A DNA stretch of 64,000 bases from Hydrogenovibrio sp. (GTDB lineage Bacteria; Pseudomonadota; Gammaproteobacteria; Thiomicrospirales; Thiomicrospiraceae). The notes below the pieces were generated by a model. The model was given only the letters and a program-made list of their open reading frames with translations, ran no database searches and had not been told where the DNA came from. The stretch is taken from NCBI GenBank assembly GCA_965140365.1, contig OZ223196.1, one strand, 5' to 3'. The position numbers and the translations under genes were made by a program. This document shows, piece after piece, positions 1 through 64,000 of the stretch (the stretch's first letter is position 1; every line of letters starts with the position of its first letter).

Positions 1-880
1 GGCAGCGCACTTGGCGTCCGCCGTCGAGATAGGTGAGTTCGTCGAAACTCAGTTTGTTGGCCATCATAATACCGCGCCCGTGGTTGTCCATGGCACGTTC
101 CAGTGAGAATTCCAGATACTCTTCAAAATCGAAACCTTTTCCCATGTCGGTAATGGTGACGGTCAAAGCGTCCTGATTGCGGCGTAAATCCACGGACACG
201 AATTTGGTCGCATTTTCCGGTAAGGCCAAGCGACGTTTGATTTCGTCGGACAATTGGCATTCCCGAATCAACTCGGTTTTTTCATCGTATGTAATGCCGA
301 GGTTGCCATGTTCAACGGCATTGACCATCAACTCCAGAAAGCCGATGCCGATGCTGTTCGGGTCATCGGTCAGTAAAGCGATGAAGCTGGAGAGGTGCTT
401 AGCTTCGTCAATGGTGCGCACCTCGAAACGACCGTCGGTAATCAGCGGAAAGGCCTTGTGAATGCCTTTGAGGGTGGTCAGGATATCTTTATGATTTTGG
501 AAGTCTTTTAGCGCCGCATTAACAACCGAAATCAAGGTTTCCTTGGTAATTGGTTTGATTAGGTAGTAGAATGCGCCAGCATTAATCCCGCGTTGAATTT
601 CCGCTTCACTATTGGCGGTGGTTTGCAGGATAAAGGGAATTTTTTTGTACTCGGCGTGCTGTTTGAGCTCTTCGAGTAATTGGATGCCGTCTTTATTGGG
701 CATCAGGTAGTCGGAAATGATGCAGTGGAAAAAATCGTGCGGTTTCCGACGGATGAGCTGTGAGGCTTCTTCGCCATCATTGGCCAGGAACAGGTTGACG
801 TCCTCGGTTTTGAGGAAGCTTTGAAGCAGTTTTTGACTGACCAGGTCGTCTTCAACGATCAATAGGTTGGCTTTTTTCAT
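1..880 (-). CDS. response regulator receiver fused to a GHKL/RsbW-like ATPase domain; 3' end runs off the window
   Basis: Manual minus-strand translation from ATG (880-878): MKKANLLIVEDDLVSQKLL...ISDYLMPNKDGIQLLEELK (receiver) then ...LMVNAVEHGNLGI...ITDMGKGFD...HGRGIMMANKL (GHKL N/G boxes). Absent from the ORF track because it is open at the window edge. Confidence 0.75.
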   Translation of the reverse strand, partial: MKKANLLIVEDDLVSQKLLQSFLKTEDVNLFLANDGEEASQLIRRKPHDFFHCIISDYLMPNKDGIQLLEELKQHAEYKKIPFILQTTANSEAEIQRGINAGAFYYLIKPITKETLISVVNAALKDFQNHKDILTTLKGIHKAFPLITDGRFEVRTIDEAKHLSSFIALLTDDPNSIGIGFLELMVNAVEHGNLGITYDEKTELIRECQLSDEIKRRLALPENATKFVSVDLRRNQDALTVTITDMGKGFDFEEYLEFSLERAMDNHGRGIMMANKLSFDELTYLDGGRQVRC

Positions 881-1105
881 GTGCTGGCCTTAATTGACTA
901 ATACCCTTCCGGTTGGTGAATTGTTGGCGGAATACCGAATTTTGGCTAGCTTAACACTTTTCGGGTGAAGGCGACCAGTGATAAATAGGTCGTATTTAGA
1001 CGTAGTGATGAACATGCGTTTGAAAACATTCAAATAAAAGATTGCAATTATTAGGCTTTTTTTGCACTCTTAAAAAAATAACGTGACTGAAAACAGAGAA
1101 AAAAT

Positions 1106-3532
1106 ATGACGAATTTGGTGATAGTGGAGTCTCCCGCTAAAGCTAAGACAATTGAGAAATATCTGGGCAAAGGCTTTACCGTCCGTTCCAGCTATGGCCA
1201 CATCCGCGATATTCAGAAAAAAGGGATGGGCATCGATATCGAGAACGGTTTTCTGCCGAATTATGAAATTTCGCCGGATAAGAAAAAAACCGTCACCGAG
1301 CTGCGCAAACTGACCAAAGATGCGGAAACTGTCTGGCTTGCAACGGATGAGGACCGCGAGGGAGAGGCGATTGCCTGGCACCTTGCGGAAGCCTTGAAAC
1401 TGGATGTGAATACCACGAAACGCATCGTGTTCCATGAAATTACCAAGTCGGCGATTCAAAAAGCGATTGCCGAACCGCGTACGGTGGACATGGATTTGGT
1501 GGAAGCACAGCAGGCCCGGCGAATTCTGGACCGTATCGTGGGCTTTGAACTTTCTCCGATTTTGTGGAAAAAAATCCGCACCGGCTTGTCGGCCGGGCGC
1601 GTGCAATCGGTCGCGGTGCGTTTGATTGTCGAACGTGAGCGTGAAATCGATGCCTTTGAATCGGATTTCGTTTACCGCTTGGCGGGTGAATTGACGATTT
1701 TGGATGACAATCAACAGGCGGTTGGCACGGTTGAAGTCAAGCGCAGTGCGGCGTTCAAAACCGAAGACGAAGCGAAGGCTTACCTGGAACAGGTGAAACA
1801 GGCCGCTTTGTCGGTGGGGCAGCTGGAAGAGAAACCGGCCAAAAAATCCCCGAAGGCACCGTTTACGACTTCCACTTTGCAGCAGGAAGCCTCGTCGAAG
1901 CTCGGTTTTTCCGTTAAGCAGACCATGATGATTGCACAGCGCCTGTACGAGTCCGGGAAAATTACTTATATGCGTACCGACTCGGTGAATTTGTCGGAAG
2001 AAGCCATTGCCAAAGCGCAGCAGACCATTACCGGCGATTACGGTGCGGATTATTCGAACCCGCGCCGTTACAAAACCAAAAATGCCGATGCACAGGAAGC
2101 GCACGAGGCGATTCGTCCGACGGATTTTTCCGTTAAGGAAGTCACTGGCGAACGCAATGAACAGCGTTTGTATCAACTGATTTGGCGTCGCGCGATTGCT
2201 TCGCAAATGTCGGATGCGCAATTGAAGCGTACCAGCGTCGATATCCAAATTTCCAACTTGCCGGATGAAAAGTTAACGGCAAAGGGTGAAGTCATCACCT
2301 TTGACGGGTTTTTGAAAGTCTATAACCTGGACGATGAGGCCAAAGAGGGGCAGTTGCCGCCGTTGAGCATTGGCCAGGCATTGCGTCTGGGGCGTTTGTC
2401 GGTCCGTCAAAGCTTTTCCCGGCCACCGGCGCGCTATAACGAAGCCAGTTTGGTACGCACCTTGGAAGAAATGGGCATCGGGCGGCCTTCGACTTACGCA
2501 CCCACCATCGACACGGTTCAGCAGCGTGGTTATGTGGTGAAGGAAGACCGCGAAGGCCGCCAACGCGATTACCGACAATTGACCTTGTCGGCGGATGGCA
2601 TCGTGGCAGAAGACTTGACCGAGACCACCGGCACCGAGAAAAACAAACTCTTCCCGACTGACATTGCCGGTATCGTCACCGACTTTCTGGTGAAGCATTT
2701 CGGCGATGTGTTGGATTATCAATTCACCGCGTTGGTGGAGTCGGAATTTGACACCATTGCACAGGGGCAGGAATCCTGGCAGGAAATGTTGACTAAGTTC
2801 TACCAACAGTTCCACCCGCGTGTCGATGCGGCGGAAGACGTGTCGCGTGAAGAAGCCGGGCAATCCCGTGCCTTGGGAACCGACCCGAAAACCGGCAAAC
2901 CGATGTTTGTCAAAATCGGGCGTTTCGGCCCTTATGTACAATTGGGCGATGGTGAAAACGACGAAAAGCCGACGTTTGCCAGCCTGATGCCAGGGCAGAA
3001 AATGGACACCTTGAAGCTGGAAGAGGCGTTGGAGCTGTTTAAGTTGCCACGTGAAGTCGGCGAAATGCCGGAATCTTTCTCGGCCAAAGCGGTGGACGGT
3101 ACCGAATTTTTGGTGGAAAAGGGGCAAATTCTGATTGCCAAACAAGGACCTTTCGGGCCTTATTTGGAATACGGTCCGAAAAAATATGCCCCCATTAAAG
3201 GCTTCGATCCGTTGAGCATTACGCTGGAAGAGGCGGCCGCCTTGGTGGAAGCGAAAATTCAAGCCGAAGCGGATAAGATTATTAAGGTCTTTTCGGGCAC
3301 GGATGTGAAAATTCTGAAAGGGCGTTGGGGGCCGTATATTACCGACGTGTCCACCAAGAAAAATGCCAAAATTCAAAAGGATGAAGATGCCTTGGCGTTG
3401 ACGCTGGAAGAGTGCGAGAAGCGTTTGGACGAAGCACCGGAACCGAAAAAGCGGGGCCGTGGTGGCGCGAAAAAAGCGCCGGCGAAAAAGGCGCCCGCCA
3501 AGAAAAGTACTCAGACGAAGGCGAAAAAATAG
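1106..3532 (+). CDS. topA: DNA topoisomerase I
   Basis: 808-aa ORF. It has a Toprim N-terminus (MTNLVIVESPAKAKTIEKYLGK) and the active-site region ITYMRTDS. The C-terminus has GRFGPY/GPFGPY/GRWGPY repeats and a Lys/Ala-rich tail instead of Cys4 zinc ribbons. Confidence 0.93.
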   Translation: MTNLVIVESPAKAKTIEKYLGKGFTVRSSYGHIRDIQKKGMGIDIENGFLPNYEISPDKKKTVTELRKLTKDAETVWLATDEDREGEAIAWHLAEALKLDVNTTKRIVFHEITKSAIQKAIAEPRTVDMDLVEAQQARRILDRIVGFELSPILWKKIRTGLSAGRVQSVAVRLIVEREREIDAFESDFVYRLAGELTILDDNQQAVGTVEVKRSAAFKTEDEAKAYLEQVKQAALSVGQLEEKPAKKSPKAPFTTSTLQQEASSKLGFSVKQTMMIAQRLYESGKITYMRTDSVNLSEEAIAKAQQTITGDYGADYSNPRRYKTKNADAQEAHEAIRPTDFSVKEVTGERNEQRLYQLIWRRAIASQMSDAQLKRTSVDIQISNLPDEKLTAKGEVITFDGFLKVYNLDDEAKEGQLPPLSIGQALRLGRLSVRQSFSRPPARYNEASLVRTLEEMGIGRPSTYAPTIDTVQQRGYVVKEDREGRQRDYRQLTLSADGIVAEDLTETTGTEKNKLFPTDIAGIVTDFLVKHFGDVLDYQFTALVESEFDTIAQGQESWQEMLTKFYQQFHPRVDAAEDVSREEAGQSRALGTDPKTGKPMFVKIGRFGPYVQLGDGENDEKPTFASLMPGQKMDTLKLEEALELFKLPREVGEMPESFSAKAVDGTEFLVEKGQILIAKQGPFGPYLEYGPKKYAPIKGFDPLSITLEEAAALVEAKIQAEADKIIKVFSGTDVKILKGRWGPYITDVSTKKNAKIQKDEDALALTLEECEKRLDEAPEPKKRGRGGAKKAPAKKAPAKKSTQTKAKK

Positions 3533-3569
3533 CCGGTTTTTAACCGAGAATCTTGACGCCTAATTCAAC

Positions 3570-3607
3570 CCAAAACCGACCAGGCCTGGTCGGTTTTGGT
3601 GTTTTTA
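3570..3607 (+). terminator. Rho-independent terminator after topA
   Basis: Perfect 30-nt palindrome ccaaaaccgaccagg|cctggtcggttttgg (3570-3599) followed by a T-rich run tgttttt. It contains the recurrent CCAGGCCTGG core. Confidence 0.8.
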
Positions 3608-3719
3608 TGGCCGGGTTTTCGTTTGGTGATGAATTTTCCGATTGTCGTTTCGATTACAGTAAAATACCCCATAGAATTCAAGAATAACCCCCTACCGTAA
3701 CTAAAGAGATGAAAAGAGC

Positions 3720-5486
3720 ATGAAGCAGCAGGTTGCAGAAATTTTGTCGCAAGTGATTGAGCAGTTGAAACAAGACGGCGTACTGGAGGCGGATTTTCAA
3801 CCCCGCCTAACGGTTGAAAACACCCGAGACAAATCACATGGCGATTTTGCGACCAATCTGGCGATGATGTTGACCAAAGTGGTTGGTCAGCCACCACGCG
3901 CGGTGGCGCAGATGATCATCGATCGCTTGCCGGCGTCCGACTTTGTCGAGAAGGTGGAAATCGCCGGGCCGGGTTTCATCAATTTCTTTGTGCAGGATGC
4001 CGCCAAGTTTGACGTGGTCGAAACCGTGTTGAAAAACGGCGAGGCTTACGGCCAATGCAACGTCGGCCAAGGCCGTTCCGTGTTGGTGGAATATGTGTCC
4101 GCCAATCCGACTGGACCCTTGCACGTCGGACACGGTCGCGGCGCGGCTTATGGCGCTTGTGTGGCGAATTTGCTGTCGGTCGCCGGGTTCAATGTCTCCA
4201 AAGAATATTACGTCAATGATGCTGGTCGTCAAATGGACATACTGGCGGCGTCCACCTGGTTGCGTTATTTGCAGGCCTGTGGCGAAGAGCTGACCTTTCC
4301 GAGCAACGGTTACCAAGGCGATTATATTAATGAAATCGCGCAGACATTGAAGGACGCTGAAGGGGGGCGCTATCAGCGTTCGGCGGAAGACGCCTTTGCG
4401 AATGTTCCGGCGGATGAAGGCGCGGCGGAAGACGGTGACAAAGAAAAACACATTGACGGTTTGATTGAAAATGCCAAAGCGTTGTTGGGGCCGGACGACT
4501 ATCGCGCGGTCTTTGAAGTGGCACTGAACCGTATTCTGGGTGATATTCGTGACGATTTGTCGGGGTTTGGTGTCGAGTTCGACAATTGGTTTTCGGAGCG
4601 CTCTCTGATGGATTCCGGTGTCATTGACGCTGCGTTGGAAAAATTACAGCAAGCTGGCAAAATTTATGAACAAAACGGCGCCTTGTGGTTCCGCTCCACC
4701 GATTACGGTGATGAAAAAGATCGTGTGGTGGTGCGTGAAAACGGGCTGAAAACCTACTTTGCGTCCGACATCGCTTATCATTTTAATAAGCTAGAACGCG
4801 GTTTCGATGTGTTGATTGACATCTGGGGGGCGGACCACCACGGTTATGTGCCGCGAGTTAAAGCGGCGATGCAGGCGCTGGACACCAACCCGGACGCCTT
4901 GGAAGTTTTGTTGGTGCAATTTGCGATTTTATATCGTGGCGGCGAGAAGTTAGCGATGTCGACGCGTTCCGGTCAGTTCGTGACTTTGCGCGAACTGCGA
5001 GACGAGGTGGGGTCGGATGCGGCACGTTTCTTCTACGTACAGCGTAAATCGGAACAGCATATGGATTTCGATTTGGATTTGGCGAAGTCGCAATCCAATG
5101 AAAACCCGGTGTATTACATTCAGTACGCCCACGCGCGGATTTGTCAGGTCATGGCATCCTCCGAGGAACGTGGGTATGTTTATGACCAGGCATCAGGCCT
5201 GGCCAATTTAACGAAACTGGACTCGGAAGCGGAAGCCGATTTGGCAACGCAATTGGCGAAATATCCGGAAATCATCGGCCGGGCGGCTCAGGTTTATGAA
5301 CCGCATCAAATCGCCTATTATTTGAAAGACTTAGCGCATGGGCTGCACTCCTATTACAACGCGACCCCGTTTATCGTGGAGGAGGCCGAGATGCGCAATG
5401 CGCGTTTGACCTTGATTTTGGCTGTGCGTCAGGTGTTGCGAAACGGGTTGGCGTTATTGGGCGTATCGGCACCGGAAAAAATGTGA
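3720..5486 (+). CDS. argS: arginine--tRNA ligase
   Basis: 588-aa ORF with ANPTGPLHVGHGRGA (HIGH-type motif), the KLAMSTRSG region and an anticodon-binding C-terminus typical of ArgS. Confidence 0.92.
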   Translation: MKQQVAEILSQVIEQLKQDGVLEADFQPRLTVENTRDKSHGDFATNLAMMLTKVVGQPPRAVAQMIIDRLPASDFVEKVEIAGPGFINFFVQDAAKFDVVETVLKNGEAYGQCNVGQGRSVLVEYVSANPTGPLHVGHGRGAAYGACVANLLSVAGFNVSKEYYVNDAGRQMDILAASTWLRYLQACGEELTFPSNGYQGDYINEIAQTLKDAEGGRYQRSAEDAFANVPADEGAAEDGDKEKHIDGLIENAKALLGPDDYRAVFEVALNRILGDIRDDLSGFGVEFDNWFSERSLMDSGVIDAALEKLQQAGKIYEQNGALWFRSTDYGDEKDRVVVRENGLKTYFASDIAYHFNKLERGFDVLIDIWGADHHGYVPRVKAAMQALDTNPDALEVLLVQFAILYRGGEKLAMSTRSGQFVTLRELRDEVGSDAARFFYVQRKSEQHMDFDLDLAKSQSNENPVYYIQYAHARICQVMASSEERGYVYDQASGLANLTKLDSEAEADLATQLAKYPEIIGRAAQVYEPHQIAYYLKDLAHGLHSYYNATPFIVEEAEMRNARLTLILAVRQVLRNGLALLGVSAPEKM

Positions 5487-5530
5487 TCATGGACGTCACG
5501 TTCTTTGGTCAGAAGGTAGGATAAACGGTT

Positions 5531-6235
5531 ATGAGGCAATATACTCGGGATTATCGTCATGGTCACAGCCAGACGCGTCAACCGTATCAGCGAAAATCCC
5601 AGATGGCCGAACCGGAAACGGAGGCGCCGCAGACCTCGTCAAAATGGGTGTGGGGGTTGGCTTTGTTGCTGTCCGTGGCCTTGTTTGGCGGTTTTTTCGT
5701 GGTGCAACACTTTGCACATCATGGGGTAAAATCCGAGTCGCCAGTCACGGAGGTTGTTGAAACGGTGACGGAATCGGTGTCGCCGGAACCGCCGGCTGAG
5801 GAATCCGGGGCACTCACTGAGAAGGTCGCAGACGAATCAACGGAAGTGCCTTTGGTCGTGGAAAGTTTGCCGATGGCCAAAGCGCAAGCTGAAGCGGAAA
5901 CGCCGTTGCAATACACTTTTTACGATGGCCTGGCGAAGACTGAAGTGGTGGTGGATGTCGAACCGATTTCCGTAAAACTCAATGCCCCTTATTATATTCA
6001 GGCCGGCACCTTCGGGTCACGAGACATGGCACAAAAAGAACAAGCGCGTTTAAAAACGCACGGTCAGGATTTGACGATTTCGACGGTTACCTGGAAAGGA
6101 CGGGTTTATTATCGTTTAAGAGTTGGGCCTTATGATGACCGCTTGGAAATGAACAAAAAACGTAATGAATTGCGTTCGCTTGGGGTGGATACTCTGCTGA
6201 TTAAATCCCGCCCGAAAACCGATGCGGCCGGGTAA
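5531..6235 (+). CDS. SPOR-domain cell-division protein (FtsN/DedD-like)
   Basis: Basic N-terminus (RDYRHGHSQTRQPYQRK), one TM helix (WVWGLALLLSVALFGGFFVV) and a C-terminal SPOR-like domain (YYIQAGTFGSRDMAQKEQARLK...YYRLRVGPYDD). Confidence 0.75.
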   Translation: MRQYTRDYRHGHSQTRQPYQRKSQMAEPETEAPQTSSKWVWGLALLLSVALFGGFFVVQHFAHHGVKSESPVTEVVETVTESVSPEPPAEESGALTEKVADESTEVPLVVESLPMAKAQAEAETPLQYTFYDGLAKTEVVVDVEPISVKLNAPYYIQAGTFGSRDMAQKEQARLKTHGQDLTISTVTWKGRVYYRLRVGPYDDRLEMNKKRNELRSLGVDTLLIKSRPKTDAAG

Positions 6236-6276
6236 TCCGGGTGGTTGTTCTCACGCGTATTGTATTGACGTTGTCG

Positions 6277-7341
6277 TCAGTCTTGCGCAGCGTTTTCCAC
6301 GTCTTCCAAGTCCTGCTCGGTGACCACCCGATTACGTCCTTGGGTTTTGGCTTTGTAAAGGGCATCATCGGCCCGTTTAATCCAGTCTTCGATGGTTTCC
6401 TGATTTTCGCCACGATAAACCGCTACACCAAAGGACGCGGTGATTTGCCCTAAGTTTTTTTCGGAATCTTTGCGTTTCAATTTAGCGTTTTCAATGCCGT
6501 GCCGGATGTCTTCGGCACGTTGTGCGGCTTGTTCTATGTCGGAATGCGATAACAGCACGGCAAATTCTTCTCCGCCGTAACGGCACAGCGTTTCGGTATC
6601 GCCTTTGGTTTTTTTCATTAAATTGGCGTAATAGCGCAGTACACTGTCGCCGACCAAGTGACCAAAGGTGTCGTTAAAGCGCTTGAAGTGGTCGATATCG
6701 GTGAGAATCAAAGCCAGTTGTTCGGGTGAGTCTTGCGTTTCATCGACCAGGTCGCGAATCGCGTTATTGAAGGCTTTTCGGTTGCCGATTTCGGTCAGTT
6801 CGTCGGTGAGGGTTTCGGCTCGCGCTTCGATGAGTTCTTGGCGAAGACGCAGGATTTCATCGTTGCTGTCCATCATTTCACGATGGAATTCTTCGCTGGA
6901 TTTTTTCATCGAAGAAGCGGTATTTAACACCGAATGGGTGAGTTCTTTCAGTGTTTCCGCATCCATGTCTTGTGTGGACAAGGTATTGGTGTAGCTGTCG
7001 AGCTCCTGCGTGTGCTGTTCGAGTTTGTCGCTCCAGGCGTTCATGCGCTTAACGACCAGATTGATCAGGCGTTTGAAGGCGCGGTCAAAGTCGTTGCCGC
7101 TTTCGTCGTCGGCAAAATACTCATCGTAAAGGCGACGCCCGAGTCGGTCGTTGTAGCCGAATGGGTCTTGTAAGGCATTGTCCATTTCCTGGCGGAATTT
7201 TGGGTGATTGCCTTTGTAGTACTGATACCAGATAAAGTAATTGAGCGGAGTTGGATTGATACCCTGTTCTTCGAAAATATCAATGAGCTGAACGAAAATA
7301 CGTTGAGCCTTTTCGGGGGCGTCTTTAATGTCTAACAACAT
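6277..7341 (-). CDS. diguanylate cyclase (GGDEF domain)
   Basis: 354-aa ORF. The C-terminal half contains DIDHFKRFNDTFGHLVGD and RYGGEEFAVLL (GGEEF active site). Confidence 0.88.
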   Translation of the reverse strand: MLLDIKDAPEKAQRIFVQLIDIFEEQGINPTPLNYFIWYQYYKGNHPKFRQEMDNALQDPFGYNDRLGRRLYDEYFADDESGNDFDRAFKRLINLVVKRMNAWSDKLEQHTQELDSYTNTLSTQDMDAETLKELTHSVLNTASSMKKSSEEFHREMMDSNDEILRLRQELIEARAETLTDELTEIGNRKAFNNAIRDLVDETQDSPEQLALILTDIDHFKRFNDTFGHLVGDSVLRYYANLMKKTKGDTETLCRYGGEEFAVLLSHSDIEQAAQRAEDIRHGIENAKLKRKDSEKNLGQITASFGVAVYRGENQETIEDWIKRADDALYKAKTQGRNRVVTEQDLEDVENAAQD

Positions 7342-7499
7342 CCTGAAATTCCTACCAATCGACTTTGTGGTTTGAAAGCGTTTGTTTGTGTTTGAACTGC
7401 CATTTTACACCAGAATTCCGACCGCGTTCATAGAAAAAAAAGAGCGGATGGAGTATAGTAATTTTTACATATTTGCGGGCAAAATGCCGAGGAGACCCC

Positions 7500-7754
7500 A
7501 TGATTAATCCGAAACACATTGAGTCGCTGGTGGAAAACATCAGCGATATTTTGCCGCCAGGCCTGGGCGAATTGCCGGAAAATGCCAAACAGAATTTGAA
7601 ACAGACGCTGGCCAGTACCCTAGAAAAGATGGACTTGGTATCACGTCAGGAGTTTGATATTCAAGCGGGCGTGTTGGCCAAAACCCGTGCCAAATTAGAG
7701 GCGTTGGAAAAACAGGTGGCCGAATTGGAAGCTAAGCAGTCGGTGGATTCCTAA
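7500..7754 (+). CDS. ubiK: UbiK/YqiC (BMFP) family accessory protein
   Basis: Short coiled-coil protein MINPKHIESLVENISDILPPGL...VSRQEFDIQAGVLAKTRAKLEALEKQVAELE. A GAGGAG RBS lies 6 nt upstream of the ATG at 7500. It sits immediately upstream of comM, as in many gammaproteobacteria. Confidence 0.75.
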   Translation: MINPKHIESLVENISDILPPGLGELPENAKQNLKQTLASTLEKMDLVSRQEFDIQAGVLAKTRAKLEALEKQVAELEAKQSVDS

Positions 7755-7758
7755 GCAC

Positions 7759-8862
7759 ATGACAGTGACGGGCCAATACGCAACGCTGTTATCTCGTGGT
7801 TTGTCCGGCGTACAAGCGCCGGAGGTGCAAATTGAAGTGCATGCCACTAACGGGTTGCCGAGCTTGTCGATTGTCGGATTGCCGGAAGCATCGGTTAAGG
7901 AAAGTAAAGACCGGGTACGCAGTGCGGTGATGGGGGCCGGGTTTCAATTGCCGCCGAAGCGGATGACCATTAACCTAGCACCAGCCGATATTCCTAAGCA
8001 GGGTGGGCGTTATGACTTGCCGATCGCCTTGGGTATTTTGGTGGCGACAGGTCAGCTTGCACCTGTCCGAGACTTATCAACACTGGAGTGGTTTGGCGAG
8101 CTGGGCTTAAACGGTGCTTTGCGCCCGGTTCCCGGTGTTTTACCGGCCGTGATGCAAGCGGCTCAGGCCGGGCGTACGGTCGTGGTGCCCATGGCGAATT
8201 TAGCCGAAGCGAGTCTGGTGGAAGGGGTGCGGGTATTGGGTGCGGAGAACCTATTGTCGGTGTGCCATTACCTGGCGGACAATCGTGCCGAATTACAGGC
8301 ACCGGAAACCGTTGACTTTACTTCCGCTTCTTACCTGGAAGACATGGCCGATATTCGCGGACAACAGCAGGCCAAGCGTTTGTTGGAAATTTGTGCAAGC
8401 GGGGGACATTCTTTGTTAATGGTTGGGCCGCCGGGGTCGGGCAAAAGCATGCTGGCCTCGCGGTTGGTAACGCTGTTGCCGGATTTGCCTTTGGAACATG
8501 CGATCGAGGTGGCGTCCGTGCATTCGGTCGCCGGTAAAACGGTGGAAGTGGATCGTTTTCGGCAGCGGCAACTGGTTCAACCGCATCACACCGCGACGGC
8601 CGCCGCCATGGTAGGCGGTGGTTCGGGCTCCAACCCTAAGCCGGGTGCGGTGTCGTTGGCGCATCGTTCGATTTTGTTTTTGGATGAATTGCCGGAGTTT
8701 AATCGAGCCGTGCTGGAAGCTTTGCGGGAGCCGTTGGAAACCGGTCGCGTGGAAATTGCTCGCGTGAACCAACAAGTGACCTATCCGGCCAGAGTGCAAC
8801 TGGTGTGCGCCATGAATCCAACGCCATCCGGATTTTTCCCAGACGATGCTTTGGGACGCTGT
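7759..8862 (+). pseudogene. comM: comM (yifB) Mg-chelatase-like AAA+ competence protein, 5' part, interrupted by the transposon
   Basis: N-terminal Lon-like/ChlI domain, Walker A MVGPPGSGKSMLASRL and Walker B ILFLDELPEF. The frame runs into the transposon end, where the ORF stops after 2 extra codons (8868). Confidence 0.9.
8858..8862. repeat. target-site duplication copy 1 (GCTGT)
   Basis: GCTGT immediately precedes the TGTTAACT transposon terminus. The same pentamer follows the other terminus at 33974-33978. Confidence 0.8.
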
Positions 8863-8868
8863 TGTTAA

Positions 8869-8927
8869 CTACAAAATTATTTGATAATTACAAAATTAAA
8901 TGAGAATCTACAAAATTAAATGATAAT
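8869..8927 (+). repeat. left-end TnsB-binding-type repeats (3 tightly packed copies)
   Basis: tacaaaattatttgataat (8870-8888), tacaaaattaaatgagaat (8889-8907) and tacaaaattaaatgataat (8909-8927). Confidence 0.75.
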
Positions 8928-9201
8928 GAAGTTTCTTTCAAGGCAGTAAAAGTAACAAACTTCAAATATTCTCTTTTGATTCTTAACTGTATTTTTATGT
9001 ATTAATGGATGTTATTAAACTTTTAGGTAAAGGACTGTCTATAAAGTTGTTTCAAAATAATCTCCTGCCATGAAATTTCTGAATACAAGCAGTTTACTTG
9101 TATTGAACGCAAGCAATTTACTTGTATTGGCGCAAGCGTTTTGCTTGCGAAACGCTTTTTGCCTGTTGATAAGGGTGTTTTAGGTAAAGGAGAAAGTTTG
9201 A

Positions 9202-11022
9202 GTGGCGGGGGCTTTTACTCTTAAAAATTTTGCAGAACAGTGTCAACCTGACAAGTTTTATCGGCTTGATATTATTAGGGGTGTTTCATTCGAAAAAGCT
9301 TACGACCCTACGATGCCCTTCCAGTCAGTCATTGTTAATTTCTCTTGTTATTCCAGTGAATATCAGTCGCTCGACAAAATAAGATCCATTCCAGCTAAAG
9401 ACATTTTCAAGTCTTGCTACATCGACAAAACAGCCAACCTGGCCATTGATGTTGATGTAACTAATCTGATTTTTTTAAAACCTGGCACCGTCTGGAGAAA
9501 TGGCGCCTCAATGTGGGAGTCGACTGAATTAACCAATGTCTGCATTAATCAATCTGAAGCAAGCATGGTTTCTTCTTATAGTGAAAGTAAACTTGGAACT
9601 AAAATGCCCTTCCTCTATGGTAGAAAAAATGTCCAGTTTCTGAAATTTCCCAATTCAAAAGTCAAGGACAAGACGATCACTGTTTTGATCCCTACAACTG
9701 AAATCATCCGTTATTATTTTTCGGGTTCAACCTATTTCACGAGAGAGTTGTTTAATGGTGCGCTGAAAAGCTTTAATAACTCTGGTGAAGCCACTAGACT
9801 TTTCTTTAAATATGAGTTCGATGAAGCTAACGAAAGCGTTTATATTTGGTTAAAAAGGAATTGTTTCGATTCGGATGCTTTCATGATTGCCCGCGGTCTG
9901 GCTGATGAAGTCGCAATGAATGCAATGAGCTATATCTACGCTTCTCTGGTACATGCAAAAACAAATTTTAAGACTAAGGATGGCGACATAATCCCAGAAG
10001 TCTGCCCAAGAACAAGTCTTCCATTCTCCGGAGCAACCAATCTTGAAGTTCTGGGGCAGTGGCTACCACGAAAAGATGGTGAAACGGAATTCACAGAATA
10101 TATGGTCAGAACTATCGAGGATTGCGATCACCCACTACCCTTCAAGAAAATCAGAATTGAATCGGTTGATTCTTATCAATCCAGTGGAGAGGTTAATGAG
10201 GATGAAGATCCGAAGCCATCAAAACCAAGAAGAAAACGTGATGAAGATAGTGATCCTAGGCCACCAAACTATACCGAGGGCGAAAGGCCGACCGATGGTA
10301 TTGCTCCTGAAGAGTTGAAGTTCATGATGCGGCGGTTCAGCCACCTAAAAGATGTTCAGGTTGAAAAGGTCGAAAAGGTATCTGAAAAGGAAAAGCAACG
10401 CTATTATCAGCAAGAAAAAGAATCCAATTCAGATGATGGAAGTACTTTGCCTGGCGACTACCGAAAAGATAACGATCTTCAGCCTTGGAATAATAGAGCG
10501 ATAGATTCTGAACCGATCCCTATCTCCGAAAGGTTGGTCACGGTATCAAATGCAGTGGCAACTGTTCTTGAAAGGGAGAGTAGTTGGTTTGCTGAGGCGT
10601 TACCGGTCAATTGTGTCGATGATACCTTACCTTTTGGGCTTTACAGTTTTGAGCGGCCGGCAGGTAAAAATGCTCGATATGATTGGAATATGGTTGGAGA
10701 AAGAAGCCGGAGAGCCTTGTTTTTGGCTATCTCGAACCAAAGTGGCCAAACGGTTTACTTGTTGGAGATTGAAGGTAAAGGAGAGGTCAGCTTTTCGTTG
10801 TTTCTTTTTAGAGCAGATCAATATGAGGGTCTTGATTATTTCGGCGGTGCCAGGTCGTTGATGTTTGAAATAGCAGATTCTTCAGGTTCTAAGATTAAAG
10901 ATGGGATCCTGGAGGACTTTGTTGTGACTAGTATGAAGCATACCGAAAGCGATAATGATAGCTTTGTGGATCGGTTGCATCGTGCTATTGATGGGGTGTT
11001 TAAAGACGATGAGGATGCTTAA
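9202..11022 (+). CDS. hypothetical protein (orf606): two globular regions joined by a charged low-complexity linker
   Basis: 606-aa ORF with a GTG start and an AAGGAG RBS at 9187-9192. Residues ~320-430 are D/E/K/P-rich (EDEDPKPSKPRRKRDEDSDPRPPNYTEGERP...). I recognise no catalytic motif. Confidence 0.6.
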   Translation: MAGAFTLKNFAEQCQPDKFYRLDIIRGVSFEKAYDPTMPFQSVIVNFSCYSSEYQSLDKIRSIPAKDIFKSCYIDKTANLAIDVDVTNLIFLKPGTVWRNGASMWESTELTNVCINQSEASMVSSYSESKLGTKMPFLYGRKNVQFLKFPNSKVKDKTITVLIPTTEIIRYYFSGSTYFTRELFNGALKSFNNSGEATRLFFKYEFDEANESVYIWLKRNCFDSDAFMIARGLADEVAMNAMSYIYASLVHAKTNFKTKDGDIIPEVCPRTSLPFSGATNLEVLGQWLPRKDGETEFTEYMVRTIEDCDHPLPFKKIRIESVDSYQSSGEVNEDEDPKPSKPRRKRDEDSDPRPPNYTEGERPTDGIAPEELKFMMRRFSHLKDVQVEKVEKVSEKEKQRYYQQEKESNSDDGSTLPGDYRKDNDLQPWNNRAIDSEPIPISERLVTVSNAVATVLERESSWFAEALPVNCVDDTLPFGLYSFERPAGKNARYDWNMVGERSRRALFLAISNQSGQTVYLLEIEGKGEVSFSLFLFRADQYEGLDYFGGARSLMFEIADSSGSKIKDGILEDFVVTSMKHTESDNDSFVDRLHRAIDGVFKDDEDA

Positions 11023-11043
11023 AAATGATTAGAGGGTGGTTTG

Positions 11044-11355
11044 ATGCCGGCTAAAGAGATTGCTATCGCAGCTTTGATTGCAACCAGTGGTGTTACGGAT
11101 GCTGAGTCACCTAAAGAAAAAATCCTATTTGGCGGTGATATGGCTCTAGTCGCTACCGAGCGTTGTGTCGCGGACGGTCGGGATATTTATAAAGGGTTTA
11201 CTCTTATCTCGGATTATCAGAATGGGTACTTTAAGGTTAATTGTCAGATATTGGAAACAACTACGGGTGATTACTATGCTTCCAAGGGAGTTTATTATGA
11301 GAATTCGGAAATGCTTGATCTTCTGATTGATTTATTTGATAGGCGTGTAGATTAA
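11044..11355 (+). CDS. hypothetical small protein (orf104)
   Basis: ORF begins 22 nt after the orf606 stop on the same strand, with a purine-rich stretch agagggtgg upstream. No recognisable motif. Confidence 0.45.
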   Translation: MPAKEIAIAALIATSGVTDAESPKEKILFGGDMALVATERCVADGRDIYKGFTLISDYQNGYFKVNCQILETTTGDYYASKGVYYENSEMLDLLIDLFDRRVD

Positions 11356-11619
11356 TAATTCAAGCAAACGAAAAAGCACACATGTGGCACCCAATAAAGA
11401 GGGACATTCGCTAGTCTGGCTCGGAGAGGTTTTCTGCGCATTTTGATACCAAAAAGGAAGCGGAGTTTCATGCTAGAGAAAGCAGCCAAAATCAGGAAAC
11501 CGAATTGCTGATTCATAACAGGCATGGGAAAAGTGTTGCCTTCAAACTTTAAAATATGGAATTTCTATTGTGTCGAAGTTCCATAGAAGTCATTGGTTGC
11601 TGGAAAGAAAGGAGTTGAT

Positions 11620-12081
11620 ATGTTTGGATTATTTAGGTATTTCTTTGCTTTGGTTGTTTTGAGCTTGGGAGTATTTGGTATATCTGTTGCCGATAATCGG
11701 AATTTCGGCGCTGTTGTTGTAGATGAGGTAACTAGCATTTATGACGGTGATACTTTTCGAGTCAATATCAATGATTGGCTGGCGATTATTGGGTAAAGGA
11801 TTCCTATTCGGGTTAAAGGTATTGATACACCAGAACTTCGAGGTAAATGTTAGAAAGAAAAAGAGTTGGCAAGAAAAGCTAAACGGCACATTGCTCAGCT
11901 GATTCGGGGTGCCAAAATAATTCAATTACAAAATATTGACAGGGGAAAATATTTTCGCATCCTTATGGATGTATCGGTTTGATGGTTTGAGACTTGGGAG
12001 AAAGTCTTATTTTGAATGGTTTTGCTGTAAGGTAATGACGGTGGAGCTAAGGTTGATTGGTGCGAATTAGTAATAAATTAG
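11620..12081 (+). pseudogene. staphylococcal-nuclease (SNase/thermonuclease)-like secreted nuclease, decayed
   Basis: Signal peptide MFGLFRYFFALVVLSLGVFGISVA, then ...IYDGDTFRVNINDW...IPIRVKGIDTPELRGKC*KEKELARKAKRHIAQL...RGKYFRIL. In-frame TAA (11794) and TAG (11851) are present. At least two frameshifts come before DLGESLILNGFAVR and DGGAKVDWC. Confidence 0.7.
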
Positions 12082-12089
12082 GGTTGAGT

Positions 12090-13097
12090 ATGCAAATAAA
12101 TCACGCGATTGTTCATAAGTTACAAAAAGAGCTTCATCAAGAGTCAAATGTTCTTCCTCGCCAAACGCCGCTCGAGGTAAACGAAAACCTCGAGCAGTTA
12201 GTTGGCTACATTATCACTTTGTATAATGAAAAAACCGGGCGAGGTTATGGCAAGTTTTACAGTGATAATGTCAGCTATCCATTTAGCAAATTACTGTCAG
12301 ATTTTCAGAGTGAGGAAGTTGACACTGATTTTATTGCGTTTACCTTCTCTGCTATGGATTTATTAAAGTCCAGAATTGATGGTGAGGGCCTAGCGACTGG
12401 TGGATATATCTTATTTATTGAATACGAACACCGCCAAAGCAAAATTGTTTTAGTTGTATCACTTAAAGACAAAGACGGGTTTATCTTTGATGATAATCTG
12501 GATTTGGATAATCAGCCGCATATTGATTTAGAACATTTGCATGAAATGGCTCGTATTGATACCACTAAGTGGCACTTAGGAAATGAAGGTCGTTATCTTT
12601 CATTTGCGAAAAAACGACAAAATGCAGACAGAAGCTTTAGTCGCTATTTTAGAGAGTTTATTGGGTGTGATGAATTCGAAGAGGAAAATCAACTCACTCA
12701 AGAAGTCGTGAGCGCATGTAAGGCTTATGCAAAGTTTGGTCCCCTAAGTGAAGAGCGCAAGCTTGAGATATTGGAAATTACGCATAACTATATGGAAGAA
12801 ATTTATAAATCGAATGGCGTTTTTAAAGTCCATGACCTAGCAACTAGACTAGATCCGGAAACTCCTGATAGGTTTACCTCTTACATGTATGCTCAAGAAA
12901 TTGAATTATCTGACGGCTTTAAACCTAACAAAAGTGCCTACAGAGGTTTGAAGAGACGTACCATAAGAGATGGAACAATTGCCTTGTCATTTAATGCAAG
13001 CGATTTAGGTAAGTCTGTAACTCATACTGAGGGCGAGGAATTTATTCGTGTTAAACTCTCCCCAGAAAAAATCAAAGAACTCACTGAAGCCAACTAA
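12090..13097 (+). CDS. nucleoid-associated protein NdpA/YejK (NA37) family homologue
   Basis: From the ATG at 12090: MQINHAIVHKLQKE... followed by ...GGYILFIEYEH..IVLVVSLKD, ...MARIDTTKWHLGNEGRYLSFAKKR and ...YFREFIGCDE. The order and spacing of these blocks parallel E. coli YejK as I remember it. The track's TTG at 12057 is probably too far upstream. Confidence 0.7.
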   Translation: MQINHAIVHKLQKELHQESNVLPRQTPLEVNENLEQLVGYIITLYNEKTGRGYGKFYSDNVSYPFSKLLSDFQSEEVDTDFIAFTFSAMDLLKSRIDGEGLATGGYILFIEYEHRQSKIVLVVSLKDKDGFIFDDNLDLDNQPHIDLEHLHEMARIDTTKWHLGNEGRYLSFAKKRQNADRSFSRYFREFIGCDEFEEENQLTQEVVSACKAYAKFGPLSEERKLEILEITHNYMEEIYKSNGVFKVHDLATRLDPETPDRFTSYMYAQEIELSDGFKPNKSAYRGLKRRTIRDGTIALSFNASDLGKSVTHTEGEEFIRVKLSPEKIKELTEAN

Positions 13098-13104
13098 ATA
13101 AATT

Positions 13105-14310
13105 ATGTCTGAGTCAAGCATACAGGTAACTTGTAAAGATGAAATCAAGGCGATTCTTGATGTTATCGCTTGTATGCAAAACCCAGAATATGAAAACGAT
13201 TATGTAGAAGGTGAGGTTTCAAATTCGCCCGAAAATGATAAGAAAATCCAGGCGCTCATTGCTATTAATTCGGATCGTTATTCATTTGGTTCACTAAGTC
13301 GTTGCCCAGAAATATCTATTCAACTGCCTAAAAGACAGGACTGCTTTTTTGCTCAAAATATTAATGATTTATTGGCTAAAGACTTTTCACAAGAAAAGCA
13401 GCCCAGTTGTTGGTATTTACAAGATAAAGGTTTGTTTTTTCCTGATGAAGTAGATCAATGTGGTGATCAACAAGTCAAAAATTATTTGGCGTTAATTGAT
13501 TTAATTGATGTGCTTAAGAGTATTGCTGACCATACTAGCACTAACTCACTCATTTTTCTTCAGGGTGAAAAGTTAGAAATCACTATTGAATACGATGTTG
13601 AAGATTTAACAGAGCTAAGCGAGGTAGATGAATTTAAAAATCACCTTTCGGATAAATTGCATCTAGAGCAGAGAAAAGCAATTTTCAAAAAAGTGTTATT
13701 GGATCAATTATCACGAACGCAAAAGAAAGGCCGTTTTAAAAAACTTATAAACCAGTTTGATCAGATTTATGACCGCTATCTTGAAAATTATAAGGTTTAT
13801 GTATCCGAGTTCTCTGTAGAAAGCGTCATGGATGAGTTGCATGAAAAAAAGATTGAATTCGTCAGTAAGTTTAGCGATACCTTATCAAATATACAAAATC
13901 AATTATTAACAATACCTGTTGCGGTAATTCTTATAGCGAGCCAACTTCAAAAAACAGGATTATCCCTTAAGAATGTTGCAGTATTAATTGCCGGACTGAT
14001 ATTTTTTGGCTTCATGCGGATGTTAGTTTCCAATCAACGCTCCATCCTTGAGTATTTGCATACCGAACTGCAACACACCAGAGAGCAGTTTAAAAAGAAG
14101 TATGATGATTCACTTTCGAATCAGCTTGATAAGGTTTTTAATGACCTTGAGTGTCGATATATCAAACAAAAAAAATTGCTTAAAATTGTAATGAAATCAA
14201 TCTGGTTTATTCTTGTCACTGTAATTATTATGTTTACGATTCAGAGCCAAGATATAAGTTTGGATTCTTTCATAGTTTGGTTTACTAGGTTATTTGATCC
14301 TTGTGAATAA
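13105..14310 (+). CDS. hypothetical membrane protein: ~265-aa soluble N-terminal region plus 3 predicted TM helices
   Basis: Starts 7 nt after the NA37-like gene. Hydrophobic segments are LLTIPVAVILIASQL, VAVLIAGLIFFGFMRMLV and IWFILVTVIIMFTI. No recognisable enzymatic motif. Confidence 0.6.
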   Translation: MSESSIQVTCKDEIKAILDVIACMQNPEYENDYVEGEVSNSPENDKKIQALIAINSDRYSFGSLSRCPEISIQLPKRQDCFFAQNINDLLAKDFSQEKQPSCWYLQDKGLFFPDEVDQCGDQQVKNYLALIDLIDVLKSIADHTSTNSLIFLQGEKLEITIEYDVEDLTELSEVDEFKNHLSDKLHLEQRKAIFKKVLLDQLSRTQKKGRFKKLINQFDQIYDRYLENYKVYVSEFSVESVMDELHEKKIEFVSKFSDTLSNIQNQLLTIPVAVILIASQLQKTGLSLKNVAVLIAGLIFFGFMRMLVSNQRSILEYLHTELQHTREQFKKKYDDSLSNQLDKVFNDLECRYIKQKKLLKIVMKSIWFILVTVIIMFTIQSQDISLDSFIVWFTRLFDPCE

Positions 14311-14363
14311 TCCATAATAGATTATGGATTTGGATCGCAACATATTGGGCATACAGCTCTCAC

Positions 14364-15173
14364 TCACTGCTCCTTTCGCAGTGATTTTGTTCGGAATAGA
14401 TAAATTTGAAACTCTGGTGGGTGTTGAGTTTCAGGGTTTTCCGCAGCTTCTAAGTCTCTCAAGACATATCTTATTAAGGCACGCCGAGTTGTAATACGCC
14501 TCCCAACGGTGCCTTTGAACAACTCATCTCGAATCAGTTTTTCTTGTCCCTCGGTCAATGATGGATGTGGTCGAAACTCAAGTTGGACCTTTTCTTCCCA
14601 TTCGACATCAGTAGGGGTGTCTACACCCTTAGAAGCTGACCCCGCATGCGATATTCGAGCAAGATTGAAATCGCGGTGCTGTTCGGTGAGTTCATCGAAC
14701 CCCCTTACATGCCATCTTCTCCCAGCGAAGACAAAAGCCTTGGGATGGACGACGCGTTCAATGCCCTCTGGATTATTCATAGACCTGTAGAAAATTCTGG
14801 TAGCTGAACACTGATCCATAGCTGAATGAATTACTCGAAATAAGGCGGGATCAACGTTGGTAAAGTCTCTCTGGGTGTCCTCAACTTTGACATGAGTTAC
14901 TTGGTCCTTCACCGACCGAAAATAGGCTTCGATAGTAAGATCGGCGATTTCAGGCTTGAATCGAGCCGTGGGAACATAGCGCCCACGGCCCTGCCCTTTT
15001 AGCGTTTTCGTATTGTACGGGAATGCATCCCGATAGGAAGCCAATACCCGTGAGGCCTGCACGCTGGTTACGCCAAACTTTTCTCTAAGGCGTTGATTAG
15101 TTATCTCGCCTTCGTATGCTAGTAACATCTCTATGAACTCAAACTGCAGTCGCGTTCGGTTGCCCAATGTCAT
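14364..15173 (-). CDS. WYL-domain transcriptional regulator (BrxR/CapW-like)
   Basis: N-terminal wHTH (ITNQRLREKFGVTSVQASRVLASYRD) and a WYL-type core (HPKAFVFAGRRWHVRGFDELTEQHRDFNLARI). It is divergent from jetA. Confidence 0.8.
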   Translation of the reverse strand: MTLGNRTRLQFEFIEMLLAYEGEITNQRLREKFGVTSVQASRVLASYRDAFPYNTKTLKGQGRGRYVPTARFKPEIADLTIEAYFRSVKDQVTHVKVEDTQRDFTNVDPALFRVIHSAMDQCSATRIFYRSMNNPEGIERVVHPKAFVFAGRRWHVRGFDELTEQHRDFNLARISHAGSASKGVDTPTDVEWEEKVQLEFRPHPSLTEGQEKLIRDELFKGTVGRRITTRRALIRYVLRDLEAAENPETQHPPEFQIYLFRTKSLRKEQ

Positions 15174-15193
15174 AACTCTCTACTGGATTTCTA

Positions 15194-15226
15194 TTAACAT
15201 AAGTGTTAATTTAACATTAATGTTAA
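15194..15226. promoter_or_regulatory. twin palindromic operator candidates in the WYL/jetA divergent intergenic region
   Basis: TTAACAtaagTGTTAA (15194-15209), a single t, then TTAACAttaaTGTTAA (15211-15226). The second is a perfect 16-bp palindrome. Both lie within the 81-bp gap between the two start codons. Confidence 0.6.
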
Positions 15227-15254
15227 CTAATAGTCTAGATGGATTAGGTGAACA

Positions 15255-16745
15255 ATGCCTGAAGAACCGGACAACTTGTTTGATCGTTTACCGGAGCACA
15301 TTTTCAGACCGCTTGGGGCTCATGAGCACGCGCGTCGCAATTGGTCGCTTCTAAATCACCTGTATAACGATTTTTTTGCCCCTGAGGCTGACCCACCGGA
15401 AGGTGAAGGCTGGTCACAAAAACGCGTGGTGGCTTCGATTGAGCGATTTTTAGTTCGATGGGATGATGAGCATGAAACTAATTTTGAGCAACGAGGGGCT
15501 CCTGTAAACGTACGCGCACATGATGCTCTTTCAAGCTTTCTGGATAGTGGTTGGCTTACCATTGATCGAGTTGGTTTTACACAATTTGTGATTATGCGCC
15601 CAACTGTCCAAAGCCTCTTTGAGTTGCTCAAAACATTTGCTGAGCAAGGACCCGAGTTTATTGGTGGGCGTGTGCAATCGGTCCGGAATAACTTGCTGCA
15701 GGTAAAGGCAGACCCTGAAAAGAACGCTGCTGTATTTCAAGTTGCTGCCAAAGAATGCTCTGCGCTTCTTCAAATGTTGAACACCACTCGCATGCGGGTT
15801 CGCGAGGCCAGCGAATATTTGCGTACCCAGGAATCAGCAAACCTATTCCTAGAGAAATTCTTTGGAGATTACATCTCTAGTCTCTATATCGGAGATTATT
15901 CAGACCTCTTTTCCCGTAATCATCCACTCGCATCACGCTGGGATATCGTTGATCTCGCTTCCCGAATTACCGAAGAACCAGAAAGTCGGGAGCAATTGCG
16001 TCGATGGTATCGCAAAAACCTACGTTGCCGCTCTAACGAGGAAGCGGATGCATGGATTGAAAGTGATACTTCTCGCGTATTGGCATTGCGCGAAGTCGAC
16101 CGATTGCTCGCACGTCTGAAAGATGCAGTAACCCGCGCAAATGACCAAGCCCTTGGCTATCTCCAGTATAAAGTACGTTCTCAGGGTAATTTCGATATTA
16201 AGACCGATCAGGTCATAAAAGCAGTTGTGCGGGCTGCTGATTCTTGGCCTAACGACGAACCTTTATCTTTACCGATAGGCTGGTCGCAAGGAAGGCTCTT
16301 GAGTGAGGGAGCATTGAAGATGCCGACCAAGAAGCCGAAAAAACGCAAAGGAGCAGTCATCCAGAAACGTCAGTTATCACCAGAGGAAAGAGTTCGACGT
16401 TTGGTCCGCCAAATTATGAATGGCAACCGGGAAGTTTCCGAAACGCGGATTATTCAGTACATTGACCATCACGTAGACCCCGGAGGGGTTCTAGAAAGCA
16501 GTTCTATGGAAGTGGGTAGCATCAACGATCTATGCATCTTGGCAGCATTCACTCGACTGGGGTTGATAGCTGAACGAACGCAAAGGAATACACGCCAAGG
16601 TATTTTACGCCCGAAATTATTTGAGGAACTCAGCGAACATATTGAGATTGAGCTCACAGGTGAACGCTTTGAAAACGAATACTTAGAAGCGCCTGTAGTA
16701 AGGATACGCCGCCGGAAAAAAGGGAGTCCAAACAATGCCTATTAG
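15255..16745 (+). CDS. jetA: Wadjet JetA (MksF/kleisin-like subunit)
   Basis: 496-aa first gene of a four-gene overlapping operon whose sizes (496/212/1140/412 aa) and order match JetABCD. The assignment rests mainly on context. Confidence 0.7.
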   Translation: MPEEPDNLFDRLPEHIFRPLGAHEHARRNWSLLNHLYNDFFAPEADPPEGEGWSQKRVVASIERFLVRWDDEHETNFEQRGAPVNVRAHDALSSFLDSGWLTIDRVGFTQFVIMRPTVQSLFELLKTFAEQGPEFIGGRVQSVRNNLLQVKADPEKNAAVFQVAAKECSALLQMLNTTRMRVREASEYLRTQESANLFLEKFFGDYISSLYIGDYSDLFSRNHPLASRWDIVDLASRITEEPESREQLRRWYRKNLRCRSNEEADAWIESDTSRVLALREVDRLLARLKDAVTRANDQALGYLQYKVRSQGNFDIKTDQVIKAVVRAADSWPNDEPLSLPIGWSQGRLLSEGALKMPTKKPKKRKGAVIQKRQLSPEERVRRLVRQIMNGNREVSETRIIQYIDHHVDPGGVLESSSMEVGSINDLCILAAFTRLGLIAERTQRNTRQGILRPKLFEELSEHIEIELTGERFENEYLEAPVVRIRRRKKGSPNNAY

Positions 16746-17373
16746 TTGGAAACGTATTGCAGAACAAGACGAAGCTTACACTGTTCGGGATTTTCAAAAA
16801 GCGGCGCAACGCCTGATTGTTGACCAAGTATTGTACCAAGCAAACCCGAAGCAGAGAGCAGATTATGATTTGGTGGCGACACATGAAATTGTCTTTGCAG
16901 AAGCGCTGGATCTATTTGGCTGCATGCTTGATCTCAATGTTCAAGAGCGATACGCAGCTTGCGTTCCAACGGTCACCGAGGTGAGCAAGATTCCTCTGAT
17001 GCACACTTTGTTAGCTTTAGTATTGCGAAAACTTTATGACCATCACATGAATAGTGGGTCACTTCACGCAGGCATTGCTGGAGTTAGCTTGCCTGAACTC
17101 GAAGCGGCATTCCAGGAATCAACAGGGCGAGAATTGCCAATGAAGCCCCAATCGGAGCTGCTAGGGATGATGGACGCGATGAAGAGGTGGGGGATAGCTC
17201 GCTTGGTCAGAACTGAGAACTTAGGAGAGGCAGCATGGTTTGCAGAGATTCTTCCTGGAATTCAGAGCCTGATCAACGAGAGAACTCTCGTCATGCTGAA
17301 ATCACATGCCGAATTTCTGTATGAGCCTGATGGTTTGGATGATAAAGAACAACAAAAGGAGAGCTCTTTATGA
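16735..17373 (+). CDS. jetB: Wadjet JetB (MksE-like, DUF4194-type)
   Basis: 212-aa acidic protein. It overlaps jetA by 11 nt and jetC by 4 nt. Confidence 0.7.
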   Translation: MPISWKRIAEQDEAYTVRDFQKAAQRLIVDQVLYQANPKQRADYDLVATHEIVFAEALDLFGCMLDLNVQERYAACVPTVTEVSKIPLMHTLLALVLRKLYDHHMNSGSLHAGIAGVSLPELEAAFQESTGRELPMKPQSELLGMMDAMKRWGIARLVRTENLGEAAWFAEILPGIQSLINERTLVMLKSHAEFLYEPDGLDDKEQQKESSL

Positions 17374-20300
17374 AACAGCTCAAACGCATCTCATTGGTTC
17401 AATTCTATCTCCATGAAGCAGTTGATATCGAGGTAGAAGGAGCAACTGCCTTCTTGGGACCAAATGGCTCAGGTAAATCGTCGACACTTGATGCTATACA
17501 GATCGCTATGCTTGGAGGCAATCAGCAGTATATCCGGTTTAATACTCAGTCAGTATCAGCGAAGCAGCGGCGTAGCTTAGCTGGATACTGCCTTGGTATG
17601 CTTCGCAATCCAGAGAAAGATAGTGAAGTGATTGGACGGGCGCGTGACGAGGCTAGGACCTACATCGTTTTAGTCTTTGGCAACGATATGGAGACTGAAT
17701 GGGTTTCTGCTGGAATCTGCATTGAAGCTGATTCAGAAACTGATGAGCATGAGGTTAAAGGCCTTTTTGTACTTCCGGGGATAGCTCTGAAGGCTGACGA
17801 CTGTATTGTTTATGATGGTAGTGATCAGCGCCCTATTCCATTTGCAGACTTTCGAGAAAATGCACGCGAGCAAGCTCGGAAGAGCGGGCGAACTCCTATC
17901 TTTACGGATAAGTCGAGTGAATATGTCCAGGAGTTGCTATATTCGCTGAATGGCGAAAGAATGCCCAATTCCCGACAGTTTATGTCGTCTTTTGTGAAGT
18001 CGATGACTCTGAAGAATGTCGATTCGATTGATCAATTTGTCCGAGATTACGTCGTTGAATCTAATCCAGTTGATATTGCGACGTTTCGCAAGCAGGTCGA
18101 GCAATTTATCGCTTTACGTGATCTGATCATGAGAACAAAGGCAAGAATTTCACAGCTTGAAGGTATCATTACTGACTTTGATAGAGCACAGCAGGCAGAA
18201 TGTCGAATCGCAACTCTTGAAGCCATAAAGGCGGTCTTCAATGTCGAATGGTTAGGAGAGAAGATTGACAATATTGAAACCCAGATTGATACACTCAAAT
18301 TCCAGATAAAAACTGCAGAAGGCCTTGCAGCTTATGCGAAGGAACAGCGAGATCTCAAACAAGATGAAATTACCCAACTGAAGGTTCGCTTGGAGAGCGA
18401 CCACAAAGAGCAACTTCGGCAACGTCTTGAAGATCAGATTAGCTCCCAGCGCGAACTAATCACTGCCTACCAACATCCGGAGATATCTCGGGCCAACCGC
18501 CTTATCAGTTCGTTAAGAGAATTGATCGACGAACCGAGTTTTTCTGCTATTCGCAGTCTTATGAGTACAGTGGTTGATGCGTTGGTAGAGGCTCGGGGAA
18601 GCGAAGACCCGGGAAGCGCGTTGAGCAAATCAATTTGGAAGCACGACGGAAACCTTTCACAAATTCGCATCTTTTCCCAGTCTAATCTGACTACGATCCA
18701 AAAAAAGCAAAATGAACTGACCGAGGAACGTGATGCAATTCGACGTCGGATTTCAGCGGCAGCTCAAACAGGACGCTTGTTGAATGATGGTGCAGCGCGG
18801 TTACTAGATATACTTAATCACGCCGGTATGGAGGCTAAGCCTCTGTCGGCGTTACTACGTATTTCGGATCCAAGCTGGGCTCCGGCATTGGAGGCTTATT
18901 TAGGTGGCGACCGTGATGCTCTGATTATCACGGAAGGAAATACCCGTGAGGCGGTCAAACTCTTACGCCAGGCGAGGCAGAGTGGCATTCAGGTAAGCGG
19001 TGCGGCAATCATCCAGCCATTTCATCTCCGCAATATTGACACTTCCGCTAAAGGTGAGGAATTCGCATTGGGTGTTTTTGAGACAGATGACGAAACGGCG
19101 CGCCGTTTCGTTTGGCAGAAGTTCGGAAGCATGCGTTTAGTCGATACGGAACTGGAGCTCGAAACTCATCCAAGAGCAATTACCCGTGACGGAATGCTGA
19201 GTCAGGGAGGTTTGACCAAATCCATCCGTATCGTACCTATTAGTGATCTTCGTATAGGTAAGGAAGTCCAGGACACATCTCTGTTAACGAGACATGCATC
19301 GGAGCTCCAGGGAGAGCTGGAACAGTTTGAAAAGCACAGGAAACGTGTGGAAGGGCTCGAACAAGCTCTTTTTACCAACGCCAACGATGACGGACAAGGT
19401 GTCACTGAGAAACTTGCTGAAGCTAATGAGGTGATTAACCTGGCAAACCAGAAACTCAAGAGTCTAGATGTTTCACACCTAGACGAGTTGAAGTCTCTTC
19501 TTAATACTGCTGTCTCGAAACATTCAGAGTATGACAAACAATATACGGAGCACGATCGACTTGCGGCAGGATTAAAAGAGCAAATAGGGCAATGTTGGGA
19601 ACGGAAAAAGCAACAGGAACGACAGTTCCCAGCAATACGCCAAGCTGAACATGAAGCTGTAACCAACGCTTTGGTCAATAAAGAGTGGCTGGACAGTATG
19701 AAAGACGAGATTGAGCGCGCCGAAACCAGCTATGATTTGCGACTTAAAGAGGTGGATAGGAAACTTGACTATCACACTCCTCGCTTGAGGAATGCCGAGG
19801 AAAAAGCCTCTCTTGAGCTTGCCCGTTATGTTCAGGACGAGCGTCTAGATGTTCAAGTTGCAGATATGGAATGGCATGAACGTTACGACTGGGTTCTAGA
19901 GGAGAAAATGAAGCTTTTTGATACGGAATTGCATCGGTACGAAGAGGAAGCTGAGCTAGCCCGTCAGGCGTCTGAGGAAACGCTGCGCTCGGACATCGCC
20001 ATGTCTCTCCATGATAGATTCAAAGAAATGGAGTTGGAGCGCCGGGAGAGAAACAAAATACTTGAGTCTTGTCCTTCATTCACTGGCGGAGAACGTTACA
20101 AGTTTACGGCTAAGGTTGTGCCACAATATGAAGCATTGGTGCGATATATCAACCAAATTGCTCAAGACGACAACAATTTTTCTTTGTTTGCAGAAAATCC
20201 CGATGAGATTAATGAAACACTTCGCGATCTCGTAGAAGCCGCGGCTGACTCAGGTAACGCAAGTGGGGTTCTAGATTATCGACAGTTTTATACTTTTGAT

Positions 20301-20792
20301 TTAGACATCCTAGTCGATGGTAAAAGAGTCGATCGAATGAGTAACCGGCAAGGGGCGGGATCCAATGGTGAACATATAGCACCTATGTATGTTGCTGCGG
20401 GCGCAGCTCTTGCAAAGGCTTATCGGCTCCACAGTAACAAAGGGAAGCAACGCGGTATTGGACTTATTTGCCTTGATGAGGCTTTTCATGGCATGGACAC
20501 AATCAACGCTATAGCTACAGCACGTTTCCTACAAAGCATTGGCTTGCAGCTCATTATGGCGGGGCCGGAGCTTGAACGCACTAAGCTGGCACCTGTAACT
20601 CAGACTATCTATGACCTGGATCGAGAAGGTTTGGATCTACAAATGGAACGGACCAAGTTCAAGGAGGCAGCCAACAAGCTGATGGTAAGTGATATGCCTG
20701 ACGAGAACCCTGAAATTATGAAAGGTGCGTATCAGCAACTCGGACTTGAACAGCCAACAGAATATGCACTTTCCAATGATGGTGGACAATGA
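17370..20792 (+). CDS. jetC: Wadjet JetC (SMC/MksB-like ATPase)
   Basis: 1140 aa with N-terminal Walker A FLGPNGSGKSSTLDAIQ, long coiled-coil-like E/K/L/Q-rich middle, a C-terminal signature-like GAGSNGE and Walker B/D-loop GLICLDEAFHGMD. Confidence 0.88.
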   Translation: MKQLKRISLVQFYLHEAVDIEVEGATAFLGPNGSGKSSTLDAIQIAMLGGNQQYIRFNTQSVSAKQRRSLAGYCLGMLRNPEKDSEVIGRARDEARTYIVLVFGNDMETEWVSAGICIEADSETDEHEVKGLFVLPGIALKADDCIVYDGSDQRPIPFADFRENAREQARKSGRTPIFTDKSSEYVQELLYSLNGERMPNSRQFMSSFVKSMTLKNVDSIDQFVRDYVVESNPVDIATFRKQVEQFIALRDLIMRTKARISQLEGIITDFDRAQQAECRIATLEAIKAVFNVEWLGEKIDNIETQIDTLKFQIKTAEGLAAYAKEQRDLKQDEITQLKVRLESDHKEQLRQRLEDQISSQRELITAYQHPEISRANRLISSLRELIDEPSFSAIRSLMSTVVDALVEARGSEDPGSALSKSIWKHDGNLSQIRIFSQSNLTTIQKKQNELTEERDAIRRRISAAAQTGRLLNDGAARLLDILNHAGMEAKPLSALLRISDPSWAPALEAYLGGDRDALIITEGNTREAVKLLRQARQSGIQVSGAAIIQPFHLRNIDTSAKGEEFALGVFETDDETARRFVWQKFGSMRLVDTELELETHPRAITRDGMLSQGGLTKSIRIVPISDLRIGKEVQDTSLLTRHASELQGELEQFEKHRKRVEGLEQALFTNANDDGQGVTEKLAEANEVINLANQKLKSLDVSHLDELKSLLNTAVSKHSEYDKQYTEHDRLAAGLKEQIGQCWERKKQQERQFPAIRQAEHEAVTNALVNKEWLDSMKDEIERAETSYDLRLKEVDRKLDYHTPRLRNAEEKASLELARYVQDERLDVQVADMEWHERYDWVLEEKMKLFDTELHRYEEEAELARQASEETLRSDIAMSLHDRFKEMELERRERNKILESCPSFTGGERYKFTAKVVPQYEALVRYINQIAQDDNNFSLFAENPDEINETLRDLVEAAADSGNASGVLDYRQFYTFDLDILVDGKRVDRMSNRQGAGSNGEHIAPMYVAAGAALAKAYRLHSNKGKQRGIGLICLDEAFHGMDTINAIATARFLQSIGLQLIMAGPELERTKLAPVTQTIYDLDREGLDLQMERTKFKEAANKLMVSDMPDENPEIMKGAYQQLGLEQPTEYALSNDGGQ

Positions 20793-22027
20793 TGTTGGGC
20801 TCAGGAGGGGATGCATGTGATAAGAGTATGCGTCGTCTTATCAAAAAGGCTGCGCGTGCTATTTTCGCAGATGGCGCACTGGAACCATCAGTGGAAAAGT
20901 TTTCGGTGAGTTTGCCAGCAACGAAATCGAGCTTGCAGGAGTACTATCGTCTTGAGCGCTTTGCAGATAGAGAGGAGTATCACGCGCGACTTCAGATCTA
21001 CTCAAAGGTAAAAGCGATAGCGGTAGATTGGGACCTCGGTGCAGGAGATAGAGGCCAGCTTGCTAGAGTAACGCTACTCGACCCTAAAGCAGTAGTGAAT
21101 ATCCTTGGTGAAGAATTACCTTGGGAAGTCGCATCGCGGGCCATTGCAAAAATAGAATCTGTCGCTAGAGAAGGGCTTCCTAATGTTGACCGGATTGTTG
21201 ATGACTGGCGTCGTGGGAAGGCCCCTGCCGGAGTGGCAGCCGAGCGTGCGAATCAACTGGTCGATAGCATGAATATCATTGATGCGGCGCAGAAACTTTC
21301 TGAAGGTGGACAAGATGTTTTGCTCCGGAAGCTGAGCGCCAGACTATTCCACGATAGTAAAAGGATAGAAGCGCTCTCTCGTCAGCTTGCTTTTCTTCTT
21401 GGAGAACCTACAGAAAGCGAACAAGAGGATGTTTTTGCAAGGTTGGGTTTGGTAAAACATCCTCAACCTATGCTTCTGAGTGGTCCAACGGGTTGCAAAA
21501 TTCAAATTGATGGGGAGGCCATTCCACTGGCGTACCCTTATCTAGGCGTCAGGCCGGACAATATTAGAGGTCTGATTTGTTCAAGTGATCGTATTCGGCG
21601 TGTTCTTACCATTGAGAATCTTGCTAGCTTCAACGAAGCAGCTGACAGCTCAGAAAACGCGAAGGATTTGCTGATCGTTTATCTTGCTGGTAACCCTACA
21701 CCATCTTTTCTTGCTGCATACAATCGAATACTTGGATCGTTAGAACCCACGAAAATACTGCACTGGGGCGACATTGACCTAGGAGGGTTTAGGATTGCGG
21801 CAAGGTTGGCCGATAGCGTCAAAACTATGGGCTACACTCTTGATCTTTGGCGAATGAATCCCTTAGAGGTAGTTACAGGCCAGCAAAAAACCGCTCCACA
21901 AAAGAAAATCGAAGAAGTATCAACAATATGTAAGAACTACGGATGGAGCAAGGAAGCCGAAGGACTGCAGAATTCCCCAGTTTTTCAGGAGCAAGAATTC
22001 ATCGACTGGGTTTCTCCGAATGATTAA
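20789..22027 (+). CDS. jetD: Wadjet JetD (Toprim nuclease subunit)
   Basis: 412 aa. The C-terminal Toprim-type acidic motifs are VLTIENLASFNE and LHWGDIDLGGFRI. It overlaps the jetC stop by 4 nt. Confidence 0.82.
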   Translation: MMLGSGGDACDKSMRRLIKKAARAIFADGALEPSVEKFSVSLPATKSSLQEYYRLERFADREEYHARLQIYSKVKAIAVDWDLGAGDRGQLARVTLLDPKAVVNILGEELPWEVASRAIAKIESVAREGLPNVDRIVDDWRRGKAPAGVAAERANQLVDSMNIIDAAQKLSEGGQDVLLRKLSARLFHDSKRIEALSRQLAFLLGEPTESEQEDVFARLGLVKHPQPMLLSGPTGCKIQIDGEAIPLAYPYLGVRPDNIRGLICSSDRIRRVLTIENLASFNEAADSSENAKDLLIVYLAGNPTPSFLAAYNRILGSLEPTKILHWGDIDLGGFRIAARLADSVKTMGYTLDLWRMNPLEVVTGQQKTAPQKKIEEVSTICKNYGWSKEAEGLQNSPVFQEQEFIDWVSPND

Positions 22028-22222
22028 ATGGGAGGGTGTGAAGATTCTGAGCACTCTCGATTGATCCCCTTTATATTGTTGTTTCATTCAAGATAGATTG
22101 AACAGTAAGAATGTTCAATCCTTCCCAAAAACCAGTTCGGCTGCTTCATGTTTAAACTTAATAGAAAATGTACGTCTTTGTCTTTTCGTGGAATACCTTA
22201 TTGTTGGTTTCATCTAGATATT

Positions 22223-22507
22223 TTAATCAAGTGCCCGACTCCTCTCCTCAAAATAATAAGCCAAGTATCGCCGTACCTGCTCCGGCCTGATCTTTTTCTG
22301 CAATCGCTTATCGAAAAAATTAACAATATTCGATTTCTCTTTATCACAAGCAGAATATTTGTACTTTTGAATTCGAAAGAATAACGCATCCTCCACCCAA
22401 TACGGAAACTCCAAATAAGGCGTTTTAATCATATAGCTAAACGTATTAGTGACTTGACAGGCCTTCACAAAGATTTCCGGCCAGCCCTGCAATAAATGAT
22501 AAAGCAT
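22223..22507 (-). pseudogene. relic 3' fragment of a second, diverged tniQ/tnsD-like gene
   Basis: The 94-aa translation ...LLQGWPEIFVKACQVTNTFSYMIKTPYLEFPYWVEDALFFRIQKYKYSACDKEKSNIVNFFDKRLQKKIRPEQVRRYLAYYF aligns colinearly with the C-terminus of the intact TniQ (29214..30347: ...LLQDWPEGFIKACKATNTSTHLIKTPYLEFPFWVTDTLFFHIKQYKYFACDEEKSNIVNFFKRRLKKKIKPTQIQRYLEYYF). Confidence 0.85.
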
Positions 22508-22509
22508 TG

Positions 22510-22725
22510 TGACCCTCCCTTAAAATAGGGGCATATTAAATTAGAGTTCTCCGGTTTATACTGAGCAAAACGGAGAGCATCATGAAAAAGTCACGTTATA
22601 GCGAAACACAGATCGTCAAGATTCTTAAAGAGGTCGAAGCCGGACGGCTGGTCAAAGAGGTTTGTCGGGATTATGGTATCTCGGACGCCACCTACTACAA
22701 CTGGAAAGCGATTAACTCCAGGTAA
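22510..22725 (+). mobile_element. IS3-family insertion sequence remnant (left end plus truncated orfA)
   Basis: TGACCCTCCC... terminus abuts the truncated tniQ relic. A 47-codon ORF (22582-22725), MKKSRYSETQIVKILKEVEAGRLVKEVCRDYGISDATYYNWKA..., matches the HTH N-terminus of IS3-family OrfA, and homology ends abruptly. Confidence 0.7.
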
Positions 22726-23185
22726 AGTATTTTTGAAAAGGCTAAGGTCTTTTCTTCAAAACCAACAACATTCCTTTTTTATTGCTTCCGGAAGTGACGC
22801 CAGCATATTAAATCTGTTTAGTGAGTATCACGAACCTTTTTTTAAAGCGGCTATTCAGTTAAAGGTTGATGTTAATGAAGAGCTGAAGCATCTGAATTGC
22901 TACTAATTTAGTAAGTTCACTGGAGGAATTGCAAAAATACACCTCCGTTATGAAAATTTTTACTACTCAAAAAAAATGGCGACAATACTCTATTCGGTTA
23001 TGTCAAAGTTTATTAAAAATTAATAGCTTTGGACATTAGAATTATGTACGAAATAACCTAGTAGAGCCCGGAGAAAAGAAATTAATGCTCCCAAATACTT
23101 TTATAATTAAATGGTGCGATTTGAAAAGTTTTGAAGATGAGTGATTTAAAGTCTGGTTTTTTAAAAGGCATATAAGGTTAATTTT

Positions 23186-24649
23186 ATGAGAAGCATCGGA
23201 GCCGTAATATTTGATTTAGATGATACTTTAGTAGCTACTAGCACACTGGAGGACTATAGAGTAAAAGGCGATAGGCAGGGCTTAGATGCAAATATACATA
23301 AATCTGTATTATTTAAGCCAGTGAAAGGAATGCTTCAAGCAATAAAAGACCGTGGTTTACCTTTAGGACTGGTCACTAACTCTCCTAGATGGTATGCAGA
23401 AAAGTTATTAAGGTATCATGAGATTGATATTTTTGATGCAGTGGTTTGCTATGACGATGTTGGTCAGGTTGGCATGAAACCATCACCTAATGGAATTAAG
23501 TTAGCTTTAGAAAAATTAGGTTTTGAGCATGGAGATAGGGCTGTCTATATAGGAGACCACGATAATGACTTCGTGGCCGCTTACGAAGCTGGAATAAAAC
23601 CCCTGGCCCCTTCATGGGCAAAAAGAAATCCAATTTCAAAAATACCGGCGGTGATTATTAGCTCTTCTACTCTCATTGATAATTTAAGCGATTATGAAGA
23701 ATTAAAGCTGATTGCCGATAGAACAGCGAAGCACAAGGCGTTTGATTTCCCTAAGAAACAAATGAATTTCATGCCGTTAAATGAAGATGGTAATCTTGTG
23801 CCAATTGAAAAAAATAAAATCAAGCTTATTACCTTTGGAAGGTACTTCAGCCAAAAATCAGCCTTAACCGCAAAATTACATGAAAGTCATCAGTTATCAA
23901 AGGATATTGTTGCAAAGGAAGAAAGTGAGACATATGTTATTCCTCAATATTATGTGAATTTAATTGCAAGGGTGGTAGAGCAATTACCATTGTATTTGTT
24001 CAGGGGAACGGGAAAAGTTTTTGATATAGTTACAGTTGTACCAGCCAAAAAAGAAAAGAATCCTAGGCTTGAAAATATGCTCAAAAGGGTTGCTAAATTG
24101 AATAGCTCAGAATCGATTTTTATTGAGGATTTATTTGAGTTTTCGAAAGGTGCACCGAGTTTAAAAACTTTGGGAGCAAAAGCAAATCGAGAAAGAGCAC
24201 TTCACGAAACGCTAAGCATAAAACAAAAGCATATTGGTTTGGTGAATGGAAAATCTATTCTGATTATTGACGATGTTATTACAACTGGCGCTACATTTAG
24301 CCATATATTTTCTCTTCTTGAAGGGGCAGGGGTAAGTTTTACCTTCGGAGCATGTTTAGCAAAGACGGTTAGTACATATGAAGACGCTCCTATTTGTCCG
24401 AAGTGCGGCAGGCAGATGCGAGTTAGAAAGCGCAAAGATGGATCTGGTATTCATTTTTATGGTTGTACTGGCTATTTTGAAGCAGAAAATAAGTGTAGTC
24501 ACACAGAGTCCATAAAGGTTAAAGATTGTCCCAGTTGTGGAAGGAAGATGGCCAAACAATATAACTCAAAAGAAAACAAGGTGTTTCTTGGGTGCGAGGG
24601 ATTTAGGGACAAAACAAACCCGTGTTCATATGTTGAGAGTTATAGGTAA
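23186..24649 (+). CDS. fusion protein: HAD-superfamily phosphatase + ComF-like phosphoribosyltransferase (PRTase) + two topoisomerase-type C4 zinc ribbons
   Basis: HAD motifs are VIFDLDDTLV (I), LVTNS (II), KPSP (III) and IGDHDNDFVAA (IV). The PRPP-binding loop is SILIIDDVITTGATF. The zinc ribbons are CPKCGRQM...FYGCTGYFEAENKCSH and CPSCGRKM...FLGCEGFRDKTNPCSY. Confidence 0.8.
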   Translation: MRSIGAVIFDLDDTLVATSTLEDYRVKGDRQGLDANIHKSVLFKPVKGMLQAIKDRGLPLGLVTNSPRWYAEKLLRYHEIDIFDAVVCYDDVGQVGMKPSPNGIKLALEKLGFEHGDRAVYIGDHDNDFVAAYEAGIKPLAPSWAKRNPISKIPAVIISSSTLIDNLSDYEELKLIADRTAKHKAFDFPKKQMNFMPLNEDGNLVPIEKNKIKLITFGRYFSQKSALTAKLHESHQLSKDIVAKEESETYVIPQYYVNLIARVVEQLPLYLFRGTGKVFDIVTVVPAKKEKNPRLENMLKRVAKLNSSESIFIEDLFEFSKGAPSLKTLGAKANRERALHETLSIKQKHIGLVNGKSILIIDDVITTGATFSHIFSLLEGAGVSFTFGACLAKTVSTYEDAPICPKCGRQMRVRKRKDGSGIHFYGCTGYFEAENKCSHTESIKVKDCPSCGRKMAKQYNSKENKVFLGCEGFRDKTNPCSYVESYR

Positions 24650-24651
24650 AT

Positions 24652-25543
24652 ATGGCTTCAAAAAATACGGAATCCCTCCTCGCATTGCGGTTTTTGAAGG
24701 GCGTTGGGAAAAAGTATCTAAATCAGATATCTTTATCGGCTGAGATAGCAGGCATTTCAGTAGAAAGCGCTTTTTTTTCCAGTAAATTGGGGCAAGGTAA
24801 ATTTGATGCTACTGAAGTGCAAGAGGCTTATGAGAAAGCTAAAGAGCAGATACGTATAGCAGAGGAAATGGGGCACAACATTATATCTAAGCTTGATGAT
24901 GTGTATCCAGATTCACTGAAAGAGTTGTCAGATGCTCCACCTGTATTATTTTGTGCAGGAAATTTATCTATCCTAAAAGAAAATATTGTCACTGTTATTG
25001 GAACGAGGTCTCCTACCGAACATGGGAAATATATTGCAAAAAAAGTGACTGATTGGTTTGTAGAAAATAACTGGGTAATTGCTAGTGGGCTTGCGAAAGG
25101 GATAGACACAATTGCGCATAAATCATGCTTAGAACGAGGCGGAAAGACAATTTCAGTGTTAGCTCATGGTTTGGAAAAAATATATCCAGCAGAAAACAGA
25201 GCGTTAGCTGAAGAAATTATTTCGTCAAATGGACTTTTAGTAACGGAATACGGGTATAACTCGTATGTTGGCAAATCCAATTTTGTTTGAGAGAGATCGT
25301 ATCCAAGCTGCCCTAGCAAAAGCAGTTCTGCTTGTTCAGTCCGGTTTAAATGGTGGGAGTTTGCATGCCTCAAGATCGATAATTAATTATGGTAGATATT
25401 TAGTTGTAGTTGGGCAGTCAAAAACCGATGTTGCTAATCAAGAACCAAATATTATGGCTAATGAATTACTGATAAATGGGGAAAAAAGTCAAAGGTTAAA
25501 AGGCCTCTTTATGGTGAGTACGGCGTTGAGTCTCAATATTTGA
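24652..25543 (+). pseudogene. DprA/Smf-like Rossmann-fold protein, split by a +1 frameshift near 25280-25290
   Basis: Frame 1 (24652-25290) reads ...YPDSLKELSDAPPVLFCAGN...VTVIGTRSPTEHGKYIAKKV...ASGLAKGIDTIAHKSCLERGGKTISVLAHGLEKIYPAENRALAEEI...VTEY...KSNFV*. Frame 2 (to 25543) continues the family pattern: ERDRIQAALAKAVLLVQSGLNGGSLHASR...GRYLVVVGQ. It starts 2 nt after the PRTase stop. Confidence 0.75.
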
Positions 25544-25618
25544 ATAAAGAGCTTTTTTAGGGAATAGAGTTTAGGTTGCGAGGAAGATATTTCAAAGTAA
25601 AAACTTATTATTTATTGT

Positions 25619-26326
25619 TTAAGTTATTGTTTCTTCTATCAAAGACCTGAAATCATGTAGGAGACTATTTTCAGGTGCTCCTCCATAAACAAGCCAACTG
25701 AAATGATCATCCAGTATTTCCAAAGCTTCATCTGATAGTTTGTATCCCGTAAATTCATACGACATTGAGTGAGCACCGATTGCTTGGGTGTGATCCAGTC
25801 TTAAAATCGATGATTCCCCATTTTTTATCGGAAGGTGATCCCACTGAAACTGTGGATATTCGCAATGCTTAACTCTTTCTACAAATGCTTCTGAATAGCC
25901 AGCCCTTGAGTCTTTTTTTGAGGCACCATAATACGGTGAAACTAAAACGGTTGGAGAGGTGGAATGGTTTGGCTTGCCTTGTGTTAGTTTTTTATCAATA
26001 TCTACTGGATTGGCATTTCCTATAACCAAACAATACCTTCTTTTAGCTCTATATGCAGCCCAAATCTCTGAGTCAGGTTTTGTCATTGCAGCAACAGGTA
26101 AAGAGGAAGCTTTAAATTTTTGTCCTACAGATAAGGGCTTAATAACAATGTCAGCCCCACTGTGATCAGTAGCGTTTGTTCTTCCAATGGGTTCAAAGGA
26201 GTATGGTCTATGATCTACATGAGGGATGAAAGCCTTGATTAGTGCCCCCCTAACTAAATTTTTCTCTGGGTGATCAATCCACCAGTTGTTTGATAGATTT
26301 TGTATACAGTCATCAGGATAAGTCAT
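25619..26326 (-). CDS. hypothetical protein, putative toxin partner of PanA (possible extended MazF/PemK-like fold)
   Basis: Overlaps the upstream Panacea-domain gene by 4 nt (ATGA). Block order VRGALIKAFIPH / KRRYCLVIGN / VLVSPYYG / SSILRLDHTQAIG...GYKLSDEALEILDDHF resembles the MazF/PemK motif order. This is my reading only. Confidence 0.4.
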   Translation of the reverse strand: MTYPDDCIQNLSNNWWIDHPEKNLVRGALIKAFIPHVDHRPYSFEPIGRTNATDHSGADIVIKPLSVGQKFKASSLPVAAMTKPDSEIWAAYRAKRRYCLVIGNANPVDIDKKLTQGKPNHSTSPTVLVSPYYGASKKDSRAGYSEAFVERVKHCEYPQFQWDHLPIKNGESSILRLDHTQAIGAHSMSYEFTGYKLSDEALEILDDHFSWLVYGGAPENSLLHDFRSLIEETIT

Positions 26327-27096
26327 TGCTTCCCTTTTCTCGTATCTGAACCCCAGACATCTGTAGAAAACTGAGCTTTTAGTCTGCCTGTAGGGAACTC
26401 TTCTCCAGCTAAAGTATCTAGCCAGTTTATTCCATCATTATAAATTTCATCATGCCTTGGTGTTGTGACCGGAATTAATTTTTTCTTGCCGAATGTTCTA
26501 GCTAACTTTAGTGCTTTTATTTTCTGACTAAAAGCTTTCTTTTTTTTATTTGAAATTTGTTCAAATCTTAGCATGACCTTTTCTATAGGAACCTTATCTT
26601 GGTCAGTGTAAATGGAAAAGTCGATATAGTCATTTGGAGCAGTGTTTAACATAGGTTCAGTTTGATAAACGAAACCAAGAAGCCCCTCAGTATCAGAAGA
26701 ATATTTTCTAATATTGTTTTTTAATTTGATGGTAATTTCAGAAGGAACCTCTCTAGACATTCTTTTTAATAAGTCATCGTCGGATATCTCCCAACGGACT
26801 ACGTCTTCATCTTTAAAGTGAGAATCAAATGAGTGTCTATTAGCTAGTATTGCTGAAGTCGCAGCATCTATTCTATTGTTTACTTGGAATGACCATGGCC
26901 CAAAGTGAAAGAATTGCCAATTAATTCCTGTAAATGAGGTTCCATTGTGTTTTTGGGCATAATAAAGGTCTGCAAGATATACATACTTAATTAAATGTAT
27001 AGGTCCCAGTCTTCGAGAGAGATAATCATCACCCTGCCCAGCAGTTAATAAGGCATATTGGATTATTAAATCTATATTCTTTTCGTTATACGACAA
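26323..27096 (-). CDS. Panacea (DUF4065, SocA-like) domain protein, putative PanA antitoxin
   Basis: N-terminal IQYALLTAGQG...LGPIHLIKYVYLADLYYAQKHNGTSFTGINWQFFHFGPWS matches the DUF4065 pattern (KLxKLLY.aD...G.p.....w....GPv). Confidence 0.65.
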   Translation of the reverse strand: MSYNEKNIDLIIQYALLTAGQGDDYLSRRLGPIHLIKYVYLADLYYAQKHNGTSFTGINWQFFHFGPWSFQVNNRIDAATSAILANRHSFDSHFKDEDVVRWEISDDDLLKRMSREVPSEITIKLKNNIRKYSSDTEGLLGFVYQTEPMLNTAPNDYIDFSIYTDQDKVPIEKVMLRFEQISNKKKKAFSQKIKALKLARTFGKKKLIPVTTPRHDEIYNDGINWLDTLAGEEFPTGRLKAQFSTDVWGSDTRKGKQ

Positions 27097-27533
27097 AGTT
27101 TTTTAGACCTTTAAAATTAAAAATTTGAAGGATTTTACTTTAACAAAAAACGTACTGCAACTCACTATGTCTTTATCGACTAATTTTCTGTTTTTATTAA
27201 AAATTTAAATATTGTTTTGAGCATATTGCACAAATCTTATTGAGTTTTTTTAAATTAAATTTAGAGTTAATCCATAAAGGTAAAAATATCGTTAGGGATG
27301 TAAAGCTTTTGGCCTGCGATATGTAAATGTTGGGTCTGAAAAGTTTTTTTACTGCAAGTGATTATTGTGTAGTATGAGGTGTTAGAGAAAAAGGTATTTT
27401 CCCATTATGTCGGTTTCAGGATTATTGTTCTTCTTAAGAATTGTTCGGGGTGGAACTATTAAGGATTTATTTTTAGGGGAGGAGTTACGGGATTTTAAAT
27501 GGAATTCATAAAATTACAAAATAAGTTAACTCC

Positions 27534-29027
27534 TTAACATAAAGGATGATTTGCATAGTGCTCGTTAAGTGTATCAACCATGCTGGTTAGCCTTTTGGAT
27601 TTTGCATAATTTATAATTTGTGCACCATCTTTCCAGTCGATTTTGTATTTTTTTATTTTTTCTTGTCGAGTCTTTAAATATTCTTTAGCTTCTGAAGAGA
27701 AGGTTCCACTTGTCCAGTATTCAAAGATTATTGCCCTATGCTCAAAGAAAGGTTGTTCTTTTAAGCTTTTGTAAATGATGCCTATTTTTTTAAACCATGT
27801 TTGTATTTCGGCAATCTGAATTTCTCTGTTTGGCTGGTATCCTTTGCATTCATAAATAGCGACCTCGTGGTCACCTTTTATTCTTCGGACATCAATTTCA
27901 GCTTTTTGGTTATCTAAATTATGAACCTTCACTCCAATATCGATGGTATCTCCTTCCGCCTTTAGAACAATGTGCCCTACAAGTAGCTCAAATAAAGCTC
28001 CTCGAACATTTATGGCTGCCCCTTCAATTTTGCTTAAAGAGTTCAGTAATTTATACAATTGATCAGGGTTTGTAGCTGCTAATGCACTAGCGTTTTCAAG
28101 GGTGTTTGCCAAAGAATGCAAGCTTTTAGCAACCTCAGAACCGAACATGATTTCAGGTGTTGTAAATACAAGGCCTGAAGATTTGCCTAATATAAATGCT
28201 TCTTTAGTAAACCTCTCGGCCATTAAGATGCTTAAGAAAGGCCTGATTTGTTTTATAGATCGATTGGCTTCACACTTCTTAATAAAATACTTTGCAGCAT
28301 TTTCATCTATGGCAGAGTATGTGGCATCAATTACTACAAATCCTGGAGTAAGCTTTCCTGAGTTGAAGTGTCTGAAGGGGTGTAAGTAGCATGGCGCTGT
28401 AATATCCCAACCAAATTGACCAAATTTAGGAATGTCATCAATAGTTCTCTTCTTGATTGCATTGTAACTGCCGAAGCCGGTTTTTTGGACCCAATCTGCT
28501 ATTGCATCTACTAGTATGTCATCTAGGATTTTCTGATTTTTGTTGATGTCATTGTTGTATTCAAAGAAAAAGGGAGTTAATTTTAAGATTGAACCGTAGC
28601 TTGGATCTATTTCTTCCAGTAATATTTTTGATTTGATTAGTTGCTCCATAACTTTATCGCTTGATAAATGTTTTTTTAACCTTTCTGGAGCTCCGCTAAT
28701 GATTTCAAAATGATTTTTAGGAATCCAGCCCCCCTTTGAAATCACAGAGCTAATGGCAAGGCCGTAAGCCGTGTTTGATTCTATGTGTGCCTTGTATAGG
28801 TTATTCCAAAACTCAGGGGTTCCAAATTGGTCTTCCAGATATAAAAATGATTCTCGTCTCGGTAATTGAATAGAGGTGAATTTGTTTATTTTTCCCATAG
28901 ATGCTCTAGAAATTCTCTGTCTAGCTGATGCATCACTTACACCTGACTTTATTAAGTACGCCTTGATTTTTGAAGATGGTAATGGCCCATGTTTTTTTAG
29001 TAGGTATGGTATGGATAAAGTTGACAT
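27534..29027 (-). CDS. hypothetical protein (orf497) with N-terminal wHTH-like region and C-terminal PD-(D/E)xK nuclease-like motif
   Basis: N-terminus reads KKHGPLPSSKIKAYLIKSGVSDASARQRISRA. C-terminus reads ALFELLVGHIVLKAEGDTIDIGVKVHNLDNQKAEIDVRRIKGDHEVAIYECKGY (E...D...E-x-K arrangement). It lies 186 bp downstream of tniQ on the same strand. Confidence 0.5.
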   Translation of the reverse strand: MSTLSIPYLLKKHGPLPSSKIKAYLIKSGVSDASARQRISRASMGKINKFTSIQLPRRESFLYLEDQFGTPEFWNNLYKAHIESNTAYGLAISSVISKGGWIPKNHFEIISGAPERLKKHLSSDKVMEQLIKSKILLEEIDPSYGSILKLTPFFFEYNNDINKNQKILDDILVDAIADWVQKTGFGSYNAIKKRTIDDIPKFGQFGWDITAPCYLHPFRHFNSGKLTPGFVVIDATYSAIDENAAKYFIKKCEANRSIKQIRPFLSILMAERFTKEAFILGKSSGLVFTTPEIMFGSEVAKSLHSLANTLENASALAATNPDQLYKLLNSLSKIEGAAINVRGALFELLVGHIVLKAEGDTIDIGVKVHNLDNQKAEIDVRRIKGDHEVAIYECKGYQPNREIQIAEIQTWFKKIGIIYKSLKEQPFFEHRAIIFEYWTSGTFSSEAKEYLKTRQEKIKKYKIDWKDGAQIINYAKSKRLTSMVDTLNEHYANHPLC

Positions 29028-29213
29028 AAATTAGACCTCCAGATCCCTATTGTCACACTGCGCTATTTATAATATTACTATAATGTTGAGAGGATGTTTT
29101 TCATGTCTAAAATTAAGTTATTATAAATCAACGTGTTATATTGAATTAAACATGTTTTTTATAATATTGGTTGTCACAGTTTTTCTTTAGAGCTGGCGTT
29201 AAGAAAAGCTGTT

Positions 29214-30347
29214 TTAACTTTTGCGGATACCTCTAAAATAGTATTCTAAGTAACGTTGTATCTGTGTTGGCTTAATCTTTTTCTTTAACCGTCTCTTGAA
29301 AAAATTAACGATATTCGATTTTTCCTCGTCGCACGCGAAATATTTGTATTGCTTGATATGAAAAAACAGCGTATCAGTTACCCAAAACGGAAATTCTAAA
29401 TAGGGAGTTTTAATCAAGTGAGTTGACGTATTAGTTGCTTTGCATGCTTTTATAAAGCCCTCTGGCCAGTCCTGTAATAAGCAATAAATCATGATTAATC
29501 CGGTGCGCCGTAAACTAATATTAAGCCTTTCTGGTTCAACATTGTGGCCAATCAATTCTCGATGGTATATTTGCTCCAAACCCAAGTTTTGACGCAAGTG
29601 CATAAACAGTTCTTCGCCCTTTGGGCTGCACACCAAAAACGACAACAAACGCCGGATGCCCTCAAAATACAGATTTGAATAGTTAAACTCCAGATCTCCG
29701 GCATGGCCATACCCGAGAGAGGACTGCAAAAAATTGATGCAATTGATTTCATATTCATCGCCAATGGTCGGAACAAATTCGGTCTCGCGCAAATCAAAAC
29801 CACATTTTGAGCAGTGAACGATATCGAGCGGCTGGTAAAGAACTTCCTCTTCATGTTTTTGCAGTCGTTTCAGATCAATCGGGTTACGGCACTTAGGGCA
29901 TCGATCATGTAACTGTACGGAATGGTATGGGCAGGCTGTCATAAACCCTAATCGCCAGTGCTTTCGAAAATAAGGCCTGTCACCGTCTTCTGCCAGACAG
30001 CAAGGGCAGTATTGCAAGCTAAATAACTTTTTCCCTGTCTGTCTTATGCCAAGGGGCATTACCCATTTGACCTGGTTTGTCTTCCCAGTCTGGTTGTAAA
30101 AATACTCGCAGGAGCCATAAAACGGTAAGCGCCGGATTTGTGTTTCATTCAGTCCTGTTCTTTCAAGAATGGACGACATTCTTTTCTCGTTTAAGAATAC
30201 ATCAAGATCACTTTTCCAAGACTCCACATCTTTGGTAATCAGGGTCGCTAATTGAGTTGGCTTCATTCCATACAACAAAGCATTTCGGGCAATCCAAGAT
30301 GTCATCAGTTCATCTTTAAATGGTGGGTCAAGAATGTACCGTCTCAT
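29214..30347 (-). CDS. tniQ: TniQ/TnsD-family target-selection protein
   Basis: TniQ N-terminus DELMTSWIARNALLYGMKPTQL and zinc-ribbon cysteines CPCCLAED...CPYHSVQLHDRCPKCRNPI. It follows tnsC immediately. Confidence 0.85.
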   Translation of the reverse strand: MRRYILDPPFKDELMTSWIARNALLYGMKPTQLATLITKDVESWKSDLDVFLNEKRMSSILERTGLNETQIRRLPFYGSCEYFYNQTGKTNQVKWVMPLGIRQTGKKLFSLQYCPCCLAEDGDRPYFRKHWRLGFMTACPYHSVQLHDRCPKCRNPIDLKRLQKHEEEVLYQPLDIVHCSKCGFDLRETEFVPTIGDEYEINCINFLQSSLGYGHAGDLEFNYSNLYFEGIRRLLSFLVCSPKGEELFMHLRQNLGLEQIYHRELIGHNVEPERLNISLRRTGLIMIYCLLQDWPEGFIKACKATNTSTHLIKTPYLEFPFWVTDTLFFHIKQYKYFACDEEKSNIVNFFKRRLKKKIKPTQIQRYLEYYFRGIRKS

Positions 30348-30349
30348 AT

Positions 30350-31261
30350 CTAACGCATCCGTTTGAGCAAGTCCTTTCGTTTCGACGCCGGTACCAAGTT
30401 CAAGTCTCCGAAAACCGATTCATCAATGGAAGGCAAGTCATGACGAATTGCGTATACGGCCAAACGTTTGATGATTAAAATCAACTCGCCAATCAAGCCT
30501 TCACTTAAATAATGCAGCTGTTCAATAAATGGCTTTTTGTATAGAAAGGATGGTTCCGGCAGAGGAAGCCTTGTTTCAATGGTAGCAATTAATTGGGCGA
30601 AAGCCTTACGGTTTTCTTTGGAATCAAACGCCCATCGTTCCAGCACTTCTACCTGAAACCGGTTCGCCATTTGTGAGTCTACCTGTATTGCGTGAAAAGC
30701 ATCCTCAATGCCGGCACCGACAATTGGAATTCTTAAAGCGTTACTCAAGTCCTTAATGCTATTGAGGAAGCCTTTTTGAGCATTGTAGGAGCCGGCGATG
30801 ATGTGTTGGATTTCATCAATAATCAACATCCGGGTTTCCCGTGCGTTCATAGCTCGAATAATTTTCTGGCGCTTGACCTCCAGGCTGTCGTTCTTCGCGT
30901 AAGGCACAATCATTTCTTCTAACACCCGGATTAGAAAAGCGTTTTCATCCGGTTTGGCCGGAGCTGAGATAAAGACAACCGGCTGGCGATTTGTATAGTC
31001 TTCTTCATCCGTCGTCAAAGGGTAGCGGTTGGCAAAGCGCTTCAGAATTTGTGTCTTGCCATTATTGCTGTCACCGACAATTAATAGGTTCGGCATTCTT
31101 TCGACTTTTGGATAAGAGATGAAATCTTCTATCCGTTCAAGAATTTGTTGTGCTCTTGGGTACCCAATCCATTTGTCGAGATTGATGTATTCGATGCGTT
31201 CCTCTTTTGGCGCACCTAATAAATCAAAGGCCTTGTCTAACAAGTGATTGTATTGACTCAT
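30350..31261 (-). CDS. tnsC: TnsC/TniB-type AAA+ transposition regulator
   Basis: 303 aa with Walker A LLIVGDSNNGKTQIL and Walker B MLIIDEIQHI. It overlaps the tnsB stop by 4 nt. Confidence 0.88.
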   Translation of the reverse strand: MSQYNHLLDKAFDLLGAPKEERIEYINLDKWIGYPRAQQILERIEDFISYPKVERMPNLLIVGDSNNGKTQILKRFANRYPLTTDEEDYTNRQPVVFISAPAKPDENAFLIRVLEEMIVPYAKNDSLEVKRQKIIRAMNARETRMLIIDEIQHIIAGSYNAQKGFLNSIKDLSNALRIPIVGAGIEDAFHAIQVDSQMANRFQVEVLERWAFDSKENRKAFAQLIATIETRLPLPEPSFLYKKPFIEQLHYLSEGLIGELILIIKRLAVYAIRHDLPSIDESVFGDLNLVPASKRKDLLKRMR

Positions 31262-33195
31262 TGTTCAATGTCCTCAAATGGTTGGATGTCGTCAAAATCC
31301 TCATCGTCAATACTCTCAATTGAAGGAGTCAGTATTGAACCTATGCTGTAATCATCTCCAGCTTGGGTTGCTAGAGAAGGAATGGACTCTTTTTGTCGGA
31401 TGGCTTCTTTTTGTTTGGCGCGCCGGACATGCTTGGTTTCTTTTTTGGCCTGCTCAGTCAGCCGTTTCAATCGGGCTCGGGCTTCGAATATAGCCTCTTC
31501 ATCCGCTTTTTGTGAAGGATTAGCTTCTTTCGCACGGCGTTTCAGCTCTCTCAACTCCCAAAGTGAAATCGCCGGGTGACTGGTGTCACGGTACGGTACC
31601 ACGACATAGGACTCCATATCTGGATCGTAAAAGAAAACCGAGCTCAAATCCCGCGGGTCATAGCGCACAATGAACTTTTGAACGTTCTTTCGCGTTTTGT
31701 CCGGTTGCTTAATCCATTTACGTAATACATCATGAAAGTAGTCAATGCCGAATAACTGGATGCCATATTTCTGGACACTTCTTTCTACGTAGGGCAGAAA
31801 ATCAATCTTCAACTTAAGTGGATTGTCGACTTTTGGCGGGATGCCCCTTCCTAACTGTTTACCATCGCCGAGAATGCCTTGTTTATACTTTTGGAGAGGT
31901 GACATGCCGATTTCGGAATGCCTCTCGAGATGGTAATGATTCACTAAAAATTCGGTGAAGTATTGTTCAAATTCTGATAATGTAAAAATAGCATTTCCAG
32001 CAGAATCGTATTCCTTTTTGTCTTGAATGTTGGATTTAGTGGTGCCTGGTAACGTATGAAGCTCAGCATCATTAAATGTCTTGAATGATCGTTCAACATG
32101 AGGCCCATAACGGGGTGTTCTTGACGGCCTTTTGGTCATGCTGATCTGATAGGTATCACATGCTTTTTTTAGTGAATTACTGTGGAATTCTTTACCGTTA
32201 TCGGTATGGATGACATCCATAATTCCGAAGGCTGGCCAATCTCCTTTAACGTCATGATCAAGTAGCCATTGCTTTTTATCGAGAATAGCATGAGCTAAGC
32301 AAAGTCCAGTCAGAAGGGTGTTTGGTTTTTCCAATGAAATATAGAAGCCTACGACCATTCGACTGTAAACATCGATTGCCAAGGTTATGATTGGGCGCCC
32401 TATATCAAGACGGTACTCGTCATCGACAATAGTTAAGTCCATAGGTGTGTGGTCAATTTGTACTACAGCAAGAGGCTTGTCTATTCTTGGAAACTTTCCG
32501 GTTATAGGCCTGAAGTTTTCACGACCTTTTCGGCCTTCTCTTTTGGTGGCGACTTCCGATGCACTAAGTTGTGAGATACGAACTCTAAGAGTGTTGATAT
32601 GAGGTGTAGAAAGTAGTTCGAGACCAGGTAGTTTTCGTTCTTTGTTAATTTCAAAAATCTCTAATGCTAAGTCACGATAAATATTCGTCACTCTGGGTTG
32701 AATCGGGCTTAGATAAATTCCAATGTATTTCTGTATTAACTCTTCAACTTCGGGCTGCAAACGGCCATATTCTTTTCGTTTTTTTCTGAGTAGGGATAAC
32801 GGATTTCCGTTTGATTTTTTGTATTTTTGTAACTGTTTGTAAGCCGTCGGTTCGGAGATGCCTAGTTTGCCGGCGACTTCTTGGAGTTTTGCCCGTCTTT
32901 CAACTTCATCGTTAACCTGCATGACTTGATTAAACAGCATGGCTTTATTGTTGGCCTTAATCCAATCTTCGTCCGGAATGGTTAACAGTTCTGTTGCGGG
33001 GATAACTTCAATAGGCTTTTCGGGGTCTGCCGGTTGAGATGATAATTCAGAAACATGTAACTTTTTAACGGTACCTGTAAACGAGCTGCGGACAGATACG
33101 TGTTCCAGGTCAAGCACTCCGATTACCCTGTAGCGTGAGTTACCATGAAATACTTCGGCGCCGATTTCAAAATGGGTTTCACTCATTGTTTTCAT
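31258..33195 (-). CDS. tnsB: TnsB DDE transposase (Mu/Tn7 family)
   Basis: 645 aa with candidate DDE residues in VVQIDHTPMDL, VIHTDNGKEFHS and PRYGPHVERSF, and an N-terminal HTH region (GISEPTAYKQLQKYK). Confidence 0.9.
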   Translation of the reverse strand: MKTMSETHFEIGAEVFHGNSRYRVIGVLDLEHVSVRSSFTGTVKKLHVSELSSQPADPEKPIEVIPATELLTIPDEDWIKANNKAMLFNQVMQVNDEVERRAKLQEVAGKLGISEPTAYKQLQKYKKSNGNPLSLLRKKRKEYGRLQPEVEELIQKYIGIYLSPIQPRVTNIYRDLALEIFEINKERKLPGLELLSTPHINTLRVRISQLSASEVATKREGRKGRENFRPITGKFPRIDKPLAVVQIDHTPMDLTIVDDEYRLDIGRPIITLAIDVYSRMVVGFYISLEKPNTLLTGLCLAHAILDKKQWLLDHDVKGDWPAFGIMDVIHTDNGKEFHSNSLKKACDTYQISMTKRPSRTPRYGPHVERSFKTFNDAELHTLPGTTKSNIQDKKEYDSAGNAIFTLSEFEQYFTEFLVNHYHLERHSEIGMSPLQKYKQGILGDGKQLGRGIPPKVDNPLKLKIDFLPYVERSVQKYGIQLFGIDYFHDVLRKWIKQPDKTRKNVQKFIVRYDPRDLSSVFFYDPDMESYVVVPYRDTSHPAISLWELRELKRRAKEANPSQKADEEAIFEARARLKRLTEQAKKETKHVRRAKQKEAIRQKESIPSLATQAGDDYSIGSILTPSIESIDDEDFDDIQPFEDIEQ

Positions 33196-33859
33196 CCTTG
33201 GAATATTCAGGTTTTACCCAGATTAATTGATTCATGTTGAGCGGGGTTGATAAGTCGGTGGTGACTAGTTGGTTTGAGACGGCATACCAGAGTGTATTTA
33301 GGAACTCTGCTTGCTCCATTTCATCGGTTGAACAAAGAGCTAATAGTTCGTTAATTGGGGTTGGTTGACCTCTGGATAAAATCTTTTGAATGGTTGCAAG
33401 TTGGTATTTTTCGAATGGGCGGTTTTTGTAGGGGAGGAGAAAGGTGACGTTTTGTAAGAATGGGGAGAGAATCTCTTGTTCAGTCCATATCCTAAATCGT
33501 GTGTTGGGTTCTGATTTTAATTCCCGTATAGCAGCTTTAAACTTTGGTTTTAGTTTTTCCCAGTCTTTTTTGAGGTCGCTCCTGTATTTCACCTCGATAT
33601 ACAGCAATCTTCCATCTTTAAACTTAATCAAAATATCAGGCGTATAATGTCTTTTTTTACCATCATGAATGAATTCAAATCGCCTTGGCTGAGTTTTGAA
33701 TTTTTCAATTTGGTCATCAAACTCACATAGCAGAAGTGCTTTGCGTTCAAGGCCAGATTCAAAGTGAGTATATTCATCACTTTTATTACTGTGTACATGG
33801 CCGGTAATGTTACGATAACTTAATGGAATTTTTCTGGCTGGCATGGCAAGCATTCTCAT
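33179..33859 (-). CDS. tnsA: TnsA endonuclease
   Basis: Contains FESGLERKALLLCEFD, HYTPDILIKF and LLYIEVKYRSDL, the restriction-endonuclease-like E/D/K arrangement of TnsA. It is the first gene inside the right end. The true start may be the internal Met at 33844. Confidence 0.85.
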   Translation of the reverse strand: MRMLAMPARKIPLSYRNITGHVHSNKSDEYTHFESGLERKALLLCEFDDQIEKFKTQPRRFEFIHDGKKRHYTPDILIKFKDGRLLYIEVKYRSDLKKDWEKLKPKFKAAIRELKSEPNTRFRIWTEQEILSPFLQNVTFLLPYKNRPFEKYQLATIQKILSRGQPTPINELLALCSTDEMEQAEFLNTLWYAVSNQLVTTDLSTPLNMNQLIWVKPEYSKDENNE

Positions 33860-33966
33860 TTATTATTGTAGGATTTTTGGTTTCTGTACTATCTTTTAAC
33901 TCAGATTATCAATTAATTTTGTAGAAAATGGCATTTTTACTCCCGATATTATCATTTAATTTTGTA
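33852..33966 (-). repeat. right-end TnsB-binding-type repeats (3 spaced copies)
   Basis: Read on the minus strand: tacaaaattaaatgataat (33966-33948), tacaaaattaattgataat (33923-33905) and the weaker tacaataataaatgagaat (33870-33852). Confidence 0.7.
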
Positions 33967-33973
33967 TTTGACA

Positions 33974-33978
33974 GCTGT
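33974..33978. repeat. target-site duplication copy 2 (GCTGT)
   Basis: GCTGT immediately follows the ...ATTTGACA terminus and is identical to 8858-8862. Confidence 0.8.
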
Positions 33979-34407
33979 TCCGACACTCCGGAGCAAATCA
34001 GTCGGTATCGGCAGAAAATTTCCGGGCCTTTGTTGGACCGCATTGATTGTCATTTGGAAGTGCCACCGGTGGACTTTGAGGCTTTGAGCGGCCAGCCGGA
34101 AGCGGGCGCTGAAACCAGCGCGCAAATTCGAGCGCGAGTGCAGCAATGCCAGGCTTTGCAGTATGAGCGTCAGGACTGTTTAAATACCGCTTTGACGTCG
34201 AAGCAGCTTGAAGGCTTGGTGGTGTTGGATTCGGCTTCTAAACAGCTTTTGGAACAAGCCATGAACCGTTTGGGCCTTTCGGCCCGAGGGTATCACCGAA
34301 TTTTAAGAGTGGCCAGAACCCTGGCTGATATGAAAGGACAGACCGACGTCGAAGCGTCGCATCTGGCCGAAGCTATTTCCTACCGCAGTATGGACAAATC
34401 CTTGTAA
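33974..34407 (+). pseudogene. comM: comM 3' part (displaced by the transposon)
   Basis: ...CSDTPEQISRYRQKISGPLLDRIDCHLEVPPVDFEAL...LSARGYHRILRVARTLADM is the ComM/YifB C-terminal region. Joined to 7759..8862 with one TSD copy removed, it reads ...FFPDDALGRC-SDTPEQISRY... in one frame. Confidence 0.88.
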
Positions 34408-34433
34408 ATGACGAATCGATTTATTTAACGGCC

Positions 34434-35099
34434 TTGATTGTCGGTCTGCTGGGCGGTGTTCACTGCTTGGGGATGTGTGGCGGAGTGGTTGGTGCCTTGA
34501 CCTTTAACTTGAGACCGGAAGTTCAGCTGAGCTGGTGGCGTATGTTGCCGTACCAGTTAAGCTATAATCTGGGACGCATCAGTAGCTATGTTCTGATTGG
34601 CGCGCTATTCGGGTTTTTAGGCAGTTCGTTGGTGTCTCTGGCGAGCTTTTTGCCATTGCAACAGTCCTTACAGGTGGTCGCCGGAGTTTTTATGGTGGTG
34701 CTTGGGTTGTATTTGGGCGGATGGTGGAATGGTTTGGTGGTCATTGAAAAAGGCGGCCAAGGCATTTGGAAGCGTTTAGCGCCTTTAACGCAAAAGATGA
34801 TGCCCATTCGCACAATTGGCCAGGCCTGGCTGTATGGAATGGTTTGGGGTTGGTTACCTTGCGGTTTGGTGTACAGTATGTTGATTATGGCGTTGAGTGC
34901 TGGCGGGGCGTTGCAAGGGGGATTAGTCATGTTGGCGTTCGGCCTGGGAACTTTGCCAAATCTCTTGCTGATGGGGACGTTTGTATTTTTCTTCACGCGT
35001 TTGGCTCGAAATGACAAAGTGCGTAAAGTGGCCGGTGGGTTGGTTGTTTTGATGGGCTTGGGGCAGTTGTATTTGGCCTACAGTGTGCAAGTCGCCTAG
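34434..35099 (+). CDS. polytopic membrane protein with HCxxMCGG motif (DsbD_2 / TauE-SafE-type annotation class)
   Basis: 221 aa with about 6 hydrophobic helices. It has N-terminal LLGGVHCLGMCGGVVGAL and a second WGWLPCGLVYS motif. Confidence 0.5.
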   Translation: MIVGLLGGVHCLGMCGGVVGALTFNLRPEVQLSWWRMLPYQLSYNLGRISSYVLIGALFGFLGSSLVSLASFLPLQQSLQVVAGVFMVVLGLYLGGWWNGLVVIEKGGQGIWKRLAPLTQKMMPIRTIGQAWLYGMVWGWLPCGLVYSMLIMALSAGGALQGGLVMLAFGLGTLPNLLLMGTFVFFFTRLARNDKVRKVAGGLVVLMGLGQLYLAYSVQVA

Positions 35100-35123
35100 G
35101 CGCTTTTGTGTGACAGGAAAAGT

Positions 35124-35149
35124 AAAAAGCCCCGAAAGGGGCTTTTTTT
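35124..35149. terminator. bidirectional Rho-independent terminator
   Basis: aaaaagcccc-gaaa-ggggcttttt lies between convergent genes, with A and T runs on either side. Confidence 0.75.
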
Positions 35150-36491
35150 ATTCTTCGGTATGTTTTTCTTCCGCTTCAATAAAGCTGTATTTGATTCCCA
35201 ACTGATCGAGCAGATGTCCTGTTCCCGCCAGAATTCGGTATTTAGCGTTGAGTTGATCCGCTTCGTTGGTGATCAGCGTTCGCATCGCACTGATGTATTC
35301 GTTCTCGGTGTTGAGCAAATCCAGTAAGGAACGGCGCCCTAGGCTGAACTGCTTACGATAGCCAAGCAGGGTTTCATGCGTCAGCTTGATGTGCTGATTG
35401 ACGTATTCCAATTGGTCGCCGATGTATTCGTTGGCGTTCCAAGCGTAACGTAAATTCTCGATTACCTGACGGCGTGTGTTATTGCGAATTTCCGTGGCTT
35501 GGTGATACTGACTGGACGTTTGTTTACGCGTGGCGGCATCTCGACCACCGTTATAGAGGTTGTAAGACATGACAACCATGGCTTGAAGGTTGTTGTTTTC
35601 CCCTTCAATGCCGTCGATGTTGTGATCGAGCCGTTGCCCCACTTCCAAGTCGATTTTCGGGTAATAATTTTTCCCGGACGCTTCATATTGCATGCGCGCT
35701 TCGCCAATATCGGCATTGGCCGATTTCAGCGTTGGATGATCCAGTAAGGCTGTATTCGTAGCTTCGTCGATGTTTTTCGGCATCTTGGCGTGGAATTGAG
35801 GTTTAATTAAGTCGTTATCCGGTTGGCGGCCTAAAATGCGTCGAAATTTAGCGCGTGCATCATAGTAATTATTTTCGGCGGCACCATAATTGGATTGTGC
35901 TAAGGCAAGACGGGCCTGTGCTTGGTCGACTTCAACCTGGTTGCCGATACCCGCTTCGGCGCGTTTTTTAATCTGGTCGAAAATTTTCAAATGGGTGTCC
36001 AGATTGCTCTGCGCCAACTGCAACAATTCCTGCTCTTTGAGCAGATTGACATAGGATTGCGCCATTTCCAAGGCGATGTCGTTGGCCTTGGCAATGGCCT
36101 TGTAGGCTTGTGCATCCAAGCGGTATTTCTGACGGGCCACCTCATCTTGCGTGCCAAAGCCTTCAAACAGGTTTTGTGTCAATAAAATCTGTGCCTCGCG
36201 ACGCATGAGGCCGTCGCCTTGGTTGTTCAGGCCCGGTTTGTCGACTTCTTCATAGCCGTATCCCGCGTAAATATCAAGCTTTGGATAATACCCGCTTTGG
36301 GCTCCCCTGACTTCGGCTTCAATCGCTCGGTAGCCTTTGACTTCTTGGCGGAAGTCCGGGTTGTGAATGATGGCGTCTTCAATAGCCTCTTTGATGGTAA
36401 TGGCCTGAATTTGTGGGGATAAGCTCATAAGTACCACACTGAGAGCGGATATCCGGATGGAGTGTTTGTATTTCTGAATCATAATTGTCAT
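35148..36491 (-). CDS. TolC-family outer-membrane channel of a type I secretion system (LapE-like)
   Basis: 447 aa with a signal peptide (ISALSVVLMSLSPQIQA) and the duplicated TolC-type coiled-coil/beta-barrel repeat pattern. It sits in a cluster with HlyD and ABC genes. Confidence 0.82.
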   Translation of the reverse strand: MTIMIQKYKHSIRISALSVVLMSLSPQIQAITIKEAIEDAIIHNPDFRQEVKGYRAIEAEVRGAQSGYYPKLDIYAGYGYEEVDKPGLNNQGDGLMRREAQILLTQNLFEGFGTQDEVARQKYRLDAQAYKAIAKANDIALEMAQSYVNLLKEQELLQLAQSNLDTHLKIFDQIKKRAEAGIGNQVEVDQAQARLALAQSNYGAAENNYYDARAKFRRILGRQPDNDLIKPQFHAKMPKNIDEATNTALLDHPTLKSANADIGEARMQYEASGKNYYPKIDLEVGQRLDHNIDGIEGENNNLQAMVVMSYNLYNGGRDAATRKQTSSQYHQATEIRNNTRRQVIENLRYAWNANEYIGDQLEYVNQHIKLTHETLLGYRKQFSLGRRSLLDLLNTENEYISAMRTLITNEADQLNAKYRILAGTGHLLDQLGIKYSFIEAEEKHTEE

Positions 36492-36523
36492 TTCTTTGTA
36501 TTTTTAAAGTTTAAAGTGCATTT

Positions 36524-37156
36524 TTAATTGGGCCAATTTTGAATTTTAATCACTAAGTTTAAGCGATCTTTGGCCTCTAGTTTTTCAAGAATACTGTGCA
36601 TATGCGCTTTGACCGTGCGTTCGCTGATATGCATGAGTTCGGCGATTTCCTGATTGGTTTTACCGAGTAAAACCGATTCCATGGTTTCGATTTCCCGTTC
36701 AGATAATAACGCTTTCCACGAGTTGTCGGGCGCATTTTTCTGGGTGGAAACGGCTTGAATCAAAGATTGCATCACGCCTTGTCCTAACCAGATGTTACCC
36801 GCTAAAACCGTATCGATAGCTTGGTTGATGCGTTCAGTCTGGGCAAAGGTGTTCAGGTAGCCTTTGATACCTTTTTGAAACCATTGAACCCCTTCTTTCG
36901 GTGACGGCATGTTGGAAAACAAGATGATTTGAAAGCCATGATTAAGCATGGTTTCAATCTTTTGTCGTTCTTCTTCCGACTCCGTAAGCTGGATCAGCAA
37001 AAGGTTTGAATTGGTTTCAAATTCCTCTTGGTTGATATCCAGTGTGTAAAGAATTTTTTTGGTCAGGTCTGTGGCCTGGGACCAATTCTTTAACGCATGT
37101 GGATCTTGTACATAGAGTAGCAACTGTTTCATGAGCGTGTCTCTGGCCTCATTCAT
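36524..37156 (-). CDS. LuxR/FixJ-type HTH transcriptional regulator
   Basis: C-terminal LSEREIETMESVLLGKTNQEIAELMHISERTVKAHMHSILEKLEAKDRLNL. The N-terminal domain lacks an obvious receiver acidic pocket. Confidence 0.75.
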   Translation of the reverse strand: MNEARDTLMKQLLLYVQDPHALKNWSQATDLTKKILYTLDINQEEFETNSNLLLIQLTESEEERQKIETMLNHGFQIILFSNMPSPKEGVQWFQKGIKGYLNTFAQTERINQAIDTVLAGNIWLGQGVMQSLIQAVSTQKNAPDNSWKALLSEREIETMESVLLGKTNQEIAELMHISERTVKAHMHSILEKLEAKDRLNLVIKIQNWPN

Positions 37157-37180
37157 TCTTATATTTATGTGTTGGCTTTT

Positions 37181-38542
37181 TTAAGATTCTCGTAACGCCA
37201 AGTCTTTTGCCTTGATAATCGGCTTCATCAGGTATTCCAAAATCGTATGTTTGCCCACCACAATATCCACGGTGGCCGTCATGCCCGGCAATAAAGACAA
37301 AGGGTCCTGTTCGGTGCCTAAGTAGTTTCTGTCGGTTTTGATCCGAGCGATGTAAAAACTGTTGCCTTCTTCATCCTGAATGGTGTCGGCGGAAATTTTT
37401 TCCACCACGCCTTCCAGCCCGCCATAAATGGCAAAGTCATAGGCGGTGAATTTCACTTTCGCTTTCAACCCAGGGTAGACGAAACCGATATCAGAAGGCA
37501 GAATTTTGGTTTCCAGAACCAGGGAGTCATCCAACGGTACGATTTTGACAATATCGCTTCCCGGTTGCACAACTTCGCCGATGGTGGTGACCAAAAGCTC
37601 GCTGATGGTTCCGTTGACCGGCGAGGTGATGTTGGTTCGGCGCACGCGGTCTTCCAAAGCGGCTTTCGAGTTATCGAGTTGCTCCAGTTTGGCCATGACG
37701 CTGTTCAGTTCTTTTTGTGCGTCGTTGCGGAACTTTTGTTCGGCTTCTTTTCGTTTGTTGATGGATTCTTCAATAATCGACTTGAGTCGCGGGATTGAAT
37801 TTTCCGTGGTTTGGAGTTTCGAGTAAGCATCCGTCGCTTCACGTTGCGTTTTAAGCAAGTCCACTTCTGAGGCAATGCCATCTTTTACCAGCGGTTGCAT
37901 GATTTCAATTTCTTTCTTCAGTAACTCGTAGGATTTGGAAAGTTGTGTAAACTGGTTGTAGGCTTCCTTCAAATCGGAACGATTTTGTTTAATTTTTTCG
38001 GCCAGGATATGCTTCGTGGTTTCCAGTTGTTTGAGCTGGTTTTCGTATAATTGTTGTTCACGCTTAAACATTCTCATGACATCCGGGTCATCCGATGGCG
38101 GGTTCAGTTTGAACTCTTTTCCGAATGCCTGCGCGGACAAACGAGCCGCTTGCGCTTGTAAATCGGATAATTGCGACTCCGTTTCACCGTAAGAACTGGC
38201 AAACTGGGTATTGTCGAGTTTGAGAAGGACTTGTCCTTTTTTAACCTTATCGCCGGAGTGTGCAAAAATCTTTTCGACGATGCCGCCTTCCAGGTTTTGT
38301 ACGACCTGAATTTTGCTCGATGGCACCACCTTACCTTCGCCACGGACGATTTTGTCCAGTTCGGCGTAATTGGCCCAGATAATCAGCCAGATAATGACTA
38401 GGAACATGACCCAGACAATCAACTGCGACTTGATGGTCGGCTTTTCCAGGGCGGCCTGACTTAAGCTCGACATATAAGCCAAATCCGCATCGGATACCTG
38501 CGGTGGATGATTGTGTGAATGGTTACGTTGCTTTTCTGTCAT
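37181..38542 (-). CDS. HlyD-family type I secretion membrane-fusion protein (LapC-like)
   Basis: 453 aa with an N-terminal TM helix, a long coiled-coil middle and the C-terminal LLPGMTATVDIVVGKHTILEYLMKPI typical of HlyD. Confidence 0.85.
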   Translation of the reverse strand: MTEKQRNHSHNHPPQVSDADLAYMSSLSQAALEKPTIKSQLIVWVMFLVIIWLIIWANYAELDKIVRGEGKVVPSSKIQVVQNLEGGIVEKIFAHSGDKVKKGQVLLKLDNTQFASSYGETESQLSDLQAQAARLSAQAFGKEFKLNPPSDDPDVMRMFKREQQLYENQLKQLETTKHILAEKIKQNRSDLKEAYNQFTQLSKSYELLKKEIEIMQPLVKDGIASEVDLLKTQREATDAYSKLQTTENSIPRLKSIIEESINKRKEAEQKFRNDAQKELNSVMAKLEQLDNSKAALEDRVRRTNITSPVNGTISELLVTTIGEVVQPGSDIVKIVPLDDSLVLETKILPSDIGFVYPGLKAKVKFTAYDFAIYGGLEGVVEKISADTIQDEEGNSFYIARIKTDRNYLGTEQDPLSLLPGMTATVDIVVGKHTILEYLMKPIIKAKDLALRES

Positions 38543-38545
38543 GGG

Positions 38546-40765
38546 TTAACTTTGTTTGTTGATACGCCCGGTTTTGAGGGCTTCCAGTACGCTCGCCTTC
38601 GAACCGTCGGCGATGATTTTGCCATTATCCATTACGATCAAGCGATCCACCAGTTGCAATAGGCTCATTTTATGGGTCACAACGATACTGGTGTTTTTAA
38701 TGGTGCCTTTTTTCAACCGGTCAATCATCGCTTGTTCCGTTTTGGCATCCATGGCGTTGGTCGGTTCGTCAAATAGGTAAATCGGGCTGTTCAGCAATAA
38801 AGCGCGAGCGACGCCGATGCTTTGGCGCTGACCGCCGGATAAGGAGCTGCCGCCTTCGTTGATTTTTAAACTGTAGCCGGAAGGGTGGGTTTTGATGAAA
38901 TCATCGACGCCCGCCAGACGTGCCGCTTTCAGGATTTTGTCGTCTTCCACGTAAGGCGCACGGTAAGCAATGTTTTCACGGACATCCCCGCTGAACAATG
39001 TTACGTCCTGTGGCACATAGTTGATGTTGCGGCGCAATTCGGCCGGATCGAGTTGGGTGATGTCGATGCCGTCAATCAGTATGGAACCGGAATCCGGGTG
39101 GTAAAAACCTAAAATCAGTTTTTCAATGGTCGATTTACCGGAACCGATGCGACCGATGATGCCGACTTTTTCACCCGGTTCGATTTTAAACGAAACGTTG
39201 GTCAGCGCTTGTTTGCTTTCGCCGGGATAGGTAAAGGTGACATCGACGAATTCTATGCTGCCGTCAAACACAGGGTGCTGAATAAAACGTTTGTCTAATG
39301 GACGTTCGACTTCTTTTTTCATCAACTCATTGAGCGAATCCAACGCCGTTTTGGTTTGATGATAAGAGGACGTTAAATTGGCGAATTGTCCCATCGGGCC
39401 AATCGCGCGTTGGCTGAGCATGACCGCCGCAATCAACCCGCCCATGGTCATGTCGCCATCTTTGATGAGGTATACGCCGGCTAGAATCACCAGGACGGTA
39501 CTCATTTGCTGCATGAACCCGGTCATGCGTCCGATGGAACTTTGCAACATCTTGGATTTCAGGCTAGCGCGAGCAATTTCCCCAACGGCTTGCTCCCATT
39601 TCCACTGGGAATGGGCTTCAACCCCTAAGGATTTAATGGTTTCGATGGCCGTCAGCGTTTCGATGAGGACAGCGTTTTTTTGAGCGGAGGCTTCATAAGT
39701 GGCTTCGACGCTTTTGCGAATCGGACCTTTCATTAACAGGCTGTAGAGCAGGATAAAGGCAATGATGATGATCGGGACCAGTACGATTGCGCCTGCGATG
39801 TAGAAAATCACCAGTAAGAAGATGATGACAAAAGGCAAATCTACCAGGGAGGCGATGGTGCCGGAGGTGAAAAAATTTCGAATGCTGTCGAATTCTTTCA
39901 GGTTGTTTGCGAAGGCACCGATCGAGCCTTGCCGGTTGGCCATGGTTAAGCCCAGCGTTTGTTCGAACAGCTTGGATGACATGATGACATCGCTTTTCTT
40001 GCCGGCCATTTCCAGAAAGTACGACCGTAGGAATTTCAGCAAAATATCGAACATATAGACGACGCTGATTCCGATGGCCAGCACCCATAGAGATTCCACG
40101 GCGTTATTGGGCACAATACGGTCGTATACGTTCATGACGAATAATGGATTGGCCAGCACGAACAGATTGATAATGACGGAGGCAATCAGGACGTCGCGAT
40201 AGATGCCTTTGTTTTCCCAGAAGGTATGCCAGAACCAGTGGCCTTTGTTGGCATGAACCAAGTTTTCTTTTTTGGAGGCCTGCTGAAATTTTTCGGTGAA
40301 ATAGACTGCGTAGCCCAAGTAATCTTCGTTAAGCTTGTCCATATCGACGTGCCGGCGACCGTCCGGAGATTCCGACAGAATAATGGTCGCCTGACCGGTT
40401 TCGTAGTCAATCTTTTCCAGCAGGCAGGCCTGGTCGTTTTTCAGTGTCAGAATACACGGAAGCACCAGGTTCGGAATATCCGCCAGCGCGCGCTGTTTGA
40501 AGCTGGCCACAATGTTCGCGCGTTCCGCAGCGCGGATAAATAGTTCCGGTGTCAGGCGTTCCTTGTCAGCAATCGGCAATCCGGATAGCAGGGCATCTTT
40601 GGAAAACGGTCGGCGGTTCAGCTTGGTGTAAAGCACCAAGCAGTCCAGCAACGGATCTTTAAAATCCGTACCGTTGGCCGTCTGCGATGTCTGGCGCTCT
40701 TCGGGTGCCAGACCTTCGTCATTTGCCGGTATGTCCGTTGTTGGTTGTGAGGTTTTTTCGACCAC
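38546..40765 (-). CDS. type I secretion ABC transporter permease/ATPase with N-terminal C39-like domain (LapB-like)
   Basis: 739 aa with Walker A GRIGSGKST, signature LSGGQRQ and Walker B IYLFDEPT, preceded by a six-helix TMD. Confidence 0.9.
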   Translation of the reverse strand: MVEKTSQPTTDIPANDEGLAPEERQTSQTANGTDFKDPLLDCLVLYTKLNRRPFSKDALLSGLPIADKERLTPELFIRAAERANIVASFKQRALADIPNLVLPCILTLKNDQACLLEKIDYETGQATIILSESPDGRRHVDMDKLNEDYLGYAVYFTEKFQQASKKENLVHANKGHWFWHTFWENKGIYRDVLIASVIINLFVLANPLFVMNVYDRIVPNNAVESLWVLAIGISVVYMFDILLKFLRSYFLEMAGKKSDVIMSSKLFEQTLGLTMANRQGSIGAFANNLKEFDSIRNFFTSGTIASLVDLPFVIIFLLVIFYIAGAIVLVPIIIIAFILLYSLLMKGPIRKSVEATYEASAQKNAVLIETLTAIETIKSLGVEAHSQWKWEQAVGEIARASLKSKMLQSSIGRMTGFMQQMSTVLVILAGVYLIKDGDMTMGGLIAAVMLSQRAIGPMGQFANLTSSYHQTKTALDSLNELMKKEVERPLDKRFIQHPVFDGSIEFVDVTFTYPGESKQALTNVSFKIEPGEKVGIIGRIGSGKSTIEKLILGFYHPDSGSILIDGIDITQLDPAELRRNINYVPQDVTLFSGDVRENIAYRAPYVEDDKILKAARLAGVDDFIKTHPSGYSLKINEGGSSLSGGQRQSIGVARALLLNSPIYLFDEPTNAMDAKTEQAMIDRLKKGTIKNTSIVVTHKMSLLQLVDRLIVMDNGKIIADGSKASVLEALKTGRINKQS

Positions 40766-40870
40766 GTTATTTTCGAGTTCCTGTGCCTGGGTATCGTTCG
40801 GATTATAGATAACTTATTTTATTTGAATAGAGTATAGCTTTTTTACTTAATTTGCCATCAAAATCGTTGA

Positions 40871-42808
40871 TTATAAAGGTTTTGGTGCGCCATAGTAGTA
40901 GCCTTGGAAATGTTGGATTCCCAATTCATGGAATGCGGCAATTTGGGCTTCGTTTTCCACCGACATGGCAATGATCTGGATATCCAGGCTGTGGCACATT
41001 TCATACAGACTGGACACATAGTTTCGGGTTTGTTCGTCCCGTTCGATGGCTTTCGTGAAAGCGGCATCCAGTTTGATGTAATTGGGTCTCAATTCCTGCA
41101 AATAATTCATGTTGGTGAAGTGGCTGCCGAAATGGTCGATCCCGAACGAGAAAGACAGCGCTTTCAGTTTCTCAATCAGAGGCCAGGTCTGGGCTTTATT
41201 GTGACTGATCATGTTTTCGGGCATCTCAAACGATAGGGTGTTCGGGCGCACGCCTTTCAAAACCGTTAAAAGCCATTGCTGGAAGTGATCGTTTTCGATC
41301 ACCGACTCGGTTAAATTGATGGCCAAACAGTTTTGGGTGGCCTGAGTGCTTTTTTGTAAATGCTGCAGGGCCAATTCGATGACCAGGCGGTCAATGCTTT
41401 CCATGAGGTTTAATTCCGCGACAGCGGGCATAAAATAACCGGCTGAATGGATGTGGTCGTTGGTGTCTTTCAGACGAATCAGTAATTCCTGATCGTGCAC
41501 TTGGCGGTTCACATCATAAGCCGATTGTTGGAAGAGCACGAAACGCTGTTCATCAATCGCTGACGTTAAAATTTCTTGCCAAGCCACATCGTGTTTGTGG
41601 GTGTTTTTATCGGTCTGGTCATGGAAGCAAACACCGGTTTCTTTGCCACAATGTTCCGCAATAACGAAATCCAAGGTGGACAGGAGTTGGCCGCGGCGGT
41701 CCCCCGGTTGATAATCCGTCAGTGCCGCCAGCAGTGTGACGGGTGCTTCGTCCGCTTTCAGCTCGGCCAAAATATTCGGCAAGCTGGCTTGCACCGCCTC
41801 CGCCGGGGCTTTGACGCTTTTACCGGATAACGAAGGTAGGACCGCAATCAATTCTGTACCGTTCAAACGGGCGTATAGAGCATCTTTGCTGTGCAGTTCC
41901 GAACGCATTTTATCGGCCAGCATTTTGACCAGTTTGTCGCCGATCATGTAGCCGAAGCGGTCATTCAGTTCTTTTAAGCCTTCAATGCGGATCAGGAAAA
42001 TAGCGCCGGCTGTGGCTTCAGTTTGGTCGTCCAGTAACGCATCCACGTTCATTTCAAAGTGCAAGCGGTTACTCAGGCCGGTGACGCTATCCTGGTAGGC
42101 CATTTTTTGCAGTTTTTCTGCATTTTGGGCGTCACGTTCGAAGACGTCTTTCATCTTATGAACCATCGCGTTCATGGCGGATACGACCCGTTTGAATTCG
42201 ATGGTGGACGGTAAGGTGTCCTGTAATAAATATTCTTTGCGGACAATGGCTTCGGCCTGTGTTTCCATTTTTTTCAGGGGTTTTAGCATGACTTTCAGGG
42301 CATAAATGGCCAGGCCGATGGCAATCAGCGCAGCCAGCGAAAACCAAATCAGCAGGTTGATGGCGGTTTTCCATAGCTCAATGTAAGCGTAACCTGGGTG
42401 GCTTTGTACCGTGAGTGTGCCCACCGGAATCCAGCCCGATTGAATCAGAGCGGTGGCATCGGGCGCTTTGATGGAAATTAACTGAATGAACCAGTTGGGA
42501 ATGCCTTCAATTTTTTGTGGGTTAGCGCGTTCGTAAATGAGTTGGTCGTCAACATCAATTAGGGTGATGTGGGAGTAATACCCACGGTCAAACACGGCGT
42601 TGATCATGGTTTCCATGCTGGATGGGTCTTCGGGGTCGGCGACGGAGCTGAGGGATAAACCGAGTGACGTCGCGGTATCTTGTGCGTGCGATTGCAGCTG
42701 GGCTTCCAAAAAGGAACGGGTATTGTTCAAGTTGAGTAAAAAGGTGCCCAGCAAGACAATCACCAACATGGAGGCTATAAAAATAATCATCTGTTTACTT
42801 AAGCTCAT
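40871..42808 (-). CDS. lapD: LapD-like inner-membrane c-di-GMP receptor (LapD_MoxY_N + HAMP + degenerate GGDEF-EAL)
   Basis: 645 aa. The N-terminus MSLSKQMIIFIASMLVIVLLGTFLLNLNNTRSFLEAQLQSHAQDTATSLGLSLS is the LapD periplasmic-domain signature. The GGDEF position reads RLNGTE and the EAL position reads ELLIRL (both degenerate). It lies adjacent to lapG. Confidence 0.78.
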   Translation of the reverse strand: MSLSKQMIIFIASMLVIVLLGTFLLNLNNTRSFLEAQLQSHAQDTATSLGLSLSSVADPEDPSSMETMINAVFDRGYYSHITLIDVDDQLIYERANPQKIEGIPNWFIQLISIKAPDATALIQSGWIPVGTLTVQSHPGYAYIELWKTAINLLIWFSLAALIAIGLAIYALKVMLKPLKKMETQAEAIVRKEYLLQDTLPSTIEFKRVVSAMNAMVHKMKDVFERDAQNAEKLQKMAYQDSVTGLSNRLHFEMNVDALLDDQTEATAGAIFLIRIEGLKELNDRFGYMIGDKLVKMLADKMRSELHSKDALYARLNGTELIAVLPSLSGKSVKAPAEAVQASLPNILAELKADEAPVTLLAALTDYQPGDRRGQLLSTLDFVIAEHCGKETGVCFHDQTDKNTHKHDVAWQEILTSAIDEQRFVLFQQSAYDVNRQVHDQELLIRLKDTNDHIHSAGYFMPAVAELNLMESIDRLVIELALQHLQKSTQATQNCLAINLTESVIENDHFQQWLLTVLKGVRPNTLSFEMPENMISHNKAQTWPLIEKLKALSFSFGIDHFGSHFTNMNYLQELRPNYIKLDAAFTKAIERDEQTRNYVSSLYEMCHSLDIQIIAMSVENEAQIAAFHELGIQHFQGYYYGAPKPL

Positions 42809-42872
42809 GAGTCTTTCCTTTTTTGAAGGCCATTTGCATTCGATTCGTTTTTGTAAGATGGGAGTAATCGAG

Positions 42873-43523
42873 TCATCGCATCTTTTCCAATAGAGAATTC
42901 CAGTTTTTCAATTTGTCGGTTCCGCCATCCACGGCTTTCCCTTTACCACGCTGTTTTGATAACCAAAGGCCATCACCGTTGAAGCTGTAAATCGGAATCA
43001 AATCCCGACGTTGGCTGGCTTTCATGATGCGGTCATTGATGTTATCGAGCACTAAGGGTTCCGATTTCGGAGTTTTGAAATAAGTCAACACCATGTGAGC
43101 CTGCTTTAAGCGAATGGCTTTGACGTAAGTCAGGTAGAGCTTTTCTTCGGGAACGCCCATGGCTCGAAGGGTGAAATACTTGGCGATGACAAAATCTTCA
43201 CAGTCACCGGCATCGGTTCCCAGAAACTCGGTGGGCGTGGCCCAGTAGTCGTCTTGTTTCCAATGTTTTTTATCGGTGGTGAAGGTGGCCCCGTTGAAAA
43301 AATCGTTTACACGTTGCAATTTGAGGCGTTCAGGCTTGTTGATGTTGTGTTCCACCAGTTTTTGCCAGGCCTCTAAGCGGCGTGCAGCCAAGAGTCCGTA
43401 TTTTTCTTTGGCTTTTTCGATTTCCGCCGGGGTGATAACGGTTGGGGATGTGGAGGGCGCCGCCCAAGACAAGCTCATAATGCCAAATACAATGGGTATT
43501 ATCAGCTTAAATCTGGGCAGCAT
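42873..43523 (-). CDS. lapG: LapG-like periplasmic transglutaminase-like cysteine protease (BTLCP)
   Basis: Signal peptide followed by ...GDCEDFVIAKYFTLRAMGV...AHMVLTY...LDN, consistent with the C-H-D triad arrangement of LapG. Confidence 0.78.
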   Translation of the reverse strand: MLPRFKLIIPIVFGIMSLSWAAPSTSPTVITPAEIEKAKEKYGLLAARRLEAWQKLVEHNINKPERLKLQRVNDFFNGATFTTDKKHWKQDDYWATPTEFLGTDAGDCEDFVIAKYFTLRAMGVPEEKLYLTYVKAIRLKQAHMVLTYFKTPKSEPLVLDNINDRIMKASQRRDLIPIYSFNGDGLWLSKQRGKGKAVDGGTDKLKNWNSLLEKMR

Positions 43524-43551
43524 TGCAATCCTATCGTCCGGAAAACGGAAG

Positions 43552-44511
43552 CTATTGTTGATAGCGGTTATAGTGCTTCATTTTTTCCGGAAGTTCAAGC
43601 TTGGCACCGCTTGGAATTAAGCGCTTATCCATAATCTTGAACTCGATGCGACGGTTTTTCTGACGACCGGCCGCGGTGGCATTGGAGGCCACAGGACTGG
43701 CCTCGCCTTGGCCGTCAATGAGAATCACATTTTCCGGGTAATTAAAGCTCTTCACCAAATAGTGTTTGGTCGAGTTGGCTCGGTTCCAGGATAATTTGAT
43801 GTTGCTGGCCGCGCTGCCCTGGCTGTCGGTGTAACCGGTAATCAAAACGATTTCATTGCTGTCCAGCGCGCGCAAACGGCTGATGTCCTTGTCGAGAATC
43901 GGTTTCTGGTCGGCACGGATTTCATAAGAGCCGGTGTTGAACACGATGTTAGTGACTACCAGTGTTTCCGGTTTACAGCCGTATTTGTTGACGATGCCGC
44001 CGGGTGGTGAATTCGGGCACTGATCCTCCTGGTCAATGACGCCGTCACCGTCGGCATCGTTGTTCAGCTTGCAGCCGACCTTGTCAACTTTCGTGCCCAA
44101 AGGGGTTCCCGGGCATTGGTCTTGGCTGTCCAGCACTTTATCTTTATCGGCATCCCCCTCACAACCAAGGAAGTTGACCTTAACGCCTTTCGGTGTATTT
44201 GGACATTGGTCCGTGCGGTCATAAATGCCGTCACCGTCGGAATCGAGTTCGCATCCCAGTTCATTGACCTTATAACCGAATTCGGTATTCGGGCATTGGT
44301 CGAGTTGGTCCGGCACACCGTCTTGATCCAGGTCTTTGTAATAAGTTTTAACTTGTTTGGAAGCGTCTTCATCCTGTTGGATTGTGGTGATGGCATGTGG
44401 CGGTTCGTCGGATTGAGTTGTCTCTTTTGCATGAACATGAGAGGCCCAGAGTGTCGAGGTCAACGCTAGATAGAACGCGGTGGAAATGTGGAGTTTCATG
44501 GTGTTGTGCAA
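43552..44511 (-). CDS. OmpA-family protein with thrombospondin type-3 (TSP3) calcium-binding repeats
   Basis: Repeated D.DGDG..D..D.CPNTP motifs and a C-terminal OmpA_C domain (ITGYTDSQGSAASNIKLSWNRANSTKHYL...RRIEFKI). Confidence 0.82.
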   Translation of the reverse strand: MHNTMKLHISTAFYLALTSTLWASHVHAKETTQSDEPPHAITTIQQDEDASKQVKTYYKDLDQDGVPDQLDQCPNTEFGYKVNELGCELDSDGDGIYDRTDQCPNTPKGVKVNFLGCEGDADKDKVLDSQDQCPGTPLGTKVDKVGCKLNNDADGDGVIDQEDQCPNSPPGGIVNKYGCKPETLVVTNIVFNTGSYEIRADQKPILDKDISRLRALDSNEIVLITGYTDSQGSAASNIKLSWNRANSTKHYLVKSFNYPENVILIDGQGEASPVASNATAAGRQKNRRIEFKIMDKRLIPSGAKLELPEKMKHYNRYQQ

Positions 44512-44627
44512 CCTTTTAATAAATTTTTTATTTTTTCGTATTTTTCAGGATTCTATCTTAAAGCCTGCGTAAAAAAAAGGGTAAAAGAAATTCAAAAAAG
44601 CTTAGGTTGTTACAAGTCAATTTTGGG

Positions 44628-45815
44628 TTAAAGGGCGGCATTTAAGGCCGCATTTAGAGCGCTGTCCGATAACGTTAACGGGTTGCCCAGCATGCTGCCC
44701 GAACGGCAATTATCTAAAATAGGCCCAAGGTTGGCCGTGTTCAGGCCATAGTGGCTCAAGCCGTTTGGAATATAGGTGCCTGCCAGTTGTTGTAAGTGGT
44801 CGACTAAATCTTGTAATTGTTCGGCTTGATGGGGTGCTTTGGAGCCGAACAAGATAGCAATGTCGGCATATTTGGCCAGTGTTGGTTTGGCATGCGGTTC
44901 GTTTGATTGCTGCAAGGCATCGATATTGGCTCGGGTGATGGGGGCGAGTAACAGGGCGCAGACGGCGCCGTGCGGTGCTTCGAAGAAAGCGCCGGTCGGT
45001 CCGGCCAGGCCGTGCACGGCACCGAGTCCGGCATTTGCCAAGGTGAGGCCGGACAAGCTGGCGGCCAACATCAGGTTTCCGTAAGCAGTTTGGCGTTCGG
45101 CTTCGGAACCTTTTTCGAGGGCTTCGAAAGCACCTTTGAATAAGGTCATGCCCTGCCAGGCCAATGCATCGGTAATGGGATTGGCTTTCAGCGTGGTGTA
45201 GGATTCCAGTAGCTGCGTGAAAGCGTCCAGCCCGGTGGTGTAGAGGACGTTTTTTGGGCAGGTTTCCAAAAAGCTTGGATCCAGCCAAACGTCTTGGGCG
45301 AGTAGTTTTTCACTGCGAAAGGATTTTTTGAATTCGCCCAGTCGTGACAAAACCGCATTTTTGGTGGTTTCGCTGCCGGTGCCAGCGGTGGTAGGCATGG
45401 CGATGAACGGTAAGGTATCGCCTTCCAAAGCCAGGCCTTTACCCACGCCTTCCAGATAATCTATCACCGAAGTGCGGCTGGGAATGAGTCCAGCCACTGC
45501 CTTGGCGGCGTCGAGCACGCTGCCGCCGCCCACTCCCAATACCGCTTGCGCGTTGCTCGGGCAGGCCTGGACGATTTCGTCCACCAGCTCCGGAGAGGGT
45601 TCGCCGGAGACGGTGAAGGCCGATACGCGGATGTTTTCGGCCTGCAATTGTTGAATCAGGTCATCCGCATATTCGCCAGGCCTGGCCAAAAATCGCCCGG
45701 AGATCAACACCACTGATTGGAAGCCCTGTTCGGCGATGGCGGCGGCGAATTGGTCGCGCAGGCTCCAGCCAAAACGAATTTTCGGTAGGTTGGCGATTTG
45801 AAAGTCGGCGATCAT
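44628..45815 (-). CDS. iron-containing (group III) alcohol dehydrogenase
   Basis: 395 aa with LGVGGGSVLDAAKAV and MPTTAGTGSETT motifs. Confidence 0.82.
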   Translation of the reverse strand: MIADFQIANLPKIRFGWSLRDQFAAAIAEQGFQSVVLISGRFLARPGEYADDLIQQLQAENIRVSAFTVSGEPSPELVDEIVQACPSNAQAVLGVGGGSVLDAAKAVAGLIPSRTSVIDYLEGVGKGLALEGDTLPFIAMPTTAGTGSETTKNAVLSRLGEFKKSFRSEKLLAQDVWLDPSFLETCPKNVLYTTGLDAFTQLLESYTTLKANPITDALAWQGMTLFKGAFEALEKGSEAERQTAYGNLMLAASLSGLTLANAGLGAVHGLAGPTGAFFEAPHGAVCALLLAPITRANIDALQQSNEPHAKPTLAKYADIAILFGSKAPHQAEQLQDLVDHLQQLAGTYIPNGLSHYGLNTANLGPILDNCRSGSMLGNPLTLSDSALNAALNAAL

Positions 45816-45828
45816 GGTGTTGTCCTGT

Positions 45829-47862
45829 TTATCCGGGGTTTAGCATGGCTTTAAGGTTGTCCAAATGGGCGTTGCCGGTGATTTTCTGCTCTTCGGGCGA
45901 TAATTCCACACCGGGCTTGCCTTCCCACTGTAACAGTTCCGGTGGTAGTTCTTCCAGAAAGCGGCTCGGTTCGCACTTGGTTTGTTCGCCGTATTTTTTG
46001 CGCTTCTTGGCGTAGGTCATGGTTAGGCTACGTTTCGCTCGGGTGATGCCGACGTAGGCCAGGCGACGTTCTTCTTCCAAACCGGGCGATTCCAGGTTCT
46101 GTTTGTGGGGCAGCAACTCTTCTTCCATGCCGATGAGAAAGACGTGTGGAAACTCCAGCCCCTTGGAAGCGTGCAGGGTCATTAAGGTGACCATATTGGG
46201 TTCGGTGTCTTCCTCGTTGCGCTCCATCATGTCCATCAAGGTCATGTGGGCGACGATTTTTTCCAGCTTGAGTTCGTCGCCGTCTTCTTCCAGCGCCTTG
46301 TCGATGATACGTTCAATCCACAGCAGCAGGTCGCGAACGTTTTCGATGCGCTTTTCGGCGGCGCGCGGCGTATTGCTGGTTTCGTGCAGCCAGTTGTCGT
46401 ATTCCAGTTTTTCGATCAATTGGCGCACAAAAGAAGTCACTTCCTTGCCTTGCAACGAATCGGCTTCCTGCGCCCAAGACAATAGCAAATTGCCAAAATG
46501 TTGCACCCGTTGCAAAGCTTTGTCGCTCAAGACGGTGCTGAGCCCGAGTTCCTGAGTGGCGTCAAATAGGCTGACGTCGCGCTTGGTGGCGTAACCGGCG
46601 AGCTTTTCCAAGGTGGAAGCGCCGATTTCACGGCGTGGCGTATTGACGATGCGCAGGAAGGCGGCATCGTCATCCGGATTGACGATGAGTTTCAGGTAAC
46701 TCATGACATCCTTGATTTCCGCCTTGTCGAAAAAGGATTGTCCGCCGGAGAGTTTATAGGGAATGTTCTGTTCCCGCAGGGCGCGTTCAAACAGGCGTGA
46801 TTGGAAATTGCCGCGATAAAGGATGGCGTAATCCTTGAATTGGGTTTTGTGCTTGAATTTGTGCACGATGATTTCGGAAATAACCCTTTCCGCTTCATGG
46901 TTTTCATCGTTGCAGGCCAGCACGCGCAGCATGTCACCCATGCCCATTTCCGACCACAGCGATTTTTCGAACACGTGCGGGTTATTGGCAATCAAGGCGT
47001 TGGCGGCTTGCAGAATGCGGTTGCTGGAGCGGTAATTTTGTTCCAGTTTGATGACTTCCAGACTGGGAAAGTCTTCTTTCAATAACACCAGGTTTTCCGG
47101 CTGGGCGCCGCGCCAAGCGTAGATGGATTGGTCGTCGTCGCCCACCACCGTGAATTTGGCGCGCACGCCAACTAACTGTTTCACCAGTTCGTATTGCGCG
47201 GCGTTGGTGTCCTGATACTCGTCCACCAGCAAGTAACGTACGCGGTTTTGCCATTTGTCGAGAATGTGCGGGTTGTCATTGAACAACCGTACCGGCAGCC
47301 CGATCAAGTCATCGAAATCCACCGAGTTATAGGCATGCAATTGCTTTTGGTAATAGTCGTAGAGAATGGCGCGCGCTTGTTGCAGGTTGTCTTCCGCCAA
47401 CTCCAGTGCCTGTTGCGGGTTGATGTGGGCGTTTTTCCAATTGGAAATGTCCCATTGCACGCCATCCAGTTCTTCCTCGGTGAGCTGTTGTTTTTTCATC
47501 AGCTCTTTGAGAATTTGCTTGGTGTCGGTGGCGTCCATGATCGAAAAATTCGATTTGTACCCCAGCGCTTTGTATTCCTGGCGAATGATGTTTAAGCCGA
47601 GGTTATGGAAGGTCGATACGTTCAAGCCTTTGCTCGGGTCGTTTTTCAACAGTTTGCTGACCCGCTCCTTCATCTCTTTGGCCGCCTTGTTGGTAAAGGT
47701 GAGCGCGTAGATGTGGTGTGGCTGAACATCGTGCTTGCGAATCAAGTGCGCGATTTTCTCGGTGATGACGCGTGTTTTGCCGGAACCGGCCCCAGCCAAA
47801 ACCAACGCTGGAGTCTCCACGTGCATGACGCCTTTTAATTGTCTGTCGTTCAATCCAAACAT
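45829..47862 (-). CDS. rep: ATP-dependent DNA helicase Rep (UvrD/Rep SF1 family)
   Basis: 677 aa with LVLAGAGSGKTRVITEKIAHL (motif I), LLVDEYQDTN (motif II), VVGDDDQSIYAWRGA and TLHASKGLEF. Confidence 0.85.
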   Translation of the reverse strand: MFGLNDRQLKGVMHVETPALVLAGAGSGKTRVITEKIAHLIRKHDVQPHHIYALTFTNKAAKEMKERVSKLLKNDPSKGLNVSTFHNLGLNIIRQEYKALGYKSNFSIMDATDTKQILKELMKKQQLTEEELDGVQWDISNWKNAHINPQQALELAEDNLQQARAILYDYYQKQLHAYNSVDFDDLIGLPVRLFNDNPHILDKWQNRVRYLLVDEYQDTNAAQYELVKQLVGVRAKFTVVGDDDQSIYAWRGAQPENLVLLKEDFPSLEVIKLEQNYRSSNRILQAANALIANNPHVFEKSLWSEMGMGDMLRVLACNDENHEAERVISEIIVHKFKHKTQFKDYAILYRGNFQSRLFERALREQNIPYKLSGGQSFFDKAEIKDVMSYLKLIVNPDDDAAFLRIVNTPRREIGASTLEKLAGYATKRDVSLFDATQELGLSTVLSDKALQRVQHFGNLLLSWAQEADSLQGKEVTSFVRQLIEKLEYDNWLHETSNTPRAAEKRIENVRDLLLWIERIIDKALEEDGDELKLEKIVAHMTLMDMMERNEEDTEPNMVTLMTLHASKGLEFPHVFLIGMEEELLPHKQNLESPGLEEERRLAYVGITRAKRSLTMTYAKKRKKYGEQTKCEPSRFLEELPPELLQWEGKPGVELSPEEQKITGNAHLDNLKAMLNPG

Positions 47863-48028
47863 CGGGGAAAATCGATTCTCGTGCCGTAAAAAAGATACAA
47901 TATGATACCAGAATGCCGCCGCGTGCTCGGGTGAGAAATGCGCTCGGCGCGGATAATTTTATGCAAAGCGTTTCCGAAAGTCATCGCCGTGGCGAGCGCT
48001 GAAATCGGGACAAAGATGGATAACCGGA

Positions 48029-48610
48029 ATGAGTAGCATCGAACAGCTCAAGCAAGACATTGTTTTTGAAACGGAATTGAAAGGCAAGCCCCTGACGTTT
48101 CACACCACTTGGGGCATTTTCAGCCCGCGGGAAATTGATGCCGGGACCTTGTTGCTTTTAAAGCACCTCGATTTGCAACCGCAGGAAACCGCGTTGGACA
48201 TCGGTTGCGGTTACGGCCCGATTGGATTGGCCATTGCCGCTAATGCCAGCGGTGAGGTGCATATGGTGGACAAGGATTTTGTCGCCGTGGACTACGCGAA
48301 TCAAAACGCGAAGCGTAATGGTTTAACGCACGCCAAGGCTTATTTGTCGAACGGCTTGAGCGCCGTGCCGAAGGACTTGCAGTTCACCACGGTGGTGTCG
48401 AATATTCCGGCTAAAGTCGGTAAGGAAATGCTCAGCATTCTGTTGCACGACGTGCATCGGCAACTGGCGCCGGGCGGCCAATTTGTGGTGGTGACCATCA
48501 ACGGCTTGCGACAATACATGAAGCGCAATTTCATGGAGGTGTTCGGCAATTACGACAAGGTCAAGCAAGGTAAGGATTACACCATTTCGCGTTGCGTGAA
48601 ATCGTCCTAA
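48029..48610 (+). CDS. class I SAM-dependent methyltransferase (RsmC/RsmD small-domain type)
   Basis: ALDIGCGYGPIGLAIA (SAM motif I) and VVSNIPAKVG (NPPxH-like motif IV position). Confidence 0.65.
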   Translation: MSSIEQLKQDIVFETELKGKPLTFHTTWGIFSPREIDAGTLLLLKHLDLQPQETALDIGCGYGPIGLAIAANASGEVHMVDKDFVAVDYANQNAKRNGLTHAKAYLSNGLSAVPKDLQFTTVVSNIPAKVGKEMLSILLHDVHRQLAPGGQFVVVTINGLRQYMKRNFMEVFGNYDKVKQGKDYTISRCVKSS

Positions 48611-48717
48611 TTCATTAATACCACCGGCGCTCTGCTAATATCCCTTGGTTTGATGGCTTTATTTTTAATGCATTACCGATACAATCAACAGCAGACTTAA
48701 CGAAAATAGGTTTTACC

Positions 48718-49638
48718 ATGAAAAAAATTACTCTTTGGTTGTCGATGATGACCTTTACCTTTTTTGCCACCATGCAGACCGCGGAAGCTAAGCGCTTCGG
48801 TGGTGGTAGCAGTTTTGGGTATTCCAAGAAAGTGGCGCCGAAGCAATACAATTCCACGTCCAAACCGGCGTCTAACCCCTCGGCGGCCAATACGACGACG
48901 GCTGCGGGGGCGAAAACGTCCGGCGCTTCGCGCTTTTTAGGGCCGTTGGCCGGCATTGCAGCGGGTGGCTTGTTAGCGGCCATGTTGTTCGGTGACGGCT
49001 TCGAGGGGATTCAGTTATTGGATATTTTGCTGATTGCGTTCCTGGCCTTTATTTTGTTTAGCCTGTTTCGCCGCCGTGCCGGCGCGCATCAAACCGCTTA
49101 TTCCGGTCACCGCGGACAAGAACCGTCGTCTTATGACGCAACTTCGTCGCCCTACCAAACCCGTGAAGCCGCCACTATGGATTATTCGTCGCACACCCAT
49201 CAAACCGGTGAAAGCATCATCGGTTCCGGGCTGTCGGATGATGCCGAGCCGGTGCAGGTGAAGCCGGACTGGTTCGACGAAGCGCGTTTTATCGAAGACG
49301 CCCGGTCGCATTTCGTTGCAGTGCAAAAGGCTTGGGATGCCTTGGACGCCAAAGAATTGCAGGATTACTGCACGCCGGAACTCTATAACGCCCTGAAGGT
49401 GGAAATGGCGCAGTTGCAAGTGGGCACAAACCATACCGAAGTGGATGAGTTGAATGCCGATATCGCCGATTTGGCGATTGATGGCGATTACTTCATCGTC
49501 AGCGTACGCTTCAGCGGCTTTATCAAAGAAGAGGCCGACGGCTTTGCCCATGCCTTCAATGAAATCTGGCACATTCGCCGTCTGGCGGAAGGGCGTGGGC
49601 CTTGGCAAATCGCTGGGATTCAACAGAACGATCTTTAA
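48718..49638 (+). CDS. Tim44-like domain membrane protein
   Basis: Signal/TM N-terminus, a Gly/Ala-rich TM helix, and a C-terminal region (FDEARFIEDARSHFVAVQKAWDALDAKELQDYCTPELYNAL...WHIRR) typical of bacterial Tim44-like proteins. Confidence 0.6.
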   Translation: MKKITLWLSMMTFTFFATMQTAEAKRFGGGSSFGYSKKVAPKQYNSTSKPASNPSAANTTTAAGAKTSGASRFLGPLAGIAAGGLLAAMLFGDGFEGIQLLDILLIAFLAFILFSLFRRRAGAHQTAYSGHRGQEPSSYDATSSPYQTREAATMDYSSHTHQTGESIIGSGLSDDAEPVQVKPDWFDEARFIEDARSHFVAVQKAWDALDAKELQDYCTPELYNALKVEMAQLQVGTNHTEVDELNADIADLAIDGDYFIVSVRFSGFIKEEADGFAHAFNEIWHIRRLAEGRGPWQIAGIQQNDL

Positions 49639-49667
49639 ATGCCGTAGCGTAACCCCTTGAAAAATTA

Positions 49668-50192
49668 ATGGGTTTGCCAAAAATGGCGCCATTGAGTATA
49701 GTGGCACGGAATCTTATTGAGGAGGAAAATAAGGTGTCGGGATGGAATCTTGTAAAACGCCCAGGCCTGGTGGTAATCGGGTTATTGGTGCTGCTATTGA
49801 GCGCTTGCTCCAAGCCGCCGGTGGAACTGACTTCGGTGAAGATCGTCGATAATCTGGATCGCGGTTCAGGCAACTTCGACCGCATGTTGCAGATTTGTTT
49901 TACCGAACCGTTACGCGCCGATTATTATCACCATGCGGTGCTGATTTCCAATCAGGGGTTCAAAATTGAGGGTGGCAGTATGTTGCGCCCTTTGGCGTCC
50001 GATCCGGATAATAAGTGCCAATTGCGCAACCTCTATAATTACGTCGGAAAGGATTCGCCGCCGGGCGTGCGTGAGATGATTAAAGAATTCATGGTGCCGG
50101 GCAATGTGAATCAGGTGTTAATCCAGATTTATGATGAAAAACCGACCGGTAACGAGTTGCCGATTGAAGAAAAATTATTCCGAAATATTTAA
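49668..50192 (+). CDS. hypothetical lipoprotein
   Basis: Lipobox-like LLLSAC after a hydrophobic stretch. Start codon uncertain. Confidence 0.45.
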   Translation: MGLPKMAPLSIVARNLIEEENKVSGWNLVKRPGLVVIGLLVLLLSACSKPPVELTSVKIVDNLDRGSGNFDRMLQICFTEPLRADYYHHAVLISNQGFKIEGGSMLRPLASDPDNKCQLRNLYNYVGKDSPPGVREMIKEFMVPGNVNQVLIQIYDEKPTGNELPIEEKLFRNI

Positions 50193-50220
50193 TGGCCTCC
50201 CGTTTGGAAGCCTAGCTTGT

Positions 50221-50252
50221 AAAACCGCCAGGCCTGGCGGTTTTTTGTTTTT
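50221..50252 (+). terminator. Rho-independent terminator
   Basis: aaaaccgccagg|cctggcggtttt is followed by ttgttttt. The hairpin is identical to the one at 62403-62426. Confidence 0.8.
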
Positions 50253-50263
50253 GAGAGAACCCA

Positions 50264-51331
50264 ATGCCCAATTCAACTGACCCTGCCGAGTTTTACCCTT
50301 CCGACCTGTCTGCACTGGCTTATGCCTATGGCCAACCGGAGGCGACGGCTTTTTTGAAAGCCGACCCGGCCGATTTCGTGGTGGAAGAACAACTGGCTTA
50401 TACTTTGAGTGGCGAAGGCGAGCATCTCTGGGTGTGGGTGGAAAAAACCGGTCAGAACACGGATTGGGTGGCGAAGCAGTTGGCGAAATGGGCCGGTATT
50501 GCGCCGAAAAACATCGGTGTGGCCGGGAAGAAAGACCGCCAAGCCGTGACCTATCAATGGATGAGTTTGCATCTGCCGGGGCAAGCCGACCCGGCGCTTG
50601 ACGCCTTGTCGGTTCCCGGCGTGCGCATTTTGAAACAGCAGCGCCATCACCGTAAACTGCAAACCGGCGGCCTGTCGGGTAATCGTTTTACGCTGACACT
50701 GCGACAGGTGGCGGGCGATAAAGCGGCGTTGGAGGCACGTTTGCAACGCATTCGTGAGCAGGGCGTGCCGAATTATTTTGGTGAACAACGCTTTGGCAAT
50801 GGGTTTCAGAACCTGCCAAAAGCGACGCAATTGTTTCAAGGGCAATTGAAAGCTCCGAAGCGTCATCAAAAAAGCCTTTACATCTCGGCGGCGCGCTCTT
50901 GGATCTTCAATGAAATTCTTAGCCAACGAATTGAGCAACAATCCTGGAATCAAGCCATGCCGGGCGACGTGTTTCAGTTACAAGGGTCGCAAAAATGGTT
51001 TGCCGATGATGGCGATCCGGCCTTGGCAGGGCGCGTTGAGCAGTTAGATTTGCACCCCACCGGGGCTTTGACCGGGCGAGGTGTTTTGCCGACGCAAAGT
51101 GAAGCCTTTCAGCTGGAACAAACGGTGATTTCGCAACATCCGATTTGGCAGGCCGGTTTGGAAAAACTGGGGTTGAAGCAAGAGCGCCGTGCTTTGCGGG
51201 TGTGGCCCAAAGAATTGACTTGGCAATGGCCGGAGGCGGAAACGCTGGCGGTGTCGTTCGATTTGCCGGCCGGCAGTTACGCCACCATAGTGGTTCGGGA
51301 ACTGGTCCAGCTGGCAAAATCGTCGGAATAA
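50264..51331 (+). CDS. truD: tRNA pseudouridine(13) synthase TruD
   Basis: 355 aa with LKADPADFVVEE...GEGEHLWVWVEKTGQNT...AGKKDRQAVTYQW...GVPNYFGEQRFG, colinear with E. coli TruD motifs. Confidence 0.87.
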   Translation: MPNSTDPAEFYPSDLSALAYAYGQPEATAFLKADPADFVVEEQLAYTLSGEGEHLWVWVEKTGQNTDWVAKQLAKWAGIAPKNIGVAGKKDRQAVTYQWMSLHLPGQADPALDALSVPGVRILKQQRHHRKLQTGGLSGNRFTLTLRQVAGDKAALEARLQRIREQGVPNYFGEQRFGNGFQNLPKATQLFQGQLKAPKRHQKSLYISAARSWIFNEILSQRIEQQSWNQAMPGDVFQLQGSQKWFADDGDPALAGRVEQLDLHPTGALTGRGVLPTQSEAFQLEQTVISQHPIWQAGLEKLGLKQERRALRVWPKELTWQWPEAETLAVSFDLPAGSYATIVVRELVQLAKSSE

Positions 51332-51347
51332 AAGACTCATAAACGAT

Positions 51348-51367
51348 TTCACCAGGCCTGGTGAAAA
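51348..51367. terminator. hairpin between convergent truD and hisI (bidirectional terminator candidate)
   Basis: tttcaccagg|cctggtgaaa is a perfect 20-nt palindrome. Confidence 0.55.
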
Positions 51368-51397
51368 TCACTGAATGGCGGCTGAATGAGTGCGGGC

Positions 51398-51871
51398 TTA
51401 TTTTTTGTATAAGTCGTTTGGGTCGATGAGCGGATTGGTGAGTATTTCCGCTTTATCGTCGTGTACCTCGACGTAAAAACAGCTTTTGCGACCGGTGTGG
51501 CATGCCGGTCCGGTTTGATCGACCAACAGTAAAATGGCATCGCCGTCACAATCGAAACGCAGTTCTTTCAAGGTCTGAATCTGGCCGGACTCTTCGCCTT
51601 TGCGCCAGTAAGCCTGACGTGAACGCGACCAATAACAGACACGACCGGTTTTTAAGGTTTCCTGCAAGGACGCTTCGTTCATCCACGCCATCATCAACAC
51701 GTCTTTGCTGTCGAACTGTTGGGCAATGGCCGGAATCAAGCCGTCTTCATTGTATTTGACTTGGTTTTTAACGGCCTCCCAGTCGAACGTATCGCCTTGG
51801 TGTGCGTTCTCTAATTGCTTAAAAGTGGGCGCATTACTGGGGGTTGTGTTCGGTGCTTTGGTGGAGTCCAT
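51398..51871 (-). CDS. hisI: phosphoribosyl-AMP cyclohydrolase
   Basis: GLIPAIAQQFDSKDVLMMAWMNEASLQETLKTGRVCYWSRSRQAYWRKGEESGQIQ...RFDCDGDAILLLVDQTGPACHTGRKSCF. Confidence 0.87.
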   Translation of the reverse strand: MDSTKAPNTTPSNAPTFKQLENAHQGDTFDWEAVKNQVKYNEDGLIPAIAQQFDSKDVLMMAWMNEASLQETLKTGRVCYWSRSRQAYWRKGEESGQIQTLKELRFDCDGDAILLLVDQTGPACHTGRKSCFYVEVHDDKAEILTNPLIDPNDLYKK

Positions 51872-51883
51872 GACGAGTCCTTA

Positions 51884-52963
51884 TTAGCGCTTACGTTTCG
51901 CCGCGGCAAAGGCCTGGGCGAACGGGTTGTTGGAAATTTCTTCTTTGACCGGTTCCGGTTTTTTCACTTTTACTTGTGATTTACGACCCCGCAACAGCAT
52001 GGCCTGGAAAAGTTCGGCGGTGGCTTGGGCGTCGGCCAAGGCATCGTGCGCGTCACCCGGAAAGGGTTTCCCCATGATTTTTTCATAAGCGTCGGTCAGT
52101 TTCGGGGTTTTGTAGAACCAGTACATTTTTTCCGACTGCCAACGCAGGGCGCCGACCAAATCTTTGGACAATTCCGCGACGTCCAGCCAATCGTTGTAGT
52201 CCAGCTCAAATGTCAGCATTTTCTTTTCCGCGCTTTTTTGCAGATACGCAAAGTCGGATTCGGTGCTGTAAGCCAGAACCGTGTCGGCTTCCGCCAGGGC
52301 GGTATGAATCTGTTCCCAGGCTTCGGTCAGATAAGGCGCGTCCTGAACCATTTCGGTACAGATGTTGTGCTTATCGTTTTCCGGAATGTCGTAACCCGGG
52401 TTAATCAGTTGGTTCATCACTTCGTTGCCGTCCAAATCACAGATGGACACCTGAATGATGTCGGCGTTGTCTTTGGTGCAAATGTCGGTGGCTTCGATGT
52501 CGATGCACACTACCTTGCGGCCTTTGATGGCTTGATCGTGTTCTTTTAGCTTGAACAAGGCATCGTTACGACGTTCTTGAATCAGGTTAATGACTTCGGA
52601 GCGGGTGAATTCATTAATGAGATCCGTCAATTTGGTGCGCAGTTTCTTGACCGATTTGCTCAACGCCTTGCGCACTTCTTCATCGTCGCTGGCTTTTTCA
52701 ATCAGCTGTTTGACGGTGAAGGTCTCATTGCCCACCACCATTTGGTCAAGAATGACGTCGACGATTTTGGCGGTGTCGAATTGGTGATCTTCCAAAGGCG
52801 GAATGCGCAAAGTCGCGCTGATCAGGGCTTTTTCTCCTTTAGCAGGAGAGGCGATGACTTGAATGCCTTTGATGTCGAGTCCGTCGGAAGCCGCGACGGC
52901 GACAATGTATTCTTTAATCGGCTGATTGCGTTTATCGATGAAGATCAGTTGGGCGTTGCTCAT
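51884..52963 (-). CDS. DEDD (DnaQ-like) 3'-5' exonuclease domain protein with unassigned N-terminal ~150 aa
   Basis: Exo I VVCIDIEATD and Exo III DAHDALADAQATAELF motifs lie in the C-terminal two-thirds, with a basic tail. Confidence 0.62.
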   Translation of the reverse strand: MSNAQLIFIDKRNQPIKEYIVAVAASDGLDIKGIQVIASPAKGEKALISATLRIPPLEDHQFDTAKIVDVILDQMVVGNETFTVKQLIEKASDDEEVRKALSKSVKKLRTKLTDLINEFTRSEVINLIQERRNDALFKLKEHDQAIKGRKVVCIDIEATDICTKDNADIIQVSICDLDGNEVMNQLINPGYDIPENDKHNICTEMVQDAPYLTEAWEQIHTALAEADTVLAYSTESDFAYLQKSAEKKMLTFELDYNDWLDVAELSKDLVGALRWQSEKMYWFYKTPKLTDAYEKIMGKPFPGDAHDALADAQATAELFQAMLLRGRKSQVKVKKPEPVKEEISNNPFAQAFAAAKRKR

Positions 52964-53309
52964 AATGTGAAAGTAGGCGTTTTTTAAAAAATGACCGTCA
53001 TTTTATCAGGTTGTGGCTCGGGGTGGATGAAAAGTGGTTGGCTTTACCGGATTTTGCTTGAAAACAAAGTGTGACGTAAATTCATGTTTTTTTGGTGCGA
53101 TTTGAAACTTTTTGGTGATTTTGATGAAAGATGGCGGGCATTTAGCAAATGGGTTTGATTGGGATAAATGGAATTAATTACTTGAAAGTAAAATATTTAT
53201 TGTATGTTGGTGTTGTTTTCTCTTAGGGTGTATCTATAGAGCCTCTTTTTAAAGGCGTTCTTTTTTGGGGCAAATGTTTGCAACCCAAAACATCCAAACA
53301 GGAGCGGTT

Positions 53310-54482
53310 ATGACTCGTAGTTGGCAGGATATCCTGACAGGCACCATCGAAACGCGCCATTGGTTGCATCGCAACCCGGAGTTGACCTGGGAGGAAGAAA
53401 ATACCGCTCGCTTCATTCGAGAACGTCTCTCGACCTTAAAGATTCCTTGGCGTGTTTGCGCCACCCACGGCACGGTCGCCACCTTGGCAAGTCAGGCGGA
53501 TGGCCCGCACCGCGCTTTCCGTGCCGATATGGACGCTCTGCCCATTGAAGAGGCATCGGGCGTGGAATATGTTTCCTGTCAAACCGGCAAAATGCACGCC
53601 TGCGGCCACGACGGCCACACCGCGGCGCTCCTGGCGTGCGCGGAATGGTTCAAGCAACATGAAACGTCTTTGTCCGGCCCGATCTCGCTGGTGTTTCAAC
53701 CGGCGGAAGAGGGCGGGCACGGCGCCAAAAAAATGATTGAAGACGGTGCCTTGGACGGGGTGGATGAAATTTTCGGCTGGCATAACTGGCCGGCCATCGA
53801 ATTTGGCCAGGCCTGCTGTCCGGACGGCGCCGTGATGTCCGGTAACGGCACCTTTGAAATCCATTTGAAAGGCCGTGGCGGACACGCCTCGCAACCCGAA
53901 GCGGCACGAGACCCGGTACTCGCCGCCGCCGCCGTGACCTTGAATTTGCAACAAATTGTCAGCCGTCGCTTGCCGCCACAAGCCGATGCCGTGGTCAGCG
54001 TCACGTCCATTGACGCCATCAGTAACGTCACCGTGATTCCGGAAAAGGTCACTCTAGCGGGCAGTATCCGCTTGTCCAGCCCGCAATGGCGGCAACCGAT
54101 TAATCAAGCGATTCGGGAAATCGCCGAGCAGACCGCCGCGAGCTACGGTGTTGTCGCCGACGTGACAACCCGACCACGCTATGAAGCCACCCTGAATCAT
54201 ACCGCGCAAGCCCGTGCGGTGCGTCAAGCGCTTGAAAGCGAATTGGGTACGGATTACCCAGCCCAAAACATACTGATGCCGCTCATGGCATCGGAAGACT
54301 TTAGCTATTACCTGAATGAAATTCCAGGGGCGTTTGCCTTGATTGGTATGGCCGAAGGGGCGGAAGACACGCGGCGTTTTAATCAGCCATGTCACAGCCC
54401 CAAATATGTGTTTAATGACCGTGTTTTGGAAACGGTCGTTAAAGTGTTCAGTCGTTTGGCGGGCGTTCCCGTCCCCGGTTAA
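53310..54482 (+). CDS. M20-family amidohydrolase (N-acyl-amino-acid / hippurate hydrolase type)
   Basis: RHWLHRNPELTWEE, MHACGHDGHTA and FQPAEEGGHGAKKM. The start is placed at the ATG at 53310, 5 nt after AGGAG. Confidence 0.8.
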   Translation: MTRSWQDILTGTIETRHWLHRNPELTWEEENTARFIRERLSTLKIPWRVCATHGTVATLASQADGPHRAFRADMDALPIEEASGVEYVSCQTGKMHACGHDGHTAALLACAEWFKQHETSLSGPISLVFQPAEEGGHGAKKMIEDGALDGVDEIFGWHNWPAIEFGQACCPDGAVMSGNGTFEIHLKGRGGHASQPEAARDPVLAAAAVTLNLQQIVSRRLPPQADAVVSVTSIDAISNVTVIPEKVTLAGSIRLSSPQWRQPINQAIREIAEQTAASYGVVADVTTRPRYEATLNHTAQARAVRQALESELGTDYPAQNILMPLMASEDFSYYLNEIPGAFALIGMAEGAEDTRRFNQPCHSPKYVFNDRVLETVVKVFSRLAGVPVPG

Positions 54483-54563
54483 GGCCGGAAGTGTTTTGAG
54501 GCCTTGTGCGGATCAGAAACATGGATTTGCGCAAAGACCTCTTGGTTATTGAAGGAGAGAAAG

Positions 54564-55817
54564 ATGGATTGGTTTGAACGTTATGAATCGGATATTCGTG
54601 CCTATGCTCGCGCCTATCCCGCCGTGTTCGTCAAGGCGGAAAATGCTATCCAGACGGATGAAAACGGCAAGGGATACATTGATTTTTATGCCGGGGCGGG
54701 GGTACTGAATTTTGGACATAATCATCCGAAACTCAAAGCGGCCATTTTGAAGTACATCGAATCGGATGGCGTGTTGCACAGCTTGGACATGATGACCGCC
54801 GCCAAGCGGGAATTCATTCAAGGCTTTGTGGAAACCATTCTGCAACCGCGCGGTATGGATTACAAACTGCAGTTCATGGGGCCGACCGGCACCAATGCGG
54901 TGGAAGCAGCGCTCAAGCTGGCACGTAAAGTGACAGGGCGCAGCCAAGTGGTGGCTTTCACGCAGGGGTTCCACGGTATGACATTGGGCGCGCTGGCCTG
55001 CACGGCCAATGAAGTGTTCCGCAATGTCTCCGGCGTGTCTCTGGATAATGTGATGCACTGGCCGTTTGAAAACCATGAAGGGGGCGGGCTCGACAGTTTG
55101 GAAACGCTGGCCGCCATGTATCGCAATACTTCCAGCGGGTTGGATAAACCGGCGGCCTTTATCGTTGAACCGATTCAGGCGGAAGGCGGTGTCAATGTCG
55201 CCAGTGAAGAATGGCTGCAAGGCTTGCAGGCGCTGGCGAAAGAAACCGGCGCTTTATTGATCCTCGATGACATTCAAGCCGGCTGTGGCCGGACCGGGCA
55301 GTATTTCAGCTTCGAAGGCATGGGGTTGGAGCCGGACATTGTCACGCTTGCCAAGGGCATTGGCGGCTTGGGCACGCCGATGGCCATGAACCTGGTGAAG
55401 CCGGAGCATGATAAACACTGGAAGCCCGGTGAGCATACCGGCACCTTCCGTGGACAGAATTTGTCCTTTGTCGCCGGGCGTGAAGCCTTGCGCTTTTTTG
55501 AAGACGATGCGTTGATGTCGCAAACTCGGGAAAAGGGTGAGGTCATGCGTCGTGCGCTGGAATCGATTGCGGCGAAGTACACGCATTTCAGCGTGCGCGG
55601 CAAAGGTATGATGCAGGCGTTGGACGTTCAGAATGGGGCTTTGGCGAAAGCCATTGCGCAGGATTGTTTTGAGCACGGTATGTTATTCGGTCCCTGTGGT
55701 GTCGGGGGCCAGGTATTAAAAATGATTCCACCTTTGACCATTCCAACGGAGGAGCTGGACGCGGGACTGGACATCTTGACTCAGGCGGTTGACCGCCAAG
55801 TGGAGGCGATGCAATGA
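54564..55817 (+). CDS. diaminobutyrate--2-oxoglutarate transaminase family (EctB/DoeD-type class III aminotransferase)
   Basis: MDWFERYESDIRAYARAYPAVF...IDFYAGAGVLNFGHNHP...GPTGTNAVEAALKLARKVTGR...LILDDIQAGCGRTG...TLAKGIGG. The start follows GAAGGAGAG. Confidence 0.82.
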   Translation: MDWFERYESDIRAYARAYPAVFVKAENAIQTDENGKGYIDFYAGAGVLNFGHNHPKLKAAILKYIESDGVLHSLDMMTAAKREFIQGFVETILQPRGMDYKLQFMGPTGTNAVEAALKLARKVTGRSQVVAFTQGFHGMTLGALACTANEVFRNVSGVSLDNVMHWPFENHEGGGLDSLETLAAMYRNTSSGLDKPAAFIVEPIQAEGGVNVASEEWLQGLQALAKETGALLILDDIQAGCGRTGQYFSFEGMGLEPDIVTLAKGIGGLGTPMAMNLVKPEHDKHWKPGEHTGTFRGQNLSFVAGREALRFFEDDALMSQTREKGEVMRRALESIAAKYTHFSVRGKGMMQALDVQNGALAKAIAQDCFEHGMLFGPCGVGGQVLKMIPPLTIPTEELDAGLDILTQAVDRQVEAMQ

Positions 55818-57088
55818 GAGAACGCGATGACATGACTTTTCCTTTTTCGGAGTACGAGCGCCGGATTCATGAATTGAGACAGCGGATGGAAAAACGCCTG
55901 CTGGATGCGGTGATTATTTCCGATCCTGAAAATCTGATGTATTTGACCGATTACCAAACCACCGGTTATTCCTTTTTCCAAGCGCTGGTGGTGCCGTTGG
56001 AATCGGAACCCTTTATGGTGACACGTAAATTGGAGGAATCCAACGTCATCGCACGGACTTGGGTGGAAATTACCCGACCCTATCCCGACACCGGCGATGC
56101 GATTCAGATGCTGATTTCGGCCTTGGTTGAATTCGGGTTGGCGGGCAAATCCATCGGTTACGAACGAAATTCCTATTTCTTCCCCGCCTATCATCAGGAT
56201 ACCTTTCACACCACCTTTACCAAAAGTCGCTTAATGGACTGTTTTGGTATTGTCGAGCAAGGACGGGTGTGCAAATCCAGTTATGAACTGGATGTGATGC
56301 GCAAAGCCGCCTTAGCCACTAAAGCCGGGATGCAAGCCGGAATTGAGGCCTGTGCGCCGGGTGTGACCGAAAACGAAATCGGCGCGGCCATCAGCCAAGG
56401 CATGTTTGCGGCGGGGGGGGAGATTCCGGCGGTCATGCCATACGTCACTTCCGGGCCGCGGACCATGATTGGTCATGCCTCCTGGGAAGGGCGCGAAGTT
56501 CAACCGGGCGAACACGTCTTTATGGAAGTGGCCGGTTCTTACCGACGCTATCACACGGCCATGATGCGCACCGTGATGTGCGGCGATTTGCCGGACAGCA
56601 TGTATAAGGCGCAGGAAATTATGAAAACGGCCTTGTTGCACACCCGCAAAATGCTGCGGCCCGGTATGACGGTGTCGGATGTGGATAACATGATTCGAAA
56701 TATTATTTCCGACAACGAGATCGGTGCCAAGTTGATTACCCGTTCCGGTTACTCCATCGGCATCGCTTTCCCGCCGAGTTGGGATGAAGGCTATATTCTC
56801 AGCCTGTTCCAGGGTGACAGTTCGGTGCTGGAGCCGGGCATGACGTTCCACGTCATTCCATGGATGTGGGGCATCGACGGCGATAAAACCTGCGGGATTT
56901 CCGATACCTTCTACATTACCGAAGACGGCTGCGGGTCTTTCTTTGACGACGTGCCGCAAGATTTCACCGTTAAACCGGACCAGGGCAAAGTGCAGGCCGC
57001 CAATGAAAAGATTCCGGCGCCGCCCGCACCCGTCGGCGGTAAGAAAGATAAAAAAGTCAAAAAACACAAAGCGTCCGGAGACAGCTAA
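55814..57088 (+). CDS. M24-family (creatinase_N + peptidase_M24) hydrolase, ectoine-hydrolase DoeA-like
   Basis: FSEYERRIHELRQRMEKRLLDAVIISDPENLMYLTDY N-domain and a pita-bread-fold C-domain, plus a K-rich tail. It overlaps the transaminase stop by 4 nt. Confidence 0.65.
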   Translation: MRERDDMTFPFSEYERRIHELRQRMEKRLLDAVIISDPENLMYLTDYQTTGYSFFQALVVPLESEPFMVTRKLEESNVIARTWVEITRPYPDTGDAIQMLISALVEFGLAGKSIGYERNSYFFPAYHQDTFHTTFTKSRLMDCFGIVEQGRVCKSSYELDVMRKAALATKAGMQAGIEACAPGVTENEIGAAISQGMFAAGGEIPAVMPYVTSGPRTMIGHASWEGREVQPGEHVFMEVAGSYRRYHTAMMRTVMCGDLPDSMYKAQEIMKTALLHTRKMLRPGMTVSDVDNMIRNIISDNEIGAKLITRSGYSIGIAFPPSWDEGYILSLFQGDSSVLEPGMTFHVIPWMWGIDGDKTCGISDTFYITEDGCGSFFDDVPQDFTVKPDQGKVQAANEKIPAPPAPVGGKKDKKVKKHKASGDS

Positions 57089-57099
57089 GGAGAAGGATT

Positions 57100-58473
57100 A
57101 TGTTTACTGCAACCAACCCGACGACGGGCGAAGTGATTCATCAATACCCAACACACACTTCGGAAGCGGTTTCGACGGCCATTGAAGATGCCCAAGCGGC
57201 TTTCCAGGCCTGGCGAAAAACCCCTTTTGCCGAACGCGCGGCCTTGCTGAATAAAGTGGCCGATTTAATGGCCGAAGACGAAGAACGCCTGGCGCGTTTG
57301 ATGACCGTGGAAATGGGCAAGCCGATTCGCGAAGCCTACGGCGAAGTGCAAAAAGCCGCTTGGTGTGCGCGTCATTATGCCGAGCAGGCCGAAGGCTATC
57401 TCGCGCCTCAAGAGCTGGCGTCGGATGCCAGCTTGAGTTATGTGCAACACTTACCATTGGGGCCTTTGTTGGGGATTTTGCCGTGGAACGCGCCCTTTTG
57501 GTTGGCGTTTCGTTTTTGTGCTCCGGCCTTGATGGCGGGCAACACCTGTTTGATGAAACACGATTCGCATGTCCCGGCCTGCGCCGAGGCCATCGGCGAA
57601 CTGTTCGTCAAGGCGGGCGCGCCGAAAGGGCTGATGCAAAACTTACGATTGCACAACGATCAGGTGGCGCAGGTGATTACCCATCCGGCGGTGCAGGCGG
57701 TGTCTTTGACCGGGTCCAGTTTTGCCGGCAGTCAGGTCGCGTCTTTGGCCGCCCAACACATCAAACCGGCGGTGCTGGAGCTGGGTGGTTCCGACCCGAG
57801 TCTGGTGCTGGCGGACGCCGATATTGAAAAAGCCGCGGAAGTGTTGGCGCTGTCACGCATTATCAATGCCGGACAATCCTGCATCGCCGCCAAACGAATC
57901 ATCGTCGAAGCGCCGGTCTATGAAGCGTTTATCGACGCCTTTCATCAGCATCTCGCCAAATTGAAAATGGGCGACCCGGCCGACGAAAGCACGCAGGTGG
58001 GGCCGATTGCACGGGAAGATTTGCGAGAAGGCTTGCATCGTCAAGTCACCACCACCGTCGAACAGGGCGGGCGCTGTTTATTGGGCGGCGAAATGCCGGT
58101 AGGAAAGGGCTTTTTCTACCCGGTGACTTTATTGGTGGATGTGACGCCGGAAATGCAGGCGTCCTGTGAAGAAACCTTCGGACCGATTGCGGTGGTAATG
58201 AAAGCGGAATCGGAAGCCGACGCGATGCGGATCGCCAACGACACCCAATATGGCTTGGCGGCGTCGATTTGGACGGCGGATGCCGCGAAAGCGCAACGCA
58301 TGGCCTCGGACATCGAGGCCGGGCAAGTGGCAATCAACGGCATTGTGAAAACCGATCCGCGTTTGCCGAGCGGCGGCATCAAGCGTTCCGGTTACGGGCG
58401 CGAGCTGGGGCCGCATGGCATTTTGGAATTCGTCAATGTGCAGCAGGTTTGGGTGGGGCCAGCCAAAACCTAA
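57100..58473 (+). CDS. NAD(P)-dependent aldehyde dehydrogenase (succinate/aspartate-semialdehyde dehydrogenase type)
   Basis: 457 aa with ALDH motifs VLELGGSDP and NAGQSCIAAKR (catalytic Cys), and EETFGPI. Confidence 0.85.
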   Translation: MFTATNPTTGEVIHQYPTHTSEAVSTAIEDAQAAFQAWRKTPFAERAALLNKVADLMAEDEERLARLMTVEMGKPIREAYGEVQKAAWCARHYAEQAEGYLAPQELASDASLSYVQHLPLGPLLGILPWNAPFWLAFRFCAPALMAGNTCLMKHDSHVPACAEAIGELFVKAGAPKGLMQNLRLHNDQVAQVITHPAVQAVSLTGSSFAGSQVASLAAQHIKPAVLELGGSDPSLVLADADIEKAAEVLALSRIINAGQSCIAAKRIIVEAPVYEAFIDAFHQHLAKLKMGDPADESTQVGPIAREDLREGLHRQVTTTVEQGGRCLLGGEMPVGKGFFYPVTLLVDVTPEMQASCEETFGPIAVVMKAESEADAMRIANDTQYGLAASIWTADAAKAQRMASDIEAGQVAINGIVKTDPRLPSGGIKRSGYGRELGPHGILEFVNVQQVWVGPAKT

Positions 58474-58494
58474 AAGGGGCGGATATATTGCGCC

Positions 58495-59694
58495 TTAAAG
58501 TTGATGTTTTTCAAACAGCTTTGGCGCTGTTCGATTCACTAAGGCGGCAAACCCTTGCATCAGACGACGTCGTTTGTTGGGAAGGTGTTCAACGTAAAAG
58601 GCGGTGTATTCGATGTGCGGCTGGCCACCGCGCATGCGTTTGAATTGCGCCGCGCCGGAACTGAGGTTCATCATTTTGCCACTTTCGTAGGTGTGTTTTA
58701 ACAGCACCGCCATCAACAAACGATACAAGCCGAGCGACTTCGGTAAACGGGTGTCGTAGCCGAGAATCGGCGTGGTGATAATGTCGCGTTGCGTGAACAA
58801 TCCGATGGCGGCCACCACTTTCCCGGTGGAATCGCGAAACGTGTGAAAATCCACCAGGCCTGACTTGTGCAGATGGTAAAGAAAGTCGGCACTGAACTGC
58901 GGGTTGTGCATCGAATGCTTGTCGATGAACAGTTGGGTGAAAATCCGTTCGACGTCAGCAAAATCCTCGTATTCCAGTTCGGAGGCCGGTGCGTATTGCA
59001 AGATGGTTTTGCGCAACAGGCGTTGGTCGTTTTTGCAATTGTTGCGCTTCCACCAGTCGGTGTTTTCGTTGTCGAACAGATACACCTGTCGAGCTGGAAT
59101 CAATAACCAGCCTTGGGCTTGCAAACGAGCCATCATATCGCCGTCGGTGCGGGCGTTCAGCGAGCGCAGGCTTATGCTGTGGTCGGGGTAGCGTTGGGTC
59201 AGGTCGGCGACCAGCGTTTGCAAGGTGGCGGTCGACCAATCGGGCACCAGATTGGTGGACACCAGCCAGTTATTCAACGACACCGTTTGGTTGATTCTGG
59301 CCTGTTTCAGTGCCAGGCTGCCCAATCCGATGGCACCTTTCAGAACCGTTTCCAGAAACACATTATTCAGTAAACCCAGTTCATCCCGCGCATAGGAAAT
59401 GTAAGCGGTGTAGGGCGAGCAGACGTAGCTGTTGTCGTATTCTGCTTGGTTGACGGTGACGGGCACCCAATCATCTTCAATCTGTTCCAGCATCAAGCGG
59501 GTGGTGACGTTGCGAATCGCTTGATGCACGCCTCCGGCGGCTTGTACCGCTTCGAGGTAACGATGCGCCGCCGATACGGGGTGGTTAAGGTGTCTGGAAG
59601 GGGTCTGTATTGGGTGACTTGATGGTTCGGTTGAGCGATCAGCCGCGTTTTGTCCGGTAATGAAATCTGTGGGGTATGTCAGGCGATAGGTCAA
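58495..59694 (-). CDS. hypothetical protein, possible FemAB/BioF2-like GNAT-fold acyltransferase
   Basis: The C-terminal half (...VVAAIGLFTQRDIITTPILGYDTRLPKSLGLYRLLMAVLLKHTYESGKMMNLSSGAAQFKRMRGG) resembles the Acetyltransf_6-type pattern. Weak, by eye. Confidence 0.4.
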   Translation of the reverse strand: MTYRLTYPTDFITGQNAADRSTEPSSHPIQTPSRHLNHPVSAAHRYLEAVQAAGGVHQAIRNVTTRLMLEQIEDDWVPVTVNQAEYDNSYVCSPYTAYISYARDELGLLNNVFLETVLKGAIGLGSLALKQARINQTVSLNNWLVSTNLVPDWSTATLQTLVADLTQRYPDHSISLRSLNARTDGDMMARLQAQGWLLIPARQVYLFDNENTDWWKRNNCKNDQRLLRKTILQYAPASELEYEDFADVERIFTQLFIDKHSMHNPQFSADFLYHLHKSGLVDFHTFRDSTGKVVAAIGLFTQRDIITTPILGYDTRLPKSLGLYRLLMAVLLKHTYESGKMMNLSSGAAQFKRMRGGQPHIEYTAFYVEHLPNKRRRLMQGFAALVNRTAPKLFEKHQL

Positions 59695-59717
59695 GGCATC
59701 CGTTCCTTATGGAGTCA

Positions 59718-60974
59718 TTATTCGGCGTGGCGACTGTAAACATGCACCCCGCCGTAGATGGCGGAACGATCCTGGCGTGTCCAGTTTCGGTTGGCATCGT
59801 CGTCCGTCTGCCAAGTAGCCAAAACACTTTCCGGCAACTTATCTTCCAACGGAGAGGTTTCGCCAGCGGTGCGGAACACCACTTTGGCACCCGGCATGGC
59901 GGTGCGATTCACCTCATTCCAGAGTTCCGCCAGTTGGGTTTCGTTCATCCAATCCTGTGCATCCAGGAACAGGTAAGCGTTCAAACTGTTGGCGGGCATG
60001 GCTTTCAGGCGTTCGGTCATGGATTGGTGATGCACCTGAATGCGGTCGATGTTCTGCTTTAAGGCGTTGAAATAGGTTTGCTTAAGATAGCGTGGCACCG
60101 CCTGACGGTGTTTGATGTCGTATTCGCGATTGAAGGCCTGCCAGGCGAAATAGTTGTCTTCCAACGGGAAATCGCAAGCCAGTCGTCGGGCGCGTTCTTT
60201 CAGCAGGTCGTGCATGCCGTGCTGCGCCTGTTTGGATTCCTTGTCCATTTCGTCGAACTGCGCCGGGGGAATGCCCAAGCTGTACATGACCACGGCACGG
60301 TTGCAGAGAAATTTCATCAAACGGGTGTCGAACACCGGTGCGACGTGCTCGTCGAACAAGCGTTGCTGTTCCTCGGGCGTGCGGGCCAGCATGACCTGAC
60401 GGATGTTGTAACCGAGACGTTTGCTGACCCAGTGAATCGACCCGATAAAGCGCCCCAGCAACCCGTGACGGTAAAAGCCGTCGGTGAAGTATTCAATGCG
60501 GCGCGGTCCCCAGAAAGTTTCGCGGCTTTCCCAGTAATCAATGGTTTTGTCGTCGAGATGCGGCTTGATGTGGATTTCATAGGCATCCAGGTTTTTAGTG
60601 CGGTCGGCGCGGCCGAAAAAATCGAAAAAGGATTCGTGGTCCGGCAGGTGTTTCAGGGCGGCTTTTTTCAGTTTGATGAGGGCGATGTGCGCTTCGTTCA
60701 AATCCACCACCGTAATGGCGTTGGGTTCCACCGTCAGGTAATTTAAGGCATTGCAACCACCGGACGAAATGGTGAATATGCGAGAATTTTGGTCCAGTTC
60801 CAGTGCGCGAATATCGACTTCCGGGTCTTCCCAGATTTGCGGATACACCAAGCGGTCGAACCATTTGGTGAACAGGCGGTCGAGAAAGCCTTTGCGGGTG
60901 AACAGGTGGGTGTTGTTGACGGCGGAGTTGAGTAAATCTTTGGTGGCCGGTTGAGTGGTCGCAGGTGTGGTCAT
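59718..60974 (-). CDS. DUF3419 / BtaA-like S-adenosylmethionine:diacylglycerol 3-amino-3-carboxypropyl transferase family
   Basis: FTKWFDRLVYPQIWEDPEVDIRALELDQNSRIFTISSGGCNALNYL is the hallmark N-terminal block of this family. 418 aa. Confidence 0.68.
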   Translation of the reverse strand: MTTPATTQPATKDLLNSAVNNTHLFTRKGFLDRLFTKWFDRLVYPQIWEDPEVDIRALELDQNSRIFTISSGGCNALNYLTVEPNAITVVDLNEAHIALIKLKKAALKHLPDHESFFDFFGRADRTKNLDAYEIHIKPHLDDKTIDYWESRETFWGPRRIEYFTDGFYRHGLLGRFIGSIHWVSKRLGYNIRQVMLARTPEEQQRLFDEHVAPVFDTRLMKFLCNRAVVMYSLGIPPAQFDEMDKESKQAQHGMHDLLKERARRLACDFPLEDNYFAWQAFNREYDIKHRQAVPRYLKQTYFNALKQNIDRIQVHHQSMTERLKAMPANSLNAYLFLDAQDWMNETQLAELWNEVNRTAMPGAKVVFRTAGETSPLEDKLPESVLATWQTDDDANRNWTRQDRSAIYGGVHVYSRHAE

Positions 60975-61266
60975 GGTCTCGTGTGCTCATTTTTTGAATA
61001 TTTCGGCTATGCTAGCCTGAAAAAATGACGCTTGAGTGACCGTAATGTAAAACTTATTTGATGAAAATATGACCGATTTTCAAATGGTTTTAATCCGTTG
61101 TCGGTGTTTTAAAAATGCCCAGGCCTGGCCGTTTTTCAAGGTTCTGGATGGTAAGGTAACTCCTATTTTATTGCATAGTGTGGCGGAACCGCTTTGTTAA
61201 AATTTCATTCAACGGAGCATTAGAATCCGCTTGAATAAAACGAACTTAAGGAGTCGTTGACATTTT

Positions 61267-62373
61267 ATGAAACGCAAACCTTCCCTCTGGCTGACGGCCG
61301 CCTTGTCGATGGCCGCATCAACCGCTTTCGCGTCAGACGCGCAGGACGCATACAGCGCCAGTTTTGAAACCTACGCCAAAGAAGTGCAAGCCTTGCAAGG
61401 CGATCATTCGGCCGATAACGCCATTCAAGCTTACGCTCAAGAAGTGGCCAAAGTTGAAAAGCAGGCCGGTTACATCGGCGATGAATTGCCGATTCCCAAA
61501 GCCACCAAAGTCATGGACGGTGTCTACACGGTGGTGGGCAGCTTTATTTGGGGTACTCCGACCAATTTCGGATTGAACAATAACCTCAGCGCAATCATCT
61601 TCCCGGATGGTGTTTTTGTGTATAACGCCGGGCCGAACGAGGCTGTGGCTTACAGCTTTCATCAGCAAATTAAACGGCTGACCGATAAGCCGGTGAAATG
61701 GCTTGCGGTGGAAAATGACCAAGGTCATGCCTATTTGGGTGCCAGTTATTGGTGGGGTGTGGGCGTGAAAAACCTCTACTCGGAAAAAACCGCCAATGAA
61801 CGGTGGCACGGTAAATTTTCTGGCAATAAAGAACGCTATGCCGCTGGGCGTGGGCGAGCCATTACCGAGCCGGCTTACGATGTCACCGAACATTTCACCA
61901 CTTTTGAAGGCCAAAAAATCGTGGATGTCGGTGGCGGTGAAACCGTGGAATTGATTAATTTCGGTGGTGGTCATACGCCGAGCATGACGGGGATGTATGT
62001 GCCGTCGAAAAATCTGCTGTTTACGGGTGACCTCGGCTTCAACGAGCGCCTGCCGGGACTGCTGCACGACAGTCATTACAAAGACTGGATGGAATCGTTC
62101 GATAAGATGGTGTCGATGGTGCCGGACGATGTGGTGGTGGTGCCCGGTCACGGAACGCCGACTGACCTGGCGACGTTAAAACGCCAAACCTACGATTACT
62201 TTGCGTATCTGGAAGAACAGGTGCGTGCCATTGTCGACGCAGGCGGTTCTCTGGAAGAGGTGGATGCCATCGACCAATCGCAATATCAGGATCGCCCGGT
62301 CTTCGAACAGTTGGCCAAGCCCAATGCCCGTCATATGTATGAAGAGATGATATTGGAAAAATCGAAAAACTGA
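61267..62373 (+). CDS. periplasmic metallo-beta-lactamase-fold protein
   Basis: Signal peptide (LWLTAALSMAASTAFA) and MBL-like blocks (AIIFPDGVFVYNAGP, NDQGHAYLG, FGGGHTPSM, VVPGHG). The canonical HxHxDH is not obvious. Confidence 0.5.
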   Translation: MKRKPSLWLTAALSMAASTAFASDAQDAYSASFETYAKEVQALQGDHSADNAIQAYAQEVAKVEKQAGYIGDELPIPKATKVMDGVYTVVGSFIWGTPTNFGLNNNLSAIIFPDGVFVYNAGPNEAVAYSFHQQIKRLTDKPVKWLAVENDQGHAYLGASYWWGVGVKNLYSEKTANERWHGKFSGNKERYAAGRGRAITEPAYDVTEHFTTFEGQKIVDVGGGETVELINFGGGHTPSMTGMYVPSKNLLFTGDLGFNERLPGLLHDSHYKDWMESFDKMVSMVPDDVVVVPGHGTPTDLATLKRQTYDYFAYLEEQVRAIVDAGGSLEEVDAIDQSQYQDRPVFEQLAKPNARHMYEEMILEKSKN

Positions 62374-62402
62374 ATCGGTTTTCCGGTTTAAAAAAAACAC
62401 TC

Positions 62403-62432
62403 AAAACCGCCAGGCCTGGCGGTTTTTGCGTT
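62403..62432 (+). terminator. Rho-independent terminator
   Basis: aaaaccgccagg|cctggcggtttt followed by tgcgtttt. Confidence 0.78.
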
Positions 62433-62662
62433 TTCAGGGCGCAAAAATTGATGTCGGATAAGTTTTCCGCTTTCCGTGCTTTACCTATGGACGAAAATCC
62501 TTAGCATGACACCAAACCCCCTGAGGAGGCGAAGATGAAACCCGCGACACACGCTCATTTGAAGCCGTACGGCCTGAAACGTTATTGGTTACTTTTCTTC
62601 GCGTGCTTGCTGGTGGCTCGTCCGGCCATTGCCGCCGAAAGCGTGGGCGATTCCGTGGCGAA

Positions 62663-63094
62663 TTACGCCCAGCCAAGCCAGCCCATCAGCCCCAATAAAA
62701 TGGCGTAACGTACGCCTTTTCCCGTCACCACCAATACCGCAAACCAAACGAATTTAACCCGCATCACTCCGGCGACCAAGGTCAAGGCATCGCCAAAAAT
62801 CGGCGCCCACGCCAGCAACAGTGACCAGGTGCCGTAGCGCTGAAACCAATGCTGGGTTTCGGCTAAGGCATCGGGTTTGACCGGAAACCAGCGGCGGTCT
62901 TGAAAATGCAATAAGTAGCGCCCTAAACCGTAATTCACCATAGAGCCCAAACTGTTACCGGCCGTGGCCCATAACCATAGGGTGAAAGGGTCTTTTCCGG
63001 CGGCGGCCAACCCGACCAGCAGCACTTCCGATCCGGCCGGAAATAAGGTCGCGGCCAGAAACGATAAGGCAAAGAGCGATAAATAAGCGTCCAT
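62663..63094 (-). CDS. YqaA/DedA-type (SNARE-associated) membrane protein
   Basis: MDAYLSLFALSFLAATLFPAGSEVLLVGLAAAGKDPFTLWLWATAGNSLGSMVNYGLGRY matches the YqaA-family N-terminal pattern. Confidence 0.68.
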   Translation of the reverse strand: MDAYLSLFALSFLAATLFPAGSEVLLVGLAAAGKDPFTLWLWATAGNSLGSMVNYGLGRYLLHFQDRRWFPVKPDALAETQHWFQRYGTWSLLLAWAPIFGDALTLVAGVMRVKFVWFAVLVVTGKGVRYAILLGLMGWLGWA

Positions 63095-63114
63095 AGAGAG
63101 CGGGCAAGCGGGCT

Positions 63115-64000
63115 CTATTCAAGCAAGGAATCGGAGCTGGAGGCCGGGCTGAGGCGGTAGATTTTGCCCGAATCCGTCGCCACGTACAGGTGGCCTTGGG
63201 GATCTTGTGCCAGGCTGCGGATGCGTTGGTTCAAGTCTTTCAATAAGCGGTGCTCCGCGATGGCTTTGCCTTGCGGGGACAGCACCACCTGGTTCAAATG
63301 TCGCAGCACCAACGAGCCGGCAAACAGGTTGCCGCGCCATTGCGGAAATGTCTCGCCATCGTACAGCAACAGGCTGCTCGGCGCGATGGACGGAATATAG
63401 ACTTTCACCGGTTCAATCATCCCGGCTTGATGCGGCTTGCCGACCGGTTCGTCGCTGCCGTATTCTTTGCCGCGGGAGACAATCGGCCAGCCGTAATTTT
63501 CGCCTTTTTGGATGAGGTTAATTTCATCGCCGCCGCGCGGGCCGTGTTCGATTTCCCAAAGGCGCTGATGTCGGACGTCATAGGCCAAACCCTGCGGGTT
63601 GCGGTGGCCATAACTCCAGATTTCCGGCAAGGTGCCGGCTTGGCCGACAAACGGGTTGTCCTTCGGAATGCCGCCATCGAGTGTCAGGCGCAGAATGGAA
63701 CCGGCGTGGTTGTCTTGTTGTTGTGCTTTATGACGACGCCCGCGGTCGCCGACGCTGAAGAATACGTGGCCGCGGTGGTCAAAAGCGATGCGGCTGCCGA
63801 AATGGATGTTGCGGTAAGATTCGGATTTGGTGACCAGCAAGTCTTCCCAGTCCACCAGTTCGTCACCTTGGATTTTGGCGCGCGCCAACGCCGTGATGGC
63901 GGTGGTCGGCCGGGGCTTGCTGTAAGTAAAATAAATCCAGCCGTTTTGCTTGAAATCGGGCGCGGGTTTGACGTCTAGCAAACCGCCTTGGCCAGTGTCG
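63115..64000 (-). CDS. PQQ-dependent soluble sugar (aldose/sorbosone) dehydrogenase, YliI-like; 5' end outside the window
   Basis: ...GSILRLTLDGGIPKDNPF...EIWSYGHRNPQGLAYD...LWEIEHGPRGGDEINLI..GENYGWP beta-propeller motifs. The frame stays open to the window edge. Confidence 0.8.
   Translation of the reverse strand, partial: DTGQGGLLDVKPAPDFKQNGWIYFTYSKPRPTTAITALARAKIQGDELVDWEDLLVTKSESYRNIHFGSRIAFDHRGHVFFSVGDRGRRHKAQQQDNHAGSILRLTLDGGIPKDNPFVGQAGTLPEIWSYGHRNPQGLAYDVRHQRLWEIEHGPRGGDEINLIQKGENYGWPIVSRGKEYGSDEPVGKPHQAGMIEPVKVYIPSIAPSSLLLYDGETFPQWRGNLFAGSLVLRHLNQVVLSPQGKAIAEHRLLKDLNQRIRSLAQDPQGHLYVATDSGKIYRLSPASSSDSLLE

Follow-up and report, generated by a model that had tools for sequence, protein, structure and literature searches.

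The gene at the left end of a comM-interrupting Tn7-like transposon in Hydrogenovibrio very probably encodes a highly diverged TnsE

The gene orf606, the one lying closest inside the left end of a Tn7-like element in a 64,000-nucleotide stretch of Hydrogenovibrio sp. DNA (hereafter the window), very probably encodes a highly diverged TnsE. It would belong to the branch whose genes stand by themselves at the left end, a long way from tnsABC-tniQ, an arrangement seen in Tn6022-like comM elements. Tn7-type transposons use TnsE as their second target selector, for jumps into replicating plasmids. A first-pass annotation of this DNA had offered as one option that the gene is element-related and encodes a TnsE-type factor for target selection, and we found that both globular domains of the protein are independently homologous to TnsE, in agreement with that option. 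We do not regard orf606 as a new system, because the left-end arrangement has already been described for Tn6022-type elements. Faure et al. (2023; PMC10293859) reported remote, left-end TnsE genes in Tn6022-like elements, and Tn6022 TnsABC+TnsE transposes into the F plasmid (NAR 2024, Peters laboratory; PMC11014353), so both the arrangement and the activity were published in 2023-2024.

The transposon that surrounds orf606 is complete. It spans 8863-33973 (25.1 kb), has TGT...ACA termini and interrupts comM, and a pattern search for its 19-nt TnsB-type repeat returned six copies in the window, three per end, versus 0.08 expected by chance. The minus strand of the right end carries the transposition core of tnsA, tnsB, tnsC and tniQ (span 29214-33859), with 18 kb between orf606 and tniQ, and the defence cargo in the element includes Wadjet JetABCD, a WYL regulator and a DS1_2-like gene. 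The ends and core are made up as follows:

8858-8862, no strand: left copy of the target-site duplication GCTGT in comM; the same pentamer lies at 33974-33978, directly outside the termini
8863-8927, plus strand: left end, with terminal TGTTAAC and three 19-nt TnsB-type repeats (8870-8888, 8889-8907 and 8909-8927)
8945-9180, plus strand: extra spacer of roughly 200-240 nt, missing in most relatives (left-end alignment)
29214-30347, minus strand: tniQ (Pfam)
30350-31261, minus strand: tnsC, TniB family (Pfam)
31258-33195, minus strand: tnsB (Pfam)
33179-33859, minus strand: tnsA (Pfam)
33852-33978, minus strand: right end, with three inverted TnsB-type repeats (33852-33870, 33905-33923 and 33948-33966), the terminus at 33973 and the GCTGT copy at 33974-33978

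The gene had been described as lying directly beside the left-end repeats, which needs correcting: 275 nt separate the last repeat from the start codon in the window, versus about 65-77 nt in most relatives. With a repeat finder we located hairpins in the extra spacer, together with two kinds of repeats, one of 24 nt in tandem (9080-9127) and a direct one of 14 nt (9021-9034 and 9178-9191). The spacer is shared with the H. thermophilus locus L015, where a 2.6-kb phd-fic module occupies the same place. Left-end TnsB-type repeats number three in most related loci, two in L003 and L004, and one in L008. The DUF2188 and SNase genes near orf606 are degraded in the window.

That the 606-aa reading frame is a real gene, as first annotated, is supported by an AGGAG ~8 nt upstream of the GTG, by an M-A-x-x-F N-terminus conserved among homologues, and by 22 full-length homologues of 42-97% identity, all of them intact. 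It is under purifying selection, with a dN/dS of 0.18 versus the closest relative and of 0.15-0.20 in each of three parts. The AlphaFold models agree with the layout proposed earlier, in which an N-terminal domain (residues ~1-325), a linker (326-440) and a C-terminal domain (441-606) follow one another. The gene, its parts and the gene downstream are located as follows:

9202-11022, plus strand: orf606, 606 aa, GTG start
9202-10176, plus strand: N-terminal domain (aa ~1-325), homologous to the TnsE N-terminal domain (hhalign)
9676-9753, plus strand: most conserved block of the orf606 family, ITVLIPTTEIIRYYFSGSTYFTRELF (aa 159-184), in gap-free alignment to TnsE 116-141
10177-10521, plus strand: charged, D/E/K/P-rich inter-domain region (aa 326-440; pLDDT profile and DSSP of both models)
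10522-11019, plus strand: C-terminal domain (aa 441-606), homologous to the TnsE C-terminal domain (hhalign; Foldseek on model 1)
11041-11355, plus strand: orf104, whose start codon is more likely the ATG at 11044 than the TTG at 11041

The inter-domain region is partly disordered, with short beta-strands in the better AlphaFold model, and is itself under purifying selection (omega = 0.20). Short beta-strands have been reported in the linker of TnsE too (PMC12153342).

We found no family above threshold for orf606 in Pfam, PADLOC, NCBIfam or PHROGs, and searches of PDB sequences with the single sequence and with a family-profile HMM gave no match. A Pox_E6 match in Pfam was dismissed as noise (15.5 bits, under the cut-off of 25). 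The label of orphan gene nonetheless has to be given up, as the superfamily counts at least 611 representative sequences. A broad orf606 profile again recovered the close family only in a third large protein search, and tblastn against plasmids returned no match. For one distant superfamily member, the plasmid contexts were either broken up by IS elements or too large for interpretation.

The profile comparison that had been proposed for this protein was run with hhalign and matched TnsE nearly from end to end. The superfamily profile A3, built from orf606 relatives, aligned to canonical Tn7 TnsE over 497 columns (98.8%, E 6.1e-17; orf606 residues 9-598 versus TnsE 3-537). Taken separately, the N-terminal domains matched each other at 96.5% (E 8.7e-10, 230 columns) and the C-terminal domains at 94.4% (E 8.6e-8, 136 columns), while the linker reached just 21%; cross-domain and reversed controls gave 0.5% or less, and the reversed N-terminal domain 0.1%. 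A superfamily HMM recovered 69 of 77 canonical TnsE sequences at E<=1e-3 (maximum 55.8 bits) versus none of 77 reversed decoys, and in the reciprocal search a TnsE HMM matched 8/172 sequences versus no decoys. The link to TnsE rests on the wider superfamily profile, because orf606 itself has no Pfam TnsE_C or NCBIfam match and the profile of its close family, used alone, falls short of significance against TnsE (probability 20%). With TnsE_C (PF18623; gathering score 26.7 bits), canonical TnsE reaches 182 bits, and orf606 has no match to this model. Marginal matches occur in 2 of the 22 close homologues (E 0.025) and in one of 83 distant relatives (E 5.9e-4), which makes TnsE_C, marginally, the sole recurrent and thematically relevant Pfam family in the superfamily. 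In addition, two orf606 homologues carry TnsE-type names in UniRef.

The canonical Tn7 protein that we used for comparison (E. coli R721 WP_000251879; PDB 5D16/5D17 and 9D5L; PF18623) is homologous to orf606 in both domains and is only about 11-15% identical to it. It is 538 aa long, whereas orf606, at 606 aa, has a longer charged linker. Canonical tnsE closes the tnsABCDE operon at the right end, whereas orf606 lies at the opposite, left end and on the other strand.

The residues that the two proteins have in common fall in both domains. The block IPTTEIIRYYFSGSTYFTRELF, which had been singled out in the first-pass annotation, is the most conserved of the family and aligns without a gap to the top block of the TnsE N-terminal domain, IPQLELARSLFLINSYFCRSCL; canonical TnsE and orf606 have IPxxExxRxxF...YF in common here, and the column frequencies are 82/83 for P164 and 75/83 for both E167 and R170. 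TnsE 116-141 contains the PQLELARxLF block, a beta-clamp-binding motif whose location reportedly goes back to Parks et al. 2009. In this candidate clamp block P, E, R and F are conserved in the orf606 superfamily, and the Gln position is T, C or V: Q122 is invariant in canonical TnsE (34/34), whereas the equivalent position 165 of orf606 is variable. In the C-terminal domain, the canonical residues R388, R420, R432, E450, S488, H510 and D523 are common to orf606, with the pairs (orf606=TnsE) R492=R420, R503=R432, E522=E450, S561=S488, H580=H510 and D584=D523. H580 is found in 80 of 83 superfamily sequences and R503 in all 83, and R432 is likewise invariant in TnsE. The DNA-contacting residues of the TnsE C-terminal domain are K458, M459, L460, S488, N509, H510, K512, R420 and R422, of which H510 and S488 contact the DNA backbone and R420 the minor groove (PMC12153342). 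In the orf606 superfamily, S488, H510 and R420 are kept, N509 is replaced by K, and K458, K512 and R422 are not kept.

Structural support for the C-terminal domain is model-dependent. In a Foldseek search with AlphaFold model 1, the top seven PDB matches were all the TnsE C-terminal domain (5d17/5d16/9d5l; probability 0.97-1.0, TM 0.52-0.57), whereas this domain was absent from the top 50 PDB matches of model 2, the more confident one (pLDDT 87.9). Faure et al. (2023; PMC10293859) described a PriB/OB-fold similarity for the TnsE N-terminal domain; Foldseek found no such match for the N-terminal domain of orf606 with either model.

We compared the position of the gene across related loci. In 10 of 11 loci (the window and 9 of 10 others), the comM fragment breaks off at an identical codon and is followed by the end repeats and then directly by the orf606 homologue; the single exception is L015, in which phd-fic lies between the end and the gene. 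The cargo is completely different from one related locus to the next and the orf606 homologue stays at the left end, as the earlier positional prediction had anticipated. A minimal element of 10.5 kb, at L002, contains only the orf606 homologue, an R-M module and tniQ-tnsCBA. It is very improbable that orf606 is an inactive relic, or ordinary cargo that sits at the end by chance: the lack of a curated family match, the degraded DUF2188 and SNase genes nearby and the extra spacer before the end repeats would suit such an origin, but the 22 full-length homologues are intact, dN/dS is 0.15-0.20 in every part and the end position is conserved in 10/11 loci.

The other option raised earlier was that orf606 and orf104 form a new defence gene pair. 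The two genes are co-oriented, and the gap between them, given before as 22 nt, measures 18-21 nt after the orf606 stop, because orf104 starts at either TTG 11041 or ATG 11044. No terminator-like site was found between them, and orf104 is probably co-transcribed with orf606. However, the proposal that orf104 is a functional partner is not supported, as the gene is present only in the window, in L015 (100% identity) and in L001 (71-73%), with one weak partial match in L006; it is missing from L002, and unrelated ORFs take its place in L003 and L005. No family match was found for it in Pfam, PADLOC (E<=0.01), NCBIfam or PHROGs. We conclude that orf104 is variable, dispensable cargo and not a conserved partner. 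The close, co-oriented arrangement and the richness of the element in defence cargo (Wadjet JetABCD, the WYL regulator and the DS1_2-like gene) might still have suggested a new two-gene anti-phage system carried as cargo, but neither gene has a PADLOC match at E<=0.01, orf104 is not conserved alongside orf606, the end position of orf606 is fixed while all cargo varies, and both of its domains are homologous to TnsE. We dropped the defence pair on the PADLOC result and the lack of orf104 conservation, and consider it extremely unlikely.

The TnsE of Tn6022-type elements (Orf4 of the Tn6022/AbaR family) resembles orf606 in several ways. Both proteins are ~600 aa with an N-domain, linker and C-domain, and the gene for each stands by itself near the left end, at a distance from tnsABC-tniQ, and points inward on the comM strand. 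The elements are alike as well, each with a comM insertion, TnsA, TnsB, a TniB-type TnsC and a short TniQ, and the window core is 38% (TnsB), 34% (TnsC), 31% (TnsA) and 27% (TniQ) identical to the locus tnsf19node of Faure et al. PF18623 matches are weak for Tn6022-type TnsE and for the orf606 superfamily. For two published TnsE proteins of Tn6022-type loci, the comparison covered about 368 residues from the N-terminus. The A3 HMM matched their N-terminal domains along the whole length, at 32.5 and 23.6 bits, and scored below 0 against unrelated controls, and the pairwise comparison of orf606 with these two domains was not significant (BLASTP E 0.48). Hydrogenovibrio and Thiomicrospira hosts were not found in the supplementary files of Faure et al. 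2023 (PMC10293859).

The elements differ in where they insert and in what may guide them there. In the published Tn6022-type loci, comM is cut before Walker B, at VGGG|SQPKPGE, whereas the window insertion comes after Walker B, behind ...DDALGRC and 58 codons past ILFLDE. Relative to the Tn6022/TnsF site it lies ~70 codons (~205 bp) further downstream. TnsF (Orf3/TniE of Tn6022) is a comM-specific selector with a zinc finger and an inactivated tyrosine recombinase, encoded beside tniQ. It is an accessory selector of comM-targeting Tn7-like elements, as orf606 is predicted to be, and we found no similarity between TnsF and orf606. The window ORF beside tniQ is nearly equal in length to TnsF (497 versus 498 aa). 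We rejected it as TnsF: it has no BLAST match to published TnsF, and its residues 1-199 contain no cysteine, hence no zinc-finger cysteines. This ORF is wHTH/PD-(D/E)XK-like, and a scan with it found no relatives. A 490-aa ORF in L002 was likewise rejected as TnsF or as a homologue of the 497-aa protein (BLASTP E 0.13). Judged from its genes, the window element appears to lack TnsF. The clade of the window likewise appears to be without TnsF, and L002 has no gene of that kind.

With TnsF apparently absent and TniQ short, a role as comM selector, or as its helper, is conceivable for the TnsE-like protein. We therefore considered whether orf606 is TnsE-derived with a changed role, either as comM selector (alone or as helper) or in a regulatory or immunity function, instead of plasmid targeting. 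The 497-aa ORF beside tniQ is not TnsF, the insertion point lies ~70 codons from the Tn6022/TnsF site, the clamp-motif Gln is not conserved, and the element-specific proteins of L002 are just TnsA, TnsB, TnsC, the short TniQ and the orf606 homologue, all of which would fit such a change. However, the TnsE proteins studied to date are not sequence-specific (PMC12153342), the Tn6022 version acts as TnsE in assays (PMC11014353), and the superfamily also occurs at another attachment site, the 3' end of lipA, and is therefore not tied to comM, so that we consider a changed role unlikely. We also hold it doubtful, although conceivable, that the Hydrogenovibrio/Thiomicrospira elements are a TnsF-less sister group of Tn6022 which reached a new comM site ~205 bp downstream, whether through the short TniQ on its own, through the 497-aa protein or through the TnsE-like protein, the last being the only other element-specific protein of L002 beyond the core and the short TniQ. 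If the TnsE-like protein did take part in site-specific comM targeting, that activity would be new for the TnsE fold.

With orf606 read as a diverged TnsE, homology to the Tn7 and Tn6022 proteins suggests that its C-terminal domain would bind duplex DNA without sequence specificity, while the N-terminal domain may read that part of a replication structure which is single-stranded or 3'-recessed, and perhaps also the sliding clamp. The protein-DNA complex would then recruit TnsC, and so activate the TnsA+TnsB transposase. By this predicted route the element would enter DNA under active replication, conjugating plasmids for example, and spread horizontally, while the tniQ pathway would direct it to comM for vertical inheritance.

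By our analysis, a so far unannotated "hypothetical protein" is predicted to be the product of a fifth transposition gene in a defence-island transposon, and an element with Wadjet cargo would thus have a plasmid-targeting route for horizontal spread. The superfamily counts at least 611 representative sequences, and curated models (Pfam TnsE_C and NCBIfam) leave nearly all of it undetected. It is worth following how a TnsF-less relative reaches its different site in comM, and the divergent left-end TnsE branch would now extend to deep-sea sulfur oxidisers.

At the left end of a Tn7-like transposon, the first gene inward is the 606-aa ORF orf606 (9202-11022, +). The transposon's termini, TGT...ACA, are bordered on either side by the 5-bp duplication GCTGT (8858-8862 and 33974-33978). 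Repeats of 19 nt of the type TACAAAATTAAATGATAAT occur three per end, with 6 matches in the window against 0.08 expected by chance. Genes for TnsA, TnsB, a TniB-type TnsC and a short TniQ (377 aa) lie at the right end on the minus strand, and the interior, which holds the cargo, is low in GC. The left-end features and the flanks are as follows.

7759-8862: 5' part of comM, left flank of the element
8863-33973: Tn7-like transposon, 25,111 bp, inserted in comM
9021 and 9178: 14-nt direct repeat TTTTAGGTAAAGGA, copy 2 overlapping the ribosome-binding site of orf606
9080-9127: tandem 24-nt repeat, within an extra left-end segment
9134-9157: 11-nt hairpin, within the same extra segment
from 33979 (ORF 33928-34407): 3' part of comM, right flank of the element

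The first-pass annotation had placed orf606 directly beside the TnsB-type repeats; no other gene lies between them, but an additional stretch of roughly 200-240 nt (8945-9180), which most relatives are without, separates the repeats from its start. This segment may have a regulatory function, or it may be a scar left when cargo was inserted or excised; the window holds no further copy of TTTTAGGTAAAGGA.

orf606 is a real gene under selection, with a dN/dS of 0.18 against its closest relative and 0.15-0.20 in each of three parts. Full-length homologues (n = 22, 42-97% identity) come from Hydrogenovibrio and Thiomicrospira genomes and from metagenomes, and a profile of the family matched 611 representative proteins, mostly of 540-650 aa, in a library of 1.8 billion proteins (E<=1e-3). 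The annotation had raised two possibilities, that orf606 is a TnsE-type target selector or accessory factor, or that it forms a new defence pair with the 104-aa ORF that follows, orf104 (11041-11355, +).

orf606 itself had no match in Pfam, PADLOC, NCBIfam or PHROGs. Across its superfamily, TnsE_C (PF18623) was the one Pfam family of thematic relevance to recur, with marginal matches in 2 of the 22 close and 1 of the 83 distant members, and two homologues are named 'TnsE C-terminal domain-containing protein' in UniRef. We compared an 83-sequence superfamily alignment with a 34-sequence TnsE alignment built from the authentic Tn7 TnsE of plasmid R721. The full-length profiles matched with 98.8% probability (E 6.1e-17, 497 columns), pairing orf606 9-598 with TnsE 3-537. 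The match held separately for the N-domains (96.5%, E 8.7e-10) and the C-domains (94.4%, E 8.6e-8), while the low-complexity linker reached only 21%, and cross-domain and reversed-sequence controls gave <=0.5%. With E<=1e-3 as the cut-off, the superfamily HMM picked up 69 of the 77 canonical TnsE proteins, at up to 55.8 bits, and none of the 77 reversed decoys; reciprocally, the TnsE HMM picked up 8 of 172 superfamily members and 0 decoys. Since the close-family profile alone was not significant against TnsE, the link rests on the wider superfamily, a legitimate reliance because searching the whole library recovered every member at E<=1e-14. These results support the TnsE-type reading.

Two AlphaFold models bore out the annotated layout of an N-domain (aa 1-325), a charged linker (326-440) and a C-domain (441-606). 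The PriB-like match of the N-domain reported by Faure et al. was not reproduced with orf606. For model 1, made from the 22-sequence alignment (pLDDT 70; C-domain 85-93), the seven best PDB matches in Foldseek were the TnsE C-terminal domain (5D17, 5D16 and 9D5L; probability 0.97-1.0, TM 0.52-0.57, 145-160 columns), and the remainder were noise. Model 2, made from the 83-sequence alignment, was compact (pLDDT 87.9, pTM 0.85) and had identical C-domain secondary structure, yet TnsE was not among its top 50 Foldseek matches. We regard the fold evidence as supportive but model-dependent. That the TnsE C-domain is recovered with the low-confidence model but not with the high-confidence one is a caution for full-length multi-domain Foldseek queries.

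The most conserved block of the family, ITVLIPTTEIIRYYFSGSTYFTRELF (aa 159-184), which the first-pass annotation had flagged, aligns without gaps to TnsE 116-141, TRYHIPQLELARSLFLINSYFCRSCL, the two having P, E, R and an aromatic residue in common. We take this TnsE block to be the beta-clamp-binding motif. Clamp binding by orf606 is plausible but uncertain, since its block aligns to that presumed motif and the Gln kept by all canonical TnsE proteins varies in the superfamily. C-domain residues pair as R503 (83/83) with R432, E522 with E450, S561 with S488, H580 (80/83) with H510, R492 with R420 and D584 with D523; TnsE K458, K512 and R422 are not kept in the superfamily. A DNA-bound TnsE structure places R420 in the minor groove and shows DNA backbone contacts from S488 and H510 (PMC12153342).

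An orf606 homologue stands directly 3' of the comM 5' fragment in the window and in loci L001, L002, L006 and L007, and L003, L005, L008, L009 and L010 are short contigs beginning inside the same fragment. The codon at which comM ends is identical across all ten related loci. End repeats come next (three in most, two in L003 and L004, one in L008), and the gene starts 84-96 nt from the first base of the last repeat, or 104 nt from it in L008. The one positional exception is L015 of H. thermophilus (CP035033.1; 97% identical), where a 2.6-kb phd-fic toxin-antitoxin module separates the end repeats (7119-7156) from the TnsE-like gene. In the same locus (2757-10000) the comM 5' fragment breaks off near aa 288, and the next 3.5 kb code for a Lactamase_B/anti-Pycsar Apyc1-like protein and for a 552-aa protein of no assigned function. 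This arrangement suggests that a second insertion, or else a rearrangement, took place close to the TnsF/Tsy-type site. A distant superfamily branch (Aeromonas and others; L014 and L016, both 10001-11731; about 18-22% identity to orf606) lies ~55 nt past the lipA stop codon. This position is an insertion boundary too, at a different attachment site. The 7-10 kb covered in these loci held no Tn7 core genes, and they are either large elements at the lipA-3' site or orphaned left-end remnants.

The downstream cargo is completely different among loci: RelA/SpoT, DUF2188-SNase-PRTase-CE/ORC-Cdc6, radical-SAM HxsD, or R-M. The Hydrogenovibrio MAG locus L002 (JAVLAW010000003.1; 8755-21004) is a minimal 10.5-kb element in comM consisting of a TnsE-like gene, an R-M module (a BfiI-like restriction enzyme and two methyltransferases) and tniQ-tnsC-tnsB-tnsA; TnsF, orf104 and a 497-aa ORF that the window carries are all absent from it. 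Homologues of orf104, which had no family match, occur only in L015 (100%) and L001 (71-73%), and unrelated small ORFs take its place in L003 and L005. The two ORFs and their layout were as annotated, but their spacing is 18-21 nt, with no terminator-like site in the gap. orf104 is probably co-transcribed cargo, not a partner of orf606, and the defence-pair alternative found no support. The other cargo of the window is as follows.

11369-11531 and 11617-12066, +: degraded counterparts of genes intact beside the TnsE-like gene in L001, L009 and L010: a DUF2188 homologue split over two frames, and an SNase (thermonuclease) homologue with an in-frame stop at 11794-11796
12057-14310, +: NA37/NdpA-like nucleoid-associated protein (346 aa, Pfam 2e-61) and, after 8 nt, a 401-aa protein
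14364-15173, -: WYL/BrxR-like regulator, divergently transcribed, upstream of Wadjet
15255-22027, +: complete type I Wadjet, JetA-JetB-JetC-JetD
23186-25290, +: 487-aa HAD-hydrolase/PRTase/zinc-ribbon fusion, then a 212-aa DprA-like/SLOG protein
26323-27096, -: SocA/Panacea-domain protein, overlapping a 235-aa ORF (25619-26326, -), with which it looks like a toxin-antitoxin pair

The pair at 12057-14310, kept in L015, is possibly a defence pair; its 401-aa protein has C-terminal membrane-like segments and matches NCBIfam DS1_2_antiphage (117 bits, under the 315 cut-off) and phrog_5023 (3e-56).

Faure et al. 2023 (PMC10293859) reported a weak detection of TnsE among Tn6022-like transposons, and a 2024 NAR paper (PMC11014353), which used the name TnsE (Orf4), showed that Tn6022 can transpose into the F plasmid in dependence on TnsABC+TnsE. 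Given these published proteins, the 27-38% identity of the window's core proteins to a Tn6022-type locus (Faure et al. supplementary sequences), and superfamily HMM matches to the N-domains of both published Tn6022-type TnsE proteins (32.5 and 23.6 bits; unrelated proteins <0), orf606 appears to be a new, very divergent member of a kind already described in 2023-2024. The insertion sites differ: published Tn6022-type loci have comM cut between VGGG and SQPKPGE, upstream of Walker B, whereas the window's insertion follows ...DDALGRC, which puts it 58 codons past the Walker B motif (ILFLDE) and ~70 codons (~205 bp) downstream of the Tn6022/TnsF site. All ten related loci share the insertion codon, so within comM the clade uses an att site of its own. 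The 497-aa ORF (27534-29027, -; 186 nt downstream of tniQ) resembles TnsF, the comM-specific selector of Tn6022, in size (498 aa), but we ruled it out as TnsF because it has no Cys in residues 1-199 and no BLAST similarity to published TnsF. Its only match was a weak one to Mrr_cat_2 (PD-(D/E)XK; aa 387-463, E 0.002); the ORF could encode a cargo nuclease with a role in defence, or else another kind of target selector.

The element raises the side question of comM targeting without TnsF, and L002 would offer a useful minimal system for reconstitution. Curated models miss nearly all of a large TnsE-like superfamily, in which orf606, judged by homology, would act as a structure-specific target selector bringing TnsC-TnsAB to replicating DNA.

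Follow-up and report, generated by a model that had tools for sequence, protein, structure and literature searches.

The window, by which we mean the whole 64,000-nucleotide stretch of Hydrogenovibrio DNA that was analysed, contains an intact Tn7-like transposon that splits a Mg-chelatase gene (comM-like). The element is bounded by terminal repeats of the TnsB type and a 5-bp target-site duplication (GCTGT), and it encodes TnsA, TnsB, TniB and TniQ (Table 1). Its cargo includes a type I Wadjet system (JetABCD), a Shosta-like pair (ShosT/ShosA, identified with PADLOC) and the two-gene locus that is our subject. An earlier interpretation made from the letters alone (the sequence-only reading) had described the surroundings as a Tn7-like defence island beside Wadjet, and the transposase genes, the duplication and JetABCD could all be located. 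It had also called the pair AT-rich transposon cargo, in agreement with a GC content of 0.356 for the two genes versus 0.51 in the chromosomal flanks.

Genes A and B (ORF1 and ORF2) are adjacent on the plus strand at the positions originally given for them, and the 7-nt gap between them (ATAAATT) was verified. Both ORFs are intact and full length compared with their respective families. ORF1 begins with the ATG at 12090, with AGGG lying 5' of it, and terminates with TAA (13095-13097); ORF2 begins with the ATG at 13105, and its last position is 14310. No sigma-70-like promoter was found 5' of the pair in a simple scan, and the terminator-like hairpin and T-run 3' of gene B, a possible operon end, comes from a consensus scan in which the number of sites was not above shuffle expectation.

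Of the two flanking genes in the original description, the WYL gene is present, while the "decayed nuclease" on the other side can be assigned only tentatively. The SNase-like frame there has DGDT...GIDTPE motifs and two in-frame stops, and was matched by tblastn at E=0.012 with an SNase query; the region has no Pfam or PADLOC match. We considered the WYL gene as a third component of the module and rejected it, as it is convergent to ORF2, divergent from jetA, and not a recurrent neighbour in 37 related loci.

Table 1. Coordinates of the gene pair, its parts and its surroundings in the window.
Feature	Position	Strand	Description and basis
Tn7-like transposon	8863..33973	.	Intact, 25.1 kb, in split comM/yifB-like gene; Pfam, terminal TnsB-type repeats, target-site duplication
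SNase-like frame	11743-11949		tblastn
Gene A (ORF1)	12090..13097	+	335 aa; YejK/NA37-fold nucleoid-associated protein (NAP); proposed sensor, PagA/DS-1A-like
Gene B (ORF2)	13105..14310	+	401-aa membrane effector, DS-1B/PagB-like
N-domain of gene B	13105..13752	+	Residues 1-216; acidic alpha/beta + helical soluble domain; proposed NAP-binding "DNA-mimic" domain; AF2 pLDDT 94.8, pTM 0.88
TM hairpin of gene B	13891..14034	+	Residues 263-283 and 284-310; hydropathy, conservation; model helices 218-279, 288-332
Third TM helix of gene B	14173..14247	+	Residues ~357-381; hydropathy/conservation, AF2 model
Terminator-like hairpin + T-run	14364..14384	+	3' of gene B; possible operon end; consensus scan only
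WYL gene	14364-15173	-	Pfam
Wadjet type I JetABCD	15255-22027		PADLOC, Pfam
TnsA/TnsB/TniB/TniQ	29214-33859		Pfam

Sequence and predicted structure of the two proteins

The first protein had been proposed to belong to the NA37 family, and ORF1 indeed matches Pfam NA37 (PF04245) with E=1.9e-61, the alignment covering positions 1-311 of the 325 in the profile; the four sequence blocks quoted in support of the proposal are all present in its translation. ORF1 also matches the solved YejK structure PDB 9BE2 over its full length (E=6.7e-26) and the phage protein family phrog_3767 (E=6e-72). Its scores remain below the NCBIfam equivalog cut-offs both for YejK (183 bits, cut-off 341) and for DS1_1 (78.9 bits, cut-off 330), and BLASTP aligns it to DS-1A, the NAP of the DS-1 system discussed below, with 20% identity (E=4e-6). 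By score it is nearer to canonical YejK than to DS-1A. We rejected the possibility that ORF1 is a housekeeping YejK/NdpA like that of E. coli (PDB 9BE2), although the fold is shared along the entire length: the equivalog cut-off is not reached, the gene resides inside a Tn7-like element, and its GC content is low relative to the flanks. Unlike the housekeeping gene, moreover, the NAP gene of the window clade is always paired with an effector gene.

For ORF2, the sequence-only reading had described a large soluble N-terminal region followed by three C-terminal transmembrane (TM) helices, and hydropathy and the AF2 model (pLDDT 93) agree with this description. Residues 263-283, 284-310 and 357-385 are hydrophobic, and these segments coincide with long helices in the model. 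The first two form a hairpin with conserved polar residues (Q264, P271, Q280, N290, N310 and Q311), among which P271 and N310 are invariant, and the third is preceded by a basic helical hairpin (residues 311-356) with conserved R351 and Q355. The part of the protein up to residue 283 has a net charge of -16 and the whole protein of -13; ORF1 is acidic too, with a net charge of -15. All strongly conserved effector positions are kept in ORF2 except V231, which is L in the family.

A search for the fold of the second protein, also suggested in that reading, has yielded a confident model and no relative in the PDB: with Foldseek, neither the full-length nor the N-domain model has a match at E<=1e-3. 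A profile search of PDB sequences with the effector likewise gave no match, and Pfam holds no model for it. The N-domain of ORF2 is, as predicted by AF2, a confidently modelled fold with no solved structural relative. The clade would supply a high-confidence structural model for work on the killing mechanism of the effector.

Relationship to DS-1 and spread of the clade

The nearest characterized system is DS-1, an E. coli pair of an NA37 protein and a TM protein (WP_000355468.1 and WP_000150292.1), which protects E. coli from phage in plaque assays, the phenotype being reported for the E. coli system only (DefensePredictor; DeWeirdt et al., Science 2026). Its two components are represented in NCBIfam by DS1_1 (NF053868) and DS1_2 (NF053869). 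ORF2 matches the latter model (DS1_2_antiphage) with E=9.7e-34, aligning to positions 29-336 of its 337, with a bit score of 117 that does not reach the equivalog cut-off of 315. BLASTP aligns 179 aa of ORF2 with DS-1B at 30% identity (E=4e-16), and ORF2 also matches phrog_5023 with E=2.9e-56.

The window pair and DS-1 have much in common. The gene order A->B is the same, with a gap of 2 nt in DS-1 and 7 nt in the window; DS-1A, like ORF1, is annotated as NA37; the partners are nearly equal in length (404 aa with the TM region at 269-404 in DS-1B, 401 aa with the TM region at 263-385 in ORF2); and both pairs have mobile carriers, a lambdoid phage-plasmid in the case of DS-1. In contrast, DS-1A has an N-terminal zinc ribbon, while ORF1 is without the ribbon and opens directly with the NA37 domain, and alignments of ORF1 and its clade to DS-1A begin at about residue 66-110 of DS-1A. 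The TM segments of DS-1B are less hydrophobic and its N-terminal part is less acidic, with an overall charge of -4 versus -13 in ORF2. Host and carrier are different as well, a prophage in E. coli for DS-1 and a Tn7-like element in Hydrogenovibrio for the window pair, and identity is only 30% in the effector core and 20% in the NAP. DS-1B is itself split in E. coli MS 69-1.

An exhaustive HMMER search shows that ORF2 belongs to a large effector family, with about 1,000 representatives (1011 clusters at 50% identity), and such a search was needed to reveal the family, a word-indexed protein search with ORF2 having returned two proteins only. Co-conservation of the pair had been put forward as a check on the idea of a module. 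The search for related loci, which used a 14-sequence alignment, found the NA37 gene directly 5' of the effector gene and on its strand in all 39 testable loci, and the distance matrices of NAPs and effectors are strongly correlated (mirror-tree r=0.883, a value that 0 of 2000 Mantel permutations attained). The coupling of the two genes is strict, and they diverge in step. Three hydrophobic segments are the modal layout of the family, and the region before the first of them carries a net negative charge in 98.6% of 144 representatives. Other members of the clade score 80-118 bits with DS1_2 and 60-94 bits with DS1_1; conversely, DS-1B matches the clade HMM with E=5e-29 over profile positions 61-364 of 391, and the clade NAPs are also homologous to DS-1A.

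On these comparisons, the pair is best described as a divergent relative of a system published in 2025-2026, both proteins being distant homologues of DS-1A and DS-1B. It represents a related subfamily and not a DS-1 equivalog, and belongs to a large clade, separate from that equivalog, in which phrog_5023 effectors are combined with NAPs that resemble canonical YejK more closely than DS-1A does. The suggestion that the pair was undescribed has therefore not survived, given that both proteins match the NCBIfam DS-1 models, that DS-1 has been validated, and that type II PANGU, considered below, has been defined.

Relatives of the pair are also found on plasmids, temperate phages and chromosomal islands, and they adjoin RM, AbiE, AbiU, PrrC and SoFic genes and integrases, such defence neighbours being frequent but not universal at related loci. 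Tn7-like cargo is a new type of carrier for a module of this sort. The window pair also extends the logic of a NAP sensor and a membrane effector beyond the tested E. coli examples, to the deep-sea chemolithoautotroph Hydrogenovibrio thermophilus.

Kiwa is a two-gene defence system in which a membrane component, KwaA, is coupled to the DNA-associated KwaB. A comparison with it, drawn in the sequence-only reading, holds as a broad analogy (a membrane component combined with a DNA-associated one) and goes no further, as gene order and families differ and there is no homology to the window proteins. With PADLOC v2 no Kiwa model was matched, ORF1 had no hit, and ORF2 had only sub-threshold hits to unrelated models. 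PADLOC v2 misses the pair because the system post-dates the database.

Proposed mode of action and competing explanations

Type II PANGU is a bicistronic system of a YejK-like NAP (Pag2A) and a TM effector, Pag2B, in which an acidic N-terminal (DMK) domain precedes a TM domain at the C terminus; the system acts by abortive infection, and both genes are needed (Li et al., bioRxiv 10.64898/2026.04.06.716658). The PANGU NAP departs from the nucleoid when the cell is infected with T4, and it binds the N-domain of the effector with a KD of 19 nM; in the tested relatives, neither gene singly nor the pair is toxic. PANGU was scored by phage plaque assays and is linked to defence genes (same preprint). 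The window pair resembles type II PANGU in being bicistronic, in combining a YejK-like NAP with an effector that has an acidic N-terminal part and three hydrophobic helices, and in its linkage to defence genes (type I Wadjet and the Shosta-like pair). For DS-1 and the window clade alike, the link to type II PANGU (Pag2A and Pag2B) is one of architecture. The window clade could correspond to cluster 2 of the preprint or equally to its cluster 3, a conserved hypothetical protein 3' of the NAP (bioRxiv 10.64898/2026.04.06.716658). Type I PANGU (Pag1A and the GRel toxSAS Pag1B) shares the principle that a NAP, once freed by degradation of the nucleoid, binds to the effector at a domain that mimics DNA. 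Its effector is, however, a soluble alarmone synthetase, while ORF2 is a membrane protein in which Pfam and NCBIfam searches detected no GRel toxSAS-type domain.

We consider it likely that the pair is a mobile module of the same kind as DS-1 and type II PANGU, acting against phage by abortive infection. For the window clade, we infer the anti-phage role, the relocalization of the NAP and its binding to the effector by analogy with these relatives. In the uninfected cell, the product of gene A would be held on chromosomal DNA, while that of gene B would sit in the inner membrane with its acidic cytoplasmic N-domain being the site at which free NAP docks. Once a phage has degraded or disrupted the nucleoid, the released NAP would bind this domain, which would switch on the three-helix membrane domain with its conserved polar Q/N face. 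We infer that the membrane domain kills through membrane permeabilization or depolarization, the likely outcome being an infected cell that no longer supports phage growth. The co-divergence of NAP and effector (r=0.88) is compatible with their binding to each other, without being proof of it. The sequence-only reading had correctly guessed this role, and its logic of a sensor, a membrane effector and abortive infection has been demonstrated in the related systems.

There is a small chance that the clade does not copy DS-1 and type II PANGU in its details. It may respond to another trigger, for example displacement of the NAP by DNA-mimic or nucleoid-remodelling proteins of the phage, or the polar-faced three-helix domain may be a novel type of channel that is gated by the NAP.

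Functions other than phage defence also have to be weighed. NdpA2, an NA37 paralogue on the P. aeruginosa ICE PAPI-1, relieves MvaT silencing together with the RHH protein TprA, and increases ICE transfer more than 1000-fold (PMC8565334). Like NdpA2, ORF1 is an NA37 paralogue on a mobile element with an adjacent partner gene, and on this precedent it could be a chromatin regulator of its element, acting against H-NS or in transfer or transposition, with the membrane protein as a non-immune accessory. The location of the pair in transposon cargo, and the fact that ORF1 scores nearer to canonical YejK than to DS-1A, would fit such a role. We nevertheless regard it as quite improbable, since the partner of NdpA2 is an RHH transcription factor, its role is the regulation of ICE transfer and no membrane effector is involved, whereas ORF2, a TM protein, is a homologue of the validated DS-1B and not a DNA-binding regulator. 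Furthermore, pairs of this kind are found on phages, plasmids, chromosomal islands and Tn7, and so many types of carrier argue against a function bound to the transfer machinery of one element.

An addiction, stabilization or anti-plasmid module, in which a membrane toxin is curbed by the NAP and fires on loss of the element or on titration of the NAP by plasmid DNA, is improbable. The tested relatives are non-toxic and both genes are needed for protection; therefore, the NAP would be an activator and not an antitoxin. The published systems were, in addition, scored by phage plaque assays. The idea does find support in the two-gene, toxin-like layout on a mobile element beside Wadjet, an anti-plasmid system, and toxicity is plausible for a membrane protein whose TM helices contain conserved polar residues. 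It is highly improbable that the pair is a non-functional or decaying remnant of cargo that is inactive in this strain, as both ORFs are intact, the conserved effector positions other than V231 are kept, and the closest relative (63% and 52% identity) has the same arrangement. Erosion can be seen next to the pair and in its relatives: the neighbouring SNase-like gene seems decayed, 6 of the 39 related loci have a truncated or split NAP ORF, and DS-1B is split in the E. coli strain mentioned above. The simple scan for a promoter-like site 5' of the pair, which found none, points in the same direction.

Under the favoured interpretation as a phage defence module, the clade is one that current annotation misses: it has no PADLOC v2 hit, its effector is not covered by a Pfam model, and its scores with NCBIfam lie below the cut-offs. 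A family profile combined with diagnostic features would therefore improve the annotation of defence islands. Such features are the acidic N-domain, the motif NYxLYVSEFS...IQNQLLxxP, and the Q, N and P residues conserved in the TM helices.

Relationship of the pair to DS-1

Both genes lie where the sequence-only reading had placed them (table), and proteins identical to both products are present in the public annotation of Hydrogenovibrio thermophilus. ORF1 encodes, as that reading held, a YejK/NA37-like nucleoid-associated protein (NAP), matching Pfam NA37 (PF04245) with E=1.9e-61 over nearly the entire model and, end to end, the solved structure of YejK (9BE2; E=6.7e-26). The accompanying claim that the system is undescribed is out of date, since NCBIfam models of DS-1, an E. 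coli anti-phage pair of an NA37 protein and a transmembrane (TM) protein, match both products: ORF1 matches DS1_1_antiphage ("nucleoid-associated anti-phage protein") with E=3.5e-22, and ORF2, the proposed effector, matches DS1_2_antiphage ("anti-phage protein") with E=9.7e-34 over positions 29-336 of a 337-position model.

Coordinates of the pair, its transposon and the other cargo
Feature	Position	Strand	Remarks
comM/yifB-type gene, N-part	7759 to near 8862
GCTGT duplication	8858-8862 and 33974-33978
Tn7-like transposon	8863-33973
Left-end repeats	8869-8927		three tandem 20-nt TnsB-type repeats
606-aa ORF	9202-11022
104-aa ORF	11041-11355
Putative SNase-like thermonuclease remnant	11743-11949
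ORF1	12090-13097	+	ATG 12090, AGGG Shine-Dalgarno-like motif 5' of start, TAA end; 335 aa
ORF2	13105-14310	+	ATG 13105, 7 nt after ORF1 end; 401 aa
Terminator-like hairpin	14364-14384
WYL-domain gene	14364-15173	-	convergent to ORF2, divergent from jetA
Type I Wadjet JetABCD	15255-22027		complete; jetA at 15255
Shosta-like ShosT/ShosA pair	23186-25290
SocA/Panacea-like and 235-aa genes	25619-27096	-
497-aa ORF	27534-29027	-	adjoins TniQ
TnsA, TnsB, TniB (TnsC-like), TniQ	29214-33859	-	transposition genes
Right-end repeats	33852-33966		inverted copies
comM/yifB-type gene, C-part	near 33974 to 34407

DS-1 stems from the DefensePredictor study, where, under the working identifier D390, it was scored defensive and replicated, and where the YejK domain was counted among newly validated defence domains (PMC13092281). 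It consists of WP_000355468.1 (DS-1A, a 391-aa NA37 protein), a 2-nt gap and WP_000150292.1 (DS-1B, 404 aa), the TM region of which, annotated at residues 269-404 in Table S8 (PMC13092281), aligns with that of ORF2. In direct comparison, ORF2 is 30% identical to DS-1B across 179 residues (E=4e-16), and ORF1 20% identical to DS-1A (E=4e-6). Profiles built from the window proteins' own clade recover both DS-1B, with E=5e-29 across positions 61-364 of 391, and DS-1A, with E=3e-30. DS-1A carries an N-terminal zinc ribbon, whereas the NAPs of the window clade are without it and stand nearer to canonical YejK.

Representatives from across the list of ORF2 relatives match DS1_2 only, reaching 80-118 bits where the cut-off is 315; for their partner NAPs the YejK model (cut-off 341) gives 188-265 bits and DS1_1 (cut-off 330) no more than 60-94. 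As these scores lie below the DS1_1 and DS1_2 cut-offs, the window clade is, judged by sequence, related to DS-1 and not a DS-1 equivalog; the pair, which likewise falls short of the DS-1 cut-offs, we file as a related subfamily, a putative divergent member of the DS-1/type II PANGU kind rather than DS-1 itself. On the E. coli MS 69-1 plasmid NZ_CP146678.1 (2452-4837), a phage-plasmid, DS-1A is placed between a lysis cassette of lambda type and the antiterminator Q; the annotation there gives DS-1B as two overlapping fragments, probably because of a frameshift.

Effector architecture and the type II PANGU model

A Pfam search assigned ORF2 to no family. Its AlphaFold2 model, computed from an alignment of 68 family members (mean pLDDT 93, pTM 0.78), shows a helical connector leading from an N-terminal alpha/beta domain (about residues 1-170) to three very long helices (218-279, 288-332 and 335-380), onto which the hydrophobic segments 263-283, 284-310 and 357-385 map. 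This bears out the earlier description of a three-TM protein with a large soluble N-terminal region, and three hydrophobic segments are also the modal layout of the family. The N-domain modelled separately reaches pLDDT 94.8 and pTM 0.88. No fold was found for the protein in the PDB, neither the full-length nor the N-domain model giving a match at E<=1e-3, and a sequence-profile search of the PDB was empty. TM2 and TM3 are joined by a basic helical hairpin (residues 311-356), TM1 and TM2 by a short loop (280-287); this positive-inside pattern would place both the N-domain and the hairpin in the cytoplasm and leave a short C-terminal tail in the periplasm. Family members are most conserved at positions within or close to the membrane helices (F236, S237, Q264, P271, Q280, N290, F300, N310, Q311, R351 and Q355, with P271 and N310 invariant), and their polar TM face may form a channel or an oligomerisation surface. 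The soluble region is acidic: residues 1-283 of ORF2 have a net charge of -16, and in 98.6% of 144 family representatives the equivalent region likewise carries a net negative charge (median -10).

This architecture fits the description of Pag2B, the effector of type II PANGU, as an N-terminal acidic DNA-mimic ("DMK") domain followed by a C-terminal TM domain (bioRxiv 10.64898/2026.04.06.716658). According to the same preprint, type II defence depends on both genes, neither of them toxic, and acts through abortive infection; the YejK-like Pag2A binds the DMK domain with a KD of 19 nM and departs from the nucleoid upon T4 infection, and escape from type I PANGU maps to the phage nuclease EndoII. 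The preprint does not cite DS-1, and the link from DS-1 to type II PANGU rests on architecture; the window clade might instead correspond to the preprint's "cluster 3".

The best-supported reading of the pair is the type II PANGU model, transferred by homology and architecture. In an uninfected cell the NAP would be parked on the nucleoid, from which phage-induced genome damage would free it; the free NAP would then bind the acidic cytoplasmic N-domain of the effector, activating the membrane domain so that infection aborts. A caveat to this reading is that ORF1 is itself acidic overall (net charge -15).

Co-conservation and alternative roles

An exhaustive HMMER search with ORF2 against 1.84 billion cluster representatives retrieved 1011 relatives with E<=1e-3, of which 152 reach E<=1e-30; almost all are 380-420 aa long. 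Scanning one genome per species for the pattern yielded 42 loci, the hosts being Gamma- and Betaproteobacteria and, in addition, two Bacteroidota-type MAGs. Two of the 42 start right at the end of a contig and a third is reduced to a 41-residue remnant; in all 39 that have an ORF2-family ORF with upstream DNA, an NA37 ORF lies immediately 5' on the same strand. This ORF is full length in 33 cases and truncated or split in six (L006, L012, L021, L031, L034 and L036), in most of which the effector is at or near full length. At L006 (Methylomonas fluvii) some 5.9 kb separate the two NA37 fragments (945-1571 and 7457-7810), as would result from an insertion into the sensor gene. Across the 33 pairs, NAP and effector distance matrices correlate with r=0.883, a value reached in 0/2000 Mantel permutations; together with the 39 loci, this shows the two genes to be conserved as a unit. 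The nearest relatives of the window pair agree between both genes, the closest (63% and 52% identity) being on a metagenomic contig with an 8-nt gap.

The pair is also found on plasmids and temperate phages; in Sinorhizobium phage phi2LM21, p68 ("nucleoid-associated protein") is followed by p67, and the window proteins are assigned to phrog_3767 and phrog_5023. Counts of 130 immediate neighbours at 37 related loci show that a defence or mobile context is frequent, with type I and III RM subunits, AbiEii, AbiU, PrrC, SoFic, several PDC candidates and six integrases.

In favour of the proposed defence role are the homology of the pair to a validated system, the strict coupling of its genes and the context in which they lie. 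NA37 proteins encoded by mobile elements can act as regulators, as does NdpA2 with TprA on the ICE PAPI-1 (PMC8565334); however, TprA is an RHH DNA-binding protein, whereas ORF1 is partnered by a homologue of an effector validated in defence, and carriage of the pair by many unrelated elements speaks against a role bound to the transfer of any single one. Addiction or an anti-plasmid function is disfavoured, as the tested relatives are non-toxic and their NAP acts as an activator. That the pair is a decayed remnant is unlikely, given that both ORFs are intact and that ORF2 keeps nearly all strongly conserved effector positions. The pair remains of value for its large clade, an effector without structural match, and Tn7 carriage in a vent chemolithoautotroph.

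The Tn7-like carrier and its other cargo

An intact 25.1-kb Tn7-like transposon, which splits a comM/yifB-type Mg-chelatase gene, carries the pair as cargo. Its span is set by the bordering 5-bp direct duplication, by termini that both begin TGT, and by 19-20-nt TnsB-type repeat arrays at both ends, inverted relative to each other. GC content is 0.356 in the pair, 0.409 in the element and 0.51 in both chromosomal flanks. The transposition genes, the duplication and the Wadjet operon confirm the view of a Tn7-like defence island beside Wadjet. Upstream of the pair a simple scan found no sigma-70-like promoter, and the terminator-like hairpin is no more than expected from shuffles.

The WYL gene is divergent from jetA across 81 nt, which suggests that it regulates Wadjet and not the NA37 pair; WYL is absent among the recurrent neighbour families listed for the 37 related loci. 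The presumed decayed nuclease gene fared less well: its motifs are visible in one frame (DGDTFRV...IRVKGIDTPE...) with two in-frame stop codons, and tblastn with a staphylococcal nuclease sequence gave E=0.012, but Pfam and PADLOC returned nothing for it, and its identity is tentative.

Several cargo genes have no family match. The adjacent 606-aa and 104-aa ORFs, with which the cargo opens at the left transposon end, are without a match in Pfam, NCBIfam, PADLOC and PHROGs and are candidates for further uncharacterised cargo or defence functions; the 497-aa ORF had no match in any library. ShosA (212 aa, PADLOC E=1.9e-61) is preceded by an unusual 487-aa ShosT-like protein in which an N-terminal HAD hydrolase domain is fused to a PRTase region and a Top1-type zinc ribbon; this arrangement may represent a variant Shosta architecture. 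The 257-aa SocA/Panacea-like gene, a weak match (22.8 bits against a Pfam gathering score of 25.7), overlaps the 235-aa gene, itself without family match, and the two may form a toxin-antitoxin-like pair.

What the first reader, a model, noticed from the sequence alone, without database searches (positions are those of the whole stretch)
27534..29027. Orphan 497-aa wHTH / PD-(D/E)xK-like protein in the tnsE/tnsF position
orf497 follows tnsA-tnsB-tnsC-tniQ on the same strand after a 186-bp gap, the slot occupied by a second target selector (TnsE or TnsF) in other Tn7-family elements. It has an N-terminal wHTH-like segment and a C-terminal E…D…ExK arrangement (ALFELL…GDTIDIG…AEIDVRR…IYECKGY). 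comM-targeting Tn6022-like elements have been reported to use TnsF, an inactivated tyrosine recombinase. I see no R…HxxR…Y recombinase pattern here, so this element may use a different selector, or orf497 is a stand-alone nuclease defence gene. The relic tniQ at 22223-22507 is not followed by a comparable gene, which argues for cargo.
Basis: inference. Interest (0 to 1): 0.6.

Follow-up and report, generated by a model that had tools for sequence, protein, structure and literature searches.

The report
Cargo nuclease gene, not transposon selector
The 497-aa gene after tniQ is a mobile single-gene nuclease, probably a defence gene, carried as cargo by a comM-inserted Tn7-like transposon; close relatives of that transposon sit at the same comM site without it, so it is not the target selector.

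Summary
The ORF is real. It lies on the minus strand (29027..27534), 186 bp after tnsA-tnsB-tnsC-tniQ. A confident AlphaFold model (pLDDT 89.8) shows two N-terminal winged helices, a NucS-like PD-(D/E)xK-like middle domain, and a C-terminal Mrr/AF1548-like nuclease. Its E347, D379, E393 and K395 are conserved.

It is not an orphan. I found more than 138 homologues, 357 plasmid records and a 3,853-member ESM Atlas cluster. In 11 sampled contexts (ICE-like contig, satellite-like island, prophage, integrase islands, plasmids) no Tn7 gene is adjacent.

It is not TnsF. It has no Cys in its first 200 residues and no similarity to a TnsF-like protein from a related genome.

Comparative genomics settles the main question. 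Thiomicrospira sp. S5 has the same core (TnsABC 99%) at the same comM codon, with other defence genes after tniQ. Three further sister elements also lack orf497. It lies in a 1.9-kb window-specific segment (27374-29277). Next to it is a 44-codon tnsF relic (27270-27401). The TnsE-like gene is orf606, at the far end (9202-11022).

Verdict: orf497 is cargo, most likely a stand-alone restriction-like defence nuclease whose function is untested. How this TnsF-less element targets comM codon 368 remains open.

The parts
27534..29027 (-). orf497 CDS (497 aa, P0001)
   Evidence: Open frame with ATG start. AF2 model: mean pLDDT 89.8, pTM 0.81.
28578..29027 (-). Residues 1-150: two tandem winged-helix domains (predicted DNA binding)
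   Evidence: Secondary structure H-H-H-b-b occurs twice. Matches: TFIIIC eWH, Z 7.4 over residues 1-82; SAMD1 and KAT6A WH-DNA complexes, Z 6.0-6.1; SelB tandem WH over residues 2-159, Z 6.0.
28119..28550 (-). Residues 160-303: PD-(D/E)xK-like middle domain (NucS/EndoMS nuclease-domain fold) with a non-canonical conserved D208/D234/K251
   Evidence: NucS 2vld: Z 8.2, rmsd 2.7 A, 106 aligned. EndoMS 5gke: Z 8.1. Conservation. Whether it is catalytically active is unknown.
27570..28019 (-). Residues 337-486: Mrr/AF1548/Card1-like PD-(D/E)xK nuclease domain with E347, D379, E393-x-K395
   Evidence: AF1548 1y88: Z 13.5, rmsd 2.0 A, 121 aligned, 22% identity. Profile alignment to the Card1 nuclease motifs. 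Pfam Mrr_cat_2 is sub-threshold at 18.3 bits against a cut-off of 22. Residue conservation.
29028..29213 (-). 186-bp AT-rich spacer between tniQ and orf497, with GGAGG at 29040-29036. The proximal 55 bp are shared with the ICE-borne homologue.
   Evidence: Sequence read. 77% DNA identity to L003 over window 27510-29082. Promoter-like matches are not above chance.
27374..29277 (.). 1.9-kb segment specific to this genome, holding orf497. It is bounded by the end of homology to H. thermophilus CP035033 (27373) and the start of homology to Thiomicrospira sp. S5 (29278, inside the last 64 bp of tniQ). GC is 35%.
   Evidence: megablast. GC: 0.351 here, 0.39-0.44 for core genes, 0.51 for chromosomal flanks.
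27270..27401 (-). Relic 3' end (44 codons) of a Tn6022-type tnsF-like gene
   Evidence: Match to residues 439-482 of the 482-aa Cys-rich TnsF-like protein of G781: E 4e-17, 80% identity. Translation. It is the only such match in the whole genome.
29214..30347 (-). tniQ (377 aa, short form)
   Evidence: Pfam TniQ, 8e-22.
30350..33859 (-). tnsC (TniB), tnsB and tnsA core genes
   Evidence: Pfam TniB 2e-67; Mu-transpos_C and rve; Tn7_TnsA-like_N and _C.
9202..11022 (+). [quoted passage not shown]
   Evidence: The seven best PDB matches of its AF2 model are all TnsE C-terminal domains (5d17, 5d16, 9d5l; prob 0.96-1.0, TM by target 0.44-0.57). UniRef names the 97% homologue 'TnsE C-terminal domain-containing'. 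It is conserved in sister elements.
8863..33973 (.). Whole Tn7-like element (25.1 kb) with TGT...ACA termini. The TACAAAATTAA repeats lie at the two ends: three at the left end (one with one mismatch) and two at the right end. The 5-bp duplication GCTGT is at 8858-8862 and 33974-33978. The element is inserted at comM codon 368.
   Evidence: Sequences read. Repeat scan; its only other hit is a single one-mismatch match at 13892. Removing the element and one duplicate restores a 510-aa ComM in frame.
22247..22534 (-). Relic tniQ 3' fragment
   Evidence: 63% identical to TniQ residues 277-372, with one in-frame TAA.

Best explanation
orf497 is a cargo gene of the comM-inserted Tn7-like element. 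It is not part of the transposition or targeting machinery.

It encodes a self-contained, four-module DNA nuclease:
- two winged helices, predicted to bind DNA;
- a NucS-like PD-(D/E)xK-like domain, either a second active site or a DNA-sensing/dimerisation module;
- a helical linker;
- an intact Mrr/AF1548-type PD-(D/E)xK cleavage domain.

The gene moves as a single-gene module between plasmids, prophages, an ICE-like element, genomic islands and this transposon.

The most likely role is a solitary restriction-like defence nuclease. The winged helices would recognise foreign DNA, either modified DNA as Mrr and DpnI do, or an unusual DNA structure. The C-terminal domain would then cut it.

Shown here: the fold, the conserved catalytic residues, mobility, absence from sister transposons and lack of a conserved partner gene. 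Inferred: nuclease activity, the substrate and the defence phenotype.

My confidence is about 0.9 for 'cargo, not selector' and about 0.55-0.6 for 'defence nuclease'.
For: (1) Sister elements lack it.
- Thiomicrospira sp. S5 CP014470 has TnsA, TnsB and TnsC 99% identical, TniQ 93% and orf606 97%. It has the same comM junctions. After tniQ it carries a DNA methylase, a GmrSD_N protein and an AAA ATPase.
- Two elements with TniQ 70-75% identical carry a type III R-M system there.
- Hydrogenovibrio sp. SC-1 carries an unrelated convergent ORF there.

(2) H. thermophilus CP035033 carries 99.6-99.9% identical cargo (window 9080-27373) but no orf497.

(3) orf497 lies in a 1.9-kb, 35% GC segment unique to this genome. 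77% DNA identity to an ICE-like contig carrying TraU covers only the gene and its immediate flanks.

(4) Eleven independent homologue contexts show no Tn7 gene. They are: an ICE-like contig, a satellite-like island with AbiE and Fic, the Morganella prophage slot between tail fibre and integrase, a Pantoea plasmid, an integrase island with methylases and HNH, a Salmonella island, a chromosomal HicB islet, a ParB plasmid-like contig beside an MmeI-Mtase/SNF2 cluster, IncF and IncI plasmids, and 3.6-kb ColE1-type plasmids where it is the only cargo.

(5) No neighbour is conserved across these contexts.

(6) Distribution is patchy: 1 of 401 genomes sampled in the phylum has it.

(7) Fold and residues support a nuclease.

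(8) Atlas clusters of 316-338 aa match residues 2-335 alone (TM 0.83-0.87). This suggests an N-terminal module separable from the nuclease effector.

(9) The rest of the cargo is defence: Wadjet JetABCD, Shosta and a WYL/BrxR regulator. Tn7-like cargo is known to be enriched in defence systems (PMC8649781).
Against: - There is no experimental evidence for nuclease or defence activity in any family member that I could find.
- There is no match in PADLOC-DB 2.0.0 or PHROGs.
- Pfam matches are below the gathering cut-off.
- There is no match among 50,697 deposited phage genomes.
- Its abundance on conjugative and tiny plasmids would also fit a plasmid-biology role.
- The substrate is a guess, and no modification-reading pocket was identified.
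- In this genome orf497 is physically attached to the core side of a recombination junction. This window alone could therefore not exclude a core role.
Confidence: 0.6

Rival explanations
1. orf497 is a co-opted second target selector. It would be a TnsF or TnsE substitute that binds comM through its winged helices and recruits TniQ and TnsC.
For: It lies directly after a short TniQ (377 aa) on the same strand. The element has no intact tnsF anywhere in the genome, yet it sits precisely in comM. Its size (497 aa) resembles TnsF (498 aa, PMC10293859). It has DNA-binding domains. Tn7-like elements are known to co-opt diverse selectors (PMC10293859).
Against: A 99%-identical TnsABC core in Thiomicrospira sp. 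S5 occupies the same comM junction without it, and three other sister elements also lack it (35/36, 73, 75). Homologues are outside Tn7 elements in all 11 sampled contexts. The catalytic residues are strictly conserved, whereas domesticated selectors tend to lose activity (PMC10293859). There is a 186-bp gap rather than the overlapping tniQ-tnsF arrangement. There is no Cys-rich zinc-finger region and no similarity to a TnsF-like protein (E 0.82).
Confidence: 0.04
2. orf497 serves the mobile elements that carry it rather than the host. It could be a structure-specific nuclease used in element replication, recombination or resolution, or a weapon against competing plasmids.
For: The middle domain resembles NucS/EndoMS, a branched-DNA and mismatch nuclease. 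There are 357 plasmid records, 193 of them conjugative. It is the only cargo gene on 3.6-kb ColE1-type plasmids. It sits in a conserved HEPN-hyp-X-DUF4238 cluster on IncF and IncI plasmids.
Against: It has no fixed position relative to replication, transfer or integration genes. It occurs in prophage moron slots and chromosomal islets next to toxin-antitoxin and restriction genes. Sister transposons and near-identical cargo manage without it.
Confidence: 0.2
3. orf497 is the toxin or effector of a multi-gene system together with the downstream o257 (weak SocA/Panacea antitoxin-like match) and o235.
For: o257 has a sub-threshold Panacea domain match (E 2e-4). The genes lie on the same strand, 437 bp apart.
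Against: In H. thermophilus CP035033, o257 and o235 are 99.6-100% identical and present without orf497. No homologue context has related neighbours. A tnsF relic separates the two.
Confidence: 0.04

Closest known systems
Mrr-type / AF1548-type PD-(D/E)xK restriction endonucleases (type IV and related solitary nucleases; compare also DpnI, which pairs a nuclease domain with a winged helix)
   Same: The C-terminal domain superposes on AF1548 (Z 13.5, rmsd 2.0 A over 121 residues) and has an E...D...ExK site. Winged-helix DNA-binding domains are fused to a cleavage domain. No cognate methyltransferase is next to it in the sampled contexts.
   Different: It does not reach the Pfam Mrr_cat or Mrr_cat_2 thresholds, and no Mrr_N domain was detected. 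It has two winged helices plus an extra NucS-like PD-(D/E)xK-like domain and a helical linker. Modification dependence is untested.
Tn6022 TnsF (Orf3/TniE), the comM target selector (PMC10293859, PMC11014353)
   Same: Similar length (497 vs 498 aa). It follows a short tniQ in a comM-inserted Tn7-like element. It is predicted to bind DNA.
   Different: There are no zinc fingers: 0 Cys in the first 200 residues, against 26 in the TnsF-like protein of G781. There is no sequence similarity (E 0.82). Its domains are assigned to winged-helix and nuclease folds. It is not conserved in sister elements. It does not overlap tniQ. The insertion site is codon 368, not the site about 20 codons upstream of Walker B that the TnsF-bearing element in G781 uses.
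Card1/Can2 and NucS/EndoMS nuclease domains; NERD-domain stand-alone effectors such as ZwsA (bioRxiv 10.64898/2026.04.06.716636)
   Same: The motifs GxxFE...EhDV...ECK align to Card1. The middle domain matches the NucS nuclease domain. 14% of the Atlas cluster carries NERD. ZwsA is likewise a multidomain stand-alone effector with an E/D/E/K site.
   Different: There is no CARF or other nucleotide-sensor domain. ZwsA is reported to cut RNA.
FokI / Nt.BspD6I type IIS enzymes
   Same: Winged-helix-type recognition modules are followed by a helical linker and a separate PD-(D/E)xK cleavage domain. Foldseek ranks FokI first (E 2.5e-5). The cleavage domains align at Z 8.8-9.3.
   Different: The global superposition is poor (rmsd about 19 A). 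There is no partner methyltransferase. The recognition part has a different composition.

Membership tests
TnsF (Tn6022-type comM selector) | N-terminal array of zinc fingers in the first ~200 residues (PMC10293859) | tested here: not met
   orf497 has 4 Cys in all, 0 in the first 200 residues and no CxxC. The TnsF-like protein of G781 has 30 Cys, 26 in the first 200 and 12 CxxC.
TnsF (Tn6022-type comM selector) | Tyrosine-recombinase-derived CB1/CB2/pCAT fold | tested here: inconclusive
   No recombinase appears among the listed structural matches, which by itself does not exclude it. Every domain is, however, positively assigned to a winged-helix or PD-(D/E)xK fold in a pLDDT 89.8 model. BLASTP against the G781 TnsF-like protein gives E 0.82.
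TnsF (Tn6022-type comM selector) | Operonic with (overlapping) a short tniQ and conserved across related elements | tested here: not met
   There is a 186-bp gap. The gene is absent after tniQ in four sister elements, including one with a 99% identical TnsABC.
TnsF (Tn6022-type comM selector) | Required for insertion into comM | not testable with these tools
   This needs a transposition assay.
TnsE | TnsE C-terminal domain fold; in Tn6022-group elements the gene lies at the end distal from tnsABC | tested here: inconclusive
   No TnsE chain is among the listed matches for orf497. orf606 (9202-11022) does match TnsE C-terminal domains as its top seven hits and lies at the distal end.
PD-(D/E)xK nuclease superfamily (Mrr/AF1548/NERD-like) | alpha-beta-beta-beta-alpha-beta core fold | tested here: met
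   Residues 342-486 against AF1548 1y88: Z 13.5, rmsd 2.0 A, 121 aligned. Many restriction and defence nucleases follow at Z 7-10.
PD-(D/E)xK nuclease superfamily (Mrr/AF1548/NERD-like) | Catalytic acidic residues plus (D/E)xK lysine | tested here: met
   E347, D379, E393 and K395 are invariant or kept in at least 90% of 44 homologues at 31-72% identity. They align with the Card1 motifs.
PD-(D/E)xK nuclease superfamily (Mrr/AF1548/NERD-like) | Reaches a curated Pfam family threshold (Mrr_cat, Mrr_cat_2, NERD) | tested here: not met
   Mrr_cat_2 scores 18.3 bits against a cut-off of 22. Only 1-2 of 44 members touch Mrr_cat_2, NERD or DUF234 at E<0.01.
Type IV (modification-dependent) restriction enzymes | Solitary nuclease without a cognate methyltransferase | tested here: met
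   No adjacent methyltransferase in the window or in 10 of 11 homologue contexts. In L012 the nearest is two genes away, within another cluster.
Type IV (modification-dependent) restriction enzymes | Cleavage depends on modified bases | not testable with these tools
   This needs biochemistry.
Catalogued anti-phage defence systems (PADLOC-DB 2.0.0) | Match to a system model | tested here: not met
   No PADLOC hit for orf497 or for its IncF-plasmid homologue.

The most novel reading that the evidence does not exclude
The orf497 family is an undescribed single-gene anti-phage/anti-plasmid defence system. Its architecture is tandem winged helices, a NucS-like module and an Mrr-like nuclease. Its Atlas cluster has about 3,900 members, and it occurs on 357 PLSDB plasmids, including common Klebsiella and E. 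coli IncF and IncI plasmids. Its two nuclease-fold domains might let one polypeptide sense and cut foreign DNA.
Probability: 0.45. Interest if true: 0.5.

Novelty: new variant of a known kind. Interest (0 to 1): 0.35.

Why it matters
A new protein selector for comM would have been a notable addition to Tn7 biology, but the evidence is against that.

What remains is a widespread, uncharacterised nuclease family. It rides on many mobile elements, including clinically common enterobacterial plasmids, and is a reasonable candidate for functional testing as a defence gene.

The work also exposes a comM-targeting Tn7-like lineage that has TnsE but no TnsF. It uses a second site in comM (codon 368, near the conserved GPLLDRID motif). 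This is a concrete case of the 'short TniQ without an identifiable partner' problem raised in PMC10293859.

Tried and rejected
- The search for related loci with the 44-sequence alignment failed because no stretch was conserved enough.
- The profile search of 400 other genomes of the phylum found nothing.
- Genome and metagenome scans with TniQ each gave a single locus.
- tblastn against 50,697 phage records found no match.
- PHROGs, NCBIfam and PADLOC gave nothing for orf497. PADLOC also gave nothing for the plasmid gene cluster around its homologue.
- Promoter and terminator scans were not above chance, so the transcription unit is unresolved.
- The search of earlier scan findings returned nothing.
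- No tyrosine recombinase or TnsE chain appeared in the Foldseek or VIA-align lists for orf497. I treat this as non-exclusive.
Their assignments therefore rest on whole-model searches.
- I did not run a TniQ-orf497 or homodimer complex prediction, because the report does not claim binding.
- A toxin-antitoxin link to o257/o235 was considered and rejected.
Full report
**1. The observation**

The ORF exists at 27534-29027, but on the minus strand. Upstream on that strand lie four core genes (Pfam):
- tnsA (33859-33179)
- tnsB (33195-31258)
- tnsC/TniB (31261-30350)
- tniQ (30347-29214, 377 aa)

The spacer between tniQ and orf497 is 186 bp, with a GGAGG eight bases before the ATG.

**2. The element**

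comM is split into a 5' part (7759-8868) and a 3' part (33928-34407). The element runs from 8863 to 33973.
- Its termini are TGT...ACA.
- The TACAAAATTAA repeats lie at the two ends: three at the left end (one with one mismatch) and two at the right end. The scan's only other hit is a single one-mismatch match at 13892.
- It is flanked by a 5-bp duplication, GCTGT.

Removing the element and one duplicate restores a 510-aa ComM in frame. The insertion is at codon 368 (GRC|SDTPEQ), 58 codons after the Walker B motif ILFLDE.

The cargo includes:
- an NA37 protein;
- a WYL/BrxR regulator;
- Wadjet JetABCD;
- a relic tniQ;
- Shosta;
- a gene pair with a weak Panacea-domain match;
- orf497.

**3. 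What orf497 encodes**

It is not an orphan.
- A word-indexed search returned 138 cluster representatives, down to about 32% identity. They come from Pseudomonadota, Acidobacteriota, Thermodesulfobacteriota and others, and all are annotated as hypothetical.
- 357 PLSDB plasmids carry 27-39% identical homologues.
- An ESM Atlas cluster of 3,853 members matches the whole model at TM 0.86.

An AlphaFold2 model built on 44 homologues is confident (pLDDT 89.8, pTM 0.81). Foldseek and two VIA-align searches, one of them exhaustive over 48,161 chains, assign the domains as follows:
- Residues 1-150 are two winged helices. Matches are eWH at Z 7.4, SAMD1 and KAT6A WH-DNA complexes at Z about 6, and SelB tandem WH over residues 2-159.
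- Residues 160-303 match the NucS/EndoMS nuclease domain (Z 8.2, rmsd 2.7 A).
- Residues 342-486 match AF1548, an Mrr-like endonuclease (Z 13.5, rmsd 2.0 A, 121 residues). Card1/Can2, Nt.BspD6I/FokI cleavage domains, AspBHI, MspJI, SduA and Avs nuclease domains follow at Z 7-10.

E347, D379, E393 and K395 are invariant or nearly so. They align with the Card1 catalytic motifs.

The middle domain conserves D208, D234 and K251 in a non-canonical arrangement. Whether it is active is unknown.

Pfam gives only sub-threshold Mrr_cat_2, NERD and DUF234 matches. NCBIfam, PADLOC and PHROGs give nothing.

**4. Is it TnsF or TnsE?**

Published TnsF is 498 aa, overlaps a short tniQ, and has multiple zinc fingers in its first ~199 residues. 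These are followed by recombinase-derived CB1/CB2/pCAT domains (PMC10293859).

orf497 has no cysteine in its first 200 residues.

A TnsF-like protein turned up in a relative, H. thermophilus CP035033 (handle G781):
- It is a 482-aa protein with 26 Cys and 12 CxxC motifs in its N-terminal part.
- It overlaps a 352-aa TniQ.
- It belongs to a core only 30-35% identical to the window's core.
- That core is inserted at comM codon ~288, about 20 codons upstream of Walker B. This fits the Walker-B-directed targeting described for TnsF.

orf497 shows no similarity to this protein (E 0.82).

The window's genome holds only a 44-codon 3' relic of such a gene, at 27270-27401, immediately downstream of orf497.

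The TnsE-like gene of the window's element is orf606 (9202-11022). It lies at the distal end on the opposite strand, as described for Tn6022 Orf4/TnsE (PMC11014353).
- The 97% homologue is named 'TnsE C-terminal domain-containing' by UniRef.
- The seven best PDB matches of its model are all TnsE C-terminal domains (prob 0.96-1.0). Their E-values are weak, 5e-3 to 8e-2.

**5. Comparative genomics of the element**

Thiomicrospira sp. S5 (CP014470) carries the same element at the same comM junctions.
- TnsA, TnsB and TnsC are 99% identical, TniQ 93% and orf606 97%.
- DNA homology to the window runs from the flank through tnsA to window position 29278. That is 64 bp before the tniQ stop.
- Downstream of tniQ it has a DNA methylase, a GmrSD_N protein, an AAA ATPase and a 325-aa protein.

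Two metagenomic elements (TniQ 70-75% identical) have a convergent type III R-M system there. Hydrogenovibrio sp. SC-1 (TniQ 75%) has an unrelated convergent ORF.

So the position after tniQ is where variable, defence-rich cargo begins.

G781 shares the window's cargo from orf606 to o257 at 99.6-99.9% DNA identity (window 9080-27373). It lacks orf497 genome-wide with this query.

orf497 therefore sits in a 1.9-kb segment (27374-29277; GC 0.35 against 0.39-0.44 for the core and 0.51 for the chromosome). This is the only part of the island not shared with either relative.

The nearest homologue (72% protein identity, 77% DNA identity) lies beside traU in an ICE-like contig. The DNA similarity covers just the gene, 55 bp upstream and 24 bp downstream. 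This is the signature of a single-gene module.

The tniQ and tnsF relics indicate that the island is a mosaic built by repeated recombination between comM-resident elements. The order of those events is my inference.

**6. Contexts of homologues**

No Tn7 gene is adjacent in any sampled place:
- an ICE-like contig;
- a satellite-like island with integrase, primase and terminase-like genes, next to AbiE and Fic;
- the Morganella prophage slot between tail fibre and integrase;
- a Pantoea plasmid;
- an integrase island with methylases and HNH;
- a Salmonella island;
- a chromosomal islet beside HicB;
- a ParB-bearing plasmid-like contig beside Fic and an MmeI-Mtase/SNF2 cluster;
- IncF and IncI plasmids, in a HEPN-hyp-X-DUF4238 cluster;
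- 3.6-kb ColE1-type plasmids, where it is the only cargo gene.

Neighbours are not conserved between contexts. Only 1 of 401 sampled genomes of the phylum has the gene.

**7. Mechanism**

The best-supported reading is a stand-alone DNA nuclease carried as cargo. The winged helices are predicted to bind DNA. The C-terminal domain has everything needed for metal-dependent cleavage.

The lack of a linked methyltransferase argues for one of two modes. One is modification-dependent (type IV-like) recognition. The other is recognition of a DNA structure typical of invaders. The NucS-like domain keeps the second option open.

Shorter Atlas proteins that match residues 2-335 alone suggest a separable sensing module.

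Activity, substrate and phenotype are all inferred.

Rival readings, with my probability for each:
- a plasmid or mobile-element maintenance or competition nuclease (about 0.2);
- a toxin paired with o257/o235 (about 0.04, contradicted by G781);
- a co-opted selector (about 0.04).

**8. What stays open**

This Tn6022-group lineage has a short TniQ and a TnsE but no TnsF. How it finds comM codon 368 is not explained.

The tnsA-proximal end faces the conserved GPLLDRID segment (codons about 384-391). That is a plausible binding site for TniQ or a host factor, but this is inference. It is an example of the 'TniQ too short, no identifiable partner' class noted in PMC10293859.

**9. Verdict**

The sequence features are confirmed. 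The 'orphan' label and the 'selector slot' reading are not.

orf497 is a mobile cargo nuclease of an uncharacterised but widespread family. It is a new architectural variant of known winged-helix plus PD-(D/E)xK restriction-like enzymes. It is moderately interesting as a defence candidate.

Noticed in passing
window 27270-27401 (-): A relic of the last 44 codons of a Tn6022-type tnsF-like gene lies between orf497 and o257. It is the only TnsF-like sequence in the genome. The intact gene sits at the equivalent place in H. thermophilus CP035033.
   Followed up: yes
window 9202-11022 (+), with a conserved 104-aa ORF at 11041-11355: [quoted passage not shown] It is conserved (42-97% identity) in all sister elements seen. 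A small downstream ORF is also conserved (93-100%) in two relatives.
   Followed up: partly
window 8858-8862 / 33974-33978; comM 7759-8862 + 33979-34407: This Tn7-like lineage inserts at comM codon 368, near the GPLLDRID motif, and has no TnsF. A TnsF-bearing Tn6022-like element in a sister genome uses codon ~288, upstream of Walker B. So comM has two distinct attachment sites, and the selector for the first is unknown.
   Followed up: partly
window 9080-27373 vs L031/L034 (H. thermophilus CP035033): About 18 kb of cargo (orf606, NA37, a 401-aa protein, BrxR/WYL, JetABCD, relic tniQ, Shosta, o235/o257) is 99.6-99.9% identical between two genomes. It is attached to two unrelated Tn7 cores (30-35% identity) at different comM sites. 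This implies cargo exchange by recombination that leaves tniQ and tnsF 3' relics.
   Followed up: partly
window 22247-22534 (-): The relic tniQ C-terminal fragment is 63% identical to the resident TniQ and 85% to that of a metagenomic sister element. It has one in-frame TAA. An identical copy is present in CP035033.
   Followed up: partly
window 23186-25290 (+): A Shosta-like pair. ShosA (DprA-like) gives PADLOC 2e-61. ShosT carries an N-terminal HAD hydrolase domain, a PRTase-like region and zinc ribbons (PADLOC ShosT 5e-12).
   Followed up: no
window 14364-22027: A type I Wadjet operon, JetABCD, is preceded by a divergent WYL/BrxR-type regulator. Upstream lies an NA37 nucleoid-associated protein and a 401-aa protein with no family match.
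   Followed up: no
window 25619-27096 (-): Two overlapping genes, o257 (weak SocA/Panacea antitoxin-domain match, E 2e-4) and o235 (no match). This may be a Panacea-type toxin-antitoxin pair.
   Followed up: no
L028 (pKF3-94, 5478-10017) and L029 (pSE11-1, 5518-10042): On IncF and IncI enterobacterial plasmids the 27% homologue sits in a conserved five-gene cluster: HEPN-family nuclease, a 259-aa protein, the homologue, a DUF4238 protein and a 96-aa protein. None of these matches PADLOC 2.0.0.
   Followed up: partly
L016 2506-5530: A metagenomic contig has a comM 5' fragment followed by a 41% orf606 (TnsE-like) homologue, so another element of this lineage is present. An orf497 homologue lies 4.5 kb away, outside that element.
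   Followed up: partly
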